A stretch of DNA of 64,000 nt from Dehalococcoidia bacterium (GTDB lineage: Bacteria > Chloroflexota > Dehalococcoidia > Bin125), in the NCBI GenBank assembly GCA_963663235.2, contig CAXXNO010000008.1:96001-160000 (forward strand), given 5' to 3'. Under the pieces are notes generated by a model. It was not told the DNA's origin, ran no database searches, and saw nothing but the letters and a program-made list of their open reading frames with translations. The position numbers and the translations under genes were made by a program. Positions 1 to 64,000 of the stretch are shown here, one piece after another; positions within the stretch are counted from its first letter, which is position 1; each line of letters opens with the position of its first letter.

Positions 1-731
1 GGCTCGGTGGCGGGCGCCTCGTGCGGGTAGTCCGCGATCGTCGGTCCGGCCGCCGTGGGAAACAGCGCCAGGAGGCCGCGCAGCACGTCCAGCTGGAAGG
101 CGCGCTCATGCGGCGGTCCGAACGGGCGGCCCAGGTCAAACGGCACCCAGAGGGCCCGCGTCGGTCGGATGGCTTCGGTGTGCTCGCGGATCAGGCTGAT
201 GTACGCCGTGGCGATGCCGCTGCGTTCAAGGAGATGTGCCAGCCCGCCCACGGCGCGCGTGCAAGCCGGTCAGACGGGCGCGAGCAGCGCCGCTGTGACT
301 CCGTCTCCATTGAGCAGCCGGCCTATCGCCTCAGCCGATTGCTGCATCTCGGATGGGTCGGTGGCGCCCATCAGCGAGTAGTGCCAGCGCGCCACGGAGC
401 CGATCTCGCCGCTCGCGGCGAGTTCATGCAGCAGCTCCAGCGGAAAGATCGTGTTGACGTCCTGCTGGAAGCCGCTGCGGTCGAAGTTGACGCTGACGTG
501 GCTCATCTGCATGTCGGCGGCAGCCACATCGTCCGGGATGATGCGGTAATCGGTCGCCCCGGCGTCGAACGGCCGGTCCGACGCCCGATGGATCCCCGCC
601 GTCGAGACCAGGGCGACGCGCGCCTCGCTGAGCGGCGGGGGCGTGATCCACGGCGCCGGCTCGAACGCCGGCATCGGGATCCGGCGGAGCGCCTCGGCGA
701 AGTCGGGCGGCAGGACGGCCAGTCTGACCAT
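1..731 (-). CDS. GrdB/PrdB-family selenoprotein (glycine/sarcosine/betaine/D-proline reductase component B-like); in-frame UGA read as Sec; 3' end runs off window
   Basis: ORF 270..764 has family motifs (STAGIH, D.N.IFPL..L.EL, HYSLMG) and ends ALLAPV at TGA 270-272. The frame continues with no stop to base 1 as U-P-A-C-TRAVGGLAHLLERSGIATAYISLIREHTEAIRPTRALWVPFDLGRPFG. Likely start ATG 731 after GAGG. Confidence 0.85.
245..255 (-). promoter_or_regulatory. Putative bacterial SECIS apical hairpin
   Basis: CGCC-GUG-GGCG stem-loop; the loop starts 18 nt after the UGA, the same spacing and loop as the second selenoprotein gene. Confidence 0.55.
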
Positions 732-825
732 GGCGTACCTCGTGATCCCCAGTTCATCGGCCATCGTCGTCGCATGCGCCCGCCCGGTCTAGACTCACAC
801 GACACGGCAGAGAGGGGCGCCCGGG

Positions 826-1773
826 ATGAGCGTGAGCTTCGGTGTGCACACCGGCCAGCAGGACATGGCGATGGATGACTTCCGCGCCCTCTGGCGTGAG
901 ATGGAAGAGGACGGCCTCGACTGGATCTCCCTCTGGGACCACTTCTATGAGGCGCCCCCGCGAGACGATATGGGCCCGCACTTCGAGACGGTCGCCTGCC
1001 TCGCGACGCTTGCGGCCGAGACGGAGCGTGTCCGCATCGGCTGCCTGGTCTTCTGTGCCTTGTATCGGAATCCCGCGCTACTGGCCAAAGCCGTTGCCAC
1101 GATCGACCATATCTCACACGGGCGCCTGGAGATCGGCCTGGGCGCCGGCTGGCACGAGCCTGAATTCAAGGGCTACGGCTACGGCTTCCCGCCCCTCGGG
1201 CAGCGGTTGGACGCGCTGGAGGAGGCGGTGCAGATCGTCCGTTCCATGCTGACGCAGGAGCGAACCACGTTCAAGGGAACGCACTTCACGGTCCTCGGCG
1301 CTACCTGTCAACCCCCTCCGGTCCAAGAGCGGTTGCCGATCTGGATCGGCGGCGGTGGCGAGCGACGGACCTTGCGGATGGCCGCCCGCTACGCCGACGG
1401 CTGGAACGTCCCCTACATCGGGCCGGAGCGATTTCGGCACCTCAACGGCGTCCTCGACGACTGGTGCGCCAAAGAGGGGCGCGATCCGTCCACGATCGGC
1501 CGGACGGTGAACCTGCGCTTCAACCTCGTCGCCGGTCGCGGGCGTGTCGAGGCAATGGAGGCGAGCGTACGCGAGCAGTGGGGCGCCGAAGCAGACGAGA
1601 TCATCGCGGGTTCATTGCTCGGCACGCCCGATGATGCCGCGGACCGGATCGCCGAGTACATCGACGCCGGGGCGCAGGCTGTCAACATCGCGCTGCGGGC
1701 GCCGTGGGACAAGGAGGCGCTCCGCGTGTACGCCCGCGAGGTCGTTCCCGCGATGCGCCGACGCTTCGCCTGA
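826..1773 (+). CDS. LLM-class (probably F420-dependent, Rv1855c-like) oxidoreductase
   Basis: WDHF, YRNPALLAK, GRLEIGLGAGW, PIWIGGGGERRTLR motifs. Confidence 0.88.
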   Translation: MSVSFGVHTGQQDMAMDDFRALWREMEEDGLDWISLWDHFYEAPPRDDMGPHFETVACLATLAAETERVRIGCLVFCALYRNPALLAKAVATIDHISHGRLEIGLGAGWHEPEFKGYGYGFPPLGQRLDALEEAVQIVRSMLTQERTTFKGTHFTVLGATCQPPPVQERLPIWIGGGGERRTLRMAARYADGWNVPYIGPERFRHLNGVLDDWCAKEGRDPSTIGRTVNLRFNLVAGRGRVEAMEASVREQWGAEADEIIAGSLLGTPDDAADRIAEYIDAGAQAVNIALRAPWDKEALRVYAREVVPAMRRRFA

Positions 1774-1804
1774 TCCGCCGCTGTCGGCGGGAGAGGCGGA
1801 GGGC

Positions 1805-2170
1805 CTAGTGGCCGGGGAGCTTCATCGTCCGGTGTGGCTCCGGCGCGCTTTCGTCCAGCGTACGGCGCTCTTTGTCTTCAACGATGATCGCTTGATACAA
1901 GCCGACCAGTGGCGCCCCCTCCAGCACGCCCGCCAGCGATCCTTGTGCGTGCCCGCGGACAAATGCATCGCTGCGCATCCACGCCAAGAACGCGTCGCGG
2001 TCCTGCCAGACGCTGTGGCTGATGTAGTCGCCGGCGTTGTCGCCGCGTAGGAGCGCGAACTGGACGAAGCCGGGCACATCGCTCAGATAGGATTCGCGCT
2101 CCTTCCACATCTGCTCGAAGTCCGCTTCCCGGTCTGCGGCAACGCGAAAGCGATTCATCGCCACGAACAT
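1805..2170 (-). CDS. Antibiotic biosynthesis monooxygenase (ABM/IsdG-like) family protein
   Basis: MFVAMNRF..V, VPGF..F.LL, W.S.AF..H pattern. Confidence 0.85.
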   Translation of the reverse strand: MFVAMNRFRVAADREADFEQMWKERESYLSDVPGFVQFALLRGDNAGDYISHSVWQDRDAFLAWMRSDAFVRGHAQGSLAGVLEGAPLVGLYQAIIVEDKERRTLDESAPEPHRTMKLPGH

Positions 2171-2338
2171 CGGTCACCCTTTCGTGGGCCGAGCCGCTGC
2201 CCGCCGCCCACGCTGAAGATACTCGCTCTGCCGGCCAGAGCGGAGACGGTGCCGATGCCGCCCGGGAGGGATTAGGCTGTGTGGGCCTTCCGGGGGGGAC
2301 GACGGGCGCTCCGGCGGGCGATGGCTTGGAGGATCCAG

Positions 2339-3253
2339 ATGGCACAGGTCGGGTTCATTGGAACGGGGAACATCGGCGAGCCGATGGCGCGCCAGATCAT
2401 CGCGGCCGGCCACGATCTGGTGGTCCACGACCAGCGTCCGGACGCTGGGGCCGATCTCTTGGAGCTCGGCGCGGCGTGGGCGGACAGTCCGCGCCAGGTT
2501 GCCGAGCGGTGTCGGATCGTCGTCACCTCGCTGCCCGGCCCCGCCGAGGTTGACGCTGTCGCGACGGGCGCCGACGGCATTCTGGCCGGGGCGCGTCCCG
2601 GCGACGTCCACATCGATCTCAGCAGCAACTCAATCTCGATGGCGCGCCACCTTGAGCAGTACGAGCGGGCGCAGGGTGTGCTGTACGTTGACGCGCCGGT
2701 CACCGGCGGCGTGCGGCGGGCGCGGGCGGGCACGCTTACGGTGCTGGCCAGCGGAGACCGTGCGGCCTTCGATAAGGTCGAACCGATTCTCCAGGCCATC
2801 GGCGAGCACGTGTTCTACGTTGGCGAAGCCGGGTCGGGTTGCCTGGTCAAGCTGATCAACAACCTCATCGTCCTCTGTGCCGGCCAGCTGGTGCAAGAAG
2901 GACTGGTGCTGGGCGCCAAGGCCGGCCTGGATCCAGAGCGGCTTTACGAGATGTTGAAGGTCGGGAGCGCGGCGCCTCATGTCTTCCTGATGCCCTACAT
3001 GCTGGGGCGGCGCTTCGACGATCCGACCTTCACGCTGGCGCTGGCCGCCAAGGATGTCGGGCTGGCGCTGGAGGCCGGGCGGGAGACGGGCGTGCCCATG
3101 CCCGTCACCGCAGCGGCGCATCAGACGTACCTCGCCGCCCTCGCGGCGGGTCTCGGGGAGAAATCGTTCGTGGCGACGCTGGAGGCGTTGGAGGCCGCGG
3201 CCGCCACGTCCGTTCCGAAGCGCGATGTGGCCGAGGGGGGACGGCGCCTCTAG
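2339..3253 (+). CDS. NAD(P)-dependent beta-hydroxyacid dehydrogenase (3-hydroxyisobutyrate DH family)
   Basis: VGFIGTGNIG Rossmann motif, DAPVTGG, KLINN, F.L.LA.KD; ATG 2339 after GGAGG. Confidence 0.9.
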   Translation: MAQVGFIGTGNIGEPMARQIIAAGHDLVVHDQRPDAGADLLELGAAWADSPRQVAERCRIVVTSLPGPAEVDAVATGADGILAGARPGDVHIDLSSNSISMARHLEQYERAQGVLYVDAPVTGGVRRARAGTLTVLASGDRAAFDKVEPILQAIGEHVFYVGEAGSGCLVKLINNLIVLCAGQLVQEGLVLGAKAGLDPERLYEMLKVGSAAPHVFLMPYMLGRRFDDPTFTLALAAKDVGLALEAGRETGVPMPVTAAAHQTYLAALAAGLGEKSFVATLEALEAAAATSVPKRDVAEGGRRL

Positions 3254-3283
3254 CACACTCGGCGCGATGCGGCGGGAGCGGCA

Positions 3284-3311
3284 GGAAGCCGGCCCCAGCG
3301 GGCCGGCTTCC
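3284..3311. terminator. Perfect 12-bp inverted repeat between convergent genes; likely bidirectional terminator
   Basis: GGAAGCCGGCCC-CAGC-GGGCCGGCTTCC lying between the stops at 3253 and 3341; no U-tract. Confidence 0.6.
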
Positions 3312-3340
3312 CAGCGTACCGCGCACTGATGCCTGGACGG

Positions 3341-4747
3341 TTAGATGTCCGGGTGCATCGTGTGCCATTCGGTCGCTTGCTCGTACGCGTACGCCACCTG
3401 GAGCATGGTGGCCTCGTCGAACGGCTTCCCGGCGATCTGCAACCCCACCGGCATGTGATCCTGGTCAAAGCCGCAGGGCACGGAGACGGCGGGCAAGCCC
3501 GTGAAGTTGAAAATGGGCGTGTAGAAGCTGAACTCGCCGCCGAGGAAACCGAGTCCAGGATCTGACTCCAGCACTCGCGGCGTTTGGAACCCCACTGTGG
3601 GCAGCAGCAAAGCGTCCACCTGGGTGGTCAGCGCGTCCAGCAGCTGGTCGCGAACCTGTGCCCGGGCGCGCAGGCTATTCAGATAGGCCGTGCTGTCCAT
3701 CAGCAGGCCCCAGAGCATGTACCCCCGCGTGTGACGGCCATACTTGTCGCCGCCGCCGGTGCGGAGATTCCTGTGGTGAATGGCCGCTGCGTCCGCCCAC
3801 ATGTTCGGGAATTCGATGGCGATGAGCTGCCGGAGGTTGATGGTGGGGATGTCCACGATCTCCGCCCCCAGTTTCTCGAAGACCTGCACGGCCGGGTCGA
3901 AGGCGCTCTTCACCCCGGGCTCGTAGTTGTCCTCGTATATGGTGCGCAGCAGCCCAATCTTCATGCCCTTGATGTCGCGGCCGAGCTTTGCGTTGAAGTC
4001 GGTCACGGGAACGTTCGCCGATGCCTGATCGAGCGGGTCGTAGCCGGCGCAGCCCCGCAGCATGTGGCCGGCATCTGCGACCGTCCGGGCCAGCGGCCCC
4101 GTGTGGTCCAGGCTCCAGGACAGCGGGTAGACTCCCCGTCGGCTGACGCGCCCGTACGTTGCTTTGAGGCCGACATGCCCGCAGCACTGCGCGGGCCAAC
4201 GGATGGAGCCGCCGGTGCACGATCCCATGCCCGCGTAGGCCAAGCCCGCCGCGATGGAACCGCCTGTGCCGCTGCTGGAGCCGCCGCACTCGAACTCCTG
4301 GTTCCAGGCGTTGCGGGTCGGAGGGAAGTGTGTTTCCAGCGTGGGCGCCCCGTAGGCGAATTCGTACGTGCCCGCCTTTCCTACCACGATGGCGCCCGCC
4401 CGCTTGAGGTTGGCGACCGATTGGCAATCCTCCGCGGCTACGTACCCCACCAGGCTCGACGACCCGCAAGTGGTCGGACCGCTCTCGTAGATGTCCTTGA
4501 TGCTGATCGGTATCCCGTGCAGCGGGCCTCGGTAGCTGCCGCTGGCGATCTCGGCCTCCGCCGCCTTGGCCGCGGCGCGCGACTCATCCTCGAAGACGTG
4601 GATGTACGCGTTGATCGTCGAGTCGAGTTCCGAGATCCGCGACAGAATGAGGTCCACGACCTCGACCGGGGAGGTCTCCTTCTTCTTGATGAGGTCCGCG
4701 ACCTCGGTGATCGGTGCGTGCGCGAGTTGCTTCGGGTTGCTGATCAT
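3341..4747 (-). CDS. Amidase-signature family amidase (GatA/AtzE-like)
   Basis: GPLHGIPISIKD, GGSSSG, GSCTGGSIR, GLKATYGRVSR motifs (Lys-cisSer-Ser triad). Confidence 0.9.
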   Translation of the reverse strand: MISNPKQLAHAPITEVADLIKKKETSPVEVVDLILSRISELDSTINAYIHVFEDESRAAAKAAEAEIASGSYRGPLHGIPISIKDIYESGPTTCGSSSLVGYVAAEDCQSVANLKRAGAIVVGKAGTYEFAYGAPTLETHFPPTRNAWNQEFECGGSSSGTGGSIAAGLAYAGMGSCTGGSIRWPAQCCGHVGLKATYGRVSRRGVYPLSWSLDHTGPLARTVADAGHMLRGCAGYDPLDQASANVPVTDFNAKLGRDIKGMKIGLLRTIYEDNYEPGVKSAFDPAVQVFEKLGAEIVDIPTINLRQLIAIEFPNMWADAAAIHHRNLRTGGGDKYGRHTRGYMLWGLLMDSTAYLNSLRARAQVRDQLLDALTTQVDALLLPTVGFQTPRVLESDPGLGFLGGEFSFYTPIFNFTGLPAVSVPCGFDQDHMPVGLQIAGKPFDEATMLQVAYAYEQATEWHTMHPDI

Positions 4748-4749
4748 GG

Positions 4750-4962
4750 CTACCGGTACCTCGCGATGTCGTGGATCAGGATCGGCTCGCTGGTCGGAAA
4801 CTCCATGCCCGGTGTCATGGGCCTGCTATCCAGCATGTCCGAAACGATCTTGTTCCAGCGCAACATGGTTTCGTACGCCGGGGCCAGCTCATCCAGATCG
4901 GCGTCGCTGGGGCTGAGCCCCCATTCGGCCAGTTTGGCCTTGACTATGTCCCGTGACTCCAT
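4750..4962 (-). CDS. Small GatC/AtzG-like amidase partner protein
   Basis: About 70 aa, ends 2 nt before the amidase start; GL...L..L helical pattern and C-terminal EP motif; GAGGG RBS. Confidence 0.55.
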   Translation of the reverse strand: MESRDIVKAKLAEWGLSPSDADLDELAPAYETMLRWNKIVSDMLDSRPMTPGMEFPTSEPILIHDIARYR

Positions 4963-5285
4963 TGCCACCCTCTATTCGCTCTCGCCGCCGCCCCGCTGAG
5001 TCGGAGGGCGTCGGGGCAGGCCGTCGTCCGACGGTTGACTCTCGGTAGCCGATCCTGTGTCTTGAGGCACCTCGGCTTCCTGGTCGCGACAGCTCGCACG
5101 GCTGGTATCCCGGCCGCGCGACGCCAACGCACCGCTCACCAGTTACGTCCAGTCCGAGACGGGCGCATTCTGGTCCGGCCGTCGGAGCCCGTCAAGCGGG
5201 TCCGTTACGGCGCTCGCGCTCCCGGGCGGCCGCGGTCTGCAGCCGTCGGCTCGTCAGCGCGAGGCCGCCGGTCGACCGCCGTTGG

Positions 5286-6029
5286 TCATACCAGGCGCGC
5301 GCCCGCCAGGCCGCCCGCCAGCAAGGCCATCGCCACTGCCAGCGCTTGCAGCGCGAGTTCCGGCGCCGCGCGGAGCATCTGGCCGTCGATCGACACCTCT
5401 CTCCCGTCCTCCAGCACGATCCGCCCTTCGATCAAGACCGACTCGCGGCGGATCTGGCGAACCGCCTTGGATAGGCGGCGCTGCGCCAGCGAGAGAGAGA
5501 AGCAGGCGAGCGCTACCAGCACCGCCGGCCACTCGACCGAAGCGGCCTGCGTGAAATAGCCGGTGAGGGCCGGGAACGCGCCCCAGGCGACAGCGAACCA
5601 GATGTCGCTGTGGAACCGGCCGCCCCACATCTCCAGGCTGTAAGCGGTCGCGATGAACGCTCCAAATGCCACGAAAGCCAGCAGCCACCAGGAGATTTCG
5701 ACAGCGCCTAATACCCCCAGCGCGATCGCCCCCACCAGTCCCGCTGCCGCGATGATCGCCAGCGTCGGGCGCGGGATCTGCGTGCGCAGCGGGCCGCCGT
5801 TGAGTTCGTCCAGCGCGTGCGTCGCTAGGCCGACCGCCAGGAAGAATGCCAGCAGACTGGCCGCCAGCCGTCCTCCGTCGATGGCGGGCGCCGCCGCCGC
5901 GCCGATCACGACGTAGGACAGGTGCCAGATCGTGTAGGGCGGATGGAGGAGCGTCCAGTAGTCGCGCCAGCCGCCCGGATGGAGGGCGTAGAACGCCGGG
6001 CGCTGCTCATGCGAAAGCGGAAGACTCAT
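5286..6029 (-). CDS. Multi-pass membrane protein, UbiA prenyltransferase-like
   Basis: Several hydrophobic helices; degenerate acidic motif HALDELNG.P; overlaps the upstream methyltransferase. Confidence 0.6.
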   Translation of the reverse strand: MSLPLSHEQRPAFYALHPGGWRDYWTLLHPPYTIWHLSYVVIGAAAAPAIDGGRLAASLLAFFLAVGLATHALDELNGGPLRTQIPRPTLAIIAAAGLVGAIALGVLGAVEISWWLLAFVAFGAFIATAYSLEMWGGRFHSDIWFAVAWGAFPALTGYFTQAASVEWPAVLVALACFSLSLAQRRLSKAVRQIRRESVLIEGRIVLEDGREVSIDGQMLRAAPELALQALAVAMALLAGGLAGARLV

Positions 6030-6759
6030 GGCCCTTCCTCCCCCAAATCACCACCGCTCCGCCCAGGCTCATTACACGCACCTGCGGCTGCGGGACGCCG
6101 GCAGCGCGCCAGAGGGCGAGTTGCCGCTCAAGCGGATAGCGCCGGTAGAAGTCCTCGATGCTCGGACCCAGGAAGCGGCCGACCTCGTACCACGACCGCG
6201 AGACGAGCCGGCCCGCGGTTGGCAGGCCGATCCGCGTGTACAGCCACCACAGCCGCCGCGGGAGCGCGCCGCGTGGCACGTGGAACTCCATTCCCCCAAG
6301 CATGCCACCCGGCCGCAGCACCCGGTTCAGCTCGACGAGCGTCGCGCCTGGGTCGTCCGTATAGCGCAAAAGGTAGGTGAACGTTACCGCGTCGAAGGCG
6401 CAGTCGGCGAAGGGCAGGCGCTCACCCTTGCCCAGGAGCAGCGCGACGCGCGGCCGGAGCGCCGCGCGCTCGACGGCCCGCGCTCCCGCTTGAATCATGG
6501 GCGCACTCTGGTCGAGCCCGATCACCGAGCCTTGCCCTCTATCAGTCAGCATGATCGCGACGGCCGCCGTGCCGGTCGCGACGTCGAGGATGCGGGCGCC
6601 CGGTGGAGTATCGATCTGTTCGACCAGGAACCGCTGCCACCGCCGATTCTGTCCCAAAGAGAGCAACTCGGCCATCAGGTCGTAGCGATCGGGGAGCCCG
6701 GCGAACAGCCCCAGCGCCTCGCGCGTTCGTGGTGAGGGCCTTTCGGAGGTAGATTGCAT
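6007..6759 (-). CDS. UbiE/MenG/COQ5-family SAM-dependent methyltransferase
   Basis: YDLM..LLSLG..RRW, ILDVATGT, LPF.D..FDAVT, RVLRPGG motifs. Confidence 0.88.
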   Translation of the reverse strand: MQSTSERPSPRTREALGLFAGLPDRYDLMAELLSLGQNRRWQRFLVEQIDTPPGARILDVATGTAAVAIMLTDRGQGSVIGLDQSAPMIQAGARAVERAALRPRVALLLGKGERLPFADCAFDAVTFTYLLRYTDDPGATLVELNRVLRPGGMLGGMEFHVPRGALPRRLWWLYTRIGLPTAGRLVSRSWYEVGRFLGPSIEDFYRRYPLERQLALWRAAGVPQPQVRVMSLGGAVVIWGRKGHESSAFA

Positions 6760-6792
6760 CGGCGCTCCCCGATGCGGTGGGAGTCCGGAGCG

Positions 6793-7743
6793 CTAGTCGG
6801 CCTGTGCCAGCTCGCCCAGCAACGCCAGGGTGCGCTCAGCCGTTCGCTTCGGTTCGTCTCCCGCCATGACGATGGCCGCCAGCATCTCGTCGACCCCGTA
6901 GTCCGGCAGCGTCGCGATCCGATCGGCCACCTGTTCCGCGGAGCCCGAGATGATCAGCGCGTCGGCCATCGCTTCCGTGAACTCCGATCCGGCCGCCTCC
7001 GGGTAGCCTGCGTCCTGCAGCATCTGCGCGTAGTAGGGCATGCTTTGGTAGAAGCCGAATTGCCGCTTGGCCGCTGCTCGCACCGCCTGGATGTCATCGC
7101 AGACGACCACCGGGGTATGCACGATCATTGCCGGTTTGGCGCGCCCCGTTTTGGCTGCGCCCTCGTTGAGTGCCGGCGCGGCGATGTCGCGGATGTACGG
7201 AAGCGGACACATCCACGATATGGCGCCCTCAGCCAGTTCGCCGCAGAGCCGGAACGCGTTTGGGCGCAGTGCGGACGCAAGGACACGGACCTGCGCCGGT
7301 GCCGAAATCTTCGCCTCGGCGTGCAGCAGCTCGCCGTGAAATGAGACGGCGCCTTCCTTCAGGATGGCGTTCAGGATTGTGAGGTACTCGCGCAGATGGT
7401 GCAGCGGGCGCTCGAACGGGATCCCCCAGATGCTCTCGACGATCGGCTTGTGGCTGGGCCCGACGCCCAGGTGCAAGCGCCCCGGCGCAATCTGGTCCAC
7501 CGACATGGCGCTCTGGGCCATCGTTAGTGGGTGTCGGGGATAGGTTGGCACGATCGATGTCCCGAGCCCAATCCGCTCCGTCCGGCCTGCCGCCACGGCG
7601 AACATCACGAAGGGGTCCGGTGCCAGCCCGCCAACAGTCACCCAGGCCGTGTCCAGGCCGGCTCGCTCCGCCGCGACTACGCCCTCCACCAAGCCGGGTG
7701 TGTCGCCTGCGACGATATGCGCGCCAATGCTCAGGTCTTTCAT
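6793..7743 (-). CDS. LLM-class flavin/F420-dependent oxidoreductase
   Basis: LGTSIVPTYPRHP, GRL.LGVGPSH motifs. Confidence 0.88.
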   Translation of the reverse strand: MKDLSIGAHIVAGDTPGLVEGVVAAERAGLDTAWVTVGGLAPDPFVMFAVAAGRTERIGLGTSIVPTYPRHPLTMAQSAMSVDQIAPGRLHLGVGPSHKPIVESIWGIPFERPLHHLREYLTILNAILKEGAVSFHGELLHAEAKISAPAQVRVLASALRPNAFRLCGELAEGAISWMCPLPYIRDIAAPALNEGAAKTGRAKPAMIVHTPVVVCDDIQAVRAAAKRQFGFYQSMPYYAQMLQDAGYPEAAGSEFTEAMADALIISGSAEQVADRIATLPDYGVDEMLAAIVMAGDEPKRTAERTLALLGELAQAD

Positions 7744-8096
7744 GCCGCCTCCCCCTGCTGGGCGCCTACGCCCCGACGATCTTGCGCAGCTCTATGAGGA
7801 CGTCCGGTGGCTCCATCCGGTATCGGTAGTCGGCGTTCTCGTAGCGCATCCGTGCCATGCCTGCCTGGTTCCGCATCAGGGTGGCGCACCCGTAACTCCC
7901 AATCCGTGGCCGGGCTGTCCTTCGGCAGATCGACACCTCGATCGGCGTGCCTCTCGACCCGATTGTAGGGGAGGTCGGCCCGTTCCGCGCCCTTGTTGGG
8001 GGAAGGACGCAATTCCGCTACGCTCGACCGCGCGATCGATCCTTTGGCGGTGTCCACGACCGAGCGGCCGCCATCCGGTTCGGGAGGGACGGAACA

Positions 8097-8522
8097 GTGT
8101 CCATCAAGAAGGCATGGGACCTCGTTGACGAAGCGAAGGCGCGCACCGAGAACCTCACGATCGAGCAACTTAAGGAGGAGCTCAGCGCCGGCAAGGACCT
8201 GCTGGTCGTCGACATCCGGGAGATTCAGGAGCGGGTCGACCTGGGCACTGTGCCCGGCTCGAAACACGCCCCGCGCGGCATGCTGGAGTTCTGGGCGGAC
8301 CCCAGCAGCGAGTACTACCGCGACTACTTCAAGCCGGACCGCCGTACCGTGCTGTTCTGCGCTCAGGGAGGCCGCTCGGCGCTGGCCGCGGATGTGCTCA
8401 TGAAGATGGGATTCACGAGCGTCGCTCACTTGGAGCCCGGCTTCAACGGCTGGAAGGACGCGGGGGAACCCGTCGAGGACGTGAAGAGCACCAGCAAGTG
8501 GGTGCGCCGGGATCTGGCGTAA
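8097..8522 (+). CDS. Rhodanese-like single-domain protein
   Basis: VVDIRE, PRGMLEFWADP, active-site loop CAQGGRS; GTG 8097 after GGGAGGG. Confidence 0.88.
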   Translation: MSIKKAWDLVDEAKARTENLTIEQLKEELSAGKDLLVVDIREIQERVDLGTVPGSKHAPRGMLEFWADPSSEYYRDYFKPDRRTVLFCAQGGRSALAADVLMKMGFTSVAHLEPGFNGWKDAGEPVEDVKSTSKWVRRDLA

Positions 8523-8612
8523 GAACCCTCGGCGCTGGATGCGCAGCTCGGCGAGGGCGGTCCTCGGGCAGGATTCCCATCCCGGCCGCCGACTGGCTTC
8601 GGACCGGTCCCC

Positions 8613-9239
8613 TCAGAGGTCCGTCTTCCAGCCGCCCTTCACCGGAATCGCCTTCGTGGCCGGCAGGACGTCCTGTCCAACCCGCTCGACCTCCTCTGCT
8701 AGTTCGTCCAGGTCGCCCGATGGACACTCGAAGAAGCAGACGACGTGCGAGTAACCGGCCTCCGCGAACCGTGCGAGCCCGGCGATGACCTGGTCGGCCG
8801 TGCCGGTGCAGATGGGGCGATCGGCGCTGCGCGCCAGCGGATCGTCCGCGGCCGTGATCCGCGTTGAGACGGTGGCCAACATGGCGAAGTCGCGCTCGTC
8901 CCGGCCCCCGCGGGACAACTCCCGCCGCACCTCGTCTTGGAGCGCGGCGTACGGCTCCGGCTGCGCCCGGGTGTCGAGGAACATTACGTAGAGACCATCG
9001 CAGTGGCGCGCCGCCCGGCGCGCGCCTGCTGGTACTCCGCTCCCGAAGACAATCGCGGGACGGGGATCCTGGACCGGCTTCGGGTCCATCGACAGGTTAG
9101 CGAAGCCGTAGTGCGTTCCGTGAAAAGCGACGACGTCGTCAGTCCACGAGCGCTTGTAGATCTCGATGCATTCCTCGGCGATCTCGCCACGCTTATCGTA
9201 CGGCAGATTGAGCGCGTCGAGCTCTTCCTTCAGCCATCC
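8613..9239 (-). pseudogene. 5'-truncated LLM-class F420-dependent oxidoreductase
   Basis: Homology begins abruptly at GWLKEE and continues (FHG.HY.F, PKPVQ.PRP, ARRAAR..DG). The N-terminal ~100 aa typical of the family are missing and the upstream frame looks non-homologous. Confidence 0.7.
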
Positions 9240-9375
9240 GGATGACCCATCGCATGTGCGTTCACCGATGAGCGGCGGCGGAACGTGGTGCCTGTGAAGG
9301 GATGATCGTGTACGTGCCTCTGTTACCCTCCGCAGGATTCGACGCCTCGCGAGCCCGGACGGAAGGGCATGCGCC

Positions 9376-10371
9376 ATGGTCGCGGTACAGACCGTGCTTG
9401 GTCCCATCGACGACTCGCAGCTCGGCTTCACGCTCAGCCACGAACATGTCCTCGTCGCCATGAGCGCGGACAATCGTCACTACCCCTGGCTATTCGACTG
9501 GGACGCGACTCGCACGAGAATCGCCCGCGAGTTGCGCGAAGCCAAGGACGGTGGCGTGGACACAATCATCGATCTCACCACGCCAGACTTGGGGCGCGAC
9601 GTGCGCCTCGTCGCTGACGTGTCTCGGACGTCCGGCATGAACGTCGTGATGGCCACAGGCATCTGGCGGGATGTCCCGCGCTCGTTCTGGGAGCGTGACC
9701 CGGACAAGATTGCGAGCATCTTCGTTCACGAGATCGAGGTCGGGATCGAAGACAGCGACGTCAGAGCCGGGGTGATCAAGGTTGCCAACGACGAGGAGGG
9801 CGTGACGCCGCACGCAGAGATGGTCCTACGTGGAGCGGCTCGCGCACTCAAGCGGACCGGCTGTCCCATCAGCACGCATACGTGGGCGCCCGGTGAGGTG
9901 GGGACGTGGCAGGTGGAGATCTTTCGCCAGGAGGGAGCGCCGCTGGACCGCATCTGCATTGGCCATAGCGCGGATTCCACGGACCTTGACTATCTGGAAT
10001 CGCTGCTCCAGAGCGGGGTGTATCTGTCGATGGACCGCTACCCCGGCCGGGAGGGCCGGCCCGACTGGCAGCAGCGAAACGCCACGGTGAAGGCGTTGAT
10101 CGAGCGCGGCTGGGCCCATCGCCTCATGCTCGGTCACGACTATGCGCCCACGCCCGTGCGTTCCGGCTCTCCGCCAGCACCGGCGCCAGAACCGACGCCC
10201 TATCTTTTCCTCTCCACCGTGGCGCTCCCGGCCCTCCGCGACGCGGGCATGGACGACGATACGATCAACTTGATGATGCGGGAGGTGCCCCGTCGTTTCC
10301 TGACGGGCGACGGTTCGCGAGACGGTTCCATCCCCTCTTCCAGCGCAGGCATGCAGGCGCCTCGCGCCTAG
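9376..10371 (+). CDS. Phosphotriesterase-family (PTE/PLL) metal-dependent hydrolase
   Basis: VQTVLGP, LGFTLSHEH, GRDV, AGVIKVA, ISTH, IGHS, MLGHD motifs. Confidence 0.9.
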   Translation: MVAVQTVLGPIDDSQLGFTLSHEHVLVAMSADNRHYPWLFDWDATRTRIARELREAKDGGVDTIIDLTTPDLGRDVRLVADVSRTSGMNVVMATGIWRDVPRSFWERDPDKIASIFVHEIEVGIEDSDVRAGVIKVANDEEGVTPHAEMVLRGAARALKRTGCPISTHTWAPGEVGTWQVEIFRQEGAPLDRICIGHSADSTDLDYLESLLQSGVYLSMDRYPGREGRPDWQQRNATVKALIERGWAHRLMLGHDYAPTPVRSGSPPAPAPEPTPYLFLSTVALPALRDAGMDDDTINLMMREVPRRFLTGDGSRDGSIPSSSAGMQAPRA

Positions 10372-10384
10372 GATCGGAGGCGCC

Positions 10385-11725
10385 ATGACCACGCAAACCA
10401 CGCAAGAGGATCGCTACGGCAATGCGCTCGCGACGCAGTCGGCGACCGCGGCTCAGCGCTACAGCGATGCCGTCGACCGGGCGCTTGCCGGCAACGTCGG
10501 GGCGCTGGAAGGCTTCGACGCCGCCATCGCCGCCGACGAAGGTTTCGCCCTCGCCCACGTCGCCGCCGCCCGACTGCGGCAGCTGCGCGGAGAGGGGGAG
10601 GCCGCCCGTGCCGGCGCGGCGCGGGCCCGTTCTCTGGTCGAGGGCGCATCCGCGCGTGAGCGCCGCCACGTGGAGACGCTCACCGTCGCCATCGAGGGCC
10701 AGGCGCCGCGTGCCCTGGCCATGCTCCTTGAGCACGTCCGAGAGTTCCCCCGCGATGCCTTCCTGCTCTCCCAGGCCACCGGGGTGTACGGCCTGATCGG
10801 CTTCAGCGGCTCCCAGGATCGCAACCAGGATCAGGCCGTCCTACTGGAGGGCCTGGCTCCCGCCTACGGTGATGACTGGTGGTTCCTGAGCGCGCTGGCG
10901 TTCGCCCAGGTCGAAGACTTTCAGTTCGAGCGGGCCCATGGCAATGCGGAGCGCTCCCTTCAACTCTTTCACGAGAACGCGTACGGCGCTCACACCATGG
11001 CGCATGTGCTCTACGAAGTTGGCGACTCCGGCAGCGGCGCGGCCTTCCTGGCTGACTGGATCCCCGGGTACGATCGCGCGGCAGAGTTGCACACGCACCT
11101 CTCCTGGCACTGGGCGCTGTTCGTGCTGAACCAGGGCGATTTCGATGCGGTGTTGGAGATTTACCGCCGGAACATCCGCCCCGGCGTCTCGCAGGCGCCA
11201 CCGCTGTCGCTCATGGCCGACTGCGCCTCGATACTGTGGCGCTCCGATCTCTACGGCGCGAAGCGCGAGCTCCCCTGGGCTGAAGTGCGCGACTTCGCGG
11301 CGGCCACGTTCCGGCGGCCGGGCCTGATGTGGGCCGACGTCCACTGCGCTTTGGCCTACGCAGGCGTCGGCGACCAGGCGTCCCTGGACCAGTGGGTCAC
11401 GGCGATCCGTGAACGCCACAAGCAGGGCAAGATCCGCGCGGGTGAGGTGGTGCCGCGGCTGGCGGAGGGAATCGCGGCCTTCGTCGCCGGCGACTTCGAC
11501 GGCGTCATCCGCATCCTCGAACCGGTCGCCGATCAGGTCGTACGCATCGGCGGCAGCCACGCTCAGCGCGAGATCTTCGAAGACACCTTGCTGGAGGCAT
11601 ACCTCCGAGCCGGTCATCTCGACGTGGCCGAGACCTGGCTGCGCAAGCGCCTCGACCGGCGGCCCTCCCCACGCGATCTGCGGTGGCTGGAGCGGGCCAC
11701 TGCGGGGCAACCGGGAGCCGAATGA
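10385..11725 (+). CDS. TPR protein, TTC38-like
   Basis: H.MAHVLYE, H.SWHWAL, RIGGSHAQREIFE motifs. Confidence 0.8.
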   Translation: MTTQTTQEDRYGNALATQSATAAQRYSDAVDRALAGNVGALEGFDAAIAADEGFALAHVAAARLRQLRGEGEAARAGAARARSLVEGASARERRHVETLTVAIEGQAPRALAMLLEHVREFPRDAFLLSQATGVYGLIGFSGSQDRNQDQAVLLEGLAPAYGDDWWFLSALAFAQVEDFQFERAHGNAERSLQLFHENAYGAHTMAHVLYEVGDSGSGAAFLADWIPGYDRAAELHTHLSWHWALFVLNQGDFDAVLEIYRRNIRPGVSQAPPLSLMADCASILWRSDLYGAKRELPWAEVRDFAAATFRRPGLMWADVHCALAYAGVGDQASLDQWVTAIRERHKQGKIRAGEVVPRLAEGIAAFVAGDFDGVIRILEPVADQVVRIGGSHAQREIFEDTLLEAYLRAGHLDVAETWLRKRLDRRPSPRDLRWLERATAGQPGAE

Positions 11726-11817
11726 CCGACGCCGCCTGCCAGCCGCACTCCGGCCGCCGGATCACCGTGCCATAATAGATACCGACGTGCGCGGAACCTC
11801 CCGAGAGGCAATGGTCG

Positions 11818-13194
11818 ATGCCCCAGGCGACCATGGGGATTCTAGTCAGCGGCGGGCCGGCGCCGGGGATCAACGGTGTCATCGGCGCCGCCACTATCGA
11901 GGCCGTCAACAACGGGCTGAACGTCGTAGGCTTTTATGACGGCTTTGCCCACCTAGCCGGCGAGAGCTTCGATCCCCGCGAGCACACGACCGCCCTGACG
12001 ATCAAGGAAACGAGTCGGATCCATTTCGACGGCGGATCGGTGCTCCGGACCGCGCGCGCCAGCCTGCTGAACCAGGAGACACTCAAGCGCTCCACCGTAG
12101 TCGAACCGGACGCGGAGATCGTGAACCGCGTCTGCGAGCGGTTGGCGTCGCTGGGGATTACGCATCTCCTTACGATCGGCGGCGACGACACCGCTCTGAG
12201 CGCACGCTTCGTCGCGGAGACGCTCGGTGATCGGATCCGCGTCGTGCACGTCCCCAAAACGATCGACAACGATCTGCCCCTGCCCGGCGATGTCCCGACC
12301 TTCGGCTTCACAACGGCTCGCCATGTCGGATCTAACCTCGTGGCCAACCTCATGGAGGATTCCAGGACCACGCAGCGCTGGTACGTCGTTGTGACTATGG
12401 GTCGGAATGCCGGATTTCTGGCCTTGGGAATCGGCAAGTCTGCCGGTGCCACATTGACCATCATCCCCGAGGAGTTCCCCGAATCGACGACGGTCGAGGC
12501 GATCGCCGACATCGTTGAAGGGGCAATCCTCAAACGGCGGACGATGGGCCGGGCCGACGGTGTCGCCGTCATGGCCGAAGGGCTGGTCTACAAGCTCGGT
12601 GACCGCGAGGAGCTAGTCCGTTTGCTCGGGCGCGATCTCCCGGTGGATGCGGCGGGGCACCCGCGCCTCGCGGAAGTTCCACTGGCTCGGATCGTCAAAG
12701 ATGAGCTGGCACGGCGCTTCGCCGAGCGCGGCGACCCGATCTCGGTCGTTGGGCACACGCTTGGGTATGAGCTCCGCTGCGCGCGGCCTGCCACCTCGGA
12801 CTTGGGCTACACGCGCGATCTGGGCCACGGCGGCGTTCAACTCCTTCTCAACTCGACCGATGACTTGCCCAACGGCGTCATGGTGACGCTGCAGGAGGGC
12901 AACCTCGTGCCCGTGCCCTTTGCGGCCATGATCGATCCGGTGACGAATCGCACGCGGATCCGTTGCGTCAATCTCAACAGCTACACCTACAGCGTGGCGC
13001 GGGCGTACATGATCCGCTTGGAAAAGGCGGACTTCGAGTCGCCCACGATGCTGGCCACTCTGGCTAGGGAGGCACGTATGACGCCGCATCAATTCCGGGC
13101 GCGCTTTCAGCACCTCGTGGCTCAGGACCACGGCGGCACGGCGCTCGCGCCCCATCCCGTAACGCTCGACGCGTCATCGGAACGGTCGGCATGA
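11818..13194 (+). CDS. pfp: 6-phosphofructokinase, probably PPi-dependent
   Basis: GGPAPGIN, GGDD, PKTIDND, MGR, GYELRC; the GGDD + PKTIDND pair is the PPi-type signature. Confidence 0.88.
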   Translation: MPQATMGILVSGGPAPGINGVIGAATIEAVNNGLNVVGFYDGFAHLAGESFDPREHTTALTIKETSRIHFDGGSVLRTARASLLNQETLKRSTVVEPDAEIVNRVCERLASLGITHLLTIGGDDTALSARFVAETLGDRIRVVHVPKTIDNDLPLPGDVPTFGFTTARHVGSNLVANLMEDSRTTQRWYVVVTMGRNAGFLALGIGKSAGATLTIIPEEFPESTTVEAIADIVEGAILKRRTMGRADGVAVMAEGLVYKLGDREELVRLLGRDLPVDAAGHPRLAEVPLARIVKDELARRFAERGDPISVVGHTLGYELRCARPATSDLGYTRDLGHGGVQLLLNSTDDLPNGVMVTLQEGNLVPVPFAAMIDPVTNRTRIRCVNLNSYTYSVARAYMIRLEKADFESPTMLATLAREARMTPHQFRARFQHLVAQDHGGTALAPHPVTLDASSERSA

Positions 13195-13353
13195 TGGCTG
13201 AGATGGTGGCTCCATCGCGCCTCGACTCCTAAGGATCCCAATCGACTGCGTAGGCCGACTGCGCCAGCCTTGACGATGACGGAGATCGTGAAGCCAGGGC
13301 GGCAGGATTGAAGTGGCGCTCCAGGAGGCATACGGGCGTGGAGGGAGAGGACG

Positions 13354-14385
13354 ATGAACCTGCAAGATCTGGAGGCCACTGCGCGGGCGCTGGTTGCGCC
13401 GCGGAAGGGCATCCTCGCCGCGGACGAGAGCTTCGGCACCATGGAGAAGCGGCTCGTGAGCATCGGCGCCTCGTCGACCGACGAGAGCCGCCGCGCCTGG
13501 CGGCAGTTGCTCTTCACCGCCCCCGGGATCGGCGACTACATCAGCGGCGTGATCTTGTTCGACGAGACCATTCGGCAGCGCGCCGACGATGGCCGCTTGT
13601 TGGTCGAGGTGCTGAGCAGCCACGACGTCATTCCCGGAATCAAGGTGGACATGGGAACGACGGCGCTGGCCAGCTCACCGACCGAGAAGATGACGGAGGG
13701 GCTGGACGGGCTGCGCGAGCGGCTCAACGAGTACCGTGATCTGGGCGCCCGCTTCACGAAGTGGCGCGGTGTGATCACCATCGGAGATGGCCTGCCCACG
13801 CCCTACTGTATCGACGTTAACGCGCACGCCCTGGCGCGCTATGCCGTCCTCTCCCAGGAAGCGGGGTTGACGCCGATCGTCGAGCCCGAAGTGTTGATGG
13901 ACGGCGACCACGACATCGACCGCTGCTTCGCGGTGACGGAGGCCACGTTGCGGCGCGTATTCGCGGCGCTCGCCGACCAGGGAGTCGTGTACGAGGCCAT
14001 GCTGCTCAAGCCCAACATGGTGCTTTCTGGGAAGGATGCGGCCCAGCGCGCCGGGCCGGAGGAGGTCGCCGAGGCGACGATCCGCTGCTTCCGGCGCTGC
14101 GTGCCCGCGGCGGTGCCGGGCGTCGTCTTCCTGTCCGGCGGTCAGAGCGACGACGAGGCCACGCGCAACCTGGACGCCATAAACCGGCGCGCCGATACTG
14201 CGCCGTGGCAGCTCAGCTTCTCCTACGGGCGGGGGCTTCAGGCCACGCCTCTCCAGAAGTGGGCCGGCGACCCGGCCAACGTCCAACGGGCGCAGGGAGT
14301 GTTCCGCCACCGCGCTAAGGTGACCAGCGCGGCCCGCGAGGGGAGCTACAACGCGGAGATGGAAAAGGAGTTCGTCGGGGTCTAG
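13354..14385 (+). CDS. fba: Class I fructose-bisphosphate aldolase
   Basis: KGILAADES, GIKVD, KWR, PIVEPEV, LLKPNMV, FLSGGQS, FSYGR motifs. Confidence 0.93.
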   Translation: MNLQDLEATARALVAPRKGILAADESFGTMEKRLVSIGASSTDESRRAWRQLLFTAPGIGDYISGVILFDETIRQRADDGRLLVEVLSSHDVIPGIKVDMGTTALASSPTEKMTEGLDGLRERLNEYRDLGARFTKWRGVITIGDGLPTPYCIDVNAHALARYAVLSQEAGLTPIVEPEVLMDGDHDIDRCFAVTEATLRRVFAALADQGVVYEAMLLKPNMVLSGKDAAQRAGPEEVAEATIRCFRRCVPAAVPGVVFLSGGQSDDEATRNLDAINRRADTAPWQLSFSYGRGLQATPLQKWAGDPANVQRAQGVFRHRAKVTSAAREGSYNAEMEKEFVGV

Positions 14386-14407
14386 CGCCCTCGGTGCCGC
14401 CCCGCGA

Positions 14408-15718
14408 CTAACGGTCGCTCGCGAGCGGTTTGACCGCCAGACGTTTCGGCCGCTCCTCTTCGGCGTCGGCAGGCTCGCCCGGCAAGCGCGGTGGCCGGAC
14501 GAGGATGAAGAAGACTGCGCCCAGGCTGACCAGCACCGCCAACACCGTGAACCCGGCCTTATACCCGCCGGTTTCGTCCGCCAACACGCCGGCGATGAGC
14601 GGCCCCAGCATCATGCCCATGAAGGCAACGAAGGCCGAGAAGCCCATGATCGTACCGTACGACGTGCGGCCGAAATAATCGGCCCGTATTGCCTGGAGGA
14701 GTGGCGCGCGCGCACCCCAGGCTAGGCCGTGCAGGATGGCAAAAATGGCCACCATCCAGAGCGATGTGGCATAGGCCAACAGCAGAAGTCCGCTGGCGTG
14801 CCCTGCCATGCAGGCGACGATGATGGCTCGCTTGTTGCCGCGGTCGCCCACCAGGCCACCACTGAGAAGCCCCACGATCATCATCGCCGTCATCAATGCG
14901 GTCATCGCTCCGGCCACTCCCAGCGAGTAGCCGAGGTTCTCGTGCACATGCAGGACCATGTGCACCAACACGGCCGACACGACCAGCAGCGCCGCTGCGT
15001 GTCCCAGCGACAGGTACCAGAACGTCGTCGTGCGGAGCGCTTCCCGCGCGGTGAAGTCCCGTCGGGCCGGGACTGTCTCTCGGCGCGACTCGTCTGCCGC
15101 CGCCGAATCGTCATCCGGTTTCCTGCCGTCGATCTGGTCGCCGAATTGCGCCGGATGGTGGCGGAGGATCAAGGTGAGCGGCAAGCCCACGACCAGAACG
15201 ATGACGCCTGAAGCGAACGCTGTGGTGCGCCAGCCGAAGCTCTCCAGGGACCACACCACCGCCGGCACGATGAGCCCGCCGACGGCGATGCCCGTGAACA
15301 TGATCCCCAGGGCAAGCGCGCGCCTCCGTTCGAAGCAGTTCACCACTGAGACCGTGAACGCCATGAACCCGGCAAGGCTGGATCCGACCGCGATAAGGAA
15401 GAACGCGAGGAAGAAGGTGATCGGCGAGTTGATCTGACTGAACAGCATGAACCCGCCGGCGAACATAATCACGCCAACCTGGGTGATCACGCGTGGCCCT
15501 AGACGATCGATCAGGCGGCCCTGCACCGGTCCTAGAAGGCCGCTCTCCACTTGCGACATGGAATAGGCCGCGGAGAAGAGCGTCTTGCTCCAGCCAAACT
15601 CCGTACGGAGAACGGCGGCGTAGGAGCCGTAGGCGTGGAGCAGCAGCGCCCCCAGCAGGACCTGCATGCCCCACCCGGCGAAAACAATCCACCAGCCGTA
15701 GAACAGTCGTCGCGGTAT
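14408..15718 (-). CDS. MFS transporter (OFA/MCT-like); probable ATA start at 15718
   Basis: About 12 TM helices, G.L.DR.G.R motifs, ADYFGR..YG. The conserved N-terminal FYGWWIV lies upstream of the ORF-track ATG (15667); GGAGGAGG lies 9 nt before ATA. Confidence 0.85.
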   Translation of the reverse strand: MPRRLFYGWWIVFAGWGMQVLLGALLLHAYGSYAAVLRTEFGWSKTLFSAAYSMSQVESGLLGPVQGRLIDRLGPRVITQVGVIMFAGGFMLFSQINSPITFFLAFFLIAVGSSLAGFMAFTVSVVNCFERRRALALGIMFTGIAVGGLIVPAVVWSLESFGWRTTAFASGVIVLVVGLPLTLILRHHPAQFGDQIDGRKPDDDSAAADESRRETVPARRDFTAREALRTTTFWYLSLGHAAALLVVSAVLVHMVLHVHENLGYSLGVAGAMTALMTAMMIVGLLSGGLVGDRGNKRAIIVACMAGHASGLLLLAYATSLWMVAIFAILHGLAWGARAPLLQAIRADYFGRTSYGTIMGFSAFVAFMGMMLGPLIAGVLADETGGYKAGFTVLAVLVSLGAVFFILVRPPRLPGEPADAEEERPKRLAVKPLASDR

Positions 15719-15897
15719 GGCGCGCGTCCTCCTCCAAGATGCGCGTGATCACGCCGGTGCGGCAGATCCTCCGGGCGTTCGTCGCAGTCTACCCCGCTGT
15801 TCACACGGAGTTCCGGTGTCGTATCGTGAGCGCTGTTCGGATCAGGGCGCGGCGTGCGCAGACGGCCAGACGGGCAAGGCCGGAGACGAGGTGTGAA

Positions 15898-17538
15898 GTG
15901 GCCGGACTCAACGGGGCGCAACTGATCGCCGGGCAACTGACTGCGGCCGGCATCGACACCGTGTTCACCGTGCCCGGCGGCCCGATACTCGAAGTCCTCG
16001 CCGAGAGTTACAAGGCTGGCATCCGAATTGTCGGCTGCCGCCATGAGGAATCGGCCGCGTTGATGGCGTCGGCCTGGGGCTACATCAAGAAGAAGCCCGG
16101 CGTGGTCGTGGTGAGCAGTGGGCCGGGCATGACCAACACCGTGACCAGCATGTACGTGGCGACATCCAGCGCTATGCCGCTGGTGGTCCTAGGCGGCTCG
16201 GCGCGAAGCTCCGTCCGGGGGTTTGGCGGCTTTCAGGAGGCGGATCAAACGGCGTTCGCTTCCCCTGCCTGCAAATGGACCACGGCCGTAGAGGGCGTCC
16301 GGCGAATTCCCGAGCACCTCTATCTGGCCCTAAACAAGGCTGTCTCCGGCCGCCCGGGCGCGGTCTACGTCGACGTTCCCGGCCAGCTCATCACCGAGGA
16401 GGTCCCCGAAGAGGAGGTGCGCTGGCGCGCGGCGGCCCCTGACGTCTCCCCACCCCATCCCGACCCCGCTGCCATCGAGGACCTTGCGGAGATGCTCGCC
16501 GCCGCGGAGCGGCCGCTGATCTTGATTGGCAAGGGCGCGGCCTGGGCCGACGCCGGTCCGGCGCTGGAGCGGCTCGTGAATCGGGGCATCCCGTTCGTGG
16601 CCTCGCCGATGGGTCGGGGCACGGTGCCCGACGATAACCCGATGTGCGTGAACGCGGCGCGCACGACGGCGCTCTCCAACGCGGACGCAGTTCTGATGAT
16701 TGGTGGACGCTTCAATTGGCTCTTCCACTTGGGGAATCCGCAACGATACGCCAAGGGTGTCCGCATCGCTCAGATCGACATCGTGCCGGAGGAGATGTAC
16801 GGCGGCGCCAACCTAGAGATCGGCGTCGTCGGCGATTGCGCCGCCGCTGTCGAGCAACTCTGCGATGCGCTCGCCGGTCCCCCTCTCAAGGCTGCGAGCA
16901 CCGACTGGATAGCGGCCCTCGCCGAGCAGTGCCGCAAGAATGAGGCCGCCGTCGCTGAAGAGTCAGATTCCGACCAGGTGCCTATCAATCACTACCGCCT
17001 CCTGCGTGACCTCCGTGACTGCCTGCCGCGCGACGCTACCGTCGCCGTCGATGGCGAGCTCACGATGGGTGTGGCCCGTGTGATCCTGCCCAGCTTTCAT
17101 CCGCGGCATCGCCTGAATGCGGGTACGACCGGCTGCATGGGTACCGGCGTCCCCTATGCCATTGGAGCCAAGGCGGCGCGGCCGGATCAGCCTGTCGTTG
17201 CTCTTGTCGGCGATTTCGCCTTCGGTACGGCGGCGATAGAAATCGAAACGGCGGCACGGTCCGGCCTCAACGTGGTCTTCGTGGTGGCCAACAACGCGGG
17301 GATCAACGCGCACTCGGTGCAGGACCGCTTCTTCCCGTCCGACGCCCCGCCGATCGCGGCCCTCTTGCCCGCCCGCTACGAAAAGATGGCCGAGATGGTT
17401 GGTGGACACGCCGAACTCGTGCAGGAGCCCGGCCAGATCAAGCCGGCCATCGAGCGGGCTCTGGCCGCCGACACGGTGGCGCTTGTGAACGTGATGACCG
17501 ATCCAAAGGGCGCGCGCCGAGGCGCCTCCTACCTCTAG
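15898..17538 (+). CDS. ThDP-dependent enzyme, 2-hydroxyacyl-CoA lyase/oxalyl-CoA decarboxylase family
   Basis: RHEESA, GGFQE.DQ, GRPGAVY, RLNAGT.G.MG.G, GD.AF...NN motifs. Confidence 0.88.
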   Translation: MAGLNGAQLIAGQLTAAGIDTVFTVPGGPILEVLAESYKAGIRIVGCRHEESAALMASAWGYIKKKPGVVVVSSGPGMTNTVTSMYVATSSAMPLVVLGGSARSSVRGFGGFQEADQTAFASPACKWTTAVEGVRRIPEHLYLALNKAVSGRPGAVYVDVPGQLITEEVPEEEVRWRAAAPDVSPPHPDPAAIEDLAEMLAAAERPLILIGKGAAWADAGPALERLVNRGIPFVASPMGRGTVPDDNPMCVNAARTTALSNADAVLMIGGRFNWLFHLGNPQRYAKGVRIAQIDIVPEEMYGGANLEIGVVGDCAAAVEQLCDALAGPPLKAASTDWIAALAEQCRKNEAAVAEESDSDQVPINHYRLLRDLRDCLPRDATVAVDGELTMGVARVILPSFHPRHRLNAGTTGCMGTGVPYAIGAKAARPDQPVVALVGDFAFGTAAIEIETAARSGLNVVFVVANNAGINAHSVQDRFFPSDAPPIAALLPARYEKMAEMVGGHAELVQEPGQIKPAIERALAADTVALVNVMTDPKGARRGASYL

Positions 17539-17546
17539 CAGAGCGG

Positions 17547-18725
17547 CTAGATCACCTTCGTGTCCTTGAGCTGCTCGATCTCTTCCCACCCGTACCCGAG
17601 ATCGATCAACACCTCCTCAGTGTGTTGACCAAGCTCAGGGGCGCAACTCTTCGGGCCGCTGGGCGTCCTGGACAGCTTAATCGGCGTCCCAACGATTCCA
17701 ACCTCCCCCAGTGATGGGTGCTCCAGCGACGTGATGTACCCATTAATGAGCGCCTGTGGCTCTGTGCTCACGGCGGCATAGTCGTGCACTGGTCCACAGG
17801 GGACGTCGGCCTCGGCCAGCAACGGGAGCCATTCATCGCGCGGGCGCTGTTGGAAGGCGGCGTCGAGTTCGTCAAGCAGGGCTCGGCGGTTGCGCTGCCG
17901 TAAGTGCGGGTCGGCGAATCGCTCGTCCCTGACCAGATCGGGACGCTCAAGCGCGCGGCAGAGCGGCTCCCACCATTTCGGATCGAGGACTCCGAGCGAG
18001 ATCCACCGTCCGTCCGCGCACGGGTAGTAGGCGAAGGTCGGCAACTGGCGGCGCGGCGTCCGGTGCTGGTAACCGTCGCGCATCATCCCGGTGAGTTGGA
18101 ACGCTTGCAACGCGAGTTGCGACCCGAACAGCGACACATCGACGTGTTGGCCGATCCCGTCTCGTTCCCGCGCGATGATCGCCGAGGCGATCCCCAGAGC
18201 AAAGACCATCGCGCCCACCTGGTCCGCCATCCCCCCCAGCACGCTTTGCGGCGGCTCGTCCGGTCCCCCACCTTGCACGCTCATGATCCCGCCCATCGCC
18301 TGGCCGATGGAGTCAAAGGACGGCCGGCCAACGTAGGGGCCCTCGGGCCCGAATCCGGAGGCGCTGGCGGTGATGATGCGCGGGTTGATATTGCACAAGG
18401 AATCGTAGTCGAGACCCAGGCGCGCCATGACGCCCGGCCGAAAGTTATCTGTAATCACGTCGTAGGACGCCACCAACTTCTCGATGATCTCACGGCCCTG
18501 GGGCTGCCGCACATCGACCGTCATCGAGCGCTTGTTCCGGTCATGGCCTTCGAAGTAGGCGCACCAGCCGTCCGGCTCCAGGCCGATGCTGCGGCCCGGG
18601 TCGCCCTCGCGCGGCTCCACTTTTAACACATCCGCGCCAAGGTCCGAGAGCATGACGGTGGCGTACGGTCCTTGCTGGTAACGCGTAAAGTCCAGGATGC
18701 GGATGCCGTCGAGGGGGCCGGTCAC
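17547..18725 (-). CDS. Family III CoA-transferase (CaiB/BaiF)
   Basis: PLDGIRILD, DLGADVLKVE, RNKRS, NFRPG, GFG..GP, APELGQHT motifs; GTG after GGAGG. Confidence 0.92.
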   Translation of the reverse strand: MTGPLDGIRILDFTRYQQGPYATVMLSDLGADVLKVEPREGDPGRSIGLEPDGWCAYFEGHDRNKRSMTVDVRQPQGREIIEKLVASYDVITDNFRPGVMARLGLDYDSLCNINPRIITASASGFGPEGPYVGRPSFDSIGQAMGGIMSVQGGGPDEPPQSVLGGMADQVGAMVFALGIASAIIARERDGIGQHVDVSLFGSQLALQAFQLTGMMRDGYQHRTPRRQLPTFAYYPCADGRWISLGVLDPKWWEPLCRALERPDLVRDERFADPHLRQRNRRALLDELDAAFQQRPRDEWLPLLAEADVPCGPVHDYAAVSTEPQALINGYITSLEHPSLGEVGIVGTPIKLSRTPSGPKSCAPELGQHTEEVLIDLGYGWEEIEQLKDTKVI

Positions 18726-18842
18726 GATGCACCTCCAGGGTTGCGCTGCGAGACGGTGCCATCGTACTGAACCATCCCGTTCGTGGCTCACTACACTGCG
18801 ATTCATCGACCGACGCGCTGGCACGATTGAGGGGATCCCGCA

Positions 18843-20315
18843 GTGACCGCATCACAGCGCCACGTGGTGGTGGTCGGTGCCGGCAATGCCGCGTTGTGCG
18901 CGGCTCTCTCGGCGCGCGAGCAGGGCGCTCGCGTTACCGTGCTGGAGAAGGCGCCGCGCGAGGAGCGCGGCGGCAACACGTTCTTCAGCGGCGGCGGCTT
19001 TCGCTTCCCGTACGACGACGTCGACACGATCCGGGAACTGATCCCCGACCTTAGCGATGACGAACTCCGCAGCATCGATGTCGGCGCCTACCCGGCCTCC
19101 CAGTTTTACGCCGACCTTGCTCGTGTCACCGACGGCCTCATCGACCCCGGACTCGCGGACACGCTGGTCCGCCAGGCCTATCCCACCATGCGCTGGCTGC
19201 GGGAACAGGGCGTGCGCTGGGTGCTGATGTACGGCCGGCAGGCGAACCGGGTGGAGGGCAAATTAGTCTTCTACGGGGGGATGGTCGTCGAGGCCGTCGG
19301 CGGTGGCGCTGGCCTCTCGGACGGCTTGTTCGCTGCGGCGGAACGCACTGGCATCGACCTACGCTATGAGGCCAAGGCGAGCGGCTTGCTCCGCGATGGC
19401 CCCCGCGTCGTCGGAGTAATCGTGCGGACCTCCACCGCCGACGAGGAGCTCGCGGCCGACGCCGTCGTGCTGGCTGCGGGCGGCTTTGAGGCCAACGCGG
19501 AGATGCGCGCCCGGTACCTGGGGCCCGGCTGGGATCTGGCCAAGGTGCGCGGCGCTCGCTTCAACACGGGAGACGCCATCCGCGCCGCTATCGATGTCGG
19601 CGCGCAGCCGCACGGCCACTGGTCGGGGGCGCACGCGGTCGCCTGGGACCTCAACGCTCCGCCCACAGGCAACCGCATCGTGGGCGATCTGTACCAAAAG
19701 CACTCGTATCCATACGGCATCATGGTGAACATCGCTGGGGAACGCTTTGTGGATGAGGGAGCGGACCTCCGCAACTACACGTATGCGAAGTACGGTCGCG
19801 CCATTCTGGAGAACCCGCATCGGGTGGCGTTCCAGATCTTTGATCAACAAGCGGTGCCTCTCCTGCGTGACGAATACCGAGTGCGCTACGCCACCAAGGC
19901 GGAAGCGGACACGATCGTCGAGTTGGCCGAGAAGCTCGGCATCGATGCGGGAGGCCTCAGCCGCACCATCGCGACATTCAACGCCGCGTGCCGCCCTGGG
20001 GACTTCCACCCCTCCGCCCTGGACGGCGTGCGGACGCACGGCATCACGCCGCCAAAGTCGAACTGGGCCCGACCGCTCGATACCCCGCCCTTCCTGGGCT
20101 TCACGGTGACGTGCGGGATCACGTTCACCTTCGGCGGTTTGAAGATTGATGCCCGCAGCGCGCAAGTGCTGGACACGGAGGATCGCCTCATCCCTGGCCT
20201 CTACGCCGCGGGCGAACTGGTGGGCGGGCTCTGGTACAACAACTACGCGGGCGGCTCCGGGCTCATGGCGGGCGCGGTCTTTGGCCGGATCGCGGGGCGC
20301 TCGGCGGTGCAGTAG
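18843..20315 (+). CDS. tcuA: FAD-dependent tricarballylate dehydrogenase TcuA/CobZ-family oxidoreductase
   Basis: VVGAGNAA, RGGN, GGFEAN, YPYGIMVN..GERFVDEG, GITFTFGG, GLYAAGE, NY.GGSGL motifs. Confidence 0.82.
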   Translation: MTASQRHVVVVGAGNAALCAALSAREQGARVTVLEKAPREERGGNTFFSGGGFRFPYDDVDTIRELIPDLSDDELRSIDVGAYPASQFYADLARVTDGLIDPGLADTLVRQAYPTMRWLREQGVRWVLMYGRQANRVEGKLVFYGGMVVEAVGGGAGLSDGLFAAAERTGIDLRYEAKASGLLRDGPRVVGVIVRTSTADEELAADAVVLAAGGFEANAEMRARYLGPGWDLAKVRGARFNTGDAIRAAIDVGAQPHGHWSGAHAVAWDLNAPPTGNRIVGDLYQKHSYPYGIMVNIAGERFVDEGADLRNYTYAKYGRAILENPHRVAFQIFDQQAVPLLRDEYRVRYATKAEADTIVELAEKLGIDAGGLSRTIATFNAACRPGDFHPSALDGVRTHGITPPKSNWARPLDTPPFLGFTVTCGITFTFGGLKIDARSAQVLDTEDRLIPGLYAAGELVGGLWYNNYAGGSGLMAGAVFGRIAGRSAVQ

Positions 20316-20374
20316 CGCACGACTAGCCTCGCCCACACTCGATCTCTACTATTCGAGCAGCCCTCGACCTTGAC

Positions 20375-21373
20375 GTGCTGGAGCATCCCATGCAGGTCAC
20401 CCCCAATGTCCGCGTGGTGCAGGTTCCCGAAGAAGAGCCGATGCGCCCGCGCTCCACGAACATCTACCTCGTCGGCACGGACCAGGTCATGTCGATCGAT
20501 TCTGGCGAAGCGATCGATAAGTTCAAGTGGATGCTGCGCGGTTACCTGGCGGCCATCGAGCGCACGGAGATCGCGCTGGCGGGGATTACCCACCACCACT
20601 ACGACCACAGCGGGAACTTGAAGGATCTGCGGGAGGCGCTGCACGCGGATGTCCTGATCCCCGAGGCCGGCATCGATCTCTTGGCGGGCCGGCTCCCGGA
20701 GAACGGGGTGCAGACGATCACCGACGGCAAGGTCATTGACCTCGGCGCGGGGGGGAAACTCCGCGTCATCACCACGCCGGGCCACAGCGTCGATTCCGTC
20801 TGCTACTACTTGGAGGAAGACGGTGTGCTCTTCACGGGCGACACACTGTTGGGCGTCGGCACCACAACGGTCCAGGACCTCGCCGCGTACCGCTCGTCGT
20901 TGCGGACCCTGGTGGAGCTCCCCAACCTGCAGGTCATCTGCCCCGGCCACGGGCCGCTCGTACACGACGCGCGCGAACGGCTCCGCTCTTACATCGATCA
21001 CCGAAACGTGCGAGAAGAGCAGATCCTTCAGATGCTGCAGAGCGGCGGCCCAACGACCAGTTGGGACATCATGCTCAAGCTGTATCCGGATGTTGATAAG
21101 CGGCTGCGGCGGGCGGCGGACGGAAACGTCCGCGCCCATCTGACGCAACTCGAGCACGAAGGGCGAGTCCGCGTGCATCCCGGCAAGGAGCGGAAGGAGA
21201 ACCCGGTCAAGCTGGCAGGAGAGCGCGCCTTGGAGCGGGCGCGGCGCGAGATCGCGACTCGGGGCAGGCGCATCGACGCGCAGGAACGCGGGCGGGCGCT
21301 GGCGCGACAGGAGAGCCCGCCGACCGAGCAGTGGGCGCAGCCCCCGCGCTATGAACTGTCGGGCCAAAACTAA
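20375..21373 (+). CDS. MBL-fold metallo-hydrolase (LACTB2-like) with C-terminal winged helix
   Basis: THHHYDH, TPGHS.D, LFTGD, PGHG, YIDHR..RE.QI motifs. Confidence 0.85.
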   Translation: MLEHPMQVTPNVRVVQVPEEEPMRPRSTNIYLVGTDQVMSIDSGEAIDKFKWMLRGYLAAIERTEIALAGITHHHYDHSGNLKDLREALHADVLIPEAGIDLLAGRLPENGVQTITDGKVIDLGAGGKLRVITTPGHSVDSVCYYLEEDGVLFTGDTLLGVGTTTVQDLAAYRSSLRTLVELPNLQVICPGHGPLVHDARERLRSYIDHRNVREEQILQMLQSGGPTTSWDIMLKLYPDVDKRLRRAADGNVRAHLTQLEHEGRVRVHPGKERKENPVKLAGERALERARREIATRGRRIDAQERGRALARQESPPTEQWAQPPRYELSGQN

Positions 21374-21390
21374 CGCCGCGGTGGACGCGG

Positions 21391-23247
21391 GTGGGAAGCC
21401 GTACGGAGTTGTCCTTGAGGTCGACGAACGCAAACACTGGCTCCGGCAGTTCGATCGATCCAGTGCAGCTTCTCGTTATGGCCAATCGTATTGACGGCAT
21501 CACTCGCGAGATGACAAATACCCTCGTCCGGACCGCCCGGTCCGGAACCCTCGCCTCCCGCGACTTGTCCACCTCCATCTCCACCGCCGCTCATGAGCTC
21601 TTCTCTGCCCCTGAAGGCCTCCCCGTCCACGTCTACGGCTCCGGCCTCCTCTGCGAAGCCATGGCCACGATCCACCCCGACTTCCAGGAAGGCGACGCCT
21701 TTCTCCACAACGACCCCTACCTCGGCAACACCCACGCCGCCGACCACACTATCCTGGTGCCCGTTTTCTATGAGGGCGAGCACGTCTTTACGACCTGCGT
21801 CAAAGCGCACCAAGCGGACATCGGCGACGCCCTTCCGACGACCTACATGCCCAAGGCGGTGGACGTGTACGCCGAGGGCGCCTTGATCTTTCCCTGCGTC
21901 CGTATTCAGGAGCACTACCAAGACATCCCGGACATCATCCGCATGTGCGAGAAACGGATCCGTGTCCCCGAGGTCTGGTACGGCGACTATCTGGCCATGA
22001 TTGCGGCAGCGCGCGTCGGTGAGCAGCGCATCAGAGAATTCTGCGCCAAGTTCGGCCTGAGGACGGTGAAGGCCTTCGTGCGTGAGTGGCTGGACTACTC
22101 GGAGCGCCTCACCGAGGCTGCCATCCGACGCCTCCCTGTCGGCCGCCTTTACGCCCACACGACCTTCGATCCCTTCCCTTTCCTCCCCGAGGGCCTCGAA
22201 CTCCAAGCCACCATCGACGTCGACCCGGCCGCCGGCCACGTCACCGTAGACTTGCGCGACAACGCCGATTGCACTCCCACCGGGCTCAACCTGAGCCGCG
22301 CCACTGCCATGAACGCCGGCATCTCCGGCATCATTACTGTGCTCGACTCGATGCGCGACGTGGAGACCCAGGTCCCCGACAACGCCGGGACCTTCCGCCG
22401 CATCCACGTCCTGCTACGTGAGAACTGCGTCGTCGGCATTCCCGTTCACCCCACCTCCTGCTCCATGGCTACCGGCACGATCGCGTCTCACATCGAGGGC
22501 ATGATCGATGCCGCCTTCGGCCGTCTGGCCGACGGCATCGGCCTGGCGGAGCCGTGCCGGGGACAGGGGCCGCATATCGGCGTCGTGTCCGGCTTCAATC
22601 GGCGCCGCAACGAACCCTACATGCTGCAACTGTTCAGCGGCACCGCCGGCGGTCCCGCCAGTCCCGATACCGACGGCTGGCTCACCTACCAATCCCCTCC
22701 CGCCGCCGGGCTCATGTACATTGATGAGTCCGAGGTGATCGAGCAGAAGTATCCCTTCGTCATCTTCGAGATGCGGGTCCGGCCGGACTCCGAAGGCGCG
22801 GGCCGCCAACGCGGCGCACCCGGCTGCATCTCCGTGTTCGGCCCCCTCTACGACCCGCAGGAGGTCCACTACGCGCTCGATGGAATGGTCAACGTCCCGC
22901 AGGGCGTGCAAGGGGGCGGCGCGGCCCGAGGGCCGGCGGCGCGGCTGATCGACCGCCAGGACGCGACCCACGATCTGCCGGACATCGTTGGCGAACAGCT
23001 GCTGCAAGCCGGAGAGCGCATCATCTCGCTCTCGTCGGGTGGGGGCGGCTACGGCGACCCGCTCACCCGGGCCCCGGACGCCGTTCTCCGTGACGTCATC
23101 GAAGGTTACATCACCCTCGACCGCGCTCGCGATGCTTACGGCGTGTCGATTGAGGGTGACCCTACACGGGTCGAGACGCTCTCGGTTGATGCCGAGACCA
23201 CGCAAGCCCAGCGCGCCGGAGCTACGACTGCTCCCCAACCGTCCTGA
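21391..23247 (+). CDS. Hydantoinase B/oxoprolinase family protein
   Basis: IDPV, RTARS, NDPY.G.TH..D, HQADIG, EG...P, DSEGAG..RG, GGGGYGDP motifs. Start may be TTG 21415. Confidence 0.9.
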   Translation: MGSRTELSLRSTNANTGSGSSIDPVQLLVMANRIDGITREMTNTLVRTARSGTLASRDLSTSISTAAHELFSAPEGLPVHVYGSGLLCEAMATIHPDFQEGDAFLHNDPYLGNTHAADHTILVPVFYEGEHVFTTCVKAHQADIGDALPTTYMPKAVDVYAEGALIFPCVRIQEHYQDIPDIIRMCEKRIRVPEVWYGDYLAMIAAARVGEQRIREFCAKFGLRTVKAFVREWLDYSERLTEAAIRRLPVGRLYAHTTFDPFPFLPEGLELQATIDVDPAAGHVTVDLRDNADCTPTGLNLSRATAMNAGISGIITVLDSMRDVETQVPDNAGTFRRIHVLLRENCVVGIPVHPTSCSMATGTIASHIEGMIDAAFGRLADGIGLAEPCRGQGPHIGVVSGFNRRRNEPYMLQLFSGTAGGPASPDTDGWLTYQSPPAAGLMYIDESEVIEQKYPFVIFEMRVRPDSEGAGRQRGAPGCISVFGPLYDPQEVHYALDGMVNVPQGVQGGGAARGPAARLIDRQDATHDLPDIVGEQLLQAGERIISLSSGGGGYGDPLTRAPDAVLRDVIEGYITLDRARDAYGVSIEGDPTRVETLSVDAETTQAQRAGATTAPQPS

Positions 23248-23271
23248 CGATGTGCTGAGAGGAAGTGGATC

Positions 23272-23673
23272 ATGGCGGAAATGTTGAAGGTCGGACGATC
23301 CGACACCCTGGAGCGCCTGGTCACACCCGAATTGACCGCCGACCGCTTCGGGAACCCCGGTGTGCCGGTCTTTGCTTCACCGGCGCTCATTGGGCTGCTG
23401 GAGGAGACCGCGATCAAGTGCGTCGCTCCAACCCTTGAAGAAGGCCAGGGCACGGTGGGTACGCGGCTGGATGTGCAGCACATGGCGCCGACGCCTGTCG
23501 ACATGAAGGTCACCGCCCGCGCCGAACTGACGGAGGTGGACGGTCGCCGACTCGTTTTCTCAGTGGAAGCGCACGACGAGCGAGAACAGATTGCCAGGGG
23601 CACGCACGAGCGCTTCATCGTCACCTCGATGGAGAAGTTCCTCGCCCGCGCCGCCGAGAAGGGCAACGCTTGA
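23272..23673 (+). CDS. FlK-like hot-dog thioesterase
   Basis: VFASPALIGLLE, TVGT...V.H.APTP, G.HERF motifs. Confidence 0.88.
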   Translation: MAEMLKVGRSDTLERLVTPELTADRFGNPGVPVFASPALIGLLEETAIKCVAPTLEEGQGTVGTRLDVQHMAPTPVDMKVTARAELTEVDGRRLVFSVEAHDEREQIARGTHERFIVTSMEKFLARAAEKGNA

Positions 23674-24653
23674 CGACACGGAACGACGCCGTGCCCGCCG
23701 ACCTGACGCACCGTACCTACGATGTCAACGGCATCCAGATGCACGTGGCAGAACAGGGTGAGGGCCCCGCGGTGATCCTCTGCCACGGCTTCCCGGAGAT
23801 CTGGTACTCCTGGCGCCACCAACTCCCGGCCGTCGCGGACGCGGGTTTCCGCGCCATGGCCCCGGATATGCGTGGCTACGGCCGGACCACCGCCCCACCG
23901 GACTTGGAAGACTATCGCCAAGAGGTCATCTGCGCCGACCTCGTTGCGCTGCTGGATCGCCTGCGGCTGCCTGACGCCGTCTTCGTCGGGCACGATTGGG
24001 GCGGCGTGCTTGTCTGGAACATGGCGCTGCATCACCCTCAGCGTGTCCGGGCCGTGGCTGGGATCAACACCCCCCTCTTCCCGCCGATGCCCGCCAGCTT
24101 CCTGGAGACGATGCGGGAGAATCCGGGCACGTGGGATTACCAGTTTTACTTCCAGGAGCCCGGCATCGCCGAGACCGAGTTGGAACAAGATGTCGGGCGC
24201 ACGTGTCGCCTCATCCTCCGCTCCAGCGATCCAGCCGATGGCTTTGACGTCCTCGCCGGCTTCCACAACGTCCGCGCCCAGGGTGGGGTGCTGATCGGCT
24301 ATCCACAAGACGCGCCGCGCAGCGTCATGTTGAGCGAGGACGATCTGCAGTGCTACGTCGAGCAGTTCCAGAGGACGGGCTTCCGCGGTGGTCTGAACTG
24401 GTACCGCAATCATGATGCCAACTGGGCCTGGGATCAGTCGGTCAAGGAATATGCTGTGCCGCATCCGGCCCTGATGGTGACGGCCGGTCGCGACCCGGTG
24501 CTATCGCCCAAGCTCGCTCGCAAGATGGAGCAGTGGGTTCCCAACCTGACTCGGGGCCATATCGAGCGGTGCGGCCACTGGACTCAGCAGGAGGCGCCGG
24601 ACGAGCTGAACCGCATCTTGATTGAGTGGCTCGGGCGCCTACCGGCGCGGTAG
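23670..24653 (+). CDS. Alpha/beta-fold epoxide hydrolase (EphA-like)
   Basis: HGFPE.WYSWRHQ, APDMRGYG, GHDWG, YQFYFQ, LNWYRN, CGHW.QQE motifs. Confidence 0.9.
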   Translation: MTTRNDAVPADLTHRTYDVNGIQMHVAEQGEGPAVILCHGFPEIWYSWRHQLPAVADAGFRAMAPDMRGYGRTTAPPDLEDYRQEVICADLVALLDRLRLPDAVFVGHDWGGVLVWNMALHHPQRVRAVAGINTPLFPPMPASFLETMRENPGTWDYQFYFQEPGIAETELEQDVGRTCRLILRSSDPADGFDVLAGFHNVRAQGGVLIGYPQDAPRSVMLSEDDLQCYVEQFQRTGFRGGLNWYRNHDANWAWDQSVKEYAVPHPALMVTAGRDPVLSPKLARKMEQWVPNLTRGHIERCGHWTQQEAPDELNRILIEWLGRLPAR

Positions 24654-25460
24654 TTGCTCGCGGGTCTCGTACGCCGCCGCGTCGGTGCCGTTCTCTGGCT
24701 CAAACACCGTGACCTGCCGACGAGCGAAGTCGATCTCGACGTCCACGAAGCTGATGTTGTCGCCCTCGTCCGTCTCCGCCAAGCGGTCTGAGGGATCCAC
24801 GACGATGACGAGCCGGTACAAGCCGTTGAATTCCGCGTGCCCCGCCATGTCATCGACGTCGATCCACTGCTCGCGGAGGACGTAGGGATACGTGTCGCCC
24901 CAGCCCACGGACAGCCCCTGAACATCCTGGTCACACGTGCGGTAGCCACCTTGCGAGGCGGCGCCCTGCTCCCGGTCGATTCGAACTGTGTCCCGGATGC
25001 AGAAGGTCGTCTTCGATATCCGCAGCGGCAGCGCGATGTCCACCGAGCGCGGCTCCAGAATGTAGCGGGCGTATTCGTTAAAGTGAAAATGGTTGTGGCT
25101 CGGGTGCCACGCGACGACACCGCCTCTCCCGGGGACTACGTGGCGCTTGCCCGCCGCCGTGTATGCGATCTGATCGACCAGTTGGATCTCTCCCGTCGGG
25201 CGGCTCGCCTGGACTTCCAGTGGGCCGTCACCATCGTTCCAGGTCGTGGTGGTGAGTCGCAGCACCTCGCGAGTCTCCCCGTTGACCAGGGCCGCGCCGA
25301 AATGGATATCGCTCGCGGGCAGGGCGCGGAGGTTGGGCAGTAGCCAGTCGGAAGCGAATTTCGACTGGGCCGCCGACTCGCCGGCGGCGCTCCACAGTGC
25401 CAGCAGCAGACCGACGACGGCGGACAGCGCCAGCAGCCGTCCGACGGTCGAGTGCCTCAT
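24639..25460 (-). CDS. Secreted lysyl-oxidase-family protein
   Basis: Sec signal peptide (MRHSTVGRLLALSAVVGLLLALWSAA), Cu-binding WHPSHNHFHF, KTTFC.RD, QGLSVGWGDTY, QWID, VDP...LAE.DE.DN. Confidence 0.82.
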   Translation of the reverse strand: MRHSTVGRLLALSAVVGLLLALWSAAGESAAQSKFASDWLLPNLRALPASDIHFGAALVNGETREVLRLTTTTWNDGDGPLEVQASRPTGEIQLVDQIAYTAAGKRHVVPGRGGVVAWHPSHNHFHFNEYARYILEPRSVDIALPLRISKTTFCIRDTVRIDREQGAASQGGYRTCDQDVQGLSVGWGDTYPYVLREQWIDVDDMAGHAEFNGLYRLVIVVDPSDRLAETDEGDNISFVDVEIDFARRQVTVFEPENGTDAAAYETREQLPRR

Positions 25461-25638
25461 CGGTCGCTCCCGTTCTCCGTCGTCCGCGCCTCCCTTTGGC
25501 GGCGATCGGGAAAGCCAGCGTACCGCATGCTGCCGAGCGGAGACATCCGGTCGCTTCAGATCACGAGCTCTCGATTTGCTACATTCTGCGGCGACGGTGC
25601 GCGTCCACCCTATCGGCGCCGCCAAACGGAGCATCGCC

Positions 25639-26460
25639 GTGTCCAAATCTCCCAACGCCGTTCAGGACGCGATCAAAGGTGCGTGGACCCGTGGAGCCCA
25701 CGCGTACGACCACGATGCCGGCCACGGCCTTGCGACGCCAGCCGTCGAGCGCGCCTGGAGCGATGTGCTGGAAGACGCCCTGGACGCCGCCCCACTTGAT
25801 GTCCTGGACGTGGGAACGGGCACCGGCCTCCTGGCCGTCATCGCGGCGAAATTGGGACATCGCGTCACGGGCGTAGATTTCACCCCGGCCATGCTGGAAC
25901 GCGGCGCACACCGTGCGGAGCGCGCTGGCGTGCATGTTGCCTGGTGCGAGGGCGATGGGATGGACCTTCCCTTCCGCCCAGACTCCTTCGACGCGGTCGT
26001 CAGCCGTCACGTCCTGTGGACCCTCACGGATCCAGCCGCCGCTTTCCGTGAGTGGGTCCGTGTCACGCGGCCGGGTGGCCGGGTGGTCTGGTTCGACGGA
26101 CTCTACAGCGGCGGCTGGCAGACCAAGCTGCGGGGTGGGCTGGCGCGCACTCTCCGCTGGCTCCAGCGTCGCCCCGACCACGCCGGCTCCCACGGCTACC
26201 CGGACCATGCTATCGAAGCGCTGCCCCTGCGCGGGATCCGCTCCCCCGAGCCGGTGCGCGCCTTGCTGCACCATCTTGGCATCGACGATGCAACATTCGA
26301 GCACCTCACTGAGGTGCCGCGCGCGGAGCAGCACGGAGAACCGCTGCACAAGCGCGTCGCGGGCGTCGAGCGGCGATACATGGGCACGTTCCACGTCACG
26401 GCGGAACTCAAGCGGCGCTTTGGGCCGTCCTCGGAGCGCGCCGACAGCCCGTCCGACTAA
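25639..26460 (+). CDS. Class I SAM-dependent methyltransferase
   Basis: VLDVGTGTG, LPF..DSFDAVVSRH.LW, RV.RPGG motifs; GTG after GGAG. Confidence 0.88.
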   Translation: MSKSPNAVQDAIKGAWTRGAHAYDHDAGHGLATPAVERAWSDVLEDALDAAPLDVLDVGTGTGLLAVIAAKLGHRVTGVDFTPAMLERGAHRAERAGVHVAWCEGDGMDLPFRPDSFDAVVSRHVLWTLTDPAAAFREWVRVTRPGGRVVWFDGLYSGGWQTKLRGGLARTLRWLQRRPDHAGSHGYPDHAIEALPLRGIRSPEPVRALLHHLGIDDATFEHLTEVPRAEQHGEPLHKRVAGVERRYMGTFHVTAELKRRFGPSSERADSPSD

Positions 26461-26545
26461 AGTCGGAGACCAAAGTCCGCGCTCCGACCGAGCACCAGTT
26501 GCGCCGTTCGGTCGATTAGAGCCGCGCGCCCGCGTGCTATCAAGG
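26452..26545 (+). promoter_or_regulatory. Conserved upstream module copy 1: palindrome TCCGACTAAAGTCGGA + GACCAAAGTC + TGCTATCAAGG
   Basis: Near-identical blocks at the same spacing recur at 28486-28580, upstream of the paralogous gene. Confidence 0.65.
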
Positions 26546-26715
26546 TGTGGGTGCGATACGCGGCACACGGCCCGCCCGAGTGGGACGAGCAGAGGAACAG
26601 ATGGCGATCGCGTTGACCCAATCGCCCGTTGCGGCACGAATCGAACCCGGGCTCAGTTGGATGCAGAGCGGTCGCGGGTCCTGCCCCGCCCTTCGTTGAT
26701 GATTGGTCGGAGACG

Positions 26716-28440
26716 GTGAAGGCAGAAGAACGCAACGTCGACGACCCCTCGATGACGAGGCGTCGCTTCCTGACGCGGGCAGGCAAGGCCGGCGTGGGCC
26801 TCGCATCGCTGGCGGCCGTTGGCCCGGCGATCGCCGCTGCCACGTCGAAGACCACGCAGGCGGCCCACTTGGATGAGCACGCTTGCCGCAATCTCACGGA
26901 CCTAGGGGAGATCATCGCCCGTGTGCCCGCCCCCGTGGGCAACGCCGGCAACCCAGACATCGAGGTCATCCGCGATGGCAACAAGCCCCCCGCCGGCAAC
27001 GCCGACCCTTGGGGCCAGTACGATACCTTCGACGGCGCCGACCGTGCCGCCGAGGACTGGATCGGCTACGCCTACCCCTCGGCCCACACCTTCCATCAGG
27101 TAGTCTTCCAGGAAGGGCTGCACTTCGACGACGGCGGCTGGTTCGAGTCGCTCACGGTGCAAGTCCGCCGGAGCGGGACCTGGGCGCCAGTGCGTGGTCT
27201 GTCCATCTCCCCGGCCTATCCCTTTGCCAACGATGGAGTCTCCTACGAGACCTACACGCTGACGTTCGATGAGATCGCCGGCGACGGCATCCGCATCTTC
27301 GGCGCCCCCGGCGGCGCCGCTGACTTCATCTCCGTGGGTGAGCTGGAGATCTTCGGCGACTGCGATGGCCTACCGTCCGGCGACTCCACGTCACCGGCAT
27401 CACAGGGATGCACGAACTTGACCCACGATGGAGAGATCATCGCCCGCGTGACTTCTCCCACCGGCGGCGGCAACCGCAACATCGAGGTGATCCGAGATAG
27501 CGACTTCCCGTCCGTCGGCAGCAGCGACTCCTCGCGCCAATACGACACCTTCGACGGCCGCAACAGCGCCGCCGAAGATTGGATCGGCTACGCGTACCCC
27601 TCGGAGCAGACCTTCAACCACGTCATCTTCCAGGAAGGGCTGCACTTCTGGAACGGCGGCTGGTTCGAGTCGCTCACGGTGCAGGTCCGCCAGGGCGGGA
27701 CCTGGGTGCCGGTGCGTGGCCTGTCCATCTCCCCGGCCTACCCCTTCGCCGACAACGGCGTCTCGTTTGAGACCTATAGTCTTGCGTTCAACGCAATCGC
27801 CGGCGACGGCATCCGCATCATCGGCGCTCCCGGCGGCAGCGCCGGCTTCATCTCCGTTGGGGAGCTGGAGGTCTTCTCGGGCGACTGCTGGCAGCCGAGC
27901 GACCACTCGCCCACTAACCATTCGCAGAGCAACCAATCGCGGAGGCTCATCCACGAACCCCTCGCCGTTCCATACCGCGTGGCTGGGCCGTTTGCCTCGG
28001 TCGTGTCCGGCCGGTTGCATCGCGGCGTCGACCTTCTCGTCGGGGAGAACAGCGGGCTGCTTGCGACACTGGCTGGCGCAGCGCGCGCTCACGTCTCACC
28101 GACGACGAGCGGCGGCGAATCCAAATGGCTGGAACTCGACGCGAAGATTCGTCGGATCATCAAGATCGGGGACAACGAGTTCGTTCGCACCGAACCCGTC
28201 GAGATTCGCTATTACCACCTCAACGACTGGGTCGGGGACTTCCCTCGCGACGTCGTGCAAGGGGAGGTGATCGGCCTCTCCGGGGCGGGCGGCCTTCTTG
28301 ATGTGCCCCATTGCCACTTCGAGGTGTGGACCCGCCGATTTGGACAGATGGTGCCAACGGACCCGTATACCCTCCATCCTGAATGGCCCCGCGGCGAACA
28401 CACGTATCTCACCGCTGATGGGCGTTCGTACGATGACTGA
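26716..28440 (+). CDS. Tat-exported protein: two Cys-bracketed discoidin/galactose-binding-like domains plus C-terminal M23 peptidase
   Basis: TRRRFL Tat motif; repeats at 26884-27363 and 27409-27888; M23 motifs HRGVD, YYHL, PHCHFEV, DP. Confidence 0.8.
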   Translation: MKAEERNVDDPSMTRRRFLTRAGKAGVGLASLAAVGPAIAAATSKTTQAAHLDEHACRNLTDLGEIIARVPAPVGNAGNPDIEVIRDGNKPPAGNADPWGQYDTFDGADRAAEDWIGYAYPSAHTFHQVVFQEGLHFDDGGWFESLTVQVRRSGTWAPVRGLSISPAYPFANDGVSYETYTLTFDEIAGDGIRIFGAPGGAADFISVGELEIFGDCDGLPSGDSTSPASQGCTNLTHDGEIIARVTSPTGGGNRNIEVIRDSDFPSVGSSDSSRQYDTFDGRNSAAEDWIGYAYPSEQTFNHVIFQEGLHFWNGGWFESLTVQVRQGGTWVPVRGLSISPAYPFADNGVSFETYSLAFNAIAGDGIRIIGAPGGSAGFISVGELEVFSGDCWQPSDHSPTNHSQSNQSRRLIHEPLAVPYRVAGPFASVVSGRLHRGVDLLVGENSGLLATLAGAARAHVSPTTSGGESKWLELDAKIRRIIKIGDNEFVRTEPVEIRYYHLNDWVGDFPRDVVQGEVIGLSGAGGLLDVPHCHFEVWTRRFGQMVPTDPYTLHPEWPRGEHTYLTADGRSYDD

Positions 28441-29935
28441 TGCGGTTGTTGATCTCCTCGACCTGCACCGCCGCGCTGCGGGCCATTCGACCAAAGTCGG
28501 AGACCAGAGTCCGTGCTTTGACCGACCCCCCAATTGCGCCGTTCGATGGATGGGAACGCTTGGCCCGCCTGCTATCAAGGTGAGCACGGGCTCACGCCTG
28601 GCGGCCCACGCCGCCGGTTGACGAAGACAGGCAGGTGGAGTCAGTCATTCTCAGCTTCAACTGCCGGTCTGAGACCCGAATCCGAGTGGGCCTTGCGGCG
28701 GCGCGCTCCGATGCTACGGTTTGTGTTCGTTCGATGATCGGAGGGCGACGGTGAAGGACGAGAAGCGCAGCGACCGCGGAGTCTCGCTGACGAGACGTCG
28801 ATTCCTGAAGCGCACGGGCAAGGCCACCGTAGGCCTCGCCTCGCTGATGGCCGTCGGCCCAGCGATCGTTGCCTCCACATCCAAGTCCGTCCATGCGGGT
28901 CATGCTGATGGGCATGCGTGTCTTAATCTCACGGACCTGGGGGAGATCGTCGCCCGCGTGCGTGTGCCCGTGGGCAGCGCCGGCAACCGCGACATCGAGA
29001 TCATCCGCGACGGGGACAAGCCGCCCACTGGCACTGCTGATCCCCTGCGCCAGTACGACACCTTCGACGGCATCGATATATCTGCTGAGGATTGGATCGG
29101 CTACGCCTACCCCTCGACGCACACCTTCCATCAGGTGGTGTTCCAAGAGGGGATGCACTTCTGGGACGGTGGCTGGTTCGAATCGCTCACGGTACAGGTC
29201 CGCCAGGGTCGGACGTGGGTGCCGGTCACGGGACTTTCGATCTTGCCGGACTACCCTTTCGCCGACAACGGCGTTTCGTATGAGAGCTATACCCTGACGT
29301 TCGATGAGGTCACCGGCGACGGCATCCGCCTCGTCGGTGCCCCCGGCGGCTTCTCGGACTTCATCTCTGTCGCCGAGCTTGAGATCTTCGGCGACTGCGA
29401 GCGGGACTCGCGCAATGACCCGTCGCAGCACTCGCCGGCGGTCGTCCCGGAGGAATGCACTAACTGGACCCAGGACGGGCAGATCATCGCTCGCGTGACC
29501 TCGCCGACCGGCGGAGGCAACCACGACATCGAGGTGATTCGGGACGGCAACCTGCCGCCCGTCGGCAGCGGAGACTCCTCGCGCCAGTACGACACGCACG
29601 ATGGCGCGAACAGCGCCGACAATGACTGGATCGGATACGAGTACTCGTCGGATCGGACGTTTGACCACATCGTCTTCCAGGAGGGAAGGCAGTTCTGGAA
29701 CGGCGGTTGGTTCGAAACGCTCACCGTGCAGGTTCGCCAAGGTGGGAGTTGGCAGTCCGTGAGCGGGCTCTCGATCTCGCCGGACTACCCGTTCGCCGAC
29801 AACGACGTCTCCTTCGAGATCTACACGCTCATCTTCGACGAGATCACCGGCGACGCGATCCGTATCTTTGGTGCTCCAGGCGGGAGCCACGATTTCATCT
29901 CCGTGGCTGAGTTGGCGGTCTACTGGGGCAATTGC
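26884..29935 (+). repeat. Four intragenic copies of a ~480-bp/160-aa domain
   Basis: Copies at 26884-27363, 27409-27888, 28919-29398 and 29456-29935; shared C.N.T..G.I.ARV, QYDT.DG, DWIGY.Y, FQEG, GGWFE, GAPGG, FISV.EL...C. Confidence 0.9.
28486..28580 (+). promoter_or_regulatory. Conserved upstream module copy 2: TTCGACCAAAGTCGGA + GACCAGAGTC + TGCTATCAAGG
   Basis: Matches 26452-26545 with conserved spacing (84 vs 83 nt to the TGCTATCA box). Confidence 0.65.
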
Positions 29936-30076
29936 TGGGAGCACAGCTACAACTCGAACCATAACTCTTCCAACAACAGCAACTCACAGAGCAACCACTC
30001 GAACAGCAGCAGCTCGAACAGCAGCAGCTCGAACAGCCACTCGAAGAGCAAGAGCTCGCGGAGCAGTCGGTCATGA
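28751..30076 (+). CDS. Tat-exported paralog: two discoidin-like domains plus Ser/Asn/His- then Ser/Arg-rich tail (frame continues past TGA to 30196)
   Basis: TRRRFLK Tat motif, VHA cleavage site, the same repeated domains and a low-complexity C-terminus; GTG after GGAGGG. Confidence 0.8.
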   Translation: MKDEKRSDRGVSLTRRRFLKRTGKATVGLASLMAVGPAIVASTSKSVHAGHADGHACLNLTDLGEIVARVRVPVGSAGNRDIEIIRDGDKPPTGTADPLRQYDTFDGIDISAEDWIGYAYPSTHTFHQVVFQEGMHFWDGGWFESLTVQVRQGRTWVPVTGLSILPDYPFADNGVSYESYTLTFDEVTGDGIRLVGAPGGFSDFISVAELEIFGDCERDSRNDPSQHSPAVVPEECTNWTQDGQIIARVTSPTGGGNHDIEVIRDGNLPPVGSGDSSRQYDTHDGANSADNDWIGYEYSSDRTFDHIVFQEGRQFWNGGWFETLTVQVRQGGSWQSVSGLSISPDYPFADNDVSFEIYTLIFDEITGDAIRIFGAPGGSHDFISVAELAVYWGNCWEHSYNSNHNSSNNSNSQSNHSNSSSSNSSSSNSHSKSKSSRSSRS

Positions 30077-30166
30077 AGCCGGAGTTCACGAAGTAGGAGC
30101 CGGTCGCGCACCCGCCATTCGCGGAGCAGCCGGTCGCACAGCCGGAGCTCACGAAGTAGGAGCCGG
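30059..30166 (+). repeat. Imperfect 45-bp direct repeat encoding RS-dipeptide tail
   Basis: cggagcagtcggtcatgaagccggagttcacgaagtaggagccgg (30059-30103) vs cggagcagccggtcgcacagccggagctcacgaagtaggagccgg (30122-30166). Confidence 0.8.
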
Positions 30167-30340
30167 GGCCGGAGCGGCCGCCACTCGAGGTCGTAGCGCC
30201 GAAACGCTGTAATGTCAGGTAAGCTTCCTTCTGTACCGGTCGGCCGAGCCCCTGGCTCGGCCGGTTCCGCGTCCGTGTTGGATCAGGACCGATCGAAGGC
30301 CGCCTCGTGGGCCGAAGAGCGGCCCACGGACGGAGCGACG

Positions 30341-31480
30341 GTGGTACGGCTGTTCCGAAATTCCGATGTGACGTTACGGGCGATGGCTGATGGGTCGGCG
30401 ATAGCGATCGACGAAGCCCAGCGCGAGGCCCATGCGTTCAACCCGGAGGCGGTCGCCATATGGAACGCACGCTCATCGTGGACCGAAGATGAGCTGGAGG
30501 CGTGGCTGCGAGAGAACGGCCTGCCTGCCCCCGCAGCCCGCGAGCTGGCGCACCGGTTTCTGGGGCAGTTACGCGCTGCCGGGCTGTTCCACGAAGCCGA
30601 AGCCCCTCCGGCTGTCGCTTCGCAGGCAGGCCACGCGGCAGCCAATGTCTCCCATTACCGCATGTGGAAGACCGACATGCGGGTGCGCATTCCCGACGCC
30701 GAGATCGAACAGTACATCCATCGGTTGTGTCATCAGTTCGCCTCGCAGCCGTCCGAGAACGCTGTGGAGTTCGAAATTCGTCCTGGCCGCGACGGTCGGT
30801 GGAAGATCGTGCGAGACGGCGAAGTTGTCGAGGAGCGCGGTTCGGCTATCACTGCGGCTCGCGAGCTCGAGTGGTACATGGTGGAGACGGCGACCCACGC
30901 GGAGCGCTATTTCGCGCACTTTCACGCATCCGCGCTGACCAGGAACGGCCGGACGCTGCTGATTCCCGGAAAGTCCGGGTCCGGCAAGTCCACGCTCTGC
31001 CTGGTGCTCTGCACGCACGGCTTCGAGCTGCTTGGCGATGATGTCATCTTCATGGACCCTGTCTCCGGCGCCATCCACCCATTTCAGCGCGCGTTGCACG
31101 TCCACGATGATGCCATCCCCCTCTTGCAGGATGCCGGATTCCCATATGACCCCGCGCTCCACCTTCCCAATTTCTTGGAGGTGGACGCGCTGGCAGCCTG
31201 GCGCACCAGCCCAAGCCCGCCCCTTTCACACATCCTGTTCGTGGACTGGGACGAAGAAGGCCCGGTCGAGGTCGCGCCGATCACGCAGGCCGAGGCAGCG
31301 GTGGCGATCCGTCCCTTCTCCCACAATCTGAAGCGGCGACTGGACGGCGGCTGGCCGACTTTGCAGCGCATCGTGGACCATACCCAATGCGCCCGCCTGC
31401 TGCGCGGTCAAGACTTGCTGAGCGCGGCTGAGGCGATCCGCGATCTGATCGACAGCGAACCGCCGGCTTCAGACCGCTGA
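30341..31480 (+). CDS. PqqD/RRE domain fused to HPr-kinase-related P-loop kinase
   Basis: N-terminal PqqD-like H.FN..A..IW...T..EL...L.....FL.QL..AGL; C-terminal FHASAL, G.SGSGKSTL Walker A, LLGDD. ORF is open from 30212; GTG 30341 follows GGAG. Confidence 0.8.
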   Translation: MVRLFRNSDVTLRAMADGSAIAIDEAQREAHAFNPEAVAIWNARSSWTEDELEAWLRENGLPAPAARELAHRFLGQLRAAGLFHEAEAPPAVASQAGHAAANVSHYRMWKTDMRVRIPDAEIEQYIHRLCHQFASQPSENAVEFEIRPGRDGRWKIVRDGEVVEERGSAITAARELEWYMVETATHAERYFAHFHASALTRNGRTLLIPGKSGSGKSTLCLVLCTHGFELLGDDVIFMDPVSGAIHPFQRALHVHDDAIPLLQDAGFPYDPALHLPNFLEVDALAAWRTSPSPPLSHILFVDWDEEGPVEVAPITQAEAAVAIRPFSHNLKRRLDGGWPTLQRIVDHTQCARLLRGQDLLSAAEAIRDLIDSEPPASDR

Positions 31481-32743
31481 CACGGGCTGGTTCGTCGCCG
31501 GGTTCATCTCGAACGGGCTGGGAAGATCCAGCTCCTCGGCGATCTCGCGCACGGCGGGCAGCACCTCGTCGCCCATGAGGCGCAGGCTGCGCATCGTGTC
31601 GTCGTGGGTCATCGCGCCGTCGCCATCCCAGAAGATGATGCTGCCCGGCCGCAAGTACTCCAGGACGTAGCGGAGCTGGGCGATCACCGTTGGCGGTGTC
31701 CCCGCGATAATCGTGTGCTTCTCAATCTGGTCCTCATAGGTGCCCGCAAAGTCTTGATCCGGCTTGACCTGCCCCGGTTGGAGGGCTGGACGGGTCGGCT
31801 TCTTCCGGCCACGGGAGAACGCAGCCCCCCACGTCTTGATCGTTGGCAGAACCTCCGTGCGCGAAGTCATGCCCGGAAGGTTCTGTAGGAAGCCGCGAAC
31901 CTGCCCCTGGTTTCCTTCCAGGAACGGGTTGCTGGGCCCCTTCAGGAACTTGCGCGCCGTCGCCTCGGCAAGCTCTTCGGTCTCGTCCACGTGCACCTTG
32001 AGCAGGTAGCCGGTGTGCTGAGGGCCCGCCTCGTAGCCCGCCTCGCGCGCGCACTGCGCGTAGTACTGGAACGACTGACGGGTTGGCTCCATCTCCGTGG
32101 CCAGCATCAGGAACGGGTAACGCCGCTCCGCCGCCCAGGCGACCGTGTTCTTGCTGAGGACGCCCGGGATCCAGATCGGCGGGTGCGGCTGCTGATATGG
32201 GCGCGGCCATGGGTTCACGTAGCGGTAATCGAAGTGTTCGCCCTCCCAGCGGAACGGGCCCGGCGTGGTCCACGCCTTGATGATGAGGTCGTGCGCCTCC
32301 TGGAACCGCTCCCAGTTGTAGGGCGAGGGCGAGTTATGGGTCAGGCTCTCGCGGCCGGTCCCTCGCACCCAGCCGCTGACCAAGCGGCCGCGGGAGATGT
32401 TATCGATCGTGGCTAGCGTTTCCGCCAGCCACAGCGGGTCGTCCCAGATCGGCAGGACGTTGCCCGCCAGCACGATCTTGGCGCGCTTTGTGATCCGCGC
32501 CAAGATCGACGCCTCCACGTTCATCACGGCGCCCATGCAGCCGGGCATGCTGTGGTGCTCGTTCAGCATGAGCCCATCGAAGCCCATCTCTTCCGCGTAG
32601 ACTTTTTCGTCCAGGTAGCGGTTGTACAGCTCCGCCCCCACCTGCGGGTCGTAGTCGCGATTGCTTTTCGCCAGATCCAAGGTGTTGATGTATTCGCCGC
32701 CAGCGTCCTGGTACGGGCGTTCCGTGAAATAACCGATGAACAT
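31469..32743 (-). CDS. LLM-class flavin-dependent oxidoreductase
   Basis: GFDG...NEHH, GRL.SGWVRG, WPRP.QQPHPPIW motifs. Confidence 0.9.
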   Translation of the reverse strand: MFIGYFTERPYQDAGGEYINTLDLAKSNRDYDPQVGAELYNRYLDEKVYAEEMGFDGLMLNEHHSMPGCMGAVMNVEASILARITKRAKIVLAGNVLPIWDDPLWLAETLATIDNISRGRLVSGWVRGTGRESLTHNSPSPYNWERFQEAHDLIIKAWTTPGPFRWEGEHFDYRYVNPWPRPYQQPHPPIWIPGVLSKNTVAWAAERRYPFLMLATEMEPTRQSFQYYAQCAREAGYEAGPQHTGYLLKVHVDETEELAEATARKFLKGPSNPFLEGNQGQVRGFLQNLPGMTSRTEVLPTIKTWGAAFSRGRKKPTRPALQPGQVKPDQDFAGTYEDQIEKHTIIAGTPPTVIAQLRYVLEYLRPGSIIFWDGDGAMTHDDTMRSLRLMGDEVLPAVREIAEELDLPSPFEMNPATNQPVSAV

Positions 32744-32765
32744 GGTGCGTCCCTCCCGTGCGCCG

Positions 32766-33548
32766 CTATCTCGCCGCGACGTGCGCGCGGATCAGCCGCG
32801 CGATCGTCTCCGGCTCCTCCAGCTCCACAACGTGGCCAGCACCCTTCACCACCTCAAGACGGGCGTTGGGTAAGGCCTGAGCGTACAGTTCGCCACAGTT
32901 GCTGGGCACGATCCGGTCGTGTTCACCCCAGATGATCAGCGACGGCGTTTCCACCTCGCGCAACAGGGGCGGCAGCCGCCGGTTGTACATGTAAGGCCGC
33001 CAGGTCACGCGTGCCGTCATTTCTCGGCTGAGCTCCCACAGTTGTTCCAGTTCGGGTGACTCATCCTCACCAAAGAACTCGGCGTAGGCGGCGTCGTCGC
33101 GAAAAGATGACTTCAAATAATGTTCGTCCTTGAAGAGCATCTGGTCCATGATCTCGCCTTCGTCCGGGCGGATCCCGGCGGCGCCAACGAGGACCAGCGC
33201 CCGCAATCGGCCCGGGTTGATCGTCGCCATCTCGGCGGCGATGAACCCGCCGAAGCCGAGGCCGACCAGCGTGACGCCGTCCAGCGCGAGGCGGTCCAGG
33301 ACGCGGTTCATCAGGATAGCGAGGTCCCGGGGGTCACGCGCCCAGACCGGGCGCTCGGATTGGCCGTAGCCCGGAAGGTCCGGGACCCAGACGGCGAACT
33401 GGGTCGCCAAGGCCTCATGGAACGGCAGCCAGCCGAGGTTCCCCGTCGAGTGATGCAGGACCACCGCCGGCTCCCCTTGCCCGCCCTGCAGCAGGTGTAC
33501 CGACAGGTCCGCGACCCGTACCGATGTTTCCGCCCAGGTGTCGCTCGT
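32766..33548 (-). CDS. Alpha/beta-hydrolase-fold protein lacking the nucleophile Ser
   Basis: GGQG.P..VLH, PDLPGYGQS, LVGLGFGG elbow, WGE.D, GAGH....E.P motifs. Start uncertain (ACG 33548 after GGAG, or GTG 33590). Confidence 0.85.
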   Translation of the reverse strand, partial: TSDTWAETSVRVADLSVHLLQGGQGEPAVVLHHSTGNLGWLPFHEALATQFAVWVPDLPGYGQSERPVWARDPRDLAILMNRVLDRLALDGVTLVGLGFGGFIAAEMATINPGRLRALVLVGAAGIRPDEGEIMDQMLFKDEHYLKSSFRDDAAYAEFFGEDESPELEQLWELSREMTARVTWRPYMYNRRLPPLLREVETPSLIIWGEHDRIVPSNCGELYAQALPNARLEVVKGAGHVVELEEPETIARLIRAHVAAR

Positions 33549-33826
33549 GATTCTCTCCGCTCCAGGCGCTACGCCTCTGCGCGAGTGCACGGTGTATGCG
33601 GGATAGTAGCATTGCCGCGGGGGCCGATCTGGCCGCGAGCGTCCAAGGCTATGCTCACGATCCGCCGTCTCACCGGCGAGATCGAGCCGAGCGCGTGGCA
33701 GTGCCGTTCGTCGGCAGGTGAACCGGAGTAGTGTCTCGGGAATGGTCGTTCGCACCGGGAACCGGTCCCCGCCGTCGAACGTCTCTGTCAGCAGTTGAGT
33801 CTTCGGAGTAGTAAGGGAGGAAAGTC

Positions 33827-34558
33827 GTGTATCGATTTCTCACAGCGACCGTCGCCATTGGTCTGGCGGCAGTCATCGGGATGGGCTTGGTCGTCCCCGG
33901 CGGGGGAACGGCGTCCGCATAGGTCGGCGGATCATCGTCCGGTGGCCTGACAGTCATCGGCTCAGCGTCGACGTCTGTCGAGCCGGACTTAGCCGTACTC
34001 AGTCTGTCGGTCACGGCACTCGAGCCGACTGCCGTCGCGGCAGTCACCGCCGCCAATTTCGCGACGGCTGAGGTCATCGTGGCTCTGCGTATTCAGCGAG
34101 TGGCGACCGAGGACATCCGCACGACGTCCATCTCCCTGGACCAGGAGTTCGAGTTCACGGGCTCGCGCGGCGCCGTTCCGGTGGGTTTCCGCTTCACCAA
34201 CAACCTCCGAGTGACGGTACGCGACCTAGACGCCGTCGGCGCCACGATTGACGGCGCGGTCGCCGCCGCCGGCGACAACCTGCGCCTCGGCGGGATCTCC
34301 TTCGACGTGAGCAATCGCACGGAGATCGAGGATGAGCTCCGGCTCAGCGCCATCGACCAGGCCATCGCACGGGCACAGGCGATCGCGGCACGGGCGGGCG
34401 TGAGCCTCGGGCGCATCGTGGCAATCTCGGACCTTGGGTTCGCATCCCCGGTAAGCGTCGATTTTGGCGATGGGGTCGATGAGGCGCTCGCCACGCCGGT
34501 CTTCGGCGGCACACAGGAGATTGTGATGAGCGTGCAGATCCAGTTCGAGCTCCGCTGA
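33827..34558 (+). pseudogene. SIMPL (DUF541) domain exported protein interrupted by in-frame TAG at 33920
   Basis: GTG after AAGGGAGG; signal peptide ending ASA, then TAG, then in-frame LTVIGSA..SVEPDLA.L, DI.T.SISL, V.VRDL...G..ID.AV, A..RA..IA...GV.LG. Confidence 0.8.
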
Positions 34559-34589
34559 TCCGCGGCGTCCACGCTACGCCGCTCGGCGG

Positions 34590-35309
34590 TTACGCGTCGG
34601 CGTACACGCGGAAGCCGTAGTCGTTGTAGCGAAACGACGGATCCAGACTCGACCGCGCTGTGAGACGGGTGAACTTGACGGCGTGCCGCCAACTCCCGCC
34701 CCGACTCGCCCGCCGCGTGCCATTGGCCGGGCCGGCGGGAGCGTCGACGGGCGCGACGTCGTAGTAACGCGCGTCATACCAGTCGCTGCACCACTCGTGG
34801 ACGTTCTCCGCCATGCAGAAGAGGCCGTAGCCGTTGGTGCACCCCGGTCTCGGCCGGTGCGGCGCATTGCGACGCGCGATCGTCGCAAGCTGTGGGAGGT
34901 CAGCAGGCGGGGTGGTACCCCACGGCCAGGCCCCTCGCTGCAGACCACCGAGCGATGCGTACTCGCGTTCGGCCTCAGTGGGTAGCCGGCAGGCGACGCC
35001 TGAGCCGGCGGCCAGCCACTCACAGTAGGCCGTGGCTTCGTACCAGCTGACGCCGACGACTGGCTGCTGCGGGTCAGCGAAGCGCGCGTCGTCGAGGAAC
35101 TTTGGTGGATCCGCGCCCGTCTCCTCGACGAATGCGGCATACTCGCCGTTGCTCACGGGCCGCACGGCGGCTCGGTACGGCCGGAGGCGGACACGATGCA
35201 CCGCCCGTTCGTCGGGTCGATTCGATACGCTTCCCATGAGAAACTCGCCCCCGGCGATGTGCACGAGATCCGGTAAAACGCGGGAGCCGGTGGACTGGTC
35301 CTCAACCAT
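34590..35309 (-). CDS. FGE-sulfatase domain (SUMF1/EgtB/PvdO) protein
   Basis: GGEFLMGS, PVVGVSW.EA, RLPTEAE.EYA, NGYGL..M..NV.EW, RGGSW, GFR motifs. Confidence 0.9.
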   Translation of the reverse strand: MVEDQSTGSRVLPDLVHIAGGEFLMGSVSNRPDERAVHRVRLRPYRAAVRPVSNGEYAAFVEETGADPPKFLDDARFADPQQPVVGVSWYEATAYCEWLAAGSGVACRLPTEAEREYASLGGLQRGAWPWGTTPPADLPQLATIARRNAPHRPRPGCTNGYGLFCMAENVHEWCSDWYDARYYDVAPVDAPAGPANGTRRASRGGSWRHAVKFTRLTARSSLDPSFRYNDYGFRVYADA

Positions 35310-35403
35310 GACGCGCAGAGTCTATCCCGCCGCATCCACCTCAGCGGGTGGGAACATCGTGGGCGGTGCGCGCCGCCCGTCGGGCTGGGGGCGATAGGTC
35401 GTA

Positions 35404-36936
35404 GTGCCGGACGCGACGTGCATCATCGTTGGAGCAGGACATAACGGTCTCGTCGCTGCCTCGTATCTCGCCCGGGCTGGCCTGAGAGTCACGCTGCTGG
35501 AACGCCGCGACGTGGTGGGCGGAGCGTCTGTGACGGAGGAGTTCGTACCCGGCTACCGCGTCGGCACCTGCGCGTACATCTGCCACATGCTCCAGCGCAA
35601 GGTCATCGACGACCTCGAACTCCGGACGCATGGCCTGCATATCTATCCACTGGATCCCGTGGCCGTCTTCATGTTCCCGGACGGGGGCCATTTCCGCATG
35701 TGGAACGACGCCGAGCGGACGGGCGACGAGATCGCCCGCATTTCACCCACCGATGGGCAGGCGTATCCACGCTGGATCCGCTTCTGGGAGCAGGCCGCTG
35801 ACATTGTCTTGCGCTACTTCTTGCAGCCGCCTCCCACGCTGGCGCAGATCATGACCGACGTCCGCGGCACGGCCGATGAGGCGGTGTTGGAGACCATCCT
35901 CACCGTTCCGTTGCGCGATATCGCGCTGCGCTACTTCGAAAACGCTGGGATTGCGGCGGCAGCGGTGGGGACCGCCGACTACGGCCAGATCGACGCGCCC
36001 GGCAGCGCCTTGGTGCAGGCCTACTTCAAGACGAACCTGCACACCGTTCCGGAGGATTTTGGCATTGTGCGCGGTGGCATGGGCGGCGTGACGCAAGCGA
36101 TGGCGCGGGCGGCCGAGGCGCAGGGAGCGACGATCCGCACGAACGCCGAGGTGAGCCGCATCGTCGTCGAGGACGGGGTAGCCCGCGGGGTGCAACTGAC
36201 GAGCGGTGAGACGATGACGGCCGACATCGTGCTATCGAATGCTGATCCGAAATCAACCTTCCTGCGGTTGATCGACGACGCGGTGCTGCCCGGAGATTTC
36301 GTCGCTGCGATCCGCGGTCTCAAGAGCCGCTCGGCCTCGCTGAAGATCCACGGCGCCCTGCGCCGGCTTCCCGATTTCTCCCGTTTCTTGCAGCCTGACG
36401 ACAATGAGACGCGGCTGGCGATGCTCCGCGTCATGCCGCACCTCGATGACGTCGAGGCCAGCTGGCGTGATGCGATGGCTGGGATCCCGACGCGCTATCC
36501 GCTGATGCAGATCCAGATTCCGTCGGTGTTGGACCCCACCCTGGCGCCGCCCGGCGAGCACGTGATGTCGATCTGGGTGACCTACGAGCCTGCCCATCTG
36601 CGCGATGGTTCCTGGACGGACGCCAAGCGCGAGGTGGGCGAACGGCTCATCGACACGCTGTCCCAATACGCGCCCGACATCCGCGAATGTATCATCGAAT
36701 GGGATCTCTTCACACCTGAAGATATCTTCGATCGAGTGGGCATGACAGACGGCAACATCCGCCACCTGGATATCCTGCCTCACCAGATGTTCGCGAATCG
36801 CCCCCTGCCGGACTGGTCCGACTACCGCACCCCGATCCGCGGCCTCTATCTGTGCGGCGCCGGCACGCATCCGGGCGGCGAAGTGACGGGGGCACCGGGT
36901 CACAACGCGGCGCACGCAGTGCTGGAGGACTGCTAA
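35404..36936 (+). CDS. Phytoene-desaturase-family (PYROXD2-like) FAD oxidoreductase
   Basis: VGAGHNGL, GGMG, PS.LDPTLAP.G.H, YRTPI.GLYLCGAGTHPGG motifs. Confidence 0.9.
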   Translation: MPDATCIIVGAGHNGLVAASYLARAGLRVTLLERRDVVGGASVTEEFVPGYRVGTCAYICHMLQRKVIDDLELRTHGLHIYPLDPVAVFMFPDGGHFRMWNDAERTGDEIARISPTDGQAYPRWIRFWEQAADIVLRYFLQPPPTLAQIMTDVRGTADEAVLETILTVPLRDIALRYFENAGIAAAAVGTADYGQIDAPGSALVQAYFKTNLHTVPEDFGIVRGGMGGVTQAMARAAEAQGATIRTNAEVSRIVVEDGVARGVQLTSGETMTADIVLSNADPKSTFLRLIDDAVLPGDFVAAIRGLKSRSASLKIHGALRRLPDFSRFLQPDDNETRLAMLRVMPHLDDVEASWRDAMAGIPTRYPLMQIQIPSVLDPTLAPPGEHVMSIWVTYEPAHLRDGSWTDAKREVGERLIDTLSQYAPDIRECIIEWDLFTPEDIFDRVGMTDGNIRHLDILPHQMFANRPLPDWSDYRTPIRGLYLCGAGTHPGGEVTGAPGHNAAHAVLEDC

Positions 36937-36947
36937 AGGAGCGCCGG

Positions 36948-36973
36948 CCGGCGCGCCTGCGCTGGCGTGCCGG
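36948..36973. terminator. GC-rich hairpin between convergent genes
   Basis: CCGGCGCGCC-TGCGCT-GGCGTGCCGG (10 bp including one G-U pair). Confidence 0.4.
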
Positions 36974-37042
36974 GGTCGCGTCTTGGGGCACGGGACCGTG
37001 GGCGCGTTCAGAGCGGGAGCCGAGATCGGCGAGAGCGCCGGC

Positions 37043-38206
37043 TCAGAGGCAGGCCCGGATCCGGCCAATCGCCGTGCGAATAGTCTCCATACTGTTGGCG
37101 TAAGAGAAGCGCAGGTACCCTTCGCCCAGATCCCCGAAGCTGGTTCCGGCGATCGTCGCCACGCCCGCGTCGTGCAGGAGCTTTTCCTGGAGGCCGTGCG
37201 AGTCGAACCCCGTGCCCTCCACGTTGGGGAAGGCATAGAACGCCCCTCCCGGCTCGACGCAACGGAAGCCGGGGATGTGGTTCAGCTCATCGACCATCAC
37301 GCGACGCCGCTTGTCGAAAGCGGCGACCATGGTCTCCACGACCTCCTGCGGCCCTTCTAGGGCGGCGATGCCGGCATATTGGGTCGCGGCGTTCGGACAC
37401 GAATAGCAGTTGATCGCCAGTCGCTCCGCATAGTCCACGAGGCGCTCCGGCCAGATTCCGTAGCCCAGTCGCCAGCCGGTCATGGCGTACGTCTTGCTCC
37501 AGCCATCGAGGACGATCAGCCTCTCACGCAACTCCTCGTACTCCAGAAGGCTGACGTGCTCTCGGCCGTCGTAGAGGAACCGGCTGTAGATCTCGTCGCT
37601 GAGCACGGCGACGTGGGGGCGGCTGGCGAGCCCGGCGACCAGCCGGTCCAGTTGCTCTCGTGGTACGACGCCGCCGGTGGGGTTCGCGGGGCTATTCAGG
37701 ATAATGAGCCGGGTCGCCGCAGTGATGCGGTCCAGCACCTCATCGGCGTCGAACGAGAATCCCGTCTCCTCGTACAGAGGGATGGGAACGGGTGTCGCGC
37801 CACTGAACGCGATGGCGGACTCATAGATGGGAAAGCCCGGGTTCGGATAGAGGATCTCCGCACCGGTCTCGCCGAACATGAGGATCGCGAAGAACATGGT
37901 GACCTTGCCGCCGGGGACGATCAGCACGGTTCCCGGATCGACTGCCGCGCCGGTGCGCCGCCGTACGTCGGACGCCACCGCGTCGCGCAACTCGGGGATG
38001 CCGCTGGCGGGCGTGTAGCCGTGGCGCCCATCGCTGAGCGCCTGCCGCGCGGCCTCCACGATGTGCTCCGGCGTCGCAAAGTCCGGCTGGCCGATCGCGA
38101 GGTTGATGATCTCGCGCCCTTCGGCCTCCAGCGCCTCGGCGCGGGCCAGCACACCGAACGCGCTTTCCGTTCCGATCCGGTGCAGGTTCGCGGCGAGCTG
38201 TAGCAT
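37043..38206 (-). CDS. PLP-dependent aminotransferase class I/II
   Basis: IGQPDF, NSPANPTG, SDEIY, DGWSKTYAMTGWRLG, GAFY motifs; ATG after GAGGAGG. Confidence 0.93.
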   Translation of the reverse strand: MLQLAANLHRIGTESAFGVLARAEALEAEGREIINLAIGQPDFATPEHIVEAARQALSDGRHGYTPASGIPELRDAVASDVRRRTGAAVDPGTVLIVPGGKVTMFFAILMFGETGAEILYPNPGFPIYESAIAFSGATPVPIPLYEETGFSFDADEVLDRITAATRLIILNSPANPTGGVVPREQLDRLVAGLASRPHVAVLSDEIYSRFLYDGREHVSLLEYEELRERLIVLDGWSKTYAMTGWRLGYGIWPERLVDYAERLAINCYSCPNAATQYAGIAALEGPQEVVETMVAAFDKRRRVMVDELNHIPGFRCVEPGGAFYAFPNVEGTGFDSHGLQEKLLHDAGVATIAGTSFGDLGEGYLRFSYANSMETIRTAIGRIRACL

Positions 38207-38518
38207 CGCGCACCTCCTCGCTCGGGCTGCCCCTGCCCTGGAGGTATATAGTCCCGACTTCATCGCGGCTGCAAGCGGTCGGCCGGGGCGGATCGTCTGG
38301 CGCCCGAGGCGCGCCACCGGGGCTACGCCGGCCGTCGGCCGTCCTGATTCCCCGATGCCGGCCCCGCTGGCCGCCGTGTCGCTATGGCGGTCGCTTCGAA
38401 CCCGTCGCGGGCGGCGGCCCGTGCAGCGCCCAGTGGTAGCGGGGAGGGCGTTGGCGATTCCCAGAAGGACCGAACGCCTCGACCCGGGCGCCCCCGGCGG
38501 GCTCGGCCGCAGGGCGCC

Positions 38519-39001
38519 CTAGCGCCCCCCGGCTGTCGCCTGCATGCTTTGCAGGTGTCCCTGCGCGTGGCCAATGAGGATGTTCTCGATCACCTGCTGG
38601 GCGCTTACCGGATCCGGCCCCAACGGTCCCAGGGGGGCCGCCTTGTCGAGTTGCGCATCGCTCATTCCCTGGACTGCTCCCGCGGCCGAGGCGCCGTTGC
38701 TGCGCAAGAGCTCCAGCACCTCCGCCTTGGTGCAGTTCGCGAACTCGTTGGCATGCTGGGCGTTCCCCTGGTCGATCATCTCCATAGTGATCGACGGCAA
38801 CTCTTGGCCCGTCGCGATCCCCTGAGCGATCCCGGCAATGGTCGGGTAGGCCCCCGCGACGTGGTGGGCCACTACGCCGACGCCCCAGCCCTCGCCCGCG
38901 CATTGCTTCCGCCACTGTTCATCCGTGCAGGCCTCCACGGCGGCGATTAAGTCCGCGTTCGCCTGCTCAAAGCGCTTCGCCAGATCTTCGGCTCGACTCA
39001 C
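38519..39001 (-). CDS. DinB-family/mycothiol-S-transferase-like protein
   Basis: EGW.V..VAHH and H...H motifs; GTG after GGAGG. Confidence 0.8.
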   Translation of the reverse strand: MSRAEDLAKRFEQANADLIAAVEACTDEQWRKQCAGEGWGVGVVAHHVAGAYPTIAGIAQGIATGQELPSITMEMIDQGNAQHANEFANCTKAEVLELLRSNGASAAGAVQGMSDAQLDKAAPLGPLGPDPVSAQQVIENILIGHAQGHLQSMQATAGGR

Positions 39002-39089
39002 TACTACCTCCTCAAGTCATCTCGGGACGCCTGAATCAATCCCCGCTCTCTGCGCGGCTGTCCGATTGTACTTGCGCCGTCAAGGCGTC

Positions 39090-40040
39090 TCAGGCGAGAC
39101 ATCGCAGGGGTCGGCCGCCGTTGTACGCGACCATCTCTTGGAATGGAGCGTCCCACTCGATCGGAGCTCCCAGCGGCTCCTGCCGGAGCTCCGAGTAAGC
39201 CCGATGCAGGTTCCCGACCAGCCGCTCCGGGTCCGTCCACTCGCCGAAACGACCCAGGTCCGCCTCGCGCGCGACGTCGAGCGGCGCGGCGCCGGTCTCG
39301 AAGCCGGACCGCGCCACCTCTTGCACGAAGCGTAGGTACGCCGCGACATCGTCAAGCGCCTCTGGCCCGCAGACGGGCCCGTGCCCGGGGATCACCGTCT
39401 CGGCTCCCAGCGCCCGAACTCGTTCGAGCGCGCTCAGCCAGCCGACGATCGATCCGCCCAGCGCAAAGGGTGTGCCCCCCTTGAAGACGATGTCGCCCGT
39501 AATCAGCACCTTCCGATCCGGTACCCACACCACGACGTCATTCGTGGTATGCGCGGGCGCGACGGCGATGAGCTCCACGCGCAGGTCGTCCACGTAGAGG
39601 CTGATCTGCGCGTCGAAGGTGAGCGTCGGCGCGGTGATCGTAATATCTCCCCAATCGACCGCGAGGAACAGGCTCGCTGCCCGTTCCTTGATGGTGTCGG
39701 CGCTGGCCACGATCTCCTCGCGGCAGCGTTCGTGCCCCACGATCGTCACTCCGGGCCCGAAGACGTAGTTCCCGAACACGTGATCGAGGTGGCTGTGCGT
39801 ATTGATCAGCGTGCTAACCGGTCCGGGCGTCGTTCGCTCGATGGCGCTCTTCAGATCGTGAGACCGCCGCGCGGTGGCGCAGCTATCGATGACCGTGACG
39901 CCGCTCCGTCCGACCAAGAAGCTAGGATTGTTTAGACACCAGGTCCCGTCGGGCTGCACGTAGGCGAAGATCCCCGGACTTACCTCTTCTACCGTCGGCG
40001 GCGGAAGCGTCGTGTCGGGGGGAACGTCGGCCGTGGTCAT
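39090..40040 (-). CDS. MBL-fold metallo-hydrolase (cyclase-like)
   Basis: INTHSHLDH.FGN, AHT..D, TGD, PGHG motifs. Confidence 0.88.
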   Translation of the reverse strand: MTTADVPPDTTLPPPTVEEVSPGIFAYVQPDGTWCLNNPSFLVGRSGVTVIDSCATARRSHDLKSAIERTTPGPVSTLINTHSHLDHVFGNYVFGPGVTIVGHERCREEIVASADTIKERAASLFLAVDWGDITITAPTLTFDAQISLYVDDLRVELIAVAPAHTTNDVVVWVPDRKVLITGDIVFKGGTPFALGGSIVGWLSALERVRALGAETVIPGHGPVCGPEALDDVAAYLRFVQEVARSGFETGAAPLDVAREADLGRFGEWTDPERLVGNLHRAYSELRQEPLGAPIEWDAPFQEMVAYNGGRPLRCLA

Positions 40041-40128
40041 GGGATACCCCTTACGCTGCGAGTTCCTCGCTCCGGTGCCGCCACAGGATAGGGCCCTGCC
40101 GGCCGCTTCGGCGAAGGGCCGCCGAGGT

Positions 40129-41061
40129 TCAGCGGAAGTGCGGCAGGACGCGCTCGGCGAAGCCGGCCGCCTGTTCCTGCGGCGCTGTTCCGAAGAAGTC
40201 CAGGATGAACATGCTGCAGCGCAGGTCGAGGTGTCTTTGGATCTGATCCCGCAGCCGCGCGGGCGTTCCCGTGAGGGCGAGATCGTGTCTCGCGATGTCT
40301 ACCGACGACCCAACCTGCCGCCGTGTCTCGTCGACCAGCCGTTCCAGGCCGGCCGCGTCTTCCGCGAGCGCCACCAAGCACTGCTGCGAGACTAGGATCT
40401 CCGAGAACTCCCGCCCTACGGCCTCGCAGTGCTGCCGGAGTACGCGCAACTTGCGCTCCAGGTGTTCATGGTCCCCCGACGAGTTATTCCAGATCGCCGC
40501 TTCCTCCGCCACGATGCGCAAGCTCACCTTCTCGCCGCCGCCGGCGATAAGCACCGGAAGCGGGCGCAGCGGCTTCGGCTCGCAAACCGCGCCGGCCACC
40601 CGCACGTAGTCGCCCTCGTAGGTCGCGCTCGGATCGCGCCAAAACCGTTGGAGGAACTGGACCGTCTCGCGCATCTGCTCCAAGCGCTGAATGCCGGAGT
40701 GGAAGGGCATGCCAAAGGCGCTGAACTCCCGCTCAGACCAACCGGAGCCGAAGCCCGGGATGATCCGGCCGCCGCTAATCTGATCGACGCTGGCGATCAC
40801 CTTGCCAAGGAGCGACGGGTTCCGCAGCCCCGCCGGCGTCACCAAGGTTCCGAGCTGGATCCGCTCGGTGACGGCTGCCAGCCCGCTCAGCAACGACCAT
40901 GCTTCCAACGTCGGCTGCCGCGGGTCCGAGGGTGCGTACACATGATCTGGAATCCAGAACGAATCGAAACCCATGGCCTCGAAGCCGCAAGCGGCGTCGC
41001 GGATCTCCGGCCACGCGCGCCCGAAGGGGAGATACATGACGCCGAAATGTGCCGTCGGCAT
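40129..41061 (-). CDS. LLM-class (probably F420-dependent) oxidoreductase
   Basis: GFDSFW.PDH, RNP.LL.K, GGR...G.G.GW, PKP, IAGGGE motifs. Confidence 0.88.
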   Translation of the reverse strand: MPTAHFGVMYLPFGRAWPEIRDAACGFEAMGFDSFWIPDHVYAPSDPRQPTLEAWSLLSGLAAVTERIQLGTLVTPAGLRNPSLLGKVIASVDQISGGRIIPGFGSGWSEREFSAFGMPFHSGIQRLEQMRETVQFLQRFWRDPSATYEGDYVRVAGAVCEPKPLRPLPVLIAGGGEKVSLRIVAEEAAIWNNSSGDHEHLERKLRVLRQHCEAVGREFSEILVSQQCLVALAEDAAGLERLVDETRRQVGSSVDIARHDLALTGTPARLRDQIQRHLDLRCSMFILDFFGTAPQEQAAGFAERVLPHFR

Positions 41062-41070
41062 CGTCGGCGC

Positions 41071-42741
41071 CTAGCCGGTGGCGTGGCGCTCGAACATTCG
41101 CACGGGCGCGACGGAATCCGAGACGGCCACGTCCACAACCGCCGTTCGCCCCGCTGCGAGCGCTTCCCGGATCGTCGGGCCGATCTCGTCGGGCTGCTCC
41201 ACGCGCCAGCCCAAGGCGCCCATCGACGTGGCGATCTTGGCGAAGTCCACGTCGCTGAACTCGGACAGCGCATACGCTTGCTTGCCCTTCTTCCCGAAGA
41301 GGAAGTCCAGCACATGCGTATCGAACTTCAGGCCGTTGTTGTTCAGCACCACCGCCACGACGGGGATGTCGCAGCGGATTGCGGTCTCCAACTCCCCGAT
41401 GTGGTACCAGAATCCCCCGTCGCCGGTCCATGCGACCACGGGACGCTCCGGCGCGCCGCATTTCGCGCCGACGGCCGCGGGGAGCGCCCAGCCCAGCGAT
41501 CCCTCGCACCGTAGAAAGTTGCGCCCCGCGGGCAGGGTGAGGTAGGCGCCGGCCCACCCGGCGGCGTAGCCCGTGTCCGATGCCATCAGGGCGTCCTCGG
41601 GCAGGCTGGCGCTAAGGTCGCGCGCGAGCCGCGCCGGCTCGATGGGCGACGCATCGGAGTCGTAGTCCTCGGCCTGCTGCTCCCACCATTCGCGCATCCG
41701 CCGCGCTACCGCCGCCGTCCACTCGGAGTGCTCGCCGCCCTCTCCAGCAGCGTCGTTCATCTGTGCCACGACCGTGCGCGCGTCGCCGATGAGCCCCAGG
41801 CTGACGGGCACGTTCTTGCCGATCTGCGCCGGGTTGATGTCGATGTGGACCACGGCGGCGCCGGGCCGCGGCAGTTTCCTGCTGTCCGTGAGCTGCCCTC
41901 CGCCGTGCGCGCCCACGAAGAGGACCAGGTCGGCGTCCTTCACGATCTCATTGCCGGCACGTCGCGAGTATGCGCCGACCGGCCCGATCGCCAACGGATG
42001 GTCGCCGGCGATGATCCCCTTCCCGGACAACGATGTCGCCACCGGCGTTTGCAGTCGTTCGGCCAGCTCCGTGATCTCCCCCCACGCACCGGATGTGATC
42101 GCTCCACCTCCTGCGATTATCACCGGTCGCTGCGCGGCCTTGATCATCCGCACCGCCTCCGCCACGTCTGCTTTGTCTGCGCTAGGGCGGTGCGGCGGAT
42201 AGCGAGTGCAGGGCACATCCGCTGGCTCCGGCACGTCGATCTCGCCTCCCTCGACGCGCGGACCAAAGCCCAGGTGTACTGGCCCCGGCGCCCCCGTGGT
42301 CGCTTCCCGGAAGGCGGTGTTCAGCAGGTCCGGCAGCCGGGTAGCACTCAGGATTTCCGCGTCAAACTTCACCGTCTGACGGAAGTCGGTGGCGATCTCC
42401 TGGTAGTCGTTCCCGCGCATGCTGTCGGTGTTGGTCTGACCGGTCATCGAGATCACGGGCGTGTGGCTTTGGAACGGCTCGGCCAGTCCGGCCATCACGT
42501 TCGGCCCGCCTGGGCCGGCCTGGGTAATCACGATGCCGGGCTTGCCGGACGCCTGCGCGTAGCCGTCGGCCATGTAGGCGGCAGCTTTCTCGCTGTGCGC
42601 GAGGACTAGCTTGATCCCTGGGTCGAGGCTGTGGAGCTCGATGAGACTAGCAAAGAGGTTCGTCGGCACCAGAAAGATCGTGTCGACCTCCGCCGCCCGA
42701 AACCACTTGGCGATGTATTCGTACCCCTTCATGACCGGCAT
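41071..42741 (-). CDS. ThDP-binding protein (acetolactate synthase-like)
   Basis: HSEKAA.YMADGYA, GPG, PGPVH, GSLGW, GDGGF...NN motifs. Confidence 0.9.
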   Translation of the reverse strand: MPVMKGYEYIAKWFRAAEVDTIFLVPTNLFASLIELHSLDPGIKLVLAHSEKAAAYMADGYAQASGKPGIVITQAGPGGPNVMAGLAEPFQSHTPVISMTGQTNTDSMRGNDYQEIATDFRQTVKFDAEILSATRLPDLLNTAFREATTGAPGPVHLGFGPRVEGGEIDVPEPADVPCTRYPPHRPSADKADVAEAVRMIKAAQRPVIIAGGGAITSGAWGEITELAERLQTPVATSLSGKGIIAGDHPLAIGPVGAYSRRAGNEIVKDADLVLFVGAHGGGQLTDSRKLPRPGAAVVHIDINPAQIGKNVPVSLGLIGDARTVVAQMNDAAGEGGEHSEWTAAVARRMREWWEQQAEDYDSDASPIEPARLARDLSASLPEDALMASDTGYAAGWAGAYLTLPAGRNFLRCEGSLGWALPAAVGAKCGAPERPVVAWTGDGGFWYHIGELETAIRCDIPVVAVVLNNNGLKFDTHVLDFLFGKKGKQAYALSEFSDVDFAKIATSMGALGWRVEQPDEIGPTIREALAAGRTAVVDVAVSDSVAPVRMFERHATG

Positions 42742-42869
42742 GGAGCAGGACTCCTCTCACGCGGCGCAGCCAGGCAACCTTACAGTCTCCCTGGTCACAC
42801 CGACGCCACGTGGGACCATCCCTGGCGGCAGCGGCGTCCGCCTGGCACACTCACGGCGGACGCTGATCG

Positions 42870-43682
42870 ATGGCCGACGGAATCCCACTGTTCGACGTCA
42901 GCCCCGCGGAGTTGCGCGAAGCCATCCGCAGTGGCCGCTATGCGGGGCCCACGCCGGGTCTAGCCCGCGGCTTCGCGCAGGCCAACGTCGTGATCCTACC
43001 CGACGCCGACGCCGACGATTTCGCCGCTTTTTGCCGACTCAATCCGGCGCCCTGCCCGCTCATCGCCCGGACCGATCCGGGAGGTGTGGAGCCGGGCCCG
43101 GCGGCGCCAGGCGCCGATCTGCGCACGGATGTGCCGCGCTACCGGGTCTTTCGACGCGGCACACCCGATTCCGAGGAGCCGACGGACATCCGCACCCTGT
43201 GGCGCGATGACTTCGTCGGCTTTCTGCTCGGCTGCTCCTTCACGTTCGAGAATGCACTGCGGGCCGCGGGCCTGCCCGTGCGCCACATTGACGAAGGTCG
43301 CAACGTGGCCATGTACCGCACGAACGTCTCCTGCGAGCCAGTCGGACGCTTCAGTGCAGCGATGGTAGTGAGCATGCGACCGTACGCCCCCGAGCACATC
43401 GACCGCGTGGCGGATGTGACGGCTCGCTACCCGCGAATGCACGGCGCGCCGGTCCATGTCGGCGACCCGGAGGCTCTCGGCGTGAATGACCTTGCACATC
43501 CCGACTTCGGCGACCCTCCTGTGATCTACGATCACGAGATCCCCGTGTTCTGGGCCTGCGGCGTCACAACGCAGCTCGCGCTGGCCGCCGCCCGGGCCGA
43601 GATCGCGATTACGCATAGTCCCGGCCATATGTTCGTCACTGACTTGCCCGAAGAGCGGTTCCGCGAGGATCCACGGCCCTAG
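42870..43682 (+). CDS. DUF1445 putative hydro-lyase (D-glutamate cyclase family)
   Basis: QANVVILP, NP.PCPL, DLRTD.PRY, GCSFTFE, VSMRP, HGAPVH.GDP, PVFWACGVT, THSPG.M motifs. Confidence 0.9.
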   Translation: MADGIPLFDVSPAELREAIRSGRYAGPTPGLARGFAQANVVILPDADADDFAAFCRLNPAPCPLIARTDPGGVEPGPAAPGADLRTDVPRYRVFRRGTPDSEEPTDIRTLWRDDFVGFLLGCSFTFENALRAAGLPVRHIDEGRNVAMYRTNVSCEPVGRFSAAMVVSMRPYAPEHIDRVADVTARYPRMHGAPVHVGDPEALGVNDLAHPDFGDPPVIYDHEIPVFWACGVTTQLALAAARAEIAITHSPGHMFVTDLPEERFREDPRP

Positions 43683-46660
43683 GGCGTGCGCAGTGCGTCG
43701 GCCAGCAGCTCGACCACGTGACGGGGTCGGCGGCCTGTGAAGTGGCTGATCTGCTGTCGGCAAGAGACGCCCGTGATCGCGATGGCCGCCTCCCGCGGCG
43801 CCGCCTCGATGGCCGGAAAGAGGCGGAGCGCCCCCATCGCCCGCGAGATCTCGTAGTGCTCCCGTTCGAAGCCGAACGAGCCGGCCATGCCGCAGCAGCC
43901 CGATTCCACCAGTTCCACCTCGTAGCCCGGAACAAGCGCGAGGGCCGCGAGCGTGGGCTCCATCCCGACCAGGGCCTTCTGGTGGCAGTGCCCATGCAGG
44001 ATGATGCGCCGCCGCAAGTGGTCGCCAAAGATCCGGGACACGTTGGGCTCGCGCGTGGCGAGCTGCACCAACAATTCGTCCAGCAGCAGTGACTGCCTGG
44101 CCACGACGCGGGCGGCCGTGCCGGGGAGCAGGTCCGGGTACTCATCGCGCAAGGTGAGGAGACACGAAGGCTCCGTGCCCACGATGGGCGATCCGTTCTC
44201 AGCGTACGGGCGCAAGGCCTCAACGTTGCGTTGCGCCCAGTTTCGGGCGGTGTCGAGCATACCCTGGGAGATCGCGGACCGTCCGCAGCAACCCACCTGT
44301 TTGACCAGCGTCACGCGGTAATCGAGCGCTTCGAGGATCTGCGTTGCAGATCTCCCCACCTCCGGCTGGTAGTAGGCGGTGAACGTATCGACGAATAGGA
44401 CTACCTCACCTCGCCGCGCCTCCATCGACGGTCCGGCGTGCGCTGCGAACCATTGGGGGAAGCTTTGTCGCGCCAGCGCCGGAAGCGGCCGCTCGCGGTG
44501 AACCCCTAAGGTGTGGTGGAGCAGTCGGCGCGCCACCGAGAGGCGGCCGATGGCGTTCGCCAGCGGAGCCGTCCGGCTCCCCCATCGGCTGAGCGCGTTG
44601 ATGTGGGCGAAGGCGCGCGCCCGCCACGGCACGCCGTGCGCCTCATGATATTTCGTGAGCACCTCGTACTTCAGCTTGGCCATGTCGACGCCGGACGGAC
44701 ACTCCGACTTGCACGCCTTGCACTCGACGCACAGGTCGAGCGCGGCGTGGATCCGTTCGCCCGTGAGCTCCTGAGCAGGCAGCGCCCCGTTCAGCGCCTG
44801 CCGCAAGAGATTGGCTCGGCCGCGAGTGGAGTGCTCCTCGTCCTTCGTCACCATGTACGAGGGACACATCCCACCGTCGAACTTGCGGCACGCGCCCTGG
44901 CCATTGCATTGCTCGACCGCCCGGGCGATGCCGCCATCGGCGCGGAAGTCCAGGCGTGTGGGCGGATCGAGATTCATGGTCGTCGGGCTCAGGCGCAGAT
45001 TGTCGCGGAACGGCGGCGTGCGCACGATCTTGCCGGGATTGAGCAGTCCTCGCGGGTCGAACGCCTGCTTGACCTCCCGGAACGCGGCGGTCAGACGCGA
45101 CCCGAACATCCGCTCAGTGAAGGCGCCCCGGAGGATGCCGTCGCCGTGCTCCCCGCTGAGGCTGCCCCCGAACTCCAGGACCAGATCCGCAATCTCGCCG
45201 GCTACCTGTTCCATCGTCGCCAGGCCGGCGGCATCCTTGATATTCACCAGCGGGCGGATGTGCAGGCAGCCGACGCTGGCGTGCCCGTAGTAGCTGGCGC
45301 TCAGGCCGTGCGCGCGTACCGTCGCATCGAAACGGGCAACGAACTCAGGCAGACGCTCCGGCGCAACGGCGGCATCCTCCACGAAGGCCAGCGGCTTCGC
45401 GTCCCCTCGGATGCTCATCAGCAACCCGAGGCCCGCTTCCCGCATGCGCCACATGCCACGTTGCTCCTCCGGATCGGTCGTCGTCACGACGGCATGGCCC
45501 AGTCCGCGCTGCTGGAGGTCTTCCCAGAGGGCAGCGAGTTTGTCCCGCACCTCGCCGTCCGATGCGCCGTAGAACTCGGTGAAGAGCAGGGCACCCGGCG
45601 TCCCCTGCACAAAGTCTGCCAACGACGCGTAGCCCGTGCTCTCTCTGCACCGCTTGATGATCGTGTCGTCGACGAGCTCGACCGCGGAGGGCGCATGCGC
45701 GTTCGCGGCGACGCTCGCCTCGGCCGCCTCGACGACTGAGCCGAGGTGGATCGCGGCCATCCCTCGCGCCGTGGGCTGCGGCACGAGCTTCACCCGCGCC
45801 TCCGTCACTACTGCGAGCGTCCCCTCGGAGCCAGCGATCATCTCCGACAAGTTCATCGATTCGGTCGCCGCGAACGCATCCAGGTTGTAGCCGGAGACTC
45901 GCCGCAGGATCCGCGGGAAGCGCGCCGCGATCTCCTCGCGCTGCTCGGCGGCGATCCGCCGGACGCCGCGGTAGATGTCGCCTTCCAGACCGGGCTGGGT
46001 CAGCTTCGCGGCCAGCGCGTCGCCGTCGAGGCGCTCGAAGGTGGCAGGCGTACCGTCCGAGAGCACTACGTCCATGCTCGACACGACATCGACTGTCTTG
46101 CCGTAGAGGGCCGAGTGGCTGCCGCAACTGTTGTTGCCGATGCCCCCGCCGATCGTTGCCCGGTTCGCCGTCGAAGGGTCGATCGGGTACTGCAGCCCCT
46201 GGCCGCTCACCGCGCGGTTCAGCTCCGCCAGCACGACACCCGGCTGCACGCGTGCCCAATGCTCCTCCGCGTTGATCTCCAGGATCCGGTCCATGTGCGG
46301 TGTGAAGTCCAGGACGATGGCATGGTTCACCACCTGCCCCGCCAGGCTGGTGCCGCCGCCGCGTGAGAGCACGGGCACGTTCCGCCGCGCCGCCACCCTT
46401 AGCACGTGCTGCACGTCCGCCGCCGAGCGTGGAGTCACGACCGCAATGGGCTCCATTTCGTAAATCGAGGCGTCGGTTGCGTACAGCAGACGCGAGTGCC
46501 GGTCGACCTTGACGTCGGCGGTGGCGCCCTGCAGTCCGTCGGCGAGTTCCCGGGCCAGCTCTGCTAGAGCATCGCGCCCGTGGTGCAGGAGACGCAGCGC
46601 GTTCCGAACCGACTCGTGGTCAGAGCGCGCCTTGCCTTCAATGACCTCGCGGTGCGACAT
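43679..46660 (-). CDS. FAD-linked oxidase with Fe-S and CCG domains (YdiJ/D-lactate DH-like)
   Basis: RGGGTSLAGQ, GSEGTL, GEHGDG, CNGQGAC, CVECKAC..ECP, CCG motifs. Confidence 0.92.
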   Translation of the reverse strand: MSHREVIEGKARSDHESVRNALRLLHHGRDALAELARELADGLQGATADVKVDRHSRLLYATDASIYEMEPIAVVTPRSAADVQHVLRVAARRNVPVLSRGGGTSLAGQVVNHAIVLDFTPHMDRILEINAEEHWARVQPGVVLAELNRAVSGQGLQYPIDPSTANRATIGGGIGNNSCGSHSALYGKTVDVVSSMDVVLSDGTPATFERLDGDALAAKLTQPGLEGDIYRGVRRIAAEQREEIAARFPRILRRVSGYNLDAFAATESMNLSEMIAGSEGTLAVVTEARVKLVPQPTARGMAAIHLGSVVEAAEASVAANAHAPSAVELVDDTIIKRCRESTGYASLADFVQGTPGALLFTEFYGASDGEVRDKLAALWEDLQQRGLGHAVVTTTDPEEQRGMWRMREAGLGLLMSIRGDAKPLAFVEDAAVAPERLPEFVARFDATVRAHGLSASYYGHASVGCLHIRPLVNIKDAAGLATMEQVAGEIADLVLEFGGSLSGEHGDGILRGAFTERMFGSRLTAAFREVKQAFDPRGLLNPGKIVRTPPFRDNLRLSPTTMNLDPPTRLDFRADGGIARAVEQCNGQGACRKFDGGMCPSYMVTKDEEHSTRGRANLLRQALNGALPAQELTGERIHAALDLCVECKACKSECPSGVDMAKLKYEVLTKYHEAHGVPWRARAFAHINALSRWGSRTAPLANAIGRLSVARRLLHHTLGVHRERPLPALARQSFPQWFAAHAGPSMEARRGEVVLFVDTFTAYYQPEVGRSATQILEALDYRVTLVKQVGCCGRSAISQGMLDTARNWAQRNVEALRPYAENGSPIVGTEPSCLLTLRDEYPDLLPGTAARVVARQSLLLDELLVQLATREPNVSRIFGDHLRRRIILHGHCHQKALVGMEPTLAALALVPGYEVELVESGCCGMAGSFGFEREHYEISRAMGALRLFPAIEAAPREAAIAITGVSCRQQISHFTGRRPRHVVELLADALRTP

Positions 46661-46787
46661 GCCGCCAGGCTAACAGGGGACGCCGGCAGGCTCGCTCAGT
46701 CGCGCCACATGGGTACGAATCGCACCGCACGCCGCGCAGGATCATCGCGCGGGAGCACGCGCACGTTCAGAGGGTGACGGACGGCGG

Positions 46788-47150
46788 CTACGGCGCGGAG
46801 AAGACGACGCGTCGCAGGGTCGGGCGGCGGTTCGACGTATACGGCCTCACCTCGCCCGGCCAGCGTCCTTGATCAACGGCATCCGCCCAGGCGTCACTCA
46901 CGAGGACGTCGGGACTCTCGATCTCATACATAGCGGAGTATTTCGGCTCGTCTGCCACGGTCACCGACATCCGCTCGCCATTCATGATGAAGGTCAGATC
47001 TTCGCGCTTGAAACGCGTCACCGCAACGATGCCGGGCACTTTGATCAACGTCGGGATATGTTCCGTATCGTAGATCTCCTCGAACAGCGCCTCCTTGTCG
47101 GGCTCGACGTCCATGGCAGCGGTGTAGACGTACCTGGTCTGGAACGGCAT
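46788..47150 (-). CDS. Small dimeric alpha-beta barrel (EthD/DUF4286-like) protein
   Basis: Y..EHIP.L..VPG...V.RF, PKY.A.YEI.SP motifs; AGGAG RBS. Confidence 0.75.
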   Translation of the reverse strand: MPFQTRYVYTAAMDVEPDKEALFEEIYDTEHIPTLIKVPGIVAVTRFKREDLTFIMNGERMSVTVADEPKYSAMYEIESPDVLVSDAWADAVDQGRWPGEVRPYTSNRRPTLRRVVFSAP

Positions 47151-47300
47151 GGCGGTTCCTCTCCTTTGCCCCGATGGTGGCCGGCGCGACGCCGCGCTGC
47201 GGCGCGTTGGGGAGGATAGCGTACCGCCATGGCGCTCCGGGGCGTCGGTCGCCCGCGGCCTTCGCCGCCGCCGAGCCCGCGCGCCGGATAGTTCAGGCGG

Positions 47301-48200
47301 TCACACCGTCACCCGGCAGACGGGACAGCGCTCCCGGTCTGGGTCGCTCTCGTCCGCCCGCAAACGGTCGTCTTCGGTCTGGTATTGGGGCGTGCTGTGG
47401 CGCGGGATGCGGTCATCACTGCCGGTCATGAAGTCGCGCTTCCATCCATCATCGTCGGACCATCGGAAGGGCAACATTTTGACGGTACCCGGGGTCGTGA
47501 GTGAGGTGAACGCTTCCAGTGCCTGCTCCAGGATCGCTCGCTGCAGCTCCGGTTCATGCGGCTTCCCTGTCGTGTGCCCCAATGGGAAGTCCAAGAACGC
47601 CGCGCGCGGCGGCTTCACGGCCTGGGTGATGTCCAGGGCGCTGCTCATCGAGAGAGTCGGCACTCCGGCCGCTTCGAGCTCCCTGGCGATCAGTCCCACG
47701 GACTGATGACAGACCGGTCAGACCGGGACGAGGAGTGCGGCGTCAACCTGCTCTTCCAGGAGCCGCTCTCGCAGCTTGGGAGCCAGCTCCTCCCTGACCC
47801 GGCGCGATGAGTAGATTCCGCCCATGCACGTGAACGCGTGCTCCGCCAGTTCCCCGATGACCCCCTCACGCACCAGACGCCGCAGCGTGTCGATCGGGAA
47901 CACTACGTTTGGGTCGTCGCGCGCGTCGGTCTGGTCGTAGGCGAAATGCGCCGTTCGCAGGTCCGCAGTCTTCACGTCGGTGGGGACGGCGCGGATCGAT
48001 GTGTCATCCCGATAGTGGAAGGCGACCTGCCCGGTCACGTAGATGCCACCAGTGGCGACGAGCCCCAAGCGGCACTCGGAAAGCGGCTTCCGCAGCGGCT
48101 GCCAGGACGGCGGCTCCTCGTTGACCACCCACTGGTAGGCGGCGTAACCGAGGTCCGCGTAGCTGTCGCGAATCCGGCGCATGTACTCGATAGGTGGCAT
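47301..48200 (-). CDS. GrdB/PrdB-family selenoprotein; UGA at 47718-47720 read as Sec
   Basis: ORFs 47718..48224 and 47301..47699 are in the same frame, joined by V-U-P-V-C-H-Q-S-V-G-L-I-A-R-E-L-E..G.PT...PPRA.FLDFPLG..TG.P. ATG 48200 follows GAGGAG. Confidence 0.88.
47689..47707 (-). promoter_or_regulatory. Bacterial SECIS-like hairpin
   Basis: Perfect 8-bp stem AUCAGUCC-GUG-GGACUGAU; the G-led loop starts 18 nt after the UGA. Confidence 0.75.
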
Positions 48201-48316
48201 CCGCAGCTCCTCAGGCCGCCGCATTCTCTCCGCCTGCCCTCATACTACCGCGTCAACGCCACCGCCCGGCAGAGCAGCAGCGACCACGAGCGGACGAACG
48301 CCGGACCCGTCCGCGT

Positions 48317-49687
48317 TTACTGCTCCCAACCGGGAATCCAGTGCGTCCCGGCGAGCGGAACACGTGCCATGGCGGCAGCCTCGACTGTCAAGGCCACAAG
48401 GTCGTCCGGCTCCAGGTTGTGCACGTCCGACTTTCCGCATGCTCGAGCGAGCGCTGTCAGCTCCATAGTCAGCGCCCGCAGGTAGTTCGCGACGCGCCGG
48501 GCGCCCCACGCTGGGTCGAGGCGCTTCTCAAGCTCCGGATCCTGCGTGGTGATGCCCATGGGGCACAGCCCCGTCTGCATGTGGTGACAGTACCCCGGCT
48601 CCGTTCCCAGCGCGTGATAGTCGGCGGTGGCGTCGATCTCGCGTCCGTCCTGGACGTAGGTGCGGCTGTTGCACCCCAGCGCGATCAGCGCCGCCGTGCC
48701 GATTGACACCGCGTCGGCGCCGAGGGCCAGCGCCTTGGCGACGTCGGCGCCGGACCGGATCCCGCCCGAGACGATGAGTTGTACCTCACCTTCTTTGCCG
48801 ATCTCGCGCAGGGCCTCCGCTGCCTGCCGCACGGCGGGCAGCGTCGGGATGCCGGCGTGCTCGATGAACACGTCCTGTGTCGCCGCGGTGCCGCCTTGGA
48901 GCCCGTCCACCACCACGACGTCTGCGCCGGCCGCCACGGCGAGCTTCACGTCATTCACCACCCGCGTGGCCCCCAGCTTCACGTAGACCGGCTTCTCCCA
49001 ATTGGTCGCCTCGCGTAGCTCTTCGATCTTGATCCGCAGGTCGTCTGGTCCAGTCCAGTCGGGATGGCGGGAGGCCGATCGTTGGTCGATTCCGGGGGGC
49101 AGCGTGCGCATGGCGGCGACCCGCTCACTCACCTTCTGGCCCAGGAGGATGCCGCCACCGCCCGGCTTCGCGCCCTGCCCGATCACGACTTCGATGGCAT
49201 CCGCGCTCTTCAGGTCCGCCGGATTGAAGCCGTATCGGGACGGGAGGCACTGGTAGACCAGCAGCTTGGATGCACGACGCTCTTCCGGCGTCATCCCCCC
49301 GTCGCCGGTGGTGGTTGATGTGCCGACCTCCGTGGCGGCCCGGCCGAGAGCCTCCTTGGCGGTCGCCGAGAGCGAACCGAAGCTCATCCCTGTAATGGTG
49401 ATCGGGATCGCCAGTTCCAACGGCTTGGAGGCGAAGCGGGCCCCCAGCACCGTCTTGGTGTCGCAGCGCTCCCGATACCCCTCCAGGGGGTATCGGGACG
49501 CCGATGCCGTCAGGAACACGAGATCGTCGAAGGTGGGCATGACGCGCTTGCTCCCACCCCCCCGGATCTCGTAGTGGCCCATCTCGGCCATCCGGTCGAT
49601 CTGGGCGATGACCTCAGGCGAGAAGGTGTGGCTCCGCAGTCGGGCGTCGTAGGGCAGAGAAGCGCTGTCGTCGTTGCGGCCGGCCAT
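48317..49687 (-). CDS. mgsC: N-methylglutamate synthase FMN subunit (GlxD, glutamate-synthase FMN domain)
   Basis: SRYPLEGYRE.C, GMSFGSLS, TTTGDGGM, GQGAKPGGGG, SRHPDWTGPDDL motifs; TGATG overlap with mgsB. Confidence 0.9.
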   Translation of the reverse strand: MAGRNDDSASLPYDARLRSHTFSPEVIAQIDRMAEMGHYEIRGGGSKRVMPTFDDLVFLTASASRYPLEGYRERCDTKTVLGARFASKPLELAIPITITGMSFGSLSATAKEALGRAATEVGTSTTTGDGGMTPEERRASKLLVYQCLPSRYGFNPADLKSADAIEVVIGQGAKPGGGGILLGQKVSERVAAMRTLPPGIDQRSASRHPDWTGPDDLRIKIEELREATNWEKPVYVKLGATRVVNDVKLAVAAGADVVVVDGLQGGTAATQDVFIEHAGIPTLPAVRQAAEALREIGKEGEVQLIVSGGIRSGADVAKALALGADAVSIGTAALIALGCNSRTYVQDGREIDATADYHALGTEPGYCHHMQTGLCPMGITTQDPELEKRLDPAWGARRVANYLRALTMELTALARACGKSDVHNLEPDDLVALTVEAAAMARVPLAGTHWIPGWEQ

Positions 49688-50364
49688 CAGTAGCCGTGCC
49701 CTTTCAGCGTGTCGAAGTGATAGAACTCCCGTGCAGAGCCGATGCGGGTCACGTTCTCCGGATCGATGTGATCGAAGCCCGCTTGCTGGATCAGCTGCCG
49801 CACCAAACAGACATCCTCCGCGCGGAGCTCCTCCACCCGCGCGTCCGCCCCCAGCGACCGGACCGTGCCGCCCACGTAGATCACGGCTTCGTAGAGTGAG
49901 TCTCCCAACGCTTCCCCGGCGTCCCCGCCGATTAAGAGGACTCCTGCCTGCGCCATGAACCCGCTCATGTGCCCCGCATCGCCGGCGACGGCGATGGTAC
50001 CTCCTTTGAGGGAAATTCCAGCCCGCGATGAGGCGTCGCCCTCGATGACGATGATCCCGCCGTGGCTCGACGCGCCCGCGCACTCCGAGGCATTCCCGCG
50101 GACTCGCACACTGCCTCTCATCAGGTTTTCGCCCACCGACCAGCCGACGAACCCATTCACCGTGATCTCCGGTCCATCGCACAGACCGCCGATGAAGTAG
50201 CCGGCGTTCCCGTCGATGCTGATCGTGATGCGGTTCGCTAGCCCGGCGGCCAGGTTGTGGCGTCCGTTCGGCTCGGTGACGGTGACGTCGGTGCCGTCGG
50301 AAAGGGCTGCCAGCCGCTGGTTGACTTCGCGGGTGCTGAGCTCCGCGCAGCTCAGCGAGACCAT
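49687..50364 (-). CDS. mgsB: N-methylglutamate synthase GXGXG subunit (GlxC)
   Basis: Gly-rich beta-helix repeats; GENLM.G, RAGISLKG, FMAQ.G, LGDSLYE motifs. Confidence 0.9.
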   Translation of the reverse strand: MVSLSCAELSTREVNQRLAALSDGTDVTVTEPNGRHNLAAGLANRITISIDGNAGYFIGGLCDGPEITVNGFVGWSVGENLMRGSVRVRGNASECAGASSHGGIIVIEGDASSRAGISLKGGTIAVAGDAGHMSGFMAQAGVLLIGGDAGEALGDSLYEAVIYVGGTVRSLGADARVEELRAEDVCLVRQLIQQAGFDHIDPENVTRIGSAREFYHFDTLKGHGY

Positions 50365-51248
50365 ACGTGGATCTCCTCGGGCATCGGTTCAAAGACCGTA
50401 GCCTCCCGGATGCCGGGCAGCCCGGCGAGCGCGCGGTACTCGGAGGCCATGGCCACGTAGTCGTCGCACTCCGCGATCACCGCTGGCTTGCAGGCGAACG
50501 CGTCGCGCACCACGGCGAATTCATTGCGCGTGGCCACCAACAAGGTAAAAAACCCGTCGAGGGTGGTGAGCACCTTATCGAGCGCTTGCGCCAGGGTGTC
50601 TCCGTCTGCCATCTGCTGGGCCATATAGCGGGCGGCGACCTCCGAGTCGTTGTCCGTATCGAATCGGATCCCCTCGTCCATCAAGCGCCGCCGGACCGTG
50701 GCGTAGTTCGAGAAGCTGCCGTTGTGGACCAGGCAGAAGTCCGCCGCTGCCGCGAAGGGGTGCGAGTGGTCCGTAGTGACAGCCGACTCCGTGGCCATCC
50801 GCGTGTGCCCCAGGCCCTGGTACCCCGAGCGATCCGCCGTCCCGTAACGCTGACAGACGTCGCTTGGCGATCCAACGTCCTTGTAGACTTCTAGGGCGTG
50901 TCCGAACGCAAAGACACGGACCTCTGGAGCTTCCGCCTTGAGCGCATCGAGCAGTTGCTCGGTCCCGTGCTCCGCGATCAGGACGGCATCATCGGCGATG
51001 CGGCGAATCTGAGTCCCGCTGTCCGGCCGTCCGTTCAAGCGGTGGGCCAGGCCCTCCCAGTCGTAGCCGGGGCCGGGAGCGCGCAGGGAGTAGCGATAGC
51101 TGCCTTCCGGCAGGCCGTCCTCGTACAGCGCGATGCCCGCGGAGTCGGGGCCCCTCTCGCTCATGGCGAGCAGCATGGGCGTTAGCCAGGCGCCCAGCCG
51201 CGGATACAGAGCCGGTTTCTTGAGGTGCAGCCCGACAATCCCGCACAT
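50352..51248 (-). CDS. mgsA: N-methylglutamate synthase class II amidotransferase subunit (GlxB)
   Basis: MCGIVG N-terminus; RGPDSAG, GHTRMATES, HNGS.SN, RD.F.CKP motifs. Confidence 0.9.
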   Translation of the reverse strand: MCGIVGLHLKKPALYPRLGAWLTPMLLAMSERGPDSAGIALYEDGLPEGSYRYSLRAPGPGYDWEGLAHRLNGRPDSGTQIRRIADDAVLIAEHGTEQLLDALKAEAPEVRVFAFGHALEVYKDVGSPSDVCQRYGTADRSGYQGLGHTRMATESAVTTDHSHPFAAAADFCLVHNGSFSNYATVRRRLMDEGIRFDTDNDSEVAARYMAQQMADGDTLAQALDKVLTTLDGFFTLLVATRNEFAVVRDAFACKPAVIAECDDYVAMASEYRALAGLPGIREATVFEPMPEEIHVWSR

Positions 51249-51426
51249 GGCGTCGCTGTCTCCTCTGCTTGCTGAACGCCTTCCCGGCGCCGCGCAAGGG
51301 TTCCCACATGGTACCGGGCGTCGCAGCTGCGGCAACTTCGTAGCCAGCATATCCGCGGCCACCGCGGTTTGTCGTATCCTGGGCAACCGCCGGGCGGTGG
51401 ACGCGCCGAGCGACAGGAGGAAGCCC

Positions 51427-52785
51427 GTGGGCGAAGGTCACGCGGACTTGAAGAGACGGGCGCAGCAGGACGGCATCGAGTTCTTCTTCGCGATGTTCGT
51501 TGACATGCACGGCAAGCCTTGCGCCAAATTGGTGCCGGCGGCCTCGTTCGACGCCCTGATGTCGGATGGCGTCGGCTTCGCCGGCTTCGCGGCGGGCCCC
51601 CTGGGCCAGAGCCCGGCCGATCCCGATTTGATCGCCATCCCGGATCCCGCCTCCTACACGCCGGTCCCCTGGCAGCACGGGCTTGCCGTGCTCCACTGCG
51701 ACCTCCACGTCAACGGCGAGAAATGGCCGTACTCCCCCAGGGTCATCCTCAAGCGCCAGCTCGCGCGTCTCGCCGAACGGCGGATGGTCTTTAACTGTGG
51801 CGCGGAGATCGAATACTTCCTGGTGCGCCGCACCGACGATGGAGGGATCGCCCCTGCCGATCCGCTCGATACCGCGGCGCAGCCCTGCTACGACGCCAAG
51901 GGGCTCACCCGAATGTACGACCATCTCACCGTGGTCTCGCGTTATCTCAATCGCCTCGGCTGGGGCAACTACGCCAATGACCACGAGGACGCCAACGGCC
52001 AGTTCGAGCAGAACTTCGCCTACGCCGACGCCCTGACCACCGCCGATCGGGTCATCTTCTTCCGCTACATGGTGCACACCCTCGCGAATCAGGCCGGGCT
52101 TGTGGCCACCTTCATGCCGAAGCCGTTTGCCCACCTGACCGGGAGCGGCATGCATATCCACTCCAGCCTCTGGAACACGGAAACGGGCGAGCCGCTCTTC
52201 CTCGATCCGGCGGACGCACGGGGCTTGGGATTGTCAAAGCTGGCCTACCAGTTCATCGCCGGTCTGCTAGAGCACGCCCCGTCGATGATGGCCGTCATCG
52301 GCCCGACCGTGAACTCCTACAAGCGGATTGGCGTGGCCCCCCCGGTTTCTGGATCAACCTGGGCACCCGCCTATATCACCTACGGCGGCAACAATCGCAC
52401 CCAGATGCTGCGGGTCCCCGAATCGGGACGTGTCGAGAATCGCGCTGTAGACGGCTCGGCCAATCCGTACCTGGCCTTCACCGTCATGGCGGCTGCCGGC
52501 CTCGATGGCATCGACCGCGGCCTCGACCCCGGGGATCCAAACCGCGACAATCTCTACGCCCTGCACCCCGACGAAGTGAAGACGCGCGGCATCAAGGTCG
52601 TGCCGGAAACCCTCACCCACGCAGTAGATGAGCTGGTGCAGGACTCCGTGCTCCGGGAGGCGCTGGGCAAAGTCCGCACGGGCGACTACATCGATTACTT
52701 CGCCCGTACCAAGCGGGACGAGTTCGCGGAGTTCCACCGGGCCGTGGGCGCGTGGGAACTTAATCGCTACCTGACGCTCTTCTAG
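51427..52785 (+). CDS. gmaS: Gamma-glutamylmethylamide synthetase (type III glutamine synthetase, GlnT-like)
   Basis: AKLVPA, GFAGFA, QPCYD, DHEDANGQFE, TFMPKPF, SG.TWAP, GGNNRT motifs; context between mgs and mgd genes; GTG after AGGAGG. Confidence 0.88.
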   Translation: MGEGHADLKRRAQQDGIEFFFAMFVDMHGKPCAKLVPAASFDALMSDGVGFAGFAAGPLGQSPADPDLIAIPDPASYTPVPWQHGLAVLHCDLHVNGEKWPYSPRVILKRQLARLAERRMVFNCGAEIEYFLVRRTDDGGIAPADPLDTAAQPCYDAKGLTRMYDHLTVVSRYLNRLGWGNYANDHEDANGQFEQNFAYADALTTADRVIFFRYMVHTLANQAGLVATFMPKPFAHLTGSGMHIHSSLWNTETGEPLFLDPADARGLGLSKLAYQFIAGLLEHAPSMMAVIGPTVNSYKRIGVAPPVSGSTWAPAYITYGGNNRTQMLRVPESGRVENRAVDGSANPYLAFTVMAAAGLDGIDRGLDPGDPNRDNLYALHPDEVKTRGIKVVPETLTHAVDELVQDSVLREALGKVRTGDYIDYFARTKRDEFAEFHRAVGAWELNRYLTLF

Positions 52786-52882
52786 GTGGACCCGCGTCTG
52801 CCACCGCTCTATGCTGGGCCGCTGCAGCCACGGCGATCCTTTGTCTGCGACGTACGCCCGTGGTCTGGCCACCTGGTGCACG

Positions 52883-54181
52883 ATGTGGCGACCGCTGAAC
52901 GGACTGCTTGGCAACGGCAGAGGATCGGGGCCGCGGGCGCGCTACTCAGCGTTCGGGTTGCTCCGCCGCGGCCTCTCCGGGGCTGATTGGCCCCCCGCCT
53001 GGTCGACGCACGATCTAGCGCCCTCCTACGACGTGGTGGTGATCGGCGGTGGTGTGCACGGCCTCGCCACGGCCTACTACCTGGCCACCAACCACGGCCT
53101 CCGCAACGTCGCCGTCATTGAGAAGCGCTACATCGGCAGCGGCGCCTCGGGCCGCAATACGGCGATTATCCGCTCCAACTACCTAACTCCGGAGGGCGTC
53201 CGCTTCTACCACCGGTCGCTCAAGCTGTATGAGAGGCTCGCGGCCGACCTCAACTTCAACGTCATGTTTGAGCAGCGCGGTCATCTCACCCTCGCCCACA
53301 ACGATTCCTCGGTCCGCACCATGCGTTGGCGGGCGGAGGTCAACAAGCTTGAAGGGGTAGACTCCGAGGTCATCGGCCCCACCGAGGTCAAGGAGCTGGC
53401 GCCGTTCCTCGATGTCTCGGAGCAGACCCGCTATCCGATCCTCGGAGCGCTGTATCACCCGCCCGGCGGCATCGTCCGCCACGACGCAGTCGTCTGGGGC
53501 TATGCCCGCGGCGCCAGCGCCCGCGGCGTGCATATCCATCAGGACACCGAGGTCCTCGATATCAACGTGATCGGCGGCAAGGTCAGGGGTGTGGTCACCA
53601 ACCGCGGCGAGATCGCGACGCCTGTGGTCGTCAACTGCACGGCCGGCTGGTCCTCAGTGATCGCCGGCATGGCGGGGGTCGAGCTCCCGATCGAGACCTT
53701 CCCCCTCCAGGCGGCTGTCACGGAGCCTGTGAAGTTCTTCCTCAATCCGGTGATCGTGTCGGGGACGCTCCATGTATACGTGAGCCAGACCGCCCGCGGC
53801 GAGCTGGTCTTCGGCGCCAGCGTGGATCCGTTCACGTCCTATTCCACCCAAGGCTCGCTCGAATTCACCGAGGAGTTGGCCGGCCACGTCTTGCAGCTGA
53901 TGCCATCGCTTGCCCGGCTGCGCCTGCTGCGGCAGTGGGCCGGCCTCTGCGACATGACGCCGGACTTCTCACCGATCATCGGCGCCACGCCCGTCGCGGG
54001 ATTCTACATCGACGTGGGCTGGGGTACCTATGGCTTCAAGGCAGGGCCAGTGGCCGGAGAGGCCATGGCTGAGTTCATCGCTACCGGCACGCCGCCGGAG
54101 ATCATCGCCACGTTCGATCTCGCTCGGTTCGACGAAGGCCGGCTCGTGGGCGAGAAGGGCGCGGCCGCGGTTGGACACTAG
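52883..54181 (+). CDS. mgdA: N-methylglutamate dehydrogenase / sarcosine oxidase beta subunit
   Basis: GGGVHGLATAY, GRNT.IIRSNY, RHDAV.WGYA, DMTPD.SPI, KGAAAVGH motifs; start uncertain. Confidence 0.87.
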   Translation: MWRPLNGLLGNGRGSGPRARYSAFGLLRRGLSGADWPPAWSTHDLAPSYDVVVIGGGVHGLATAYYLATNHGLRNVAVIEKRYIGSGASGRNTAIIRSNYLTPEGVRFYHRSLKLYERLAADLNFNVMFEQRGHLTLAHNDSSVRTMRWRAEVNKLEGVDSEVIGPTEVKELAPFLDVSEQTRYPILGALYHPPGGIVRHDAVVWGYARGASARGVHIHQDTEVLDINVIGGKVRGVVTNRGEIATPVVVNCTAGWSSVIAGMAGVELPIETFPLQAAVTEPVKFFLNPVIVSGTLHVYVSQTARGELVFGASVDPFTSYSTQGSLEFTEELAGHVLQLMPSLARLRLLRQWAGLCDMTPDFSPIIGATPVAGFYIDVGWGTYGFKAGPVAGEAMAEFIATGTPPEIIATFDLARFDEGRLVGEKGAAAVGH

Positions 54182-54199
54182 GCGCAAGGAGCGGTCGCC

Positions 54200-54505
54200 G
54201 TGATCCTGATCCCCTGCATCCATTGCGGCCCGCGTAACGCCTCCGAGTTCGCGTACCTGGGCGAACTGGGCCGCCAGCCGGACCCCAACACCACAACGCC
54301 ACCGGAATGGCGACGTTACCTCTACACCAAAGCCAACACCGCTGGCTGGACGGTTGAACGGTGGGTCCACCGTGCCGGCTGCGGGCGCTTCTTTACGGTG
54401 GAGCGGAACACGCTCGACAACAAGATCCGCACGGCTCGACCCCCCGACGCGCAGATCCGTCTTATCCAGCAGGCCGGACGAGCAGACCCAAAGGCCGACG
54501 CATGA
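54200..54505 (+). CDS. mgdB: NMG dehydrogenase / sarcosine oxidase delta subunit
   Basis: IPC.HCG.R...EF and W.H..GC..FF...RNT zinc motif. Confidence 0.88.
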   Translation: MILIPCIHCGPRNASEFAYLGELGRQPDPNTTTPPEWRRYLYTKANTAGWTVERWVHRAGCGRFFTVERNTLDNKIRTARPPDAQIRLIQQAGRADPKADA

Positions 54506-57375
54506 CAACCATGCTCCGGGCAGCCGGCAGCGCTGCGCGTCTCGGGCCGCAGCCTGGCGAGGTCATCGACCGAGCGCATCGCTTCACGTTCAGATGGAAT
54601 GGCGCGGAAACCGCCGCCTACGCCGGTGACACCATCATCTCGGCGCTGGCGGCGGCCGGAGAACGCGTCTTCTCCCGGAGCTTCAAGTATCACCGGCCGC
54701 GCGGACTCCTCACCGCCAGCTTCATCGACCCCGGCTGTCTGGTGCAAGTAGGGAAGGAGCCCAACGTCCGCGGCGCGCACCGCCGCGTGGAAGCCGGCAT
54801 GGCGGTCCGGGCACAAAACGTCTGGCCGTCGCTCCGCTATGACGTGATGGCGCTCAACCAGGCAATGACTCGGATGCTGCCGCCCGGATTCTACTACAAG
54901 ACGTTCATGGCGCCGCGCGCTTTGTGGCCCGCCTATCAGATGGTGCTGCGACGCTTCGCGCCTGGCGGAGTCGTCACCAACACCAGAACAGACGCCTACT
55001 TCGATAAGCGCTACGCCCACCCAGACGTCCTGATCGCTGGCGGCGGACCGGCTGGCATGGCGGCGGCGGTGGCCGCCGCCGACGAGGGCGCGAAAGTGTT
55101 GTTGGTCGAGGAGGAGTACGAGCTGGGTGGCCACCTCCGTTGGGGCACTGAGGCAGACCTGGCGACCCTGCGCGAGTTGCGCGACGCGGTGGCGGCAAAC
55201 GAGCGCGTGGAGATCATGACCAACTCGACCGTCGCCGCCCGCTACGACGGTAACTGGGTGGCGGTGGCCCAGCGCAACCTTCGCCACGTTGATGAGCGCC
55301 TCATTAAGGCGCGCGCGAAGGTGCTGGTGGTGGCGCCCGGGTTAATTGAGCGGCCCTATGTCTTCGCCGGGAATGACAAGCCTGGTGTCATGCTCTCGAC
55401 CGCGGTGCGGCGCTTAATCAACCTCTACGCTGTGAAGCCGGGCGACCGCGCCGTCGTCTTCACCGCGAACGAGGCCGGCGATGCCGCCATCGCCGATCTG
55501 GAGCGCGCCGGGGTCCAGATCGCGCGGGTTGTCGACGCCCGTCGGGGCGGCAACCTCGTTCGGGCGCGCGGACGCGGCGGCGTACAAGAGGTGCACTTGG
55601 CGGACGGTGCCCGGGTGGAGGCGGACCTCCTCGTTACGGCGGTTGGCTGGACCGCCCCGACAACGCTGCTCACCATGGCGGGCGGCCACCCCGTGTACAA
55701 CCATCGGGCGGCTCGCTTCTTCCCTTCGGAACCGCCCGAAGACGTGCTGGCGACCGGCGGCATCGTCGGCGATGGCACGCTCGACCAGCTGCTCGCCCAT
55801 GCCCGTGCGGTGGGCGCGGAGGCCGCCCGCCGCGCGAGTATCCGCGCTCGCAACCTGCGCGCGGGCAACCCGACCGCGCCGAGCGTTGACCAGCGCTCTC
55901 CTGACTCATCATCCTCGTCCATTCCCGATCTCCCGATTGATGACAGCCCCGCCCTCTTCCGCAGCGCCACGCACGGCATCGTTGACTACTCGGAAGACGT
56001 CTCCTCCAAGGACATCTTCTCCGCGGTCCGTGAAGGCTATGACTCCATCGAGTTGGCGAAGCGTTACACGACCGCCACCATGGGACCGGCGCAGGGCAAG
56101 CTGGAGATGGTCAACGCCATCGCCGTTCACGCGGAGGCGGCCGGCCGGTCCATCGCGGAGACCGGCAGCACCACCTGGCGTCCGCCTTACGCGCCCGTCA
56201 CCCTCGGGGCCCTGGCTGGACGCGCGTTCGAGCCGGTGAGCGTCTCGCCCATGCAGCCGTGGCATGAGCGCCACGATGCCAGAGCGCTGATCGCCGGGCA
56301 CTGGATCCGCCCCGACCACTACGGCGACGCCGCGGCCGAAGTGCGCAACGTGCGCCGGAACGTCGGCATCATCGATGTGACGCCGCTCGGGAAGTTCGAC
56401 CTGCGCGGCCCAGACGTCCCGCGCCTGCTGAACCACCTGTACGTGAACAAGTGGTCCAAGCTCGCGATCGGATCGGTCCGATACGGCGTCATGTGCGCGC
56501 CAGACGGCGTCGTCCTGGATGACGGCGTGACCGGCCGGCTCGGCGAGGATCGCTACGTGATGACCACGACCTCGTCCGGTCCGGAGACCGTCTGGCGCTG
56601 GATCGAGGAGGCATTGCAGACCGAGCACCCCGAGTGGCGGGTGCATGTCATCCCAGTGACCGCCGCCTACGCCAGCATGAATGTGGCGGGCCCCAACTCC
56701 CGGGAGCTGATGTGCCGCGTCGTTGCGGACGTCGACCTCGACCCAGAGGCTTTCCCCTACATGCGCGTACGGAACGGTCGCATCGCTGGGGTGGATGGCT
56801 GCTTCATGTGGCGCATTGGCTTCACCGGAGAGCTGAGCTACGAGCTGCACGTCCCCGCCGCCTACGGTCTGCACGTCTGGGAGACGCTCCTGGATGTCGG
56901 CCGCGACCTCCATATCGGTCCTTTCGGCATCGAAGCGCAGCGAATCATGCGGCTGGAGAAGGGGCACTTCATCGTGGGGCAAGATACGGACGCCCTGACG
57001 GGCGCCTTCGCCGCTGGCCTTGCCCCGCTCGTGAAACTCGACAAGGAGGATTTCATCGGCAAGCCGGAGCTGATCTGGCAAGAGGGGCACGAAGACATCC
57101 TCCATCTCGTTGCTCTCCAGCCGGTGGACAGCTCCGTCGTGCCGCCGGAGGGGAGCCAGATCATCGAGGGCCGGAGACGCATCGTGGGGCGCATTACCTC
57201 CAGCCGCATGTCCCCGACGCTCGGTCGCTCGATCTGTCTGGGCTTCGTCGCGCCGCACCTCAAGGAGCCCGGCGCCATCGTCACCGTCCGCCTGCCGGAC
57301 GGCGGGCATGTCCCCGCGACCGTCATGGAGCATCACGCCCATTTCGATCCGGAAGGGGTGCGCCTCCGTGGTTGA
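54502..57375 (+). CDS. mgdC: NMG dehydrogenase / sarcosine oxidase alpha subunit
   Basis: GDTI.SAL, SRSFKYHRPRG, GFYYKTF, GGGPAG, KRYTT..MG..QGK motifs; GcvT-like C-terminus (IGFTGELSYE, RLEKG). Confidence 0.9.
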   Translation: MTTMLRAAGSAARLGPQPGEVIDRAHRFTFRWNGAETAAYAGDTIISALAAAGERVFSRSFKYHRPRGLLTASFIDPGCLVQVGKEPNVRGAHRRVEAGMAVRAQNVWPSLRYDVMALNQAMTRMLPPGFYYKTFMAPRALWPAYQMVLRRFAPGGVVTNTRTDAYFDKRYAHPDVLIAGGGPAGMAAAVAAADEGAKVLLVEEEYELGGHLRWGTEADLATLRELRDAVAANERVEIMTNSTVAARYDGNWVAVAQRNLRHVDERLIKARAKVLVVAPGLIERPYVFAGNDKPGVMLSTAVRRLINLYAVKPGDRAVVFTANEAGDAAIADLERAGVQIARVVDARRGGNLVRARGRGGVQEVHLADGARVEADLLVTAVGWTAPTTLLTMAGGHPVYNHRAARFFPSEPPEDVLATGGIVGDGTLDQLLAHARAVGAEAARRASIRARNLRAGNPTAPSVDQRSPDSSSSSIPDLPIDDSPALFRSATHGIVDYSEDVSSKDIFSAVREGYDSIELAKRYTTATMGPAQGKLEMVNAIAVHAEAAGRSIAETGSTTWRPPYAPVTLGALAGRAFEPVSVSPMQPWHERHDARALIAGHWIRPDHYGDAAAEVRNVRRNVGIIDVTPLGKFDLRGPDVPRLLNHLYVNKWSKLAIGSVRYGVMCAPDGVVLDDGVTGRLGEDRYVMTTTSSGPETVWRWIEEALQTEHPEWRVHVIPVTAAYASMNVAGPNSRELMCRVVADVDLDPEAFPYMRVRNGRIAGVDGCFMWRIGFTGELSYELHVPAAYGLHVWETLLDVGRDLHIGPFGIEAQRIMRLEKGHFIVGQDTDALTGAFAAGLAPLVKLDKEDFIGKPELIWQEGHEDILHLVALQPVDSSVVPPEGSQIIEGRRRIVGRITSSRMSPTLGRSICLGFVAPHLKEPGAIVTVRLPDGGHVPATVMEHHAHFDPEGVRLRG

Positions 57376-57994
57376 CCGTGCCCCGCTTGCTCGCAGCCCC
57401 ATCGATCCCGCTCCCCCGGTCGCGGTCGTCGATGGTTGGGAGGTCAGCGATCGGCAAAGCTCCGCTGCCCTACGAATCGTCGACTGCACGCCCCTGGCGA
57501 AGGTCCTCGTGCGTGCCGACGGCGACGGAGAAGCGGCGCGGACGCTCGATGTCGGTTTCGGCAACGCGCGGCGGGACGCCGCCGGCACTCTCGTAGTTGG
57601 CGATGGGCCGGATGAGTGGATTTTACTGGCGCCTCCGGGGAGCGCGCCGACACTGGCACAGCGGCTGGACAATCTGGCCTCAGGCGAGTTCGTCAGCGTC
57701 CTCGATGTCACCCACGTCCGCGCTCTGATCCGGCTGACCGGCGAGGATGCGGCCCACCTCTTGGCCAAGGTCTGCGCCATCGACCTCGACGAGCAGGTAA
57801 CGCCCAACGGCGCCGCCTTTCGTAGCTCGGTGGCCGAGGTGGTGACCGACGTCGTTCGCGATGATCAGGCCAGTGCGCGTTCCTACCTGCTTCACTGCGA
57901 GCGCTCGTTCGGCCAGTACCTGTTCGATGCCTTGCTGGATGCGGGCAACGAGTTCGGCATGGACATCGACGGCTTCCGGCCGCCCGGGATCTGA
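57368..57994 (+). CDS. mgdD: NMG dehydrogenase / sarcosine oxidase gamma subunit
   Basis: ARSP, GPDEW, L.G..A..LLAK.C.IDL, RSFG.YL...L.DA..EF motifs. Confidence 0.85.
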   Translation: MVDRAPLARSPIDPAPPVAVVDGWEVSDRQSSAALRIVDCTPLAKVLVRADGDGEAARTLDVGFGNARRDAAGTLVVGDGPDEWILLAPPGSAPTLAQRLDNLASGEFVSVLDVTHVRALIRLTGEDAAHLLAKVCAIDLDEQVTPNGAAFRSSVAEVVTDVVRDDQASARSYLLHCERSFGQYLFDALLDAGNEFGMDIDGFRPPGI

Positions 57995-58057
57995 GCAGCC
58001 CGTGCCGCACCCTCGCTCCACCCCGAGTCACCAACGCCCACGCCCTGCGTACCGGCA

Positions 58058-58738
58058 ATGACTGACCTCTCCGCGCTCCTGGCCACGCTTCAACACGGCG
58101 ATAGCTTCTTCCCCAGCGGCGCCATCGCCTTCTCGCACGGCCTGGAAACCCTCCGCGCCGATGGCGAAGTCACTACCGCCGACGAGGTCGAGCGATTCAT
58201 CCTCGGGCAACTGTGGGGCCGCTGGGCCTCGTGCGACCGTGCCATCCTCACCGCCGCCTACCACGCGGGCGCCGATCTCGACCGGGTGGAGCACGCCGAT
58301 CGACTCCTGGACGCCATCGCGCTTCCCCGCGAGCTGCGCGAGGGCTCGCGCCGGACGGGGGCCGCGCTGCTCGGAGTCCACGTGGATCTGGGCACCCACA
58401 ACGCCCGGGCATACCGGGAACGGACGGACACGGACGAGGCGCTCGGTCACCTCTCCGCGGTCCAGGGTCTTGTCTGGCGCGGCATCGGCCTGTCCTTGGA
58501 TGAAGCCGGCGCGGCGGCCGTTCACGCGCTTTGCATCGCGCTGCTGGGCGCCGCCTTGCGCCTGAGCGTGATCGGCCACGTCTCGGCTCAGCGCCTCCTC
58601 GGTGGCCTGCGGCCGGCTCTCGTGCAACTGCTGGCGCAGGAGCCGCCCTCACTGGACGAGATCCACACCTTTGCTCCGCTGCCGGAGATTGCTGTGATGC
58701 GACACGAGACCCAGACGAGCCGGCTGTTTTCCAACTGA
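58058..58738 (+). CDS. ureF: Urease accessory protein UreF
   Basis: DS.FP.GA.AFS.GLE, RE.SRR.G, HE....RLF motifs. Confidence 0.9.
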
Positions 58739-58763
58739 CGAGTTGGGTGAAAGGGATAAGCCG

Positions 58764-59465
58764 ATGCTACTGATACCGACGGAGATCGAGCGCCTGATGA
58801 TCTTCAGTGCGGCCGAGCTCGCGCGGAAGCGTCGGGCCCGGGGACTGAAACTCAATCATCCCGAGGCTGTTGCTCTGATCACTGATGAGATCCTCGAAGG
58901 CGCTCGCGATGGGCGATCGGTCGCCAATCTCATCGGCTTCGGCGCGACTCTACTGACCACCGACGACGTCCTCCCCGGCGTCGCCGAGATGGTGTCAGTC
59001 GTCCAGGTGGAAGGCACCTTCCTCGATGGCACCAAGCTGGTCACGGTCCATGACCCGATCCGGCCGGGGAAGGAGGAGATCCCTCCGGCGCGAGCGGTCG
59101 TTCCGGGCGAGATCATCACTGCCGACGGCGACATCGAGTTGAATGCGGGCCGTAGTAGGGCCACGGTGACGGTCACGAACACCGGCGACCGCCCGGTCCA
59201 AGTTGGTAGCCATTACCATTTCTTCGAAGTCAACCGCCATCTCGACTTCGATCGCGCGGCCGCGTTCGGCCTCCGGCTTGATATCCCGGCGGGAACCGCG
59301 TTGCGCTTCGAGCCCGGCGAGAGCAAAGCAGTGACCCTCGTCGAGTTCGGGGGCAACGGCGAACTCTCCGGCCTCAACAGCCTCACCGTCGGCTCGCGCC
59401 ACTCCACCGACACCAAGGAGCGGGCCATCCATCGCGCCCGCGAGCGCGGCTTCAAGGGAGCTTGA
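58764..59465 (+). CDS. ureAB: Fused urease gamma/beta subunit
   Basis: [24 protein letters not shown] (gamma) followed by [34 protein letters not shown] (beta). Confidence 0.92.
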
Positions 59466-59468
59466 GCC

Positions 59469-61181
59469 ATGGCAACGATCACACGCCGCCGTTACGCCAC
59501 CCTGTACGGCCCCACCACGGGCGATGCGATCCGCCTGGCCGACACCTCACTTCTCGCCGAGATCGAGCACGACTTCGCCGTATACGGCGACGAGTGCTTG
59601 CATGGCGGTGGCAAGACCCTTCGTGATGGCATGGGGTTGGTGTCCGGCCTCACCAGCGAGGCCGGATCGCTCGACATGCTGCTCAGCAACGCCGTCGTGA
59701 TTGATCCCGTGATCGGCGTCGTCAAGGCCGATATCGGGATCAAGGAGGGCCGGATCTCGGGTATCGGAAAGGCGGGAAACCCGGCTGTCATGGACGGAGT
59801 CGACCCATCCTTGCTTTGCGGGGCGGCGACCACCGTCCGCGACGCCGAGGGATTGATCGCAACGCCCGGCGGCATCGACTGTCACGTCCACTTCGACAGC
59901 GCCCAGCTCTGCGAACACGCCATCAGCAGCGGCGTGACGACGATGCTGGGCGGATCGCTAGGCCCGATTACCGTGGGGATCGACTCGGGCGGCGCCTGGA
60001 ATGTGGCCCGGATGCTCCAGGCCGCTGAGCACTGGCCGATCAACTTCGGCTTCCTGGGCCGGGGTAACTCCTCCGACCCGCGCTCCCTGATCGATCAGAT
60101 CGAAGGCGGCTGCATGGGGCTCAAGATTCACGAGGACTGGGGCGCGATGCCGGCCGTCATCGACACCTGCCTCAGCGTCGCTGACGAGATGGATTTCCAG
60201 GTCCAGCTCCACACCGACACGCTGAACGAGAGCGGCTTTCTGGAGGATACGCTCGCAGCCATCAACGGCCGCACCATCCACATGTACCACGCGGAGGGCG
60301 CCGGTGGTGGCCACGCACCGGACATCATTCGCGTCTCCGGCGAGCCGAACTGCCTCCCCTCCTCCACCAACCCGACGAATCCTTACACGGTCAACACGTT
60401 CGATGAGCACCTCGACATGATCATGGTCTGCCACCACCTCAATCCGGCGGTGCCGGAGGATGTGGCCTTCGCCGAGAGTCGCATCCGCGCGGAGACCATC
60501 GCCGCGGAAGATGTGCTGCATGACCTGGGGGCCATCTCCATGCTCGGCTCGGATAGCCAAGGCATGGGCCGCATCAGCGAGGTGATCTGTCGCACCTGGC
60601 AACTGGCTAGCAAGATGCGAGATCAGCGCGGCCGCTTGCCCGGAGAGCGCCTCGCCCGTGGCGACAACGAGCGCATCAAGCGCTACATCGCCAAGTACAC
60701 CATTAATCCCGCACGAGCCTTCGGCATCGATGCCCACGTGGGTTCGCTGGAGTCGGGCAAGCTCGCCGACGTGGTGCTCTGGCGGCCGGCCTTCTTCGGC
60801 ATAAAACCAGAGCTCGTCATCAAAGGCGGCTTTATCGTTTGGTCCGCCATGGGCGATAGCGCCGCCTCGCTGATGACCTGTGAGCCGCTGATGTTGCGCC
60901 CGCAATGGGGCGCCTTCGGGAGCGCGCCGCAGGCGCTGAGCCTGGCTTTCGTCTCCCAGGCTGCGATGGACCGTGACATCAAAGGCCGGCTCGACTTGCG
61001 CACGGAGGTTGTGCCGGCGAAGAACACGCGCCGGCTCACCAAGGGGAATATGCTGCATAACGATGTGTGTCCGGAGGTGCGCGTGAACCCTGAGACATTC
61101 GAGGTCCATGTCGACGGCGAACTGGCCACCTGCGAGCCGGCGCAGGAACTTCCCCTCGCCCGCCGCTACATGCTGCGATGA
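59469..61181 (+). CDS. ureC: Urease alpha subunit, divergent
   Basis: [62 protein letters not shown] motifs. Confidence 0.92.
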
Positions 61182-61834
61182 CGGCCTCAGCGGACGGTGA
61201 GCGCTCCGGTCCCAAGCGCATCGGCATCGGCGGGCCCGTGGGGTCGGGCAAGACGGCGCTGATCGAGGCACTGATTCCGCGCCTGCATTACCGCGGCTAC
61301 GAGGTCGCCATCGTGACCAACGACCTGGTGACGCAAGAGGACGCCGAACGCCTCCAGCGCGCCGGATCCATTGCCCCCGAGCGCGTGGTCGGTGTGGAGA
61401 CAGGCGCCTGCCCCCACACCGCCATCCGTGAGGACCCGACGCTGAACATCGCCGCGGCTGATCGCCTCGCGAGGCGCTTTCGCTTGCTGGACCTGATCTT
61501 GATCGAGAGCGGCGGCGACAACTTGGCTTCCACCTTCTCCCGCGAACTCGTGGATTACTGGCTCTTCGTGATCGATGTAGCCGCCGGCGACGATGTCCCG
61601 CGGAAGCGCGGCCCCGGCCTGATCCAGTGCGATCTCCTCGTGGTCAACAAGATCGATCTCGCGCCCTACGTTCACGCCAATCTCGATGTCATCCGCAGGG
61701 ACAGCGTCATGCTTCGCGGCGACCGGCCGATCGCCTTCACCAACTGTCAGACCGGTGACGGGATCGAGTCGGTCATGCAGCTCCTCACGGGCGACGTCCT
61801 TCAGCGAGCATCCGCGAGAGCCGGTCCCTTGTGA
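61178..61834 (+). CDS. ureG: Urease accessory GTPase UreG
   Basis: [30 protein letters not shown] motifs. Confidence 0.93.
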
Positions 61835-62709
61835 CGGCATCCGTGCTCGGCGGCGCGCCGCCGCTGCCCGCTTCCGGCGCCAGCGGCGGCCGGGCCGAGT
61901 TCCGCTTCGAGCGCGCGCCCGGTGGTCGCACCTATTTGGCGGGGCAGTACGTCGAGTACCCGTACCACGTTACCCGTCCCCTCTATCTCGAGCCCTCGTG
62001 GCCGGAGCTGCCCATGCTGTGTGTGCAGTCGGCATCGGGCGGTCTCTTCCAGGGCGACCGGCTGCAACTGACGGCTGCGCTGGGGCAGGAAGCCGCGGTT
62101 CAGGTGACCACGCAGTCCGCGACCAAGGCCCACAGGATGCAGCGCGATCACGCAGTCCAGTCGGTTGATCTCGCTCTCGCCCCTGGAAGCTATCTCGAAT
62201 ACCTCGCCGATCCCCTCATCCTGTTTCCCGGCGCCCGCGTCCTCGCGTCCGTGGCGGTACGCCTCAGCGAAGATTCCTCCGCGATCGTGCGGGAGTCGTT
62301 CCTCCACCATGACCCGGCCGGTTCGCGCGAGGCGGCTTTTAGTCTCCTTGTCAGCGAGGTTGCCATCTCCCGTCCAGACGGGACACTGCTCGCCCTGGAC
62401 CGGCAGCGGATCTGTCCGGCCGGCGATACGCGGGAAGTCCGCGATCTCTTGCGCCGCTTTCCTGCGCAGGGGGCCGTCTATGCGCTCGGCGCTTCGTCTC
62501 TGCCTCAACTCACGGAACAGCTGCGCCACGCGCTCGATGCATCCCCCGCCTGCTACGGCGGGGCCTCCGCCCTCCCCAATGGCTGCGGGGCGTACCTGCG
62601 CGTACTCGCCCCGGATGGTGAATCACTGCGGGCCGCTCTCGACCTCGCCTGCGCCGCTGCCCGTTGGTCGATCACGCGCCGTCCCGTCTCCCATCACTGG
62701 CGGAAGTAA
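61831..62709 (+). CDS. ureD: Urease accessory protein UreD/UreH
   Basis: SGGL.QGD.L, TTQSATK, LEYL.DP.I.F motifs. Confidence 0.88.
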
Positions 62710-62858
62710 GGGGCGCCCTGTTGCCCCGCAGCGGGCTGTCCTCGCCGACCGTCTTCTATTAACTGCCCGGCAGGCGACCGCTTGTCTCATTCGCCGCCTG
62801 TAGGAAGGGCACAACGATCTGGTCTCCAATCGCCGTTGGCAAGAGCGCCGGGCTCATC

Positions 62859-64000
62859 TTGGCCGGCCGGCGCAAGGTCTACTACGGCTGGTGGCTGCTC
62901 GCCGCCGTCGTGCCGGCGCAGGCTGTGCTCACCGGTGTCTCCTTCTGGTCGTTCGGCCTCTACATCAAGCCGCTGGAAGATCAGTTCGGCTGGTCGCGTG
63001 CGGAGGTATCGCTCGGCTTCTCCGTCGCGCTGCTGATCAGCGGCCTCACCGCGCCGCTCGTCGGCAAGGCGATCGACGTCTATGGCCCCCGGCGGGTAAT
63101 CGTCATCGGCGCGGTCCTGTCGGTCGCCAGCTACCTCCTGCTCGCCACCACCAGTTCGCTGTGGCAGTGGTACGCGTACCAGTCGATCAACGCCGTCTTC
63201 CGGCAAATGATCTTCTTCATCCCCTTCACGGCCCTGATCGCGATCTGGTTCGATCGGCGGCGCGGTACCGCGATCGGCATTCTCGCCACCGGCTTCGCGC
63301 TCGGCGGCATGGTCATGGTGCCCGTGATGCGGGTCGTTATCGACTCTGTCGAATGGGATGGCTCTTTCCTCGTCTCTGCGGCGCTGATTGGCGTGCTCTT
63401 TCTGCCGCTGGGGCTCCTGCTGGTCCGGAACCGCCCCGCCGACGTGGGCGCGGAGGTGGATGGGGAGCCGCGGTTGGGCGCCGCGCCGAAAGCGCCGGTC
63501 GCTCCGGTCGGGATGACCCTCAGTCAGGCGCTGCGGACGCCGCTGTTCTGGGCGCTCGCCCTGGCATTCGCGTTCTTCTTCTACGGCCTCTTCGGATGGA
63601 CCGTGCATGCCATCCCCTACTACGAGTCCGTCGGCCTCTCGCCGGGCTGGGCCGTGGCTTTCTTCTCCATCGCCTCCGGCGCCGCCGTGCTCACTCGCCT
63701 GACGTTCGGAATCCTTGCGGACCGGATCCGCAACATCGAGAGGGCCGCTGCCATACTCGCCGTTTTTTTGGTGGTCGCCATGCTGGTCCTGTACGTGACG
63801 GCCGGGTCGACGCTTGGGTTGGCGCTCTTCGTGCCCCTCTTCGTGATCGGCACCGGCGGCGGACCCATGTTCGAGCCGCTCTTGCTCACCCGGTCCTTCG
63901 GTATCGCTCACTTCGGCACGATCCTGGGCGCCGTGGCGGCGGTGGACACGGTGGGCCTCGTGATCAGCCCCACCGTGGCCGGCGCAATCTTCGACGCCAC
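62859..64000 (+). CDS. MFS transporter (OFA/MCT-like), 3' end beyond window
   Basis: Open frame RKVYYGWWLL...FGLYIKPLEDQFGWSR, GKAIDVYGPR, WFDRRRG.A.G, G.LADR, FG.AHFG.I.G; absent from the ORF track because no stop falls inside the window. Confidence 0.85.
   Translation, partial: MAGRRKVYYGWWLLAAVVPAQAVLTGVSFWSFGLYIKPLEDQFGWSRAEVSLGFSVALLISGLTAPLVGKAIDVYGPRRVIVIGAVLSVASYLLLATTSSLWQWYAYQSINAVFRQMIFFIPFTALIAIWFDRRRGTAIGILATGFALGGMVMVPVMRVVIDSVEWDGSFLVSAALIGVLFLPLGLLLVRNRPADVGAEVDGEPRLGAAPKAPVAPVGMTLSQALRTPLFWALALAFAFFFYGLFGWTVHAIPYYESVGLSPGWAVAFFSIASGAAVLTRLTFGILADRIRNIERAAAILAVFLVVAMLVLYVTAGSTLGLALFVPLFVIGTGGGPMFEPLLLTRSFGIAHFGTILGAVAAVDTVGLVISPTVAGAIFDA

Follow-up and report, generated by a model that had tools for sequence, protein, structure and literature searches.

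The locus described here raises the question of whether a kinase that carries its own peptide-recognition domain modifies the exported protein encoded beside it. Within the window, the 64,000-nucleotide stretch of DNA that was analyzed, three adjacent ORFs on the forward strand encode two Tat-type proteins (g1 and g2) and a kinase fusion (g3). The original prediction held that g3 phosphorylates the Ser-rich tail of g2 before Tat export. Its statements about the sequence were all confirmed as written; the position that it gave as the start of the feature, 26452, falls in the non-coding region upstream of g1. The features of the locus are:

26450..26580, + strand: block upstream of g1, of which ~95 nt recur ahead of g2 (alignment of both upstream regions)
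26716..28440, + strand: g1, ORF of 574 aa from GTG 26716; longest ORF from TTG 26629
~26716-26841, + strand: g1 Tat signal (translation)
~26884-27360 and ~27409-27885, + strand: two g1 F5/8-type-C modules
~27886-27951, + strand: g1 S/N/H linker (translation)
~27970-28437, + strand: g1 C-terminal M23 peptidase domain (PF01551; MepM and Pgp3 models)
28488..28582, + strand: the upstream block again, now preceding g2 (alignment and DNA search of its own genome, G000:C8:124488-124582)
28751..30076, + strand: g2, ORF of 441 aa from GTG 28751; longer ORF from 28721
~28751-28876, + strand: g2 Tat signal (translation)
~28919-29395 and ~29456-29932, + strand: two g2 F5/8-type-C modules, with the tail next
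29942..30073, + strand: g2 low-complexity tail (translation), 44 aa of S/N/H/K/R with 22 Ser, ending ...SRSSRS
30056..30181, + strand: two tandem 63-nt units across the g2 stop, TGA 30074-30076 (sequence and translation)
30341..31480, + strand: g3, ORF of 379 aa from GTG 30341; alternative starts ATG 30212 (from which the ORF runs) and ATG 30383
~30341-30595, + strand: g3 RRE/PqqD domain (profiles, AF2)
~30596-30640, + strand: g3 disordered linker
~30641-31477, + strand: g3 HprK-related kinase (TIGR04352, AF2), with the P-loop at 30968-30994

The GTG at 26716 is also the start of the database protein P0013, a database allele of g2 (P0297) is identical over 441 aa, and the g3 start was placed by alignment with P0002, P0131, P0136 and P0138. 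We lean slightly towards a reading in which two functional modules, g1 with g2 and an orphan g3, are neighbors in an accessory island that varies between strains.

Pfam and PDB profiles together with two confident AlphaFold models confirm that g3 fuses a real RRE domain of the PqqD fold to an HprK-related P-loop Ser kinase, as had been predicted; the kinase motifs HASAL, GKSGSGKST and LLGDD are all present. The only match to PF05402 in the genome at E<=10 lies at 30404-30586 of the window (15 bits, cut-off 23.4), and the same model is matched by 12 of 17 aligned fusion homologues (best E 7.9e-17). Searched against the PDB, a profile of the N-terminal domain matches lasso B1 proteins and PqqD, and one of the whole fusion matches both TbiB1/TfuB1 and HPr kinase. 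The model of the N-terminal domain (pLDDT 91.7) has TbiB1 as its best fold match (TM 0.70/0.75), with further matches to TfuB1, LynD, PbtF and PqqD. In the full-length model (pLDDT 87.8) this domain has a beta-beta-beta-alpha-alpha-alpha order and the kinase part matches the PEPCK/HprK fold. TIGR04352 aligns over positions 9-276 of 280 (E 5e-22, 78.3 bits, cut-off 200), and 24 of the 30 Atlas neighbors are clusters in which three or more members, amounting to 10% or more, carry PqqD. No other HprK_rel_A-like gene is found in the genome. We infer that g3 is an active kinase with RRE-guided substrate capture. It would be a cytoplasmic enzyme whose RRE docks onto a segment of its peptide or protein substrate and whose HprK-like domain transfers a phosphate from ATP to a Ser hydroxyl, chemistry that would equal the role of separate RRE and kinase proteins in paeninodin-type lasso and LPP systems.

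The two neighbors are tandem paralogues, 71% identical over g2 residues 2-410, and the prediction of paired Tat substrates was borne out: in each, T-R-R-R-F-L precedes a hydrophobic stretch, and TatC is encoded in the genome. TIGR01409 on g2 reaches 15.6 bits (cut-off 16.7); the Tat signal, the g1 M23 domain and g3 all score below the curated Pfam and NCBIfam cut-offs. A Pfam search of g1 and g2 gave no direct F5/8 match. Each is nevertheless assigned two F5/8-type-C (galactose-binding-like) modules: homologues found for g2 contain PF00754/PF22633, and the Atlas clusters nearest to g2 are F5/8 type C at 0.94. PF01551 matches the C-terminus of g1 below its cut-off (E 1e-3, 19.7 bits versus 28.7), the MepM and Pgp3 models match the same stretch, and the HxxxD (HRGVD) and HxH (HCH) motifs of the zinc peptidase are intact in translation. 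Most likely g1 is an exported hydrolase with affinity for glycan or cell wall. It shares with secreted M23 (LytM-type) peptidases bearing carbohydrate-binding modules the two motifs, a catalytic core that matches the models of MepM, ShyA and Pgp3, and N-terminal binding modules behind an export signal. It differs from them in its two F5/8-type-C targeting modules, its Tat export and its sub-threshold Pfam score, and in having a paralogue, g2, with a low-complexity tail in place of the M23 domain.

In translation, both the tail of g2 and the shorter S/N/H linker that g1 has at this position read exactly as originally quoted. The tail appears to be the g1 inter-domain linker expanded by slippage to 44-92 residues; its repeat nature and strain variability are directly visible. 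It contains 15-nt tandem repeats, with an in-frame GC3 of 0.87, and strain runs carry in-frame insertions of 15 nt (X14, X15) and 30 nt (X12). Beyond the stop, another 39 codons of the g2 frame (30077-30193) are open and rich in Ser and Arg, as far as TAG 30194-30196; run X4 lacks exactly 63 nt here (30086-30148), and no TGA variants are listed in the four strain runs compared. On this reading g2 has lost the peptidase and kept the linker, lengthened by replication slippage.

Comparison with related genomes places all three genes in one island. In G004 and G012 the LLM gene (window 31469-32743) comes immediately after a gene resembling window 20243-21433, and the ~10 kb that includes g1-g3 is absent from this syntenic site. 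The kinase was found in none of 24 same-family genomes.

Two characterized systems come closest to g3. In the paeninodin-type lasso systems covered by the review PMC9266682, the kinases PadeK, ThcoK, SyanK and PsmK target the C-terminal Ser of the precursor. The analogy originally drawn with these enzymes is sound: the kinase part of g3 is likewise of the HprK-like P-loop type and contains the His, Lys and Asp-Asp that this review names as catalytic, and g3 has an RRE domain, as does the PqqD-fold B1 partner with which they (poly)phosphorylate a ribosomal precursor at a Ser hydroxyl. The g2 C-terminus offers a comparable candidate ending in Ser. Unlike in those systems, RRE and kinase form one polypeptide in g3, and the locus lacks precursor A, B2, cyclase and NTP_transf_5, its sole candidate substrate being a 441-aa Tat protein; it contrasts with L040, where a complete lasso cluster includes two kinases of this type. 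The LPP systems, described mainly from Bacillota, combine an RRE protein (LppB), a kinase (LppK), a SipW-like peptidase (LppS), LppN and LppD (Popov et al., Nat Commun 2026, PMC13381572). Their precursors are linear and up to 200 aa long, and the product carries polyphosphorylated Ser at residue 3 (S3) of the core, not in a C-terminal tail (PMC13381572). Like g3, they pair an RRE with an HprK-like kinase without lasso enzymes, and an LPP-like order is found in the same class as our source, where genes for PqqD, kinase and SipW-type peptidase, in this order, adjoin that of a 659-aa secreted protein (G031). In contrast, the g3 locus has no SipW-type peptidase, NTP transferase or MsbA-like pump, and no YxxPxVLxHQxIxFETxxS leader was found; a search for an LPP-type leader motif gave one six-frame match genome-wide and none between 18 and 36 kb of the window. 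Among NCBIfam models g3 matches TIGR04352 (HprK-related kinase A) best, which belongs with PqqD_rel_X (TIGR04353), weakly matched by the N-terminal domain, to the 'HPr-rel-A system'. Here the g3 scores are far below the cut-offs (78 vs 200 and 14.8 vs 35 bits), the parts are fused, and the NTP_transf_5 gene directly downstream of the kinase in all three relatives' loci scanned for it is absent. A literature search for 'HprK-related kinase' returned no paper.

Neither a lasso B2 nor an NTP_transf_5 is found in the 92%-complete genome, whose single SipW-type peptidase is encoded on a different contig, amid TasA-like genes. ORF inspection revealed no credible small ORF in the g2-g3 spacer, in agreement with the earlier observation that short precursor, cyclase and lasso-type peptidase are missing. 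We conclude that g3 is an orphan variant of the known RRE-guided peptide kinases: the locus has no NTP_transf_5, lasso enzymes or SipW-type peptidase, the usual partners of its more distant relatives. Since the absences rest on a 92%-complete genome and on ORF inspection, this reading leaves room for a precursor elsewhere.

Which substrate might g3 act on? The one visible candidate is g2, either by its tail with the terminal Ser or by the stretch adjoining its signal peptide, and we consider it a doubtful one. The corresponding scheme, in which the g3 RRE docks g2 (perhaps also g1) in the cytoplasm and the kinase phosphorylates the Ser-rich tail or polyphosphorylates the C-terminal Ser before Tat exports the folded phosphoprotein, seems unlikely to us. 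Of the original prediction the Tat, RRE/PqqD and HprK-related domain calls stand, while the proposed function gains neither direct nor comparative support: among 88 other kinase loci, none has a Ser-rich, discoidin or Tat-motif neighbor, all 88 being more distant relatives, outside the closest ones at 45-62% identity (P0002-P0008, P0131-P0139). Of these closest relatives the comparison covered one locus, L046, on its downstream side. Among the 120 g2 matches listed, none lies on a contig equal in length to those of P0002, P0004 or P0005, a weak argument in the same direction. The tail varies freely in length and sequence between strains, some of which carry nonsense alleles (g2 Q314*, g1 W392*), and the kinase is full length in the assembly with truncated g2. 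Separate long regions upstream of g1 and g2 and the 264-nt g2-g3 spacer, variable among strains, make a tight operon less likely. Outside the folded domains there is no leader motif of the [Y/W]xxP type, and the kinase was not found in the same-family genomes. The relatives characterized in PMC13381572 and covered in PMC9266682 place several phosphates on one Ser, not on many along a tail. On the other side, the three genes adjoin on one strand within the segment absent from G004 and G012, and all seven full-length g2 alleles (441-489 aa) end in Ser, the target of the lasso kinases in PMC9266682, despite two different endings. LPP precursors of up to 200 aa and the secreted protein at the G031 locus are further points in its favor, and Tat export would suit a protein modified in the cytoplasm. 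The tail has the highest Ser density among real coding windows of the genome (19/30), and its position next to the only HprK-like kinase would be a roughly 1-in-1000 coincidence by a criterion chosen post hoc, which counts against plain juxtaposition of tail and g3. The uniqueness of the tail, its terminal Ser and the common island keep the idea of tail phosphorylation alive.

It is about equally doubtful that g3 serves an unrecognized short precursor, in the spacer, the island or elsewhere in the genome (some RiPP systems have a distant precursor gene), with g1 and g2 as unrelated neighbors. All relatives characterized in PMC13381572 and covered in PMC9266682 modify ribosomal peptides with a leader, and the RRE is fused to the kinase or adjoins it at the 11 of 88 other loci where a profile found one; the L040 lasso cluster with its two kinases is a further point in favor. 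The spacer holds the open Ser/Arg-rich frame and, on the minus strand, a Cys/Ser/Gly-rich ORF of high GC3 (30152-29895). Against these candidates, the plus-strand frame contains no start codon (ATG, GTG or TTG), and the minus-strand ORF lacks a Shine-Dalgarno site, is antisense to the AGC-rich tail and loses one 63-nt unit in run X4; the near-absence of the LPP-type leader motif also weighs against a precursor of that kind. Less probable still is that g3 arrived with a mobile or rearranged segment after losing its partner genes and is stranded without a present substrate, next to g2 by chance. The island is rearranged relative to relatives, NTP_transf_5 and lasso B2 were not found, nor was the kinase in the same-family genomes, and of the 11 single-base differences that four runs show in g3, 10 alter an amino acid. 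Yet 9 of 10 g3 strain alleles are full length, the catalytic residues of g3 are intact, and the fusion is kept at 49-53% identity in the same clade (P0002, P0131). Amino-acid segregating sites number 4.1-6.9 per 100 in g3, 2.2-4.4 in five flanking genes and 14.9 in a sixth; as these are of the same order, they do not show relaxed selection on g3.

The non-coding sequence adds two minor observations. The block upstream of g1 has just two copies in its own genome (DNA search; 79% identity, query 5-98; next best E 0.014), has no match in Rfam and folds no better than its shuffles (z 0.24). The near-identical start contexts reported for all three genes hold for g2 and g3, where GGAG..GACGGTG was found, while g1 has an overlapping form, GGAGACGGTG. 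The pattern occurs 4 times in the window versus 0.54 expected, so the similarity is real, yet it hardly goes beyond a Shine-Dalgarno site with a GTG start.

The gene g3 encodes an RRE, a PqqD-fold domain of the kind that docks peptides, fused to an HprK-related kinase. It follows, on the same strand, two genes for paralogous, putatively exported proteins, g1 with a putative peptidase core and g2 with a Ser-rich tail. This is the anatomy described in the original prediction, and g3 is a fused, partnerless form of a known kind of enzyme. The features of the locus are:

~21400-31480: segment with a hydantoinase-like gene, hydrolases, a secreted lysyl-oxidase-like protein, a methyltransferase and g1-g3
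26450-26580 and 28488-28582, plus strand: upstream blocks of g1 and g2, respectively; about 95 nt, 79% conserved, about 150-250 nt before the starts
26716-28440, plus strand: g1, GTG start, 574 aa; the start is that of database protein P0013
28751-30076, plus strand: g2, GTG start, 441 aa; the start is that of database protein P0297
30056-30181, plus strand: two tandem 63-nt units spanning the g2 TGA (30074-30076), so that the repeat array runs past the stop codon
30152-29895, minus strand: 85-aa Cys/Ser/Gly-rich ORF, antisense to the g2 tail
30341-31480, plus strand: g3, GTG start (inferred, the most likely), 379 aa

The g3 start was placed at GTG 30341 because the fusion proteins P0002, P0131, P0136 and P0138 start a few residues ahead of a conserved 'RNP/RNS' strand. 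Gene calls also offer ATG 30212 and ATG 30383, the latter of which would remove the first two strands of the modeled N-domain. A Shine-Dalgarno sequence with GACGGTG is found at the g2 and g3 starts and an overlapping version at that of g1; this start pattern occurs four times in the window against 0.54 expected. Terminator and promoter scans returned nothing above shuffled sequences. Sequencing runs that contain this DNA number 20, from 8 studies, and none is on record as RNA.

The AlphaFold2 model of the g3 N-domain (pLDDT 91.7) has a winged-helix fold, with strands followed by helices at residues 35-43, 49-58 and 63-79. Surveying known structures with Foldseek returned the leader-bound lasso protein TbiB1 (5v1v) as the best match (TM 0.70/0.75), followed by TfuB1, the RREs of LynD, TruD, CteB and PbtF, and PqqD (5sxy). 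Profile PF05402 covers the domain almost end to end (positions 4-66 of 67) at 15 bits, below its gathering cut-off of 23.4, and its sole match at E<=10 in the whole genome is exactly this domain; PqqD_rel_X matches weakly at residues 74-125 of the long g3 ORF. Among 17 aligned fusion homologues PF05402 is found at E<=0.01 in 12 (best E 7.9e-17) and Hpr_kinase_C in 11. A profile built from the N-domain together with the RREs that are part of, or neighbours to, related kinases matched 9x90_B (9e-21), TbiB1 (3e-19) and PqqD 3g2b (9e-7). A profile of the fusions matched TbiB1 and TfuB1 over the N-domain and, over the P-loop region, HPr kinase 3tqf (2.3e-8).

The best NCBIfam match of g3 is TIGR04352 (78.3 bits, E 5.2e-22, positions 9-276 of 280), which falls short of the curated cut-off of 200. 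Searching the genome with this model gave 76.9 bits for g3, the only HprK-like kinase encoded there. The motifs HFHASAL, GKSGSGKST and LLGDD provide the P-loop and the catalytic His, Lys and Asp-Asp, residues reported as essential in lasso peptide kinases (PMC9266682), and H, G, K and T are invariant across the 17-sequence alignment of g3 homologues. The model of full-length g3 (pLDDT 87.8) is confident and consists of two parts separated by a disordered linker, residues 86-100; the kinase part matches the PEPCK/HprK fold. The alignments behind the two models are shallow, at 17 and 11 rows. Taken together, the PDB and Pfam profiles, the fold matches and the catalytic residues bear out the reading of g3 as a PqqD-like domain fused to an HprK-related domain.

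Searching 1.84 billion representatives with g3 returned 6501 relatives at E<=0.001, of which only 15 reach E<=1e-30. Among the best 150 representatives at least 15 align from their first residues and are therefore fusions, and 24 of the 30 Atlas neighbours of g3 are PqqD-carrying clusters. In the close kinase clade P0002, P0131, P0136 and P0138 are fusions, and P0003-P0008 and P0132-P0135 have the kinase only; several of these sequences lie on contigs of 1-3 Mb. A word-based search of limited reach for stand-alone RREs related to the N-domain yielded 62 candidates, none at E<=0.01. Our literature search found no paper on fused RRE-kinase proteins. Such fusions are common in the sequence databases, and this locus is a clean, minimal, partner-free example beside a substrate-like, Ser-ended tail.

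RRE-guided HprK-like kinases have been described for lasso peptides and, since 2026, for linear polyphosphorylated peptides (LPP). PadeK, ThcoK, SyanK and PsmK are described as phosphorylating the C-terminal Ser hydroxyl of the lasso precursor, often several times (PMC9266682). LPP precursors are described as having 35-200 aa and a YxxP-type leader, and their kinase places several phosphates onto Ser 3 of the core (PMC13381572). The g3 locus differs from both systems in its surroundings. At the three related kinase loci scanned for it (L054, L077 and L002) NTP_transf_5 lies directly downstream of the kinase, whereas g3 is followed by a convergent LLM gene and no NTP_transf_5; PF14907 had no match at E<=0.01 in the genome, which is 92% complete, and lasso B2 (NF033537) was not found there. 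LPP clusters carry a SipW-like peptidase beside the RRE and kinase, but the g3 locus does not; the one SipW-type match over the cut-off in the genome (434803-435222 of contig C4) is on another contig, among TasA-like genes.

The two proteins encoded upstream of g3 are 71% identical across g2 residues 2-410. Both begin with T-R-R-R-F-L-(T/K)-R followed by a hydrophobic stretch, in agreement with the S/T-R-R-x-F-L-K pattern of Tat signals, and the genome encodes the translocase component TatC (203.8 bits). On these grounds g1 and g2 are predicted Tat substrates, although TIGR01409 reaches only 15.6 bits on g2 against a cut-off of 16.7. Each protein carries a module of about 160 residues twice. 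A direct Pfam search of the module gave no F5/8 match at E<=1; many homologues at 50-60% identity carry PF00754 or PF22633 in precomputed annotation, and among Atlas clusters the nearest are F5/8 type C (0.94). Modules of this F5/8-like kind are widespread in secreted multidomain proteins of many phyla and occur 18 times in this genome, over three contigs. In g1 the modules are followed by a short S/N/H linker and a putative M23 peptidase core. For PF01551 the score there is 19.7 bits against a cut-off of 28.7 (profile positions 43-89 of 96), the MepM, ShyA and Pgp3 models match the stretch, and the HxxxD and HxH zinc-ligand motifs can be read in the translation. By comparison, g2 ends after a 44-residue tail that starts where the g1 linker sits.

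The simplest history would be a tandem duplication that included the ~95 nt upstream, followed by peptidase loss and linker expansion in g2. The ~95-nt block has no copies in the genome beyond those of g1 and g2, and Rfam gave no match at E<=1 in window 24000-33000. A riboswitch or other regulatory RNA was considered and rejected, with two genomic copies only and a fold no better than shuffles; the block is probably just a duplicated upstream region that includes a promoter region.

The g2 tail is built from 15-nt and related repeats and varies in length. Comparison with four other metagenomic runs revealed in-frame insertions of 15 nt in X14 and X15 and of 30 nt in X12, and run X4 lacks exactly one 63-nt unit. 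The 90%-identity cluster of g2 holds eight distinct alleles, seven of them full length (441-489 aa) and one of 313 aa; the full-length alleles end in ...SRSSRS (five) or ...SGHSGS (two), so that Ser is the last residue in all seven. Beyond the g2 TGA the same frame continues without a stop through 39 Ser/Arg-rich codons, to TAG 30194-30196, and the second 63-nt unit has CAC at the position equivalent to the TGA. Read-through of the stop was considered; five alleles share the identical ...SRSSRS end, and the TGA showed no variant in the four runs. A longer SR-rich tail may have been truncated long ago, leaving this open frame, or the repeat may have no coding meaning. The 85-aa minus-strand ORF was rejected as a hidden precursor: it is the antisense of an AGC-rich repeat, has no ribosome-binding site and loses one repeat unit in X4. 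Its GC3 is high in the spacer part only, and its codon use is poor over the overlap with the tail.

In a six-frame scan of the genome for Ser-dense windows the g2 tail ranked second (19 Ser in 30). The top-ranked window is the antisense of an acidic linker, and the g2 tail is thus the most Ser-dense real coding stretch found in the genome. C11:10542-10811 and C4:734239-734757, with similar or higher Ser counts, were rejected as coding rivals, both being antisense to acidic E/P linkers; these antisense windows comprise the first-ranked one and another with 15 Ser in 30.

Whether g3 phosphorylates g2, as first proposed, depends on how the company these genes keep is weighed, and on balance the link, though a sensible hypothesis, seems to us doubtful. 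The genome's only HprK-like kinase adjoins its most Ser-dense protein tail, that tail ends in Ser in every full-length allele, and modification in the cytoplasm is compatible with Tat export. Moreover, g1-g3 lie together in ~10 kb that two relatives with syntenic flanks, G004 and G012, lack at this site, and the segment at ~21400-31480 is an accessory or rearranged island. Against this, the kinase was not found in any of 24 same-family genomes, with weak matches in 2 of 16 same-class genomes, and the association expected between such kinases and Ser-rich Tat proteins did not appear at any of 88 other kinase loci, which are distant relatives at 25-40% identity. No Ser-rich protein lay near these kinases (4781 ORFs of 60 aa or more), the few ORFs there with 14 Ser in 30 being short or off-frame, and within 3 kb none of 709 ORFs of at least 150 aa had a discoidin-like domain or Tat motif. 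The scans covered 42 loci on genome contigs, all distant relatives, and 44 on metagenome contigs, distant relatives together with L046, a 1764-bp contig of a close relative where an unrelated, convergent ORF comes after the kinase. The local arrangement also argues against the link: g1 and g2 each have their own 270-300-nt upstream region, and the 264-nt g2-g3 spacer is variable in length. In addition, g3 is full length in 9 of 10 strain alleles, but g1 and g2 both have nonsense alleles. Q314* in g2 (window 29690) occurs in run X15 and in the 313-aa protein of one assembly; W392* in g1 (window 27891) occurs in run X12 and in the 391-aa proteins of two assemblies, and a third assembly has a 487-aa form. 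Complex prediction of g3 (alignment A3) with g2 residues 1-70, run twice without controls, gave a score of 0.00, which counts neither for nor against the link.

About as likely as the g2 link is that g3 serves a short precursor that was missed. No ORF for a short precursor, B2 leader peptidase or macrolactam cyclase was seen in window 22-36 kb. The reduced form of the LPP leader motif YxxPxVLxHQxIxFETxxS matched once in the six-frame genome and not at all in window 18-36 kb, and matches to the looser [YW]xxPx[LVIAFY] in the island fall only in wrong frames or inside folded domains. That g3 is a stranded gene is somewhat less likely. If g3 does act on g2, the many phosphoserines along the tail that were originally envisaged would fit known enzymology less well than a polyphosphorylated single Ser, most plausibly the terminal one. 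In its full form the proposal would have g2, a 441-aa Tat substrate, docked by g3 while still in the cytoplasm and (poly)phosphorylated on its C-terminal Ser or Ser-rich tail. Tat would then export the phosphoprotein, and its anionic tail of variable length would function on the cell surface, perhaps by binding metals, minerals or the wall; that all of this holds is unlikely. Were phosphorylation of g2 by g3 confirmed, leader-guided phosphorylation would reach beyond peptides of up to 200 aa and include exported proteins; RiPP machinery would have an exported protein as its target, and bacteria a new route to secreted phosphoproteins. Even if it is false, the locus points to a small clade of RRE-kinases that are orphans.

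Of 29 single-base differences located outside the tail, 25 alter the amino-acid sequence or introduce a stop; several of the calls are from contigs of depth 2-4. Amino-acid polymorphism in six flanking genes, taken as a control, is of the same order, so that the island is not set apart from its flanks, and no conclusion on relaxed or diversifying selection on g1-g3 was drawn. Upstream of g1 and divergent from it is a gene for a lysyl-oxidase-domain protein with a signal peptide (24639-25655, minus strand; PF01186, E 6e-12). A class I SAM methyltransferase gene (~25700-26460, plus strand), divergent to the lysyl-oxidase-domain gene, lies just before g1. Lys-Ser repeats are present in the g2 tail, with this lysyl-oxidase-domain gene nearby.

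The genomic region around the SipW-type peptidase (430000-445000 of contig C4) also encodes TasA-like proteins, a 963-aa protein with a like signal, a further discoidin-module protein and Tad-pilus-like genes. Among the 88 other kinase loci an RRE was found by profile in 11, fused to the kinase in three (L049, L054, L070) and as a separate neighbouring ORF in eight (L036, L037, L040, L042, L044, L050, L077, L089). At L040 (4115-12474), from a Solirubrobacterales MAG, the lasso cluster is complete: B1, B2 and cyclase are accompanied by an ABC exporter and two HprK-related kinases. At locus L103 (contig C244, 6214-10386, minus strand) of G031, which belongs to the same class as the window's genome, genes for a PqqD protein, an HprK-related kinase and a SipW-type signal peptidase I are followed, at the possible precursor position, by one for a 659-aa secreted surface protein containing SdrD-like and DUF11 repeats. 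The gene set is LPP-like, and the genome is probably outside Bacillota.

Follow-up and report, generated by a model that had tools for sequence, protein, structure and literature searches.

Gene content of the locus

The window analysed here, a stretch of 64,000 nucleotides from a Dehalococcoidia bacterium (GCA_963663235.2, CAXXNO010000008.1:96001-160000), carries towards its end the genes of the methylamine (NMG) pathway together with those of a urease. As the original prediction had described, gmaS, mgdABCD, ureF, ureAB, ureC, ureG, ureD and an MFS gene follow one another in this order on the plus strand and belong to the families assigned to them, 63 nt separate mgdD from ureF, and all three mgsABC genes run divergently on the minus strand. 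The features are as follows.

48317-49687, minus strand: mgsC, N-methylglutamate synthase subunit C, glutamate-synthase FMN domain (PF01645, 319 bits; ATG at 49687)
49687-50364, minus strand: mgsB, N-methylglutamate synthase subunit B, GXGXG / FwdC-like (TIGR03122-like, 71.8 bits, below the cut-off)
50352-51248, minus strand: mgsA, N-methylglutamate synthase subunit A, class-II amidotransferase (PF13522/PF13537)
51427-52785, plus strand: gmaS, gamma-glutamylmethylamide synthetase (TIGR03105, 603.7 bits, cut-off 469.6)
52811-54181, plus strand: mgdA, N-methylglutamate dehydrogenase, beta-like subunit, start at 52811 or 52883 (TIGR01373 soxB family, 514.4 bits, just below the cut-off of 529.45; PF01266)
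54200-54505, plus strand: mgdB, delta-like subunit (PF04267 SoxD, 88.7 bits)
54502-57375, plus strand: mgdC, alpha-like subunit (TIGR01372, 829.7 bits, below the cut-off of 1164 for true SoxA); its ATG overlaps the mgdB stop
57368-57994, plus strand: mgdD, gamma-like subunit (PF04268 SoxG); its GTG at 57368 overlaps the end of mgdC
57995-58057, plus strand: mgdD-ureF spacer, 63 nt, in which no terminator-like or promoter-like site was found
58058-58738, plus strand: ureF, urease accessory protein (PF01730, 97.8 bits)
58764-59465, plus strand: ureAB, fused gamma/beta urease subunit, ATG at 58764, ORF open from 58743 (NF009671, 356.3 bits, cut-off 243)
59469-61181, plus strand: ureC, urease alpha subunit of the short-loop/DSQG clade (TIGR01792, 835.1 bits, cut-off 680)
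61178-61834, plus strand: ureG, nickel-insertion GTPase (TIGR00101, 256.3 bits, cut-off 204.2); 4-nt overlap with the ureC stop
61831-62709, plus strand: ureD, urease accessory protein (PF01774, 136.1 bits); 4-nt overlap with the ureG stop
62859-64000, plus strand, cut by the window end: MFS transporter, oxalate/formate-antiporter or lactate-transporter-like (PF07690; best NCBIfam scores far below cut-offs)

All eight NMG pathway genes (gmaS, mgsABC, mgdABCD) are thus present with the expected domains. The best solved relatives of GmaS are the glutamate--methylamine ligases 9qur (408 bits) and 7cql (403 bits), whereas glutamine synthetases reach at most about 227 bits, so that GmaS is closer to the former. 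The genes for the three-subunit synthase and the four-subunit dehydrogenase adjoin gmaS, and the Mgd subunits score below the cut-offs for true sarcosine oxidase, as expected of Mgd. The mgsA ATG at 51248 is preceded by GGAGA, and its product has a Met-Cys start, then CGIVG. Identity across four relatives from the same bacterial family amounts to 83-87% for mgsC, and in family relatives to 74-76% for mgsB. The same eight genes make up the gmaS-mgsABC-mgdABCD cluster of methylotrophs (Methylobacterium and others; PMC5017803); as far as the available part of that paper goes, NMG and urease gene sets are handled separately there, and a urease operon is appended here. A full-text literature search found no description of a urease operon joined to an NMG cluster.

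Contigs X2 record 14, X8 record 27 and X14 record 3, whose DNA runs belong to three separate studies, bridge the mgdD-ureF junction, which is therefore not an assembly artefact. As a sign of expression, one metatranscriptome run contained short contigs from mgdC, ureAB and ureC with 0-1 differences, and none bridging mgdD-ureF.

UreC is a probable nickel urease with a rebuilt substrate pocket

UreC exceeds the cut-off of the curated urease-alpha equivalog (TIGR01792), scores 888.9 bits against NF009686 (cut-off 354) and matches Klebsiella aerogenes UreC (PDB 1ejw_C) over its full length with about 705 bits. Alignment with the latter bears out that all dinickel ligands and the flap are kept, namely the HxH pair, the carbamylated Lys in GLKIHEDWG, both further His, the Asp of DSQ and MVCHH; the catalytic residues (equivalents of His219 and Asp221, and the Arg) and the flap Cys-His align as well. 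Nickel-insertion accessory proteins UreF, UreG and UreD are encoded at the locus, by translationally coupled genes. The ligands, the Lys motif, the catalytic residues and UreF/G/D are hence common to this system and to canonical nickel ureases (K. aerogenes UreABC, PDB 1ejw; Sporosarcina pasteurii; jack bean), whereas here the gamma and beta subunits are fused and ureE was not found in the urease loci of the window's family, nor by one query in the window's own genome. Some ureases function without UreE.

The substrate side of the active site is different, and the three changes that the original prediction had pointed out are all present: HVHFDSAQ at residues 139-146 in place of the HFICPQ type, a loop three residues shorter than the canonical one (residues 161-177, nucleotides 59949-59999), and DSQGMGR with Gly365 at 60561. 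The proposed UreC phylogeny places homologues with the short loop and DSQG in a distinct, well-supported and widespread clade, throughout which the nickel ligands and the catalytic and flap residues are invariant. The three-residue deletion occurs in 26/26 clade loci covering the loop (GGSLGPIT in 25, GGGLGPVT in L004) and DSQGMGR in all 28 compared, whereas the DSQA position is Ala in 49/52 non-clade loci; the three with Gly (L030, L031, L065) have shortened loops too. In total, the clade and canonical UreC are each fixed, but for different residues, at 30 positions; the differences include the deletion in the GPAxGTxATTC loop, the equivalents of A167V and A363G, HFICPQ to HFDSAQ and a rewritten block at residues 465-480. 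Only four positions separate the window's family from the remaining clade, none of them an exclusive pocket change. The substrate-side pocket of this lineage is consistently rebuilt, beyond what chance would give.

It had been assumed that the alanines of the ATTC loop and of DSQA line the pocket for the distal urea NH2. This is only partly right: in the portion of PMC7433671 at hand, urea is held through backbone carbonyls, Ala170 O and Ala366 O (S. pasteurii numbering) binding the Ni(2)-bound nitrogen, and Gly280 O and Ala366 O the distal one. Among the urea-holding residues, the Gly of GAGGG is kept, the ATTC-loop Ala has become Val within the shortened loop and the DSQA Ala has become Gly. 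Since the contacts described there come from backbone atoms, they may survive these replacements.

The same changes could also be read as an adaptation of the whole clade to N-alkylureas, the Ni(2)-side pocket being opened to N-methylurea and perhaps dimethylureas. Hydrolysis would then give methylamine and carbamate, or N-methylcarbamate and ammonia, and the methylamine would be used by GmaS, MgsABC and MgdABCD made from the same transcript. We consider this doubtful. Judged against the contacts available from PMC7433671, the exchange of Ala for Gly in DSQA takes away a C-beta in contact with the Ni(2)-bound ligand, and the loop bearing the other carbonyl acceptor is both shorter and more hydrophobic. 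A modified enzyme would moreover be needed, since canonical urease left N-methylurea undegraded in one assay in the part of PMC6651757 available. Neither a natural source of N-methylurea nor a bacterial methylurea hydrolase was found in a full-text literature search.

Genomic contexts of the clade

Elsewhere in the clade, the urease is preceded by amide-sensor and amidase genes, by Urt-like importers, by genes for dimethylguanidine hydrolase or sarcosine oxidase, or by dimethylformamidase-like genes; the order ureE-F-AB-C-G-D recurs in 49/63 clade loci. A canonical urease, broken in one case, lies beside the clade enzyme in 37 of the 42 carrier genomes tested; this speaks against equivalence of the two enzymes and would suit a hydrolase of N-alkylureas. 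In favour of urea, the clade UreC is the sole UreC in the window's own genome, as it is in G007, G112 and G460.

Neighbours acting on methylated nitrogen point the same way: among 63 clade genome loci there are three with a DmgH pair, five with Sox, five with NMG and one with a TMAO permease, against 0/52 non-clade loci. A dimethylformamidase-beta-like module is found in six clade genome loci and one metagenome locus (non-clade 0/52). In none of the 52 loci was a canonical urease adjacent to genes for NMG, Sox, DmgH or AmiC/AmiR. The window's genome, 92% complete, adds to this: neither UrtA (best match 26% identity, 32.6 bits) nor an AmiS/UreI channel nor an arginase-family enzyme able to supply urea was found, so that the N-alkylurea reading gains from a genome with no urea importer or source detected.

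The association with amide genes suggests still another substrate. AmiC/AmiR sensor genes or AmiE occur at 36/63 clade loci (non-clade: AmiC/AmiR 0/52, AmiE 3/52), and the Ni(2)-side loop is more hydrophobic, with PITVGI for PAxGTxATT. The clade enzyme might accordingly be a nickel amidase for formamide, acetamide or N-methylformamide, H or methyl standing where urea has its Ni(2)-bound NH2 and the distal leaving group being ammonia or methylamine; a paper by Dixon et al. (1980) reportedly names formamide and acetamide as urease substrates in its title. We hold this to be very improbable: AmiE in the same operons already handles primary short-chain amides, the Asp, flap His and Arg of urea hydrolysis are all kept, and urea is what the association with DmgH and Urt-like importers suggests. 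The window locus itself shares UreC clade and pocket with the amide-sensing cassettes (AmiC/AmiR, Urt-like importers, AmiE), but lacks ureE and the amide genes and is fused to a methylamine pathway.

Urea is favoured by several of these contexts. In L017, L095, L096 and L134, ureE-F-AB-C-G-D of the clade, with a UreC 77-79% identical to that of the window, directly follows a pair of agmatinase-family genes (MefH/DmgH-like alpha and beta), which in L017 match metformin hydrolase subunits A and B (PDB 8snf, 8ryi; 577 and 524 bits). According to the part of Sinn et al. 2024 (PMC11399263) that was available, the characterised dimethylguanidine hydrolase of Aminobacter niigataensis (Hyphomicrobiales) yields dimethylamine and urea, and the authors invoke a downstream urease, which is not characterised in that part. 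Judged by that account, the Aminobacter-type setting and the window are alike in pairing a urease with a pathway yielding methylated amines, whereas only the former encodes a urea-making hydrolase in the operon. In G112, a genome with a DmgH-like pair, there is no candidate other than the clade enzyme for removing the urea so formed. A further context is that of Urt-like importers: at least two Urt-like ABC genes are found in 26/63 clade loci and at the same rate (23/52) in non-clade loci. The Urt-like binding proteins encoded next to clade ureases fall for the most part into separate clades from those next to canonical ureases, and the presence of Urt is thus weak proof of urea. Clade members behind a urea-producing hydrolase or Urt-like importers have a pocket identical to that of the window, which speaks for urea and against an enzyme remodelled for N-alkylureas. 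Because the pocket is the same in all contexts, urea appears to be the most economical common substrate of the clade, a view to which we give about even odds.

The NMG-urease cassette

The predicted co-occurrence of these ureases with gmaS/mgs/mgd held within narrow limits: it applies to all five carriers in the window's family and to L151, an unrelated metagenome contig, but to none of the 58 other genome loci and none of the 27 metagenome loci of the clade. The link to methylamine genes is real but narrow, and its absence elsewhere weighs against a clade-wide specificity for N-alkylureas.

Within the family, all five carriers hold a 14-gene cassette of methylamine pathway plus urease in differing genomic neighbourhoods. 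The NMG genes are attached in 4/4 relatives with a clade UreC (84-86% identical), the mgdD and ureF matches abut in three (L089-L091), and the NMG block is inverted in one (G013). Between genera, synteny breaks off at the block ends, and in relatives the block is bordered by remnants of integrases and transposases; the cassette is both conserved and mobile. Urease occurs in 5/6 family genomes with NMG and in 0/31 without it, that is, only when attached to NMG. In L151, a short-loop/DSQG urease is linked to mgsABC-gmaS-mgd in a different gene order, about 740 nt lying between ureD and mgsA. The linkage has arisen twice independently, in the window's family and in L151, as would be convenient for an enzyme that releases methylamine.

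One could also imagine an ordinary urease that came to lie beside NMG by historical accident, through one ancestral insertion in a mobile island followed by co-inheritance, each module keeping its own needs and regulation. The five family loci do trace to one lineage, the G013 inversion preserves adjacency automatically, G015 carries the NMG block without urease, mobile-element remnants flank the block, and the L151 spacing is wide. This explanation is nonetheless improbable in view of the second linkage in another order, of the tight spacing (63 nt lacking a terminator-like site here, abutting matches in relatives) and of the restriction of the family's urease to NMG-attached copies.

The MFS gene had been proposed as a dedicated substituted-urea importer. 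This part of the prediction is not supported: the gene, which extends about 127 nt beyond the window end, has no MFS counterpart beside ureD in any of four relatives, and the only further MFS in the vicinity of a clade urease (L026) shares 26% identity with it. In the window's own genome, two family-III CoA-transferase genes come after the MFS gene, which probably lies outside the system. Its lack of conservation also counts against the N-alkylurea reading.

Interpretation

Altogether, we favour the view that ureF-ureAB-ureC-ureG-ureD encodes a nickel urease, complete with its accessory proteins, from a distinct and widespread lineage with a fused gamma/beta subunit and a rebuilt pocket, and that this urease acts on urea and is joined to the NMG genes in one cassette; we assign this reading as a whole a probability of about 0.5. 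Catalysis would proceed as in urease: on a dinickel centre carried by the carbamylated Lys, a bridging hydroxide would act as the nucleophile while the flap His donates a proton. Given the shared pocket of DmgH-linked and Urt-linked members, the physiological substrate is most likely still urea, possibly with a relaxed tolerance of small N-substituted ureas. To our knowledge, the NMG pathway produces no urea. A urease in an NMG operon therefore has no obvious metabolic reason, which counts against urea.

In the window's family, where the urease genes would have been welded to the NMG operon as a single 14-gene unit, the cassette is probably transcribed through from the gmaS promoter, and it would convert methylamine and urea to ammonium/glutamate and methylene-tetrahydrofolate. 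It seems unlikely that the short-loop/DSQG ureases, instead of being urea specialists, are nickel amidohydrolases that act on small N-methylated ureas (N-methylurea, dimethylureas) and release methylamines. If they were, the NMG fusions and the dimethylformamidase-like, dimethylguanidine hydrolase, sarcosine oxidase and TMAO permease neighbours would mark a hitherto unknown route by which methylated ureas and guanidines enter methylotrophy and are scavenged for nitrogen.

Results

An NMG-urease gene block in the window

Gene order and strands were as originally predicted, with a gmaS-mgd-ure-MFS run, a divergent mgsABC and a 63-nt gap between mgdD and ureF.

Genes of the block
+ strand: gmaS, mgdA, mgdB, mgdC, mgdD, ureF, fused ureAB, ureC, ureG, ureD, MFS gene
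upstream, divergent from the + strand run: mgsA, mgsB, mgsC

Most genes of the block are closely spaced. The mgdB stop is overlapped by mgdC and the mgdC end by mgdD, and there are 4-nt overlaps of ureG with the ureC stop and of ureD with the ureG stop. No terminator-like or promoter-like match was found in the mgdD-ureF spacer, and this junction is spanned by contigs from the DNA runs of three separate studies. The G+C content of the region is 64-70%. The window GmaS scored 408 and 403 bits with the solved glutamate--methylamine ligases 9qur and 7cql, versus at most 227 bits with glutamine synthetases. Just past mgsC lies a 168-aa ORF (47718-48224, - strand) similar to the C-terminal portion of protein B from glycine/sarcosine/betaine reductase or D-proline reductase; it scored 53.9 bits with PF07355 and 101 bits, under the cut-off, with the PrdB model. 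The position of this ORF beside mgsC is not kept in relatives.

All or part of the window stretch is present in 20 of the 24 public runs listed. The one RNA run gave short contigs with 0-1 differences, for which DNA carry-over is possible.

Contigs of the RNA run
55407-55592: mgdC
58778-58928 and 58976-59126: ureAB
59709-59891: ureC

None of these contigs spans mgdD-ureF, and co-transcription could thus not be drawn from public RNA.

The MFS protein had been proposed as the importer of the system. We rejected this role, since the gene is absent at the loci of all four family relatives and the CoA-transferase genes downstream suggest a separate unit. These two family-III genes lie just beyond the window end (L082:1231-3752, on the window's own contig); they are formyl-CoA-transferase-like with scores far under cut-offs, and a XerC/D-like recombinase gene follows 7.5 kb downstream. 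We searched for a urea-producing enzyme at 25-48 kb of the window and in the 18 kb downstream and found none; neither an arginase-family source of urea nor a urea importer was found in the window's own genome.

A UreC lineage with a modified pocket

The window UreC aligns to K. aerogenes UreC (1ejw_C) with 705 bits, retains all nickel ligands and catalytic residues, and scores above the curated urease threshold. The alignment also located all three predicted deviations at the positions originally stated, namely the loop shortened by three residues, DSQG in place of DSQA and the altered HFICPQ motif. The two alanines concerned had been placed at the distal NH2 of urea. According to the portion of Mazzei et al. 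2020 (PMC7433671) that we consulted, in S. pasteurii urease Ala170 and Ala366 hold the Ni(2)-bound urea nitrogen through their carbonyl oxygens, the distal nitrogen is held by Gly280 O and Ala366 O, and the C-beta of Ala366 touches the Ni(2)-bound water. The assignment thus stands for Ala366 O, but both alanine carbonyls hold the Ni(2)-bound nitrogen; on these published contacts, the changes in the window UreC would therefore remodel the Ni(2) side. As the substrate contacts are made by the backbone, they could survive the substitutions.

Among the best 120 matches listed in a search of 5.8 billion proteins, identity was 81-100%, and nearly all of these proteins have a length of 570 residues. 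With one genome per species, 28 loci carried a UreC at 72-83% identity, followed by a step down to at most 64%. The loop deletion was present in all 26 clade loci covering the loop and DSQGMGR in 28/28; an alanine occupies the DSQA position in 49 of 52 non-clade loci. In a maximum-likelihood tree of 83 rows, from which partial sequences below 500 residues were dropped, the short-loop/DSQG sequences formed a clade (SH-aLRT 95-99), and the five sequences of the window's family grouped together (support 90). Clade and canonical UreC are each invariant, but with different residues, at thirty positions; these include the loop, the DSQA alanine, a block spanning residues 465-480 and the HFICPQ motif, which reads HFDSAQ in the clade. 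The window's family differs from the rest of the clade at just four positions, and no pocket change is exclusive to it. Judged from sequence, the window's enzyme most likely shares whatever activity the clade has. The clade form is present in several phyla.

A long-branch offshoot adjoins or falls within the clade (loci L030, L031, L146 and L152). It retains the short loop and DSQG (DTQG in L031), and the residues after the HxH pair and the flap are altered (MACHLL, MDAHML); ureG was not detected in the L030, L031 or L152 loci. This offshoot may represent a further change of function. In cyanobacteria, the short-loop/DSQG form occurs in Pseudanabaena (L004, from the one-genome-per-species set). 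Among the matches listed for the UreC of metagenome contig L151, 568-aa proteins of many cyanobacteria, such as Leptolyngbya, Oculatella and Chroococcidiopsis (67-69% identical), rank alongside proteobacterial clade members.

Coexistence with canonical urease

A canonical UreC (56-61% identity) was also found in nine of ten tested carrier genomes, interrupted in one. In a sample of one order comprising 401 genomes, a UreC was found in 251 and the clade form (74-81%) in 32, of which 28 gave a further canonical match. A family-model search covering the four apparent single-copy genomes of this sample and G007 left three genomes with clade UreC only (G112, G460 and G007); G466 has another UreC, truncated at a contig end, and G164 a 91-residue fragment. 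The idea that all genomes with a DmgH-linked locus carry the clade urease only was consequently rejected, G112 alone being clean. The clade UreC is the only one in the window's genome, which measures 2.75 Mb and is 92% complete.

In the complete genome that holds locus L027, a TGA and a frame change interrupt the canonical ureC (G004:C1:5537619-5539294), whereas the clade ureC is intact. In G007 (L012:5182-13188), ureE-F-AB-C-G-D is immediately preceded by the permease, ATPase and binding-protein genes of a NitT/TauT-type ABC importer, and no hydrolase gene intervenes.

Neighbours of the clade ureases

Using reference proteins as tblastn queries, we assigned the neighbours at 63 distinct clade loci (28 one-genome-per-species loci, four family relatives, the window and 31 order-sample loci, minus L097, a duplicate of L017) and compared these loci with 52 non-clade urease loci of mean length 19.4 kb.

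Neighbouring genes at clade and non-clade urease loci
AmiC, AmiR or AmiE: clade 36/63; non-clade AmiE 3/52, AmiC/AmiR 0/52
AmiE: clade 22/63; non-clade 3/52
Two or more Urt-like ABC genes: clade 26/63; non-clade 23/52
Agmatinase-family (DmgH-like) pair: clade 3/63; non-clade 0/52
True SoxA and SoxB: clade 5/63; non-clade 0/52
NMG genes: clade 5/63; non-clade 0/52
TMAO permease: clade 1/63; non-clade 0/52
ureE (query clade-derived): clade 49/63; non-clade 0/52

The L017 agmatinase-family pair matches subunits A and B of metformin hydrolase with 577 and 524 bits. In the section of PMC11399263 consulted, a characterised dimethylguanidine hydrolase of this type produces dimethylamine plus urea, and the authors draw attention to a downstream urease. 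Because the Urt-like binding proteins beside clade ureases mostly form clades of their own in a binding-protein tree, Urt adjacency carries little weight for urea and was not retained as proof of it.

At six genome loci and one metagenome locus, the ure genes are preceded by a conserved four-gene module whose first product is an N,N-dimethylformamidase-beta-like protein (284-303 bits with PF20254); none of the 52 non-clade loci has this module. The module (L107:552-5205; also L029, L108, L110, L117, L124 and L130) lies directly upstream, with AmiC/AmiR in between at some loci. Its head protein has 800-830 aa and is 78-81% identical across orders; the other members are a 405-461-aa protein of no family, a Sel1-repeat protein and a 107-aa protein. 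In an Oxalobacteraceae locus (L010:14289-18115), the clade urease operon is followed by the TMAO permease (842 bits, over the cut-off), and also by a creatininase-family gene and a GmaS-like type-III glutamine-synthetase homologue.

Linkage to the methylamine genes

Clade UreC (84-86% identity) occurs in four of 36 window-family genomes (60 relatives sampled); the rest of the 36 gave no UreC at E <= 1e-50. All four relatives have NMG genes attached to ure. Three share the window's gene order, with abutting mgdD and ureF matches; in G013, the fourth, the entire NMG block is inverted, ureF thus following mgsC. We did not accept this inversion as independent evidence of linkage, since inverting a block that abuts ure necessarily preserves adjacency. 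True GmaS orthologues (74-81%) were found in these four and in G015, a relative with the NMG block and without urease. GmaS-like genes proved uninformative as a genome-wide marker: 10/10 tested carriers have a homologue at 42-47% identity, but 47/61 relatives also match at E <= 1e-60. Similarity between genera stops at the borders of the block, which integrase and transposase remnants adjoin.

The predicted association of the clade with gmaS/mgs/mgd therefore holds for the window and 4/4 family relatives, and for metagenome contig L151, but not for other clade loci (0/58 genome and 0/27 metagenome loci).

Gene order on L151
636-13042, all one strand: ureA-ureB-ureC-ureE-ureF-ureG-ureD-mgsA-mgsB-mgsC-(mgsC-like)-gmaS-mgdB-mgdC

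L151 has 56% G+C. Its UreC is 65% identical to that of the window, with HVHHDSPQ, GGGLGPVT-VGICSGG (the same deletion) and DSQGMGR; its NMG proteins show 31-51% identity to the window's. The gamma and beta parts of its urease are encoded in separate reading frames, and the interval from gmaS to mgdB showed no mgdA (beta subunit). In a FastTree tree of 40 chosen rows, L151 sits at the base, apart from the window's family, and hence the linkage of a short-loop/DSQG urease to NMG genes arose at least twice. Its nearest relatives among the matches listed (86-88%) are few, and one carries a Bathyarchaeia MAG label, possibly through a binning error.

Discussion

Urease is among the best-studied enzymes and is regarded as nearly absolute for urea. 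In the full-text literature searched, with subscription journals outside its coverage, we found neither a characterisation of this UreC lineage nor a bacterial methylurea hydrolase. No full-text paper joining methylurea, urease and methylamine was found either; in the parts consulted, PMC5017803 does not link urease and N-methylglutamate gene sets and PMC6737895 notes only duplicated ure genes in cyanobacteria.

We propose, with a probability of about one half, that the clade enzyme is still a urea-active urease, perhaps with relaxed specificity, that would have been drawn into catabolic islands handling small nitrogen compounds. We count in favour of urea that the same pocket occurs in clade members behind a urea-producing hydrolase and behind Urt-like importers, that the clade enzyme is the sole UreC in several genomes, one of them (G112) with a DmgH-like pair, and that its sequence passes the urease threshold.

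One could also assume a true alkylurea hydrolase acting on methylated urea, as the original prediction had it. The pocket changes fall at the very place where additional space would be required, the clade enzyme is usually a second copy, and its repeated neighbours are genes making or burning methylated amines, which was never so for canonical ureases in our samples. Moreover, the window's genome shows neither importer nor arginase-family source of urea, and in the assay described in the part of PMC6651757 consulted, canonical urease did not degrade N-methylurea. The pocket is nevertheless identical in the members behind the urea-producing hydrolase or Urt-like importers, and we consider this activity unlikely. 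Another amide substrate and accidental adjacency jointly take the remaining probability.

A whole UreC lineage, usually a second copy, thus carries a consistently rebuilt substrate pocket in a supposedly urea-only enzyme, and its fusion to a methylamine pathway makes urea versus N-methylurea a sharp and cheap question. If methylated ureas are taken, this would be a new reaction for the nickel-urease family and a new methylamine source for methylotrophs, and it would be relevant to how metformin-derived and other polluting methylated guanidines or ureas are degraded. If only urea is taken, the lineage would show how much change the urea pocket tolerates while staying functional, and the cassette would be a compact nitrogen-scavenging unit.
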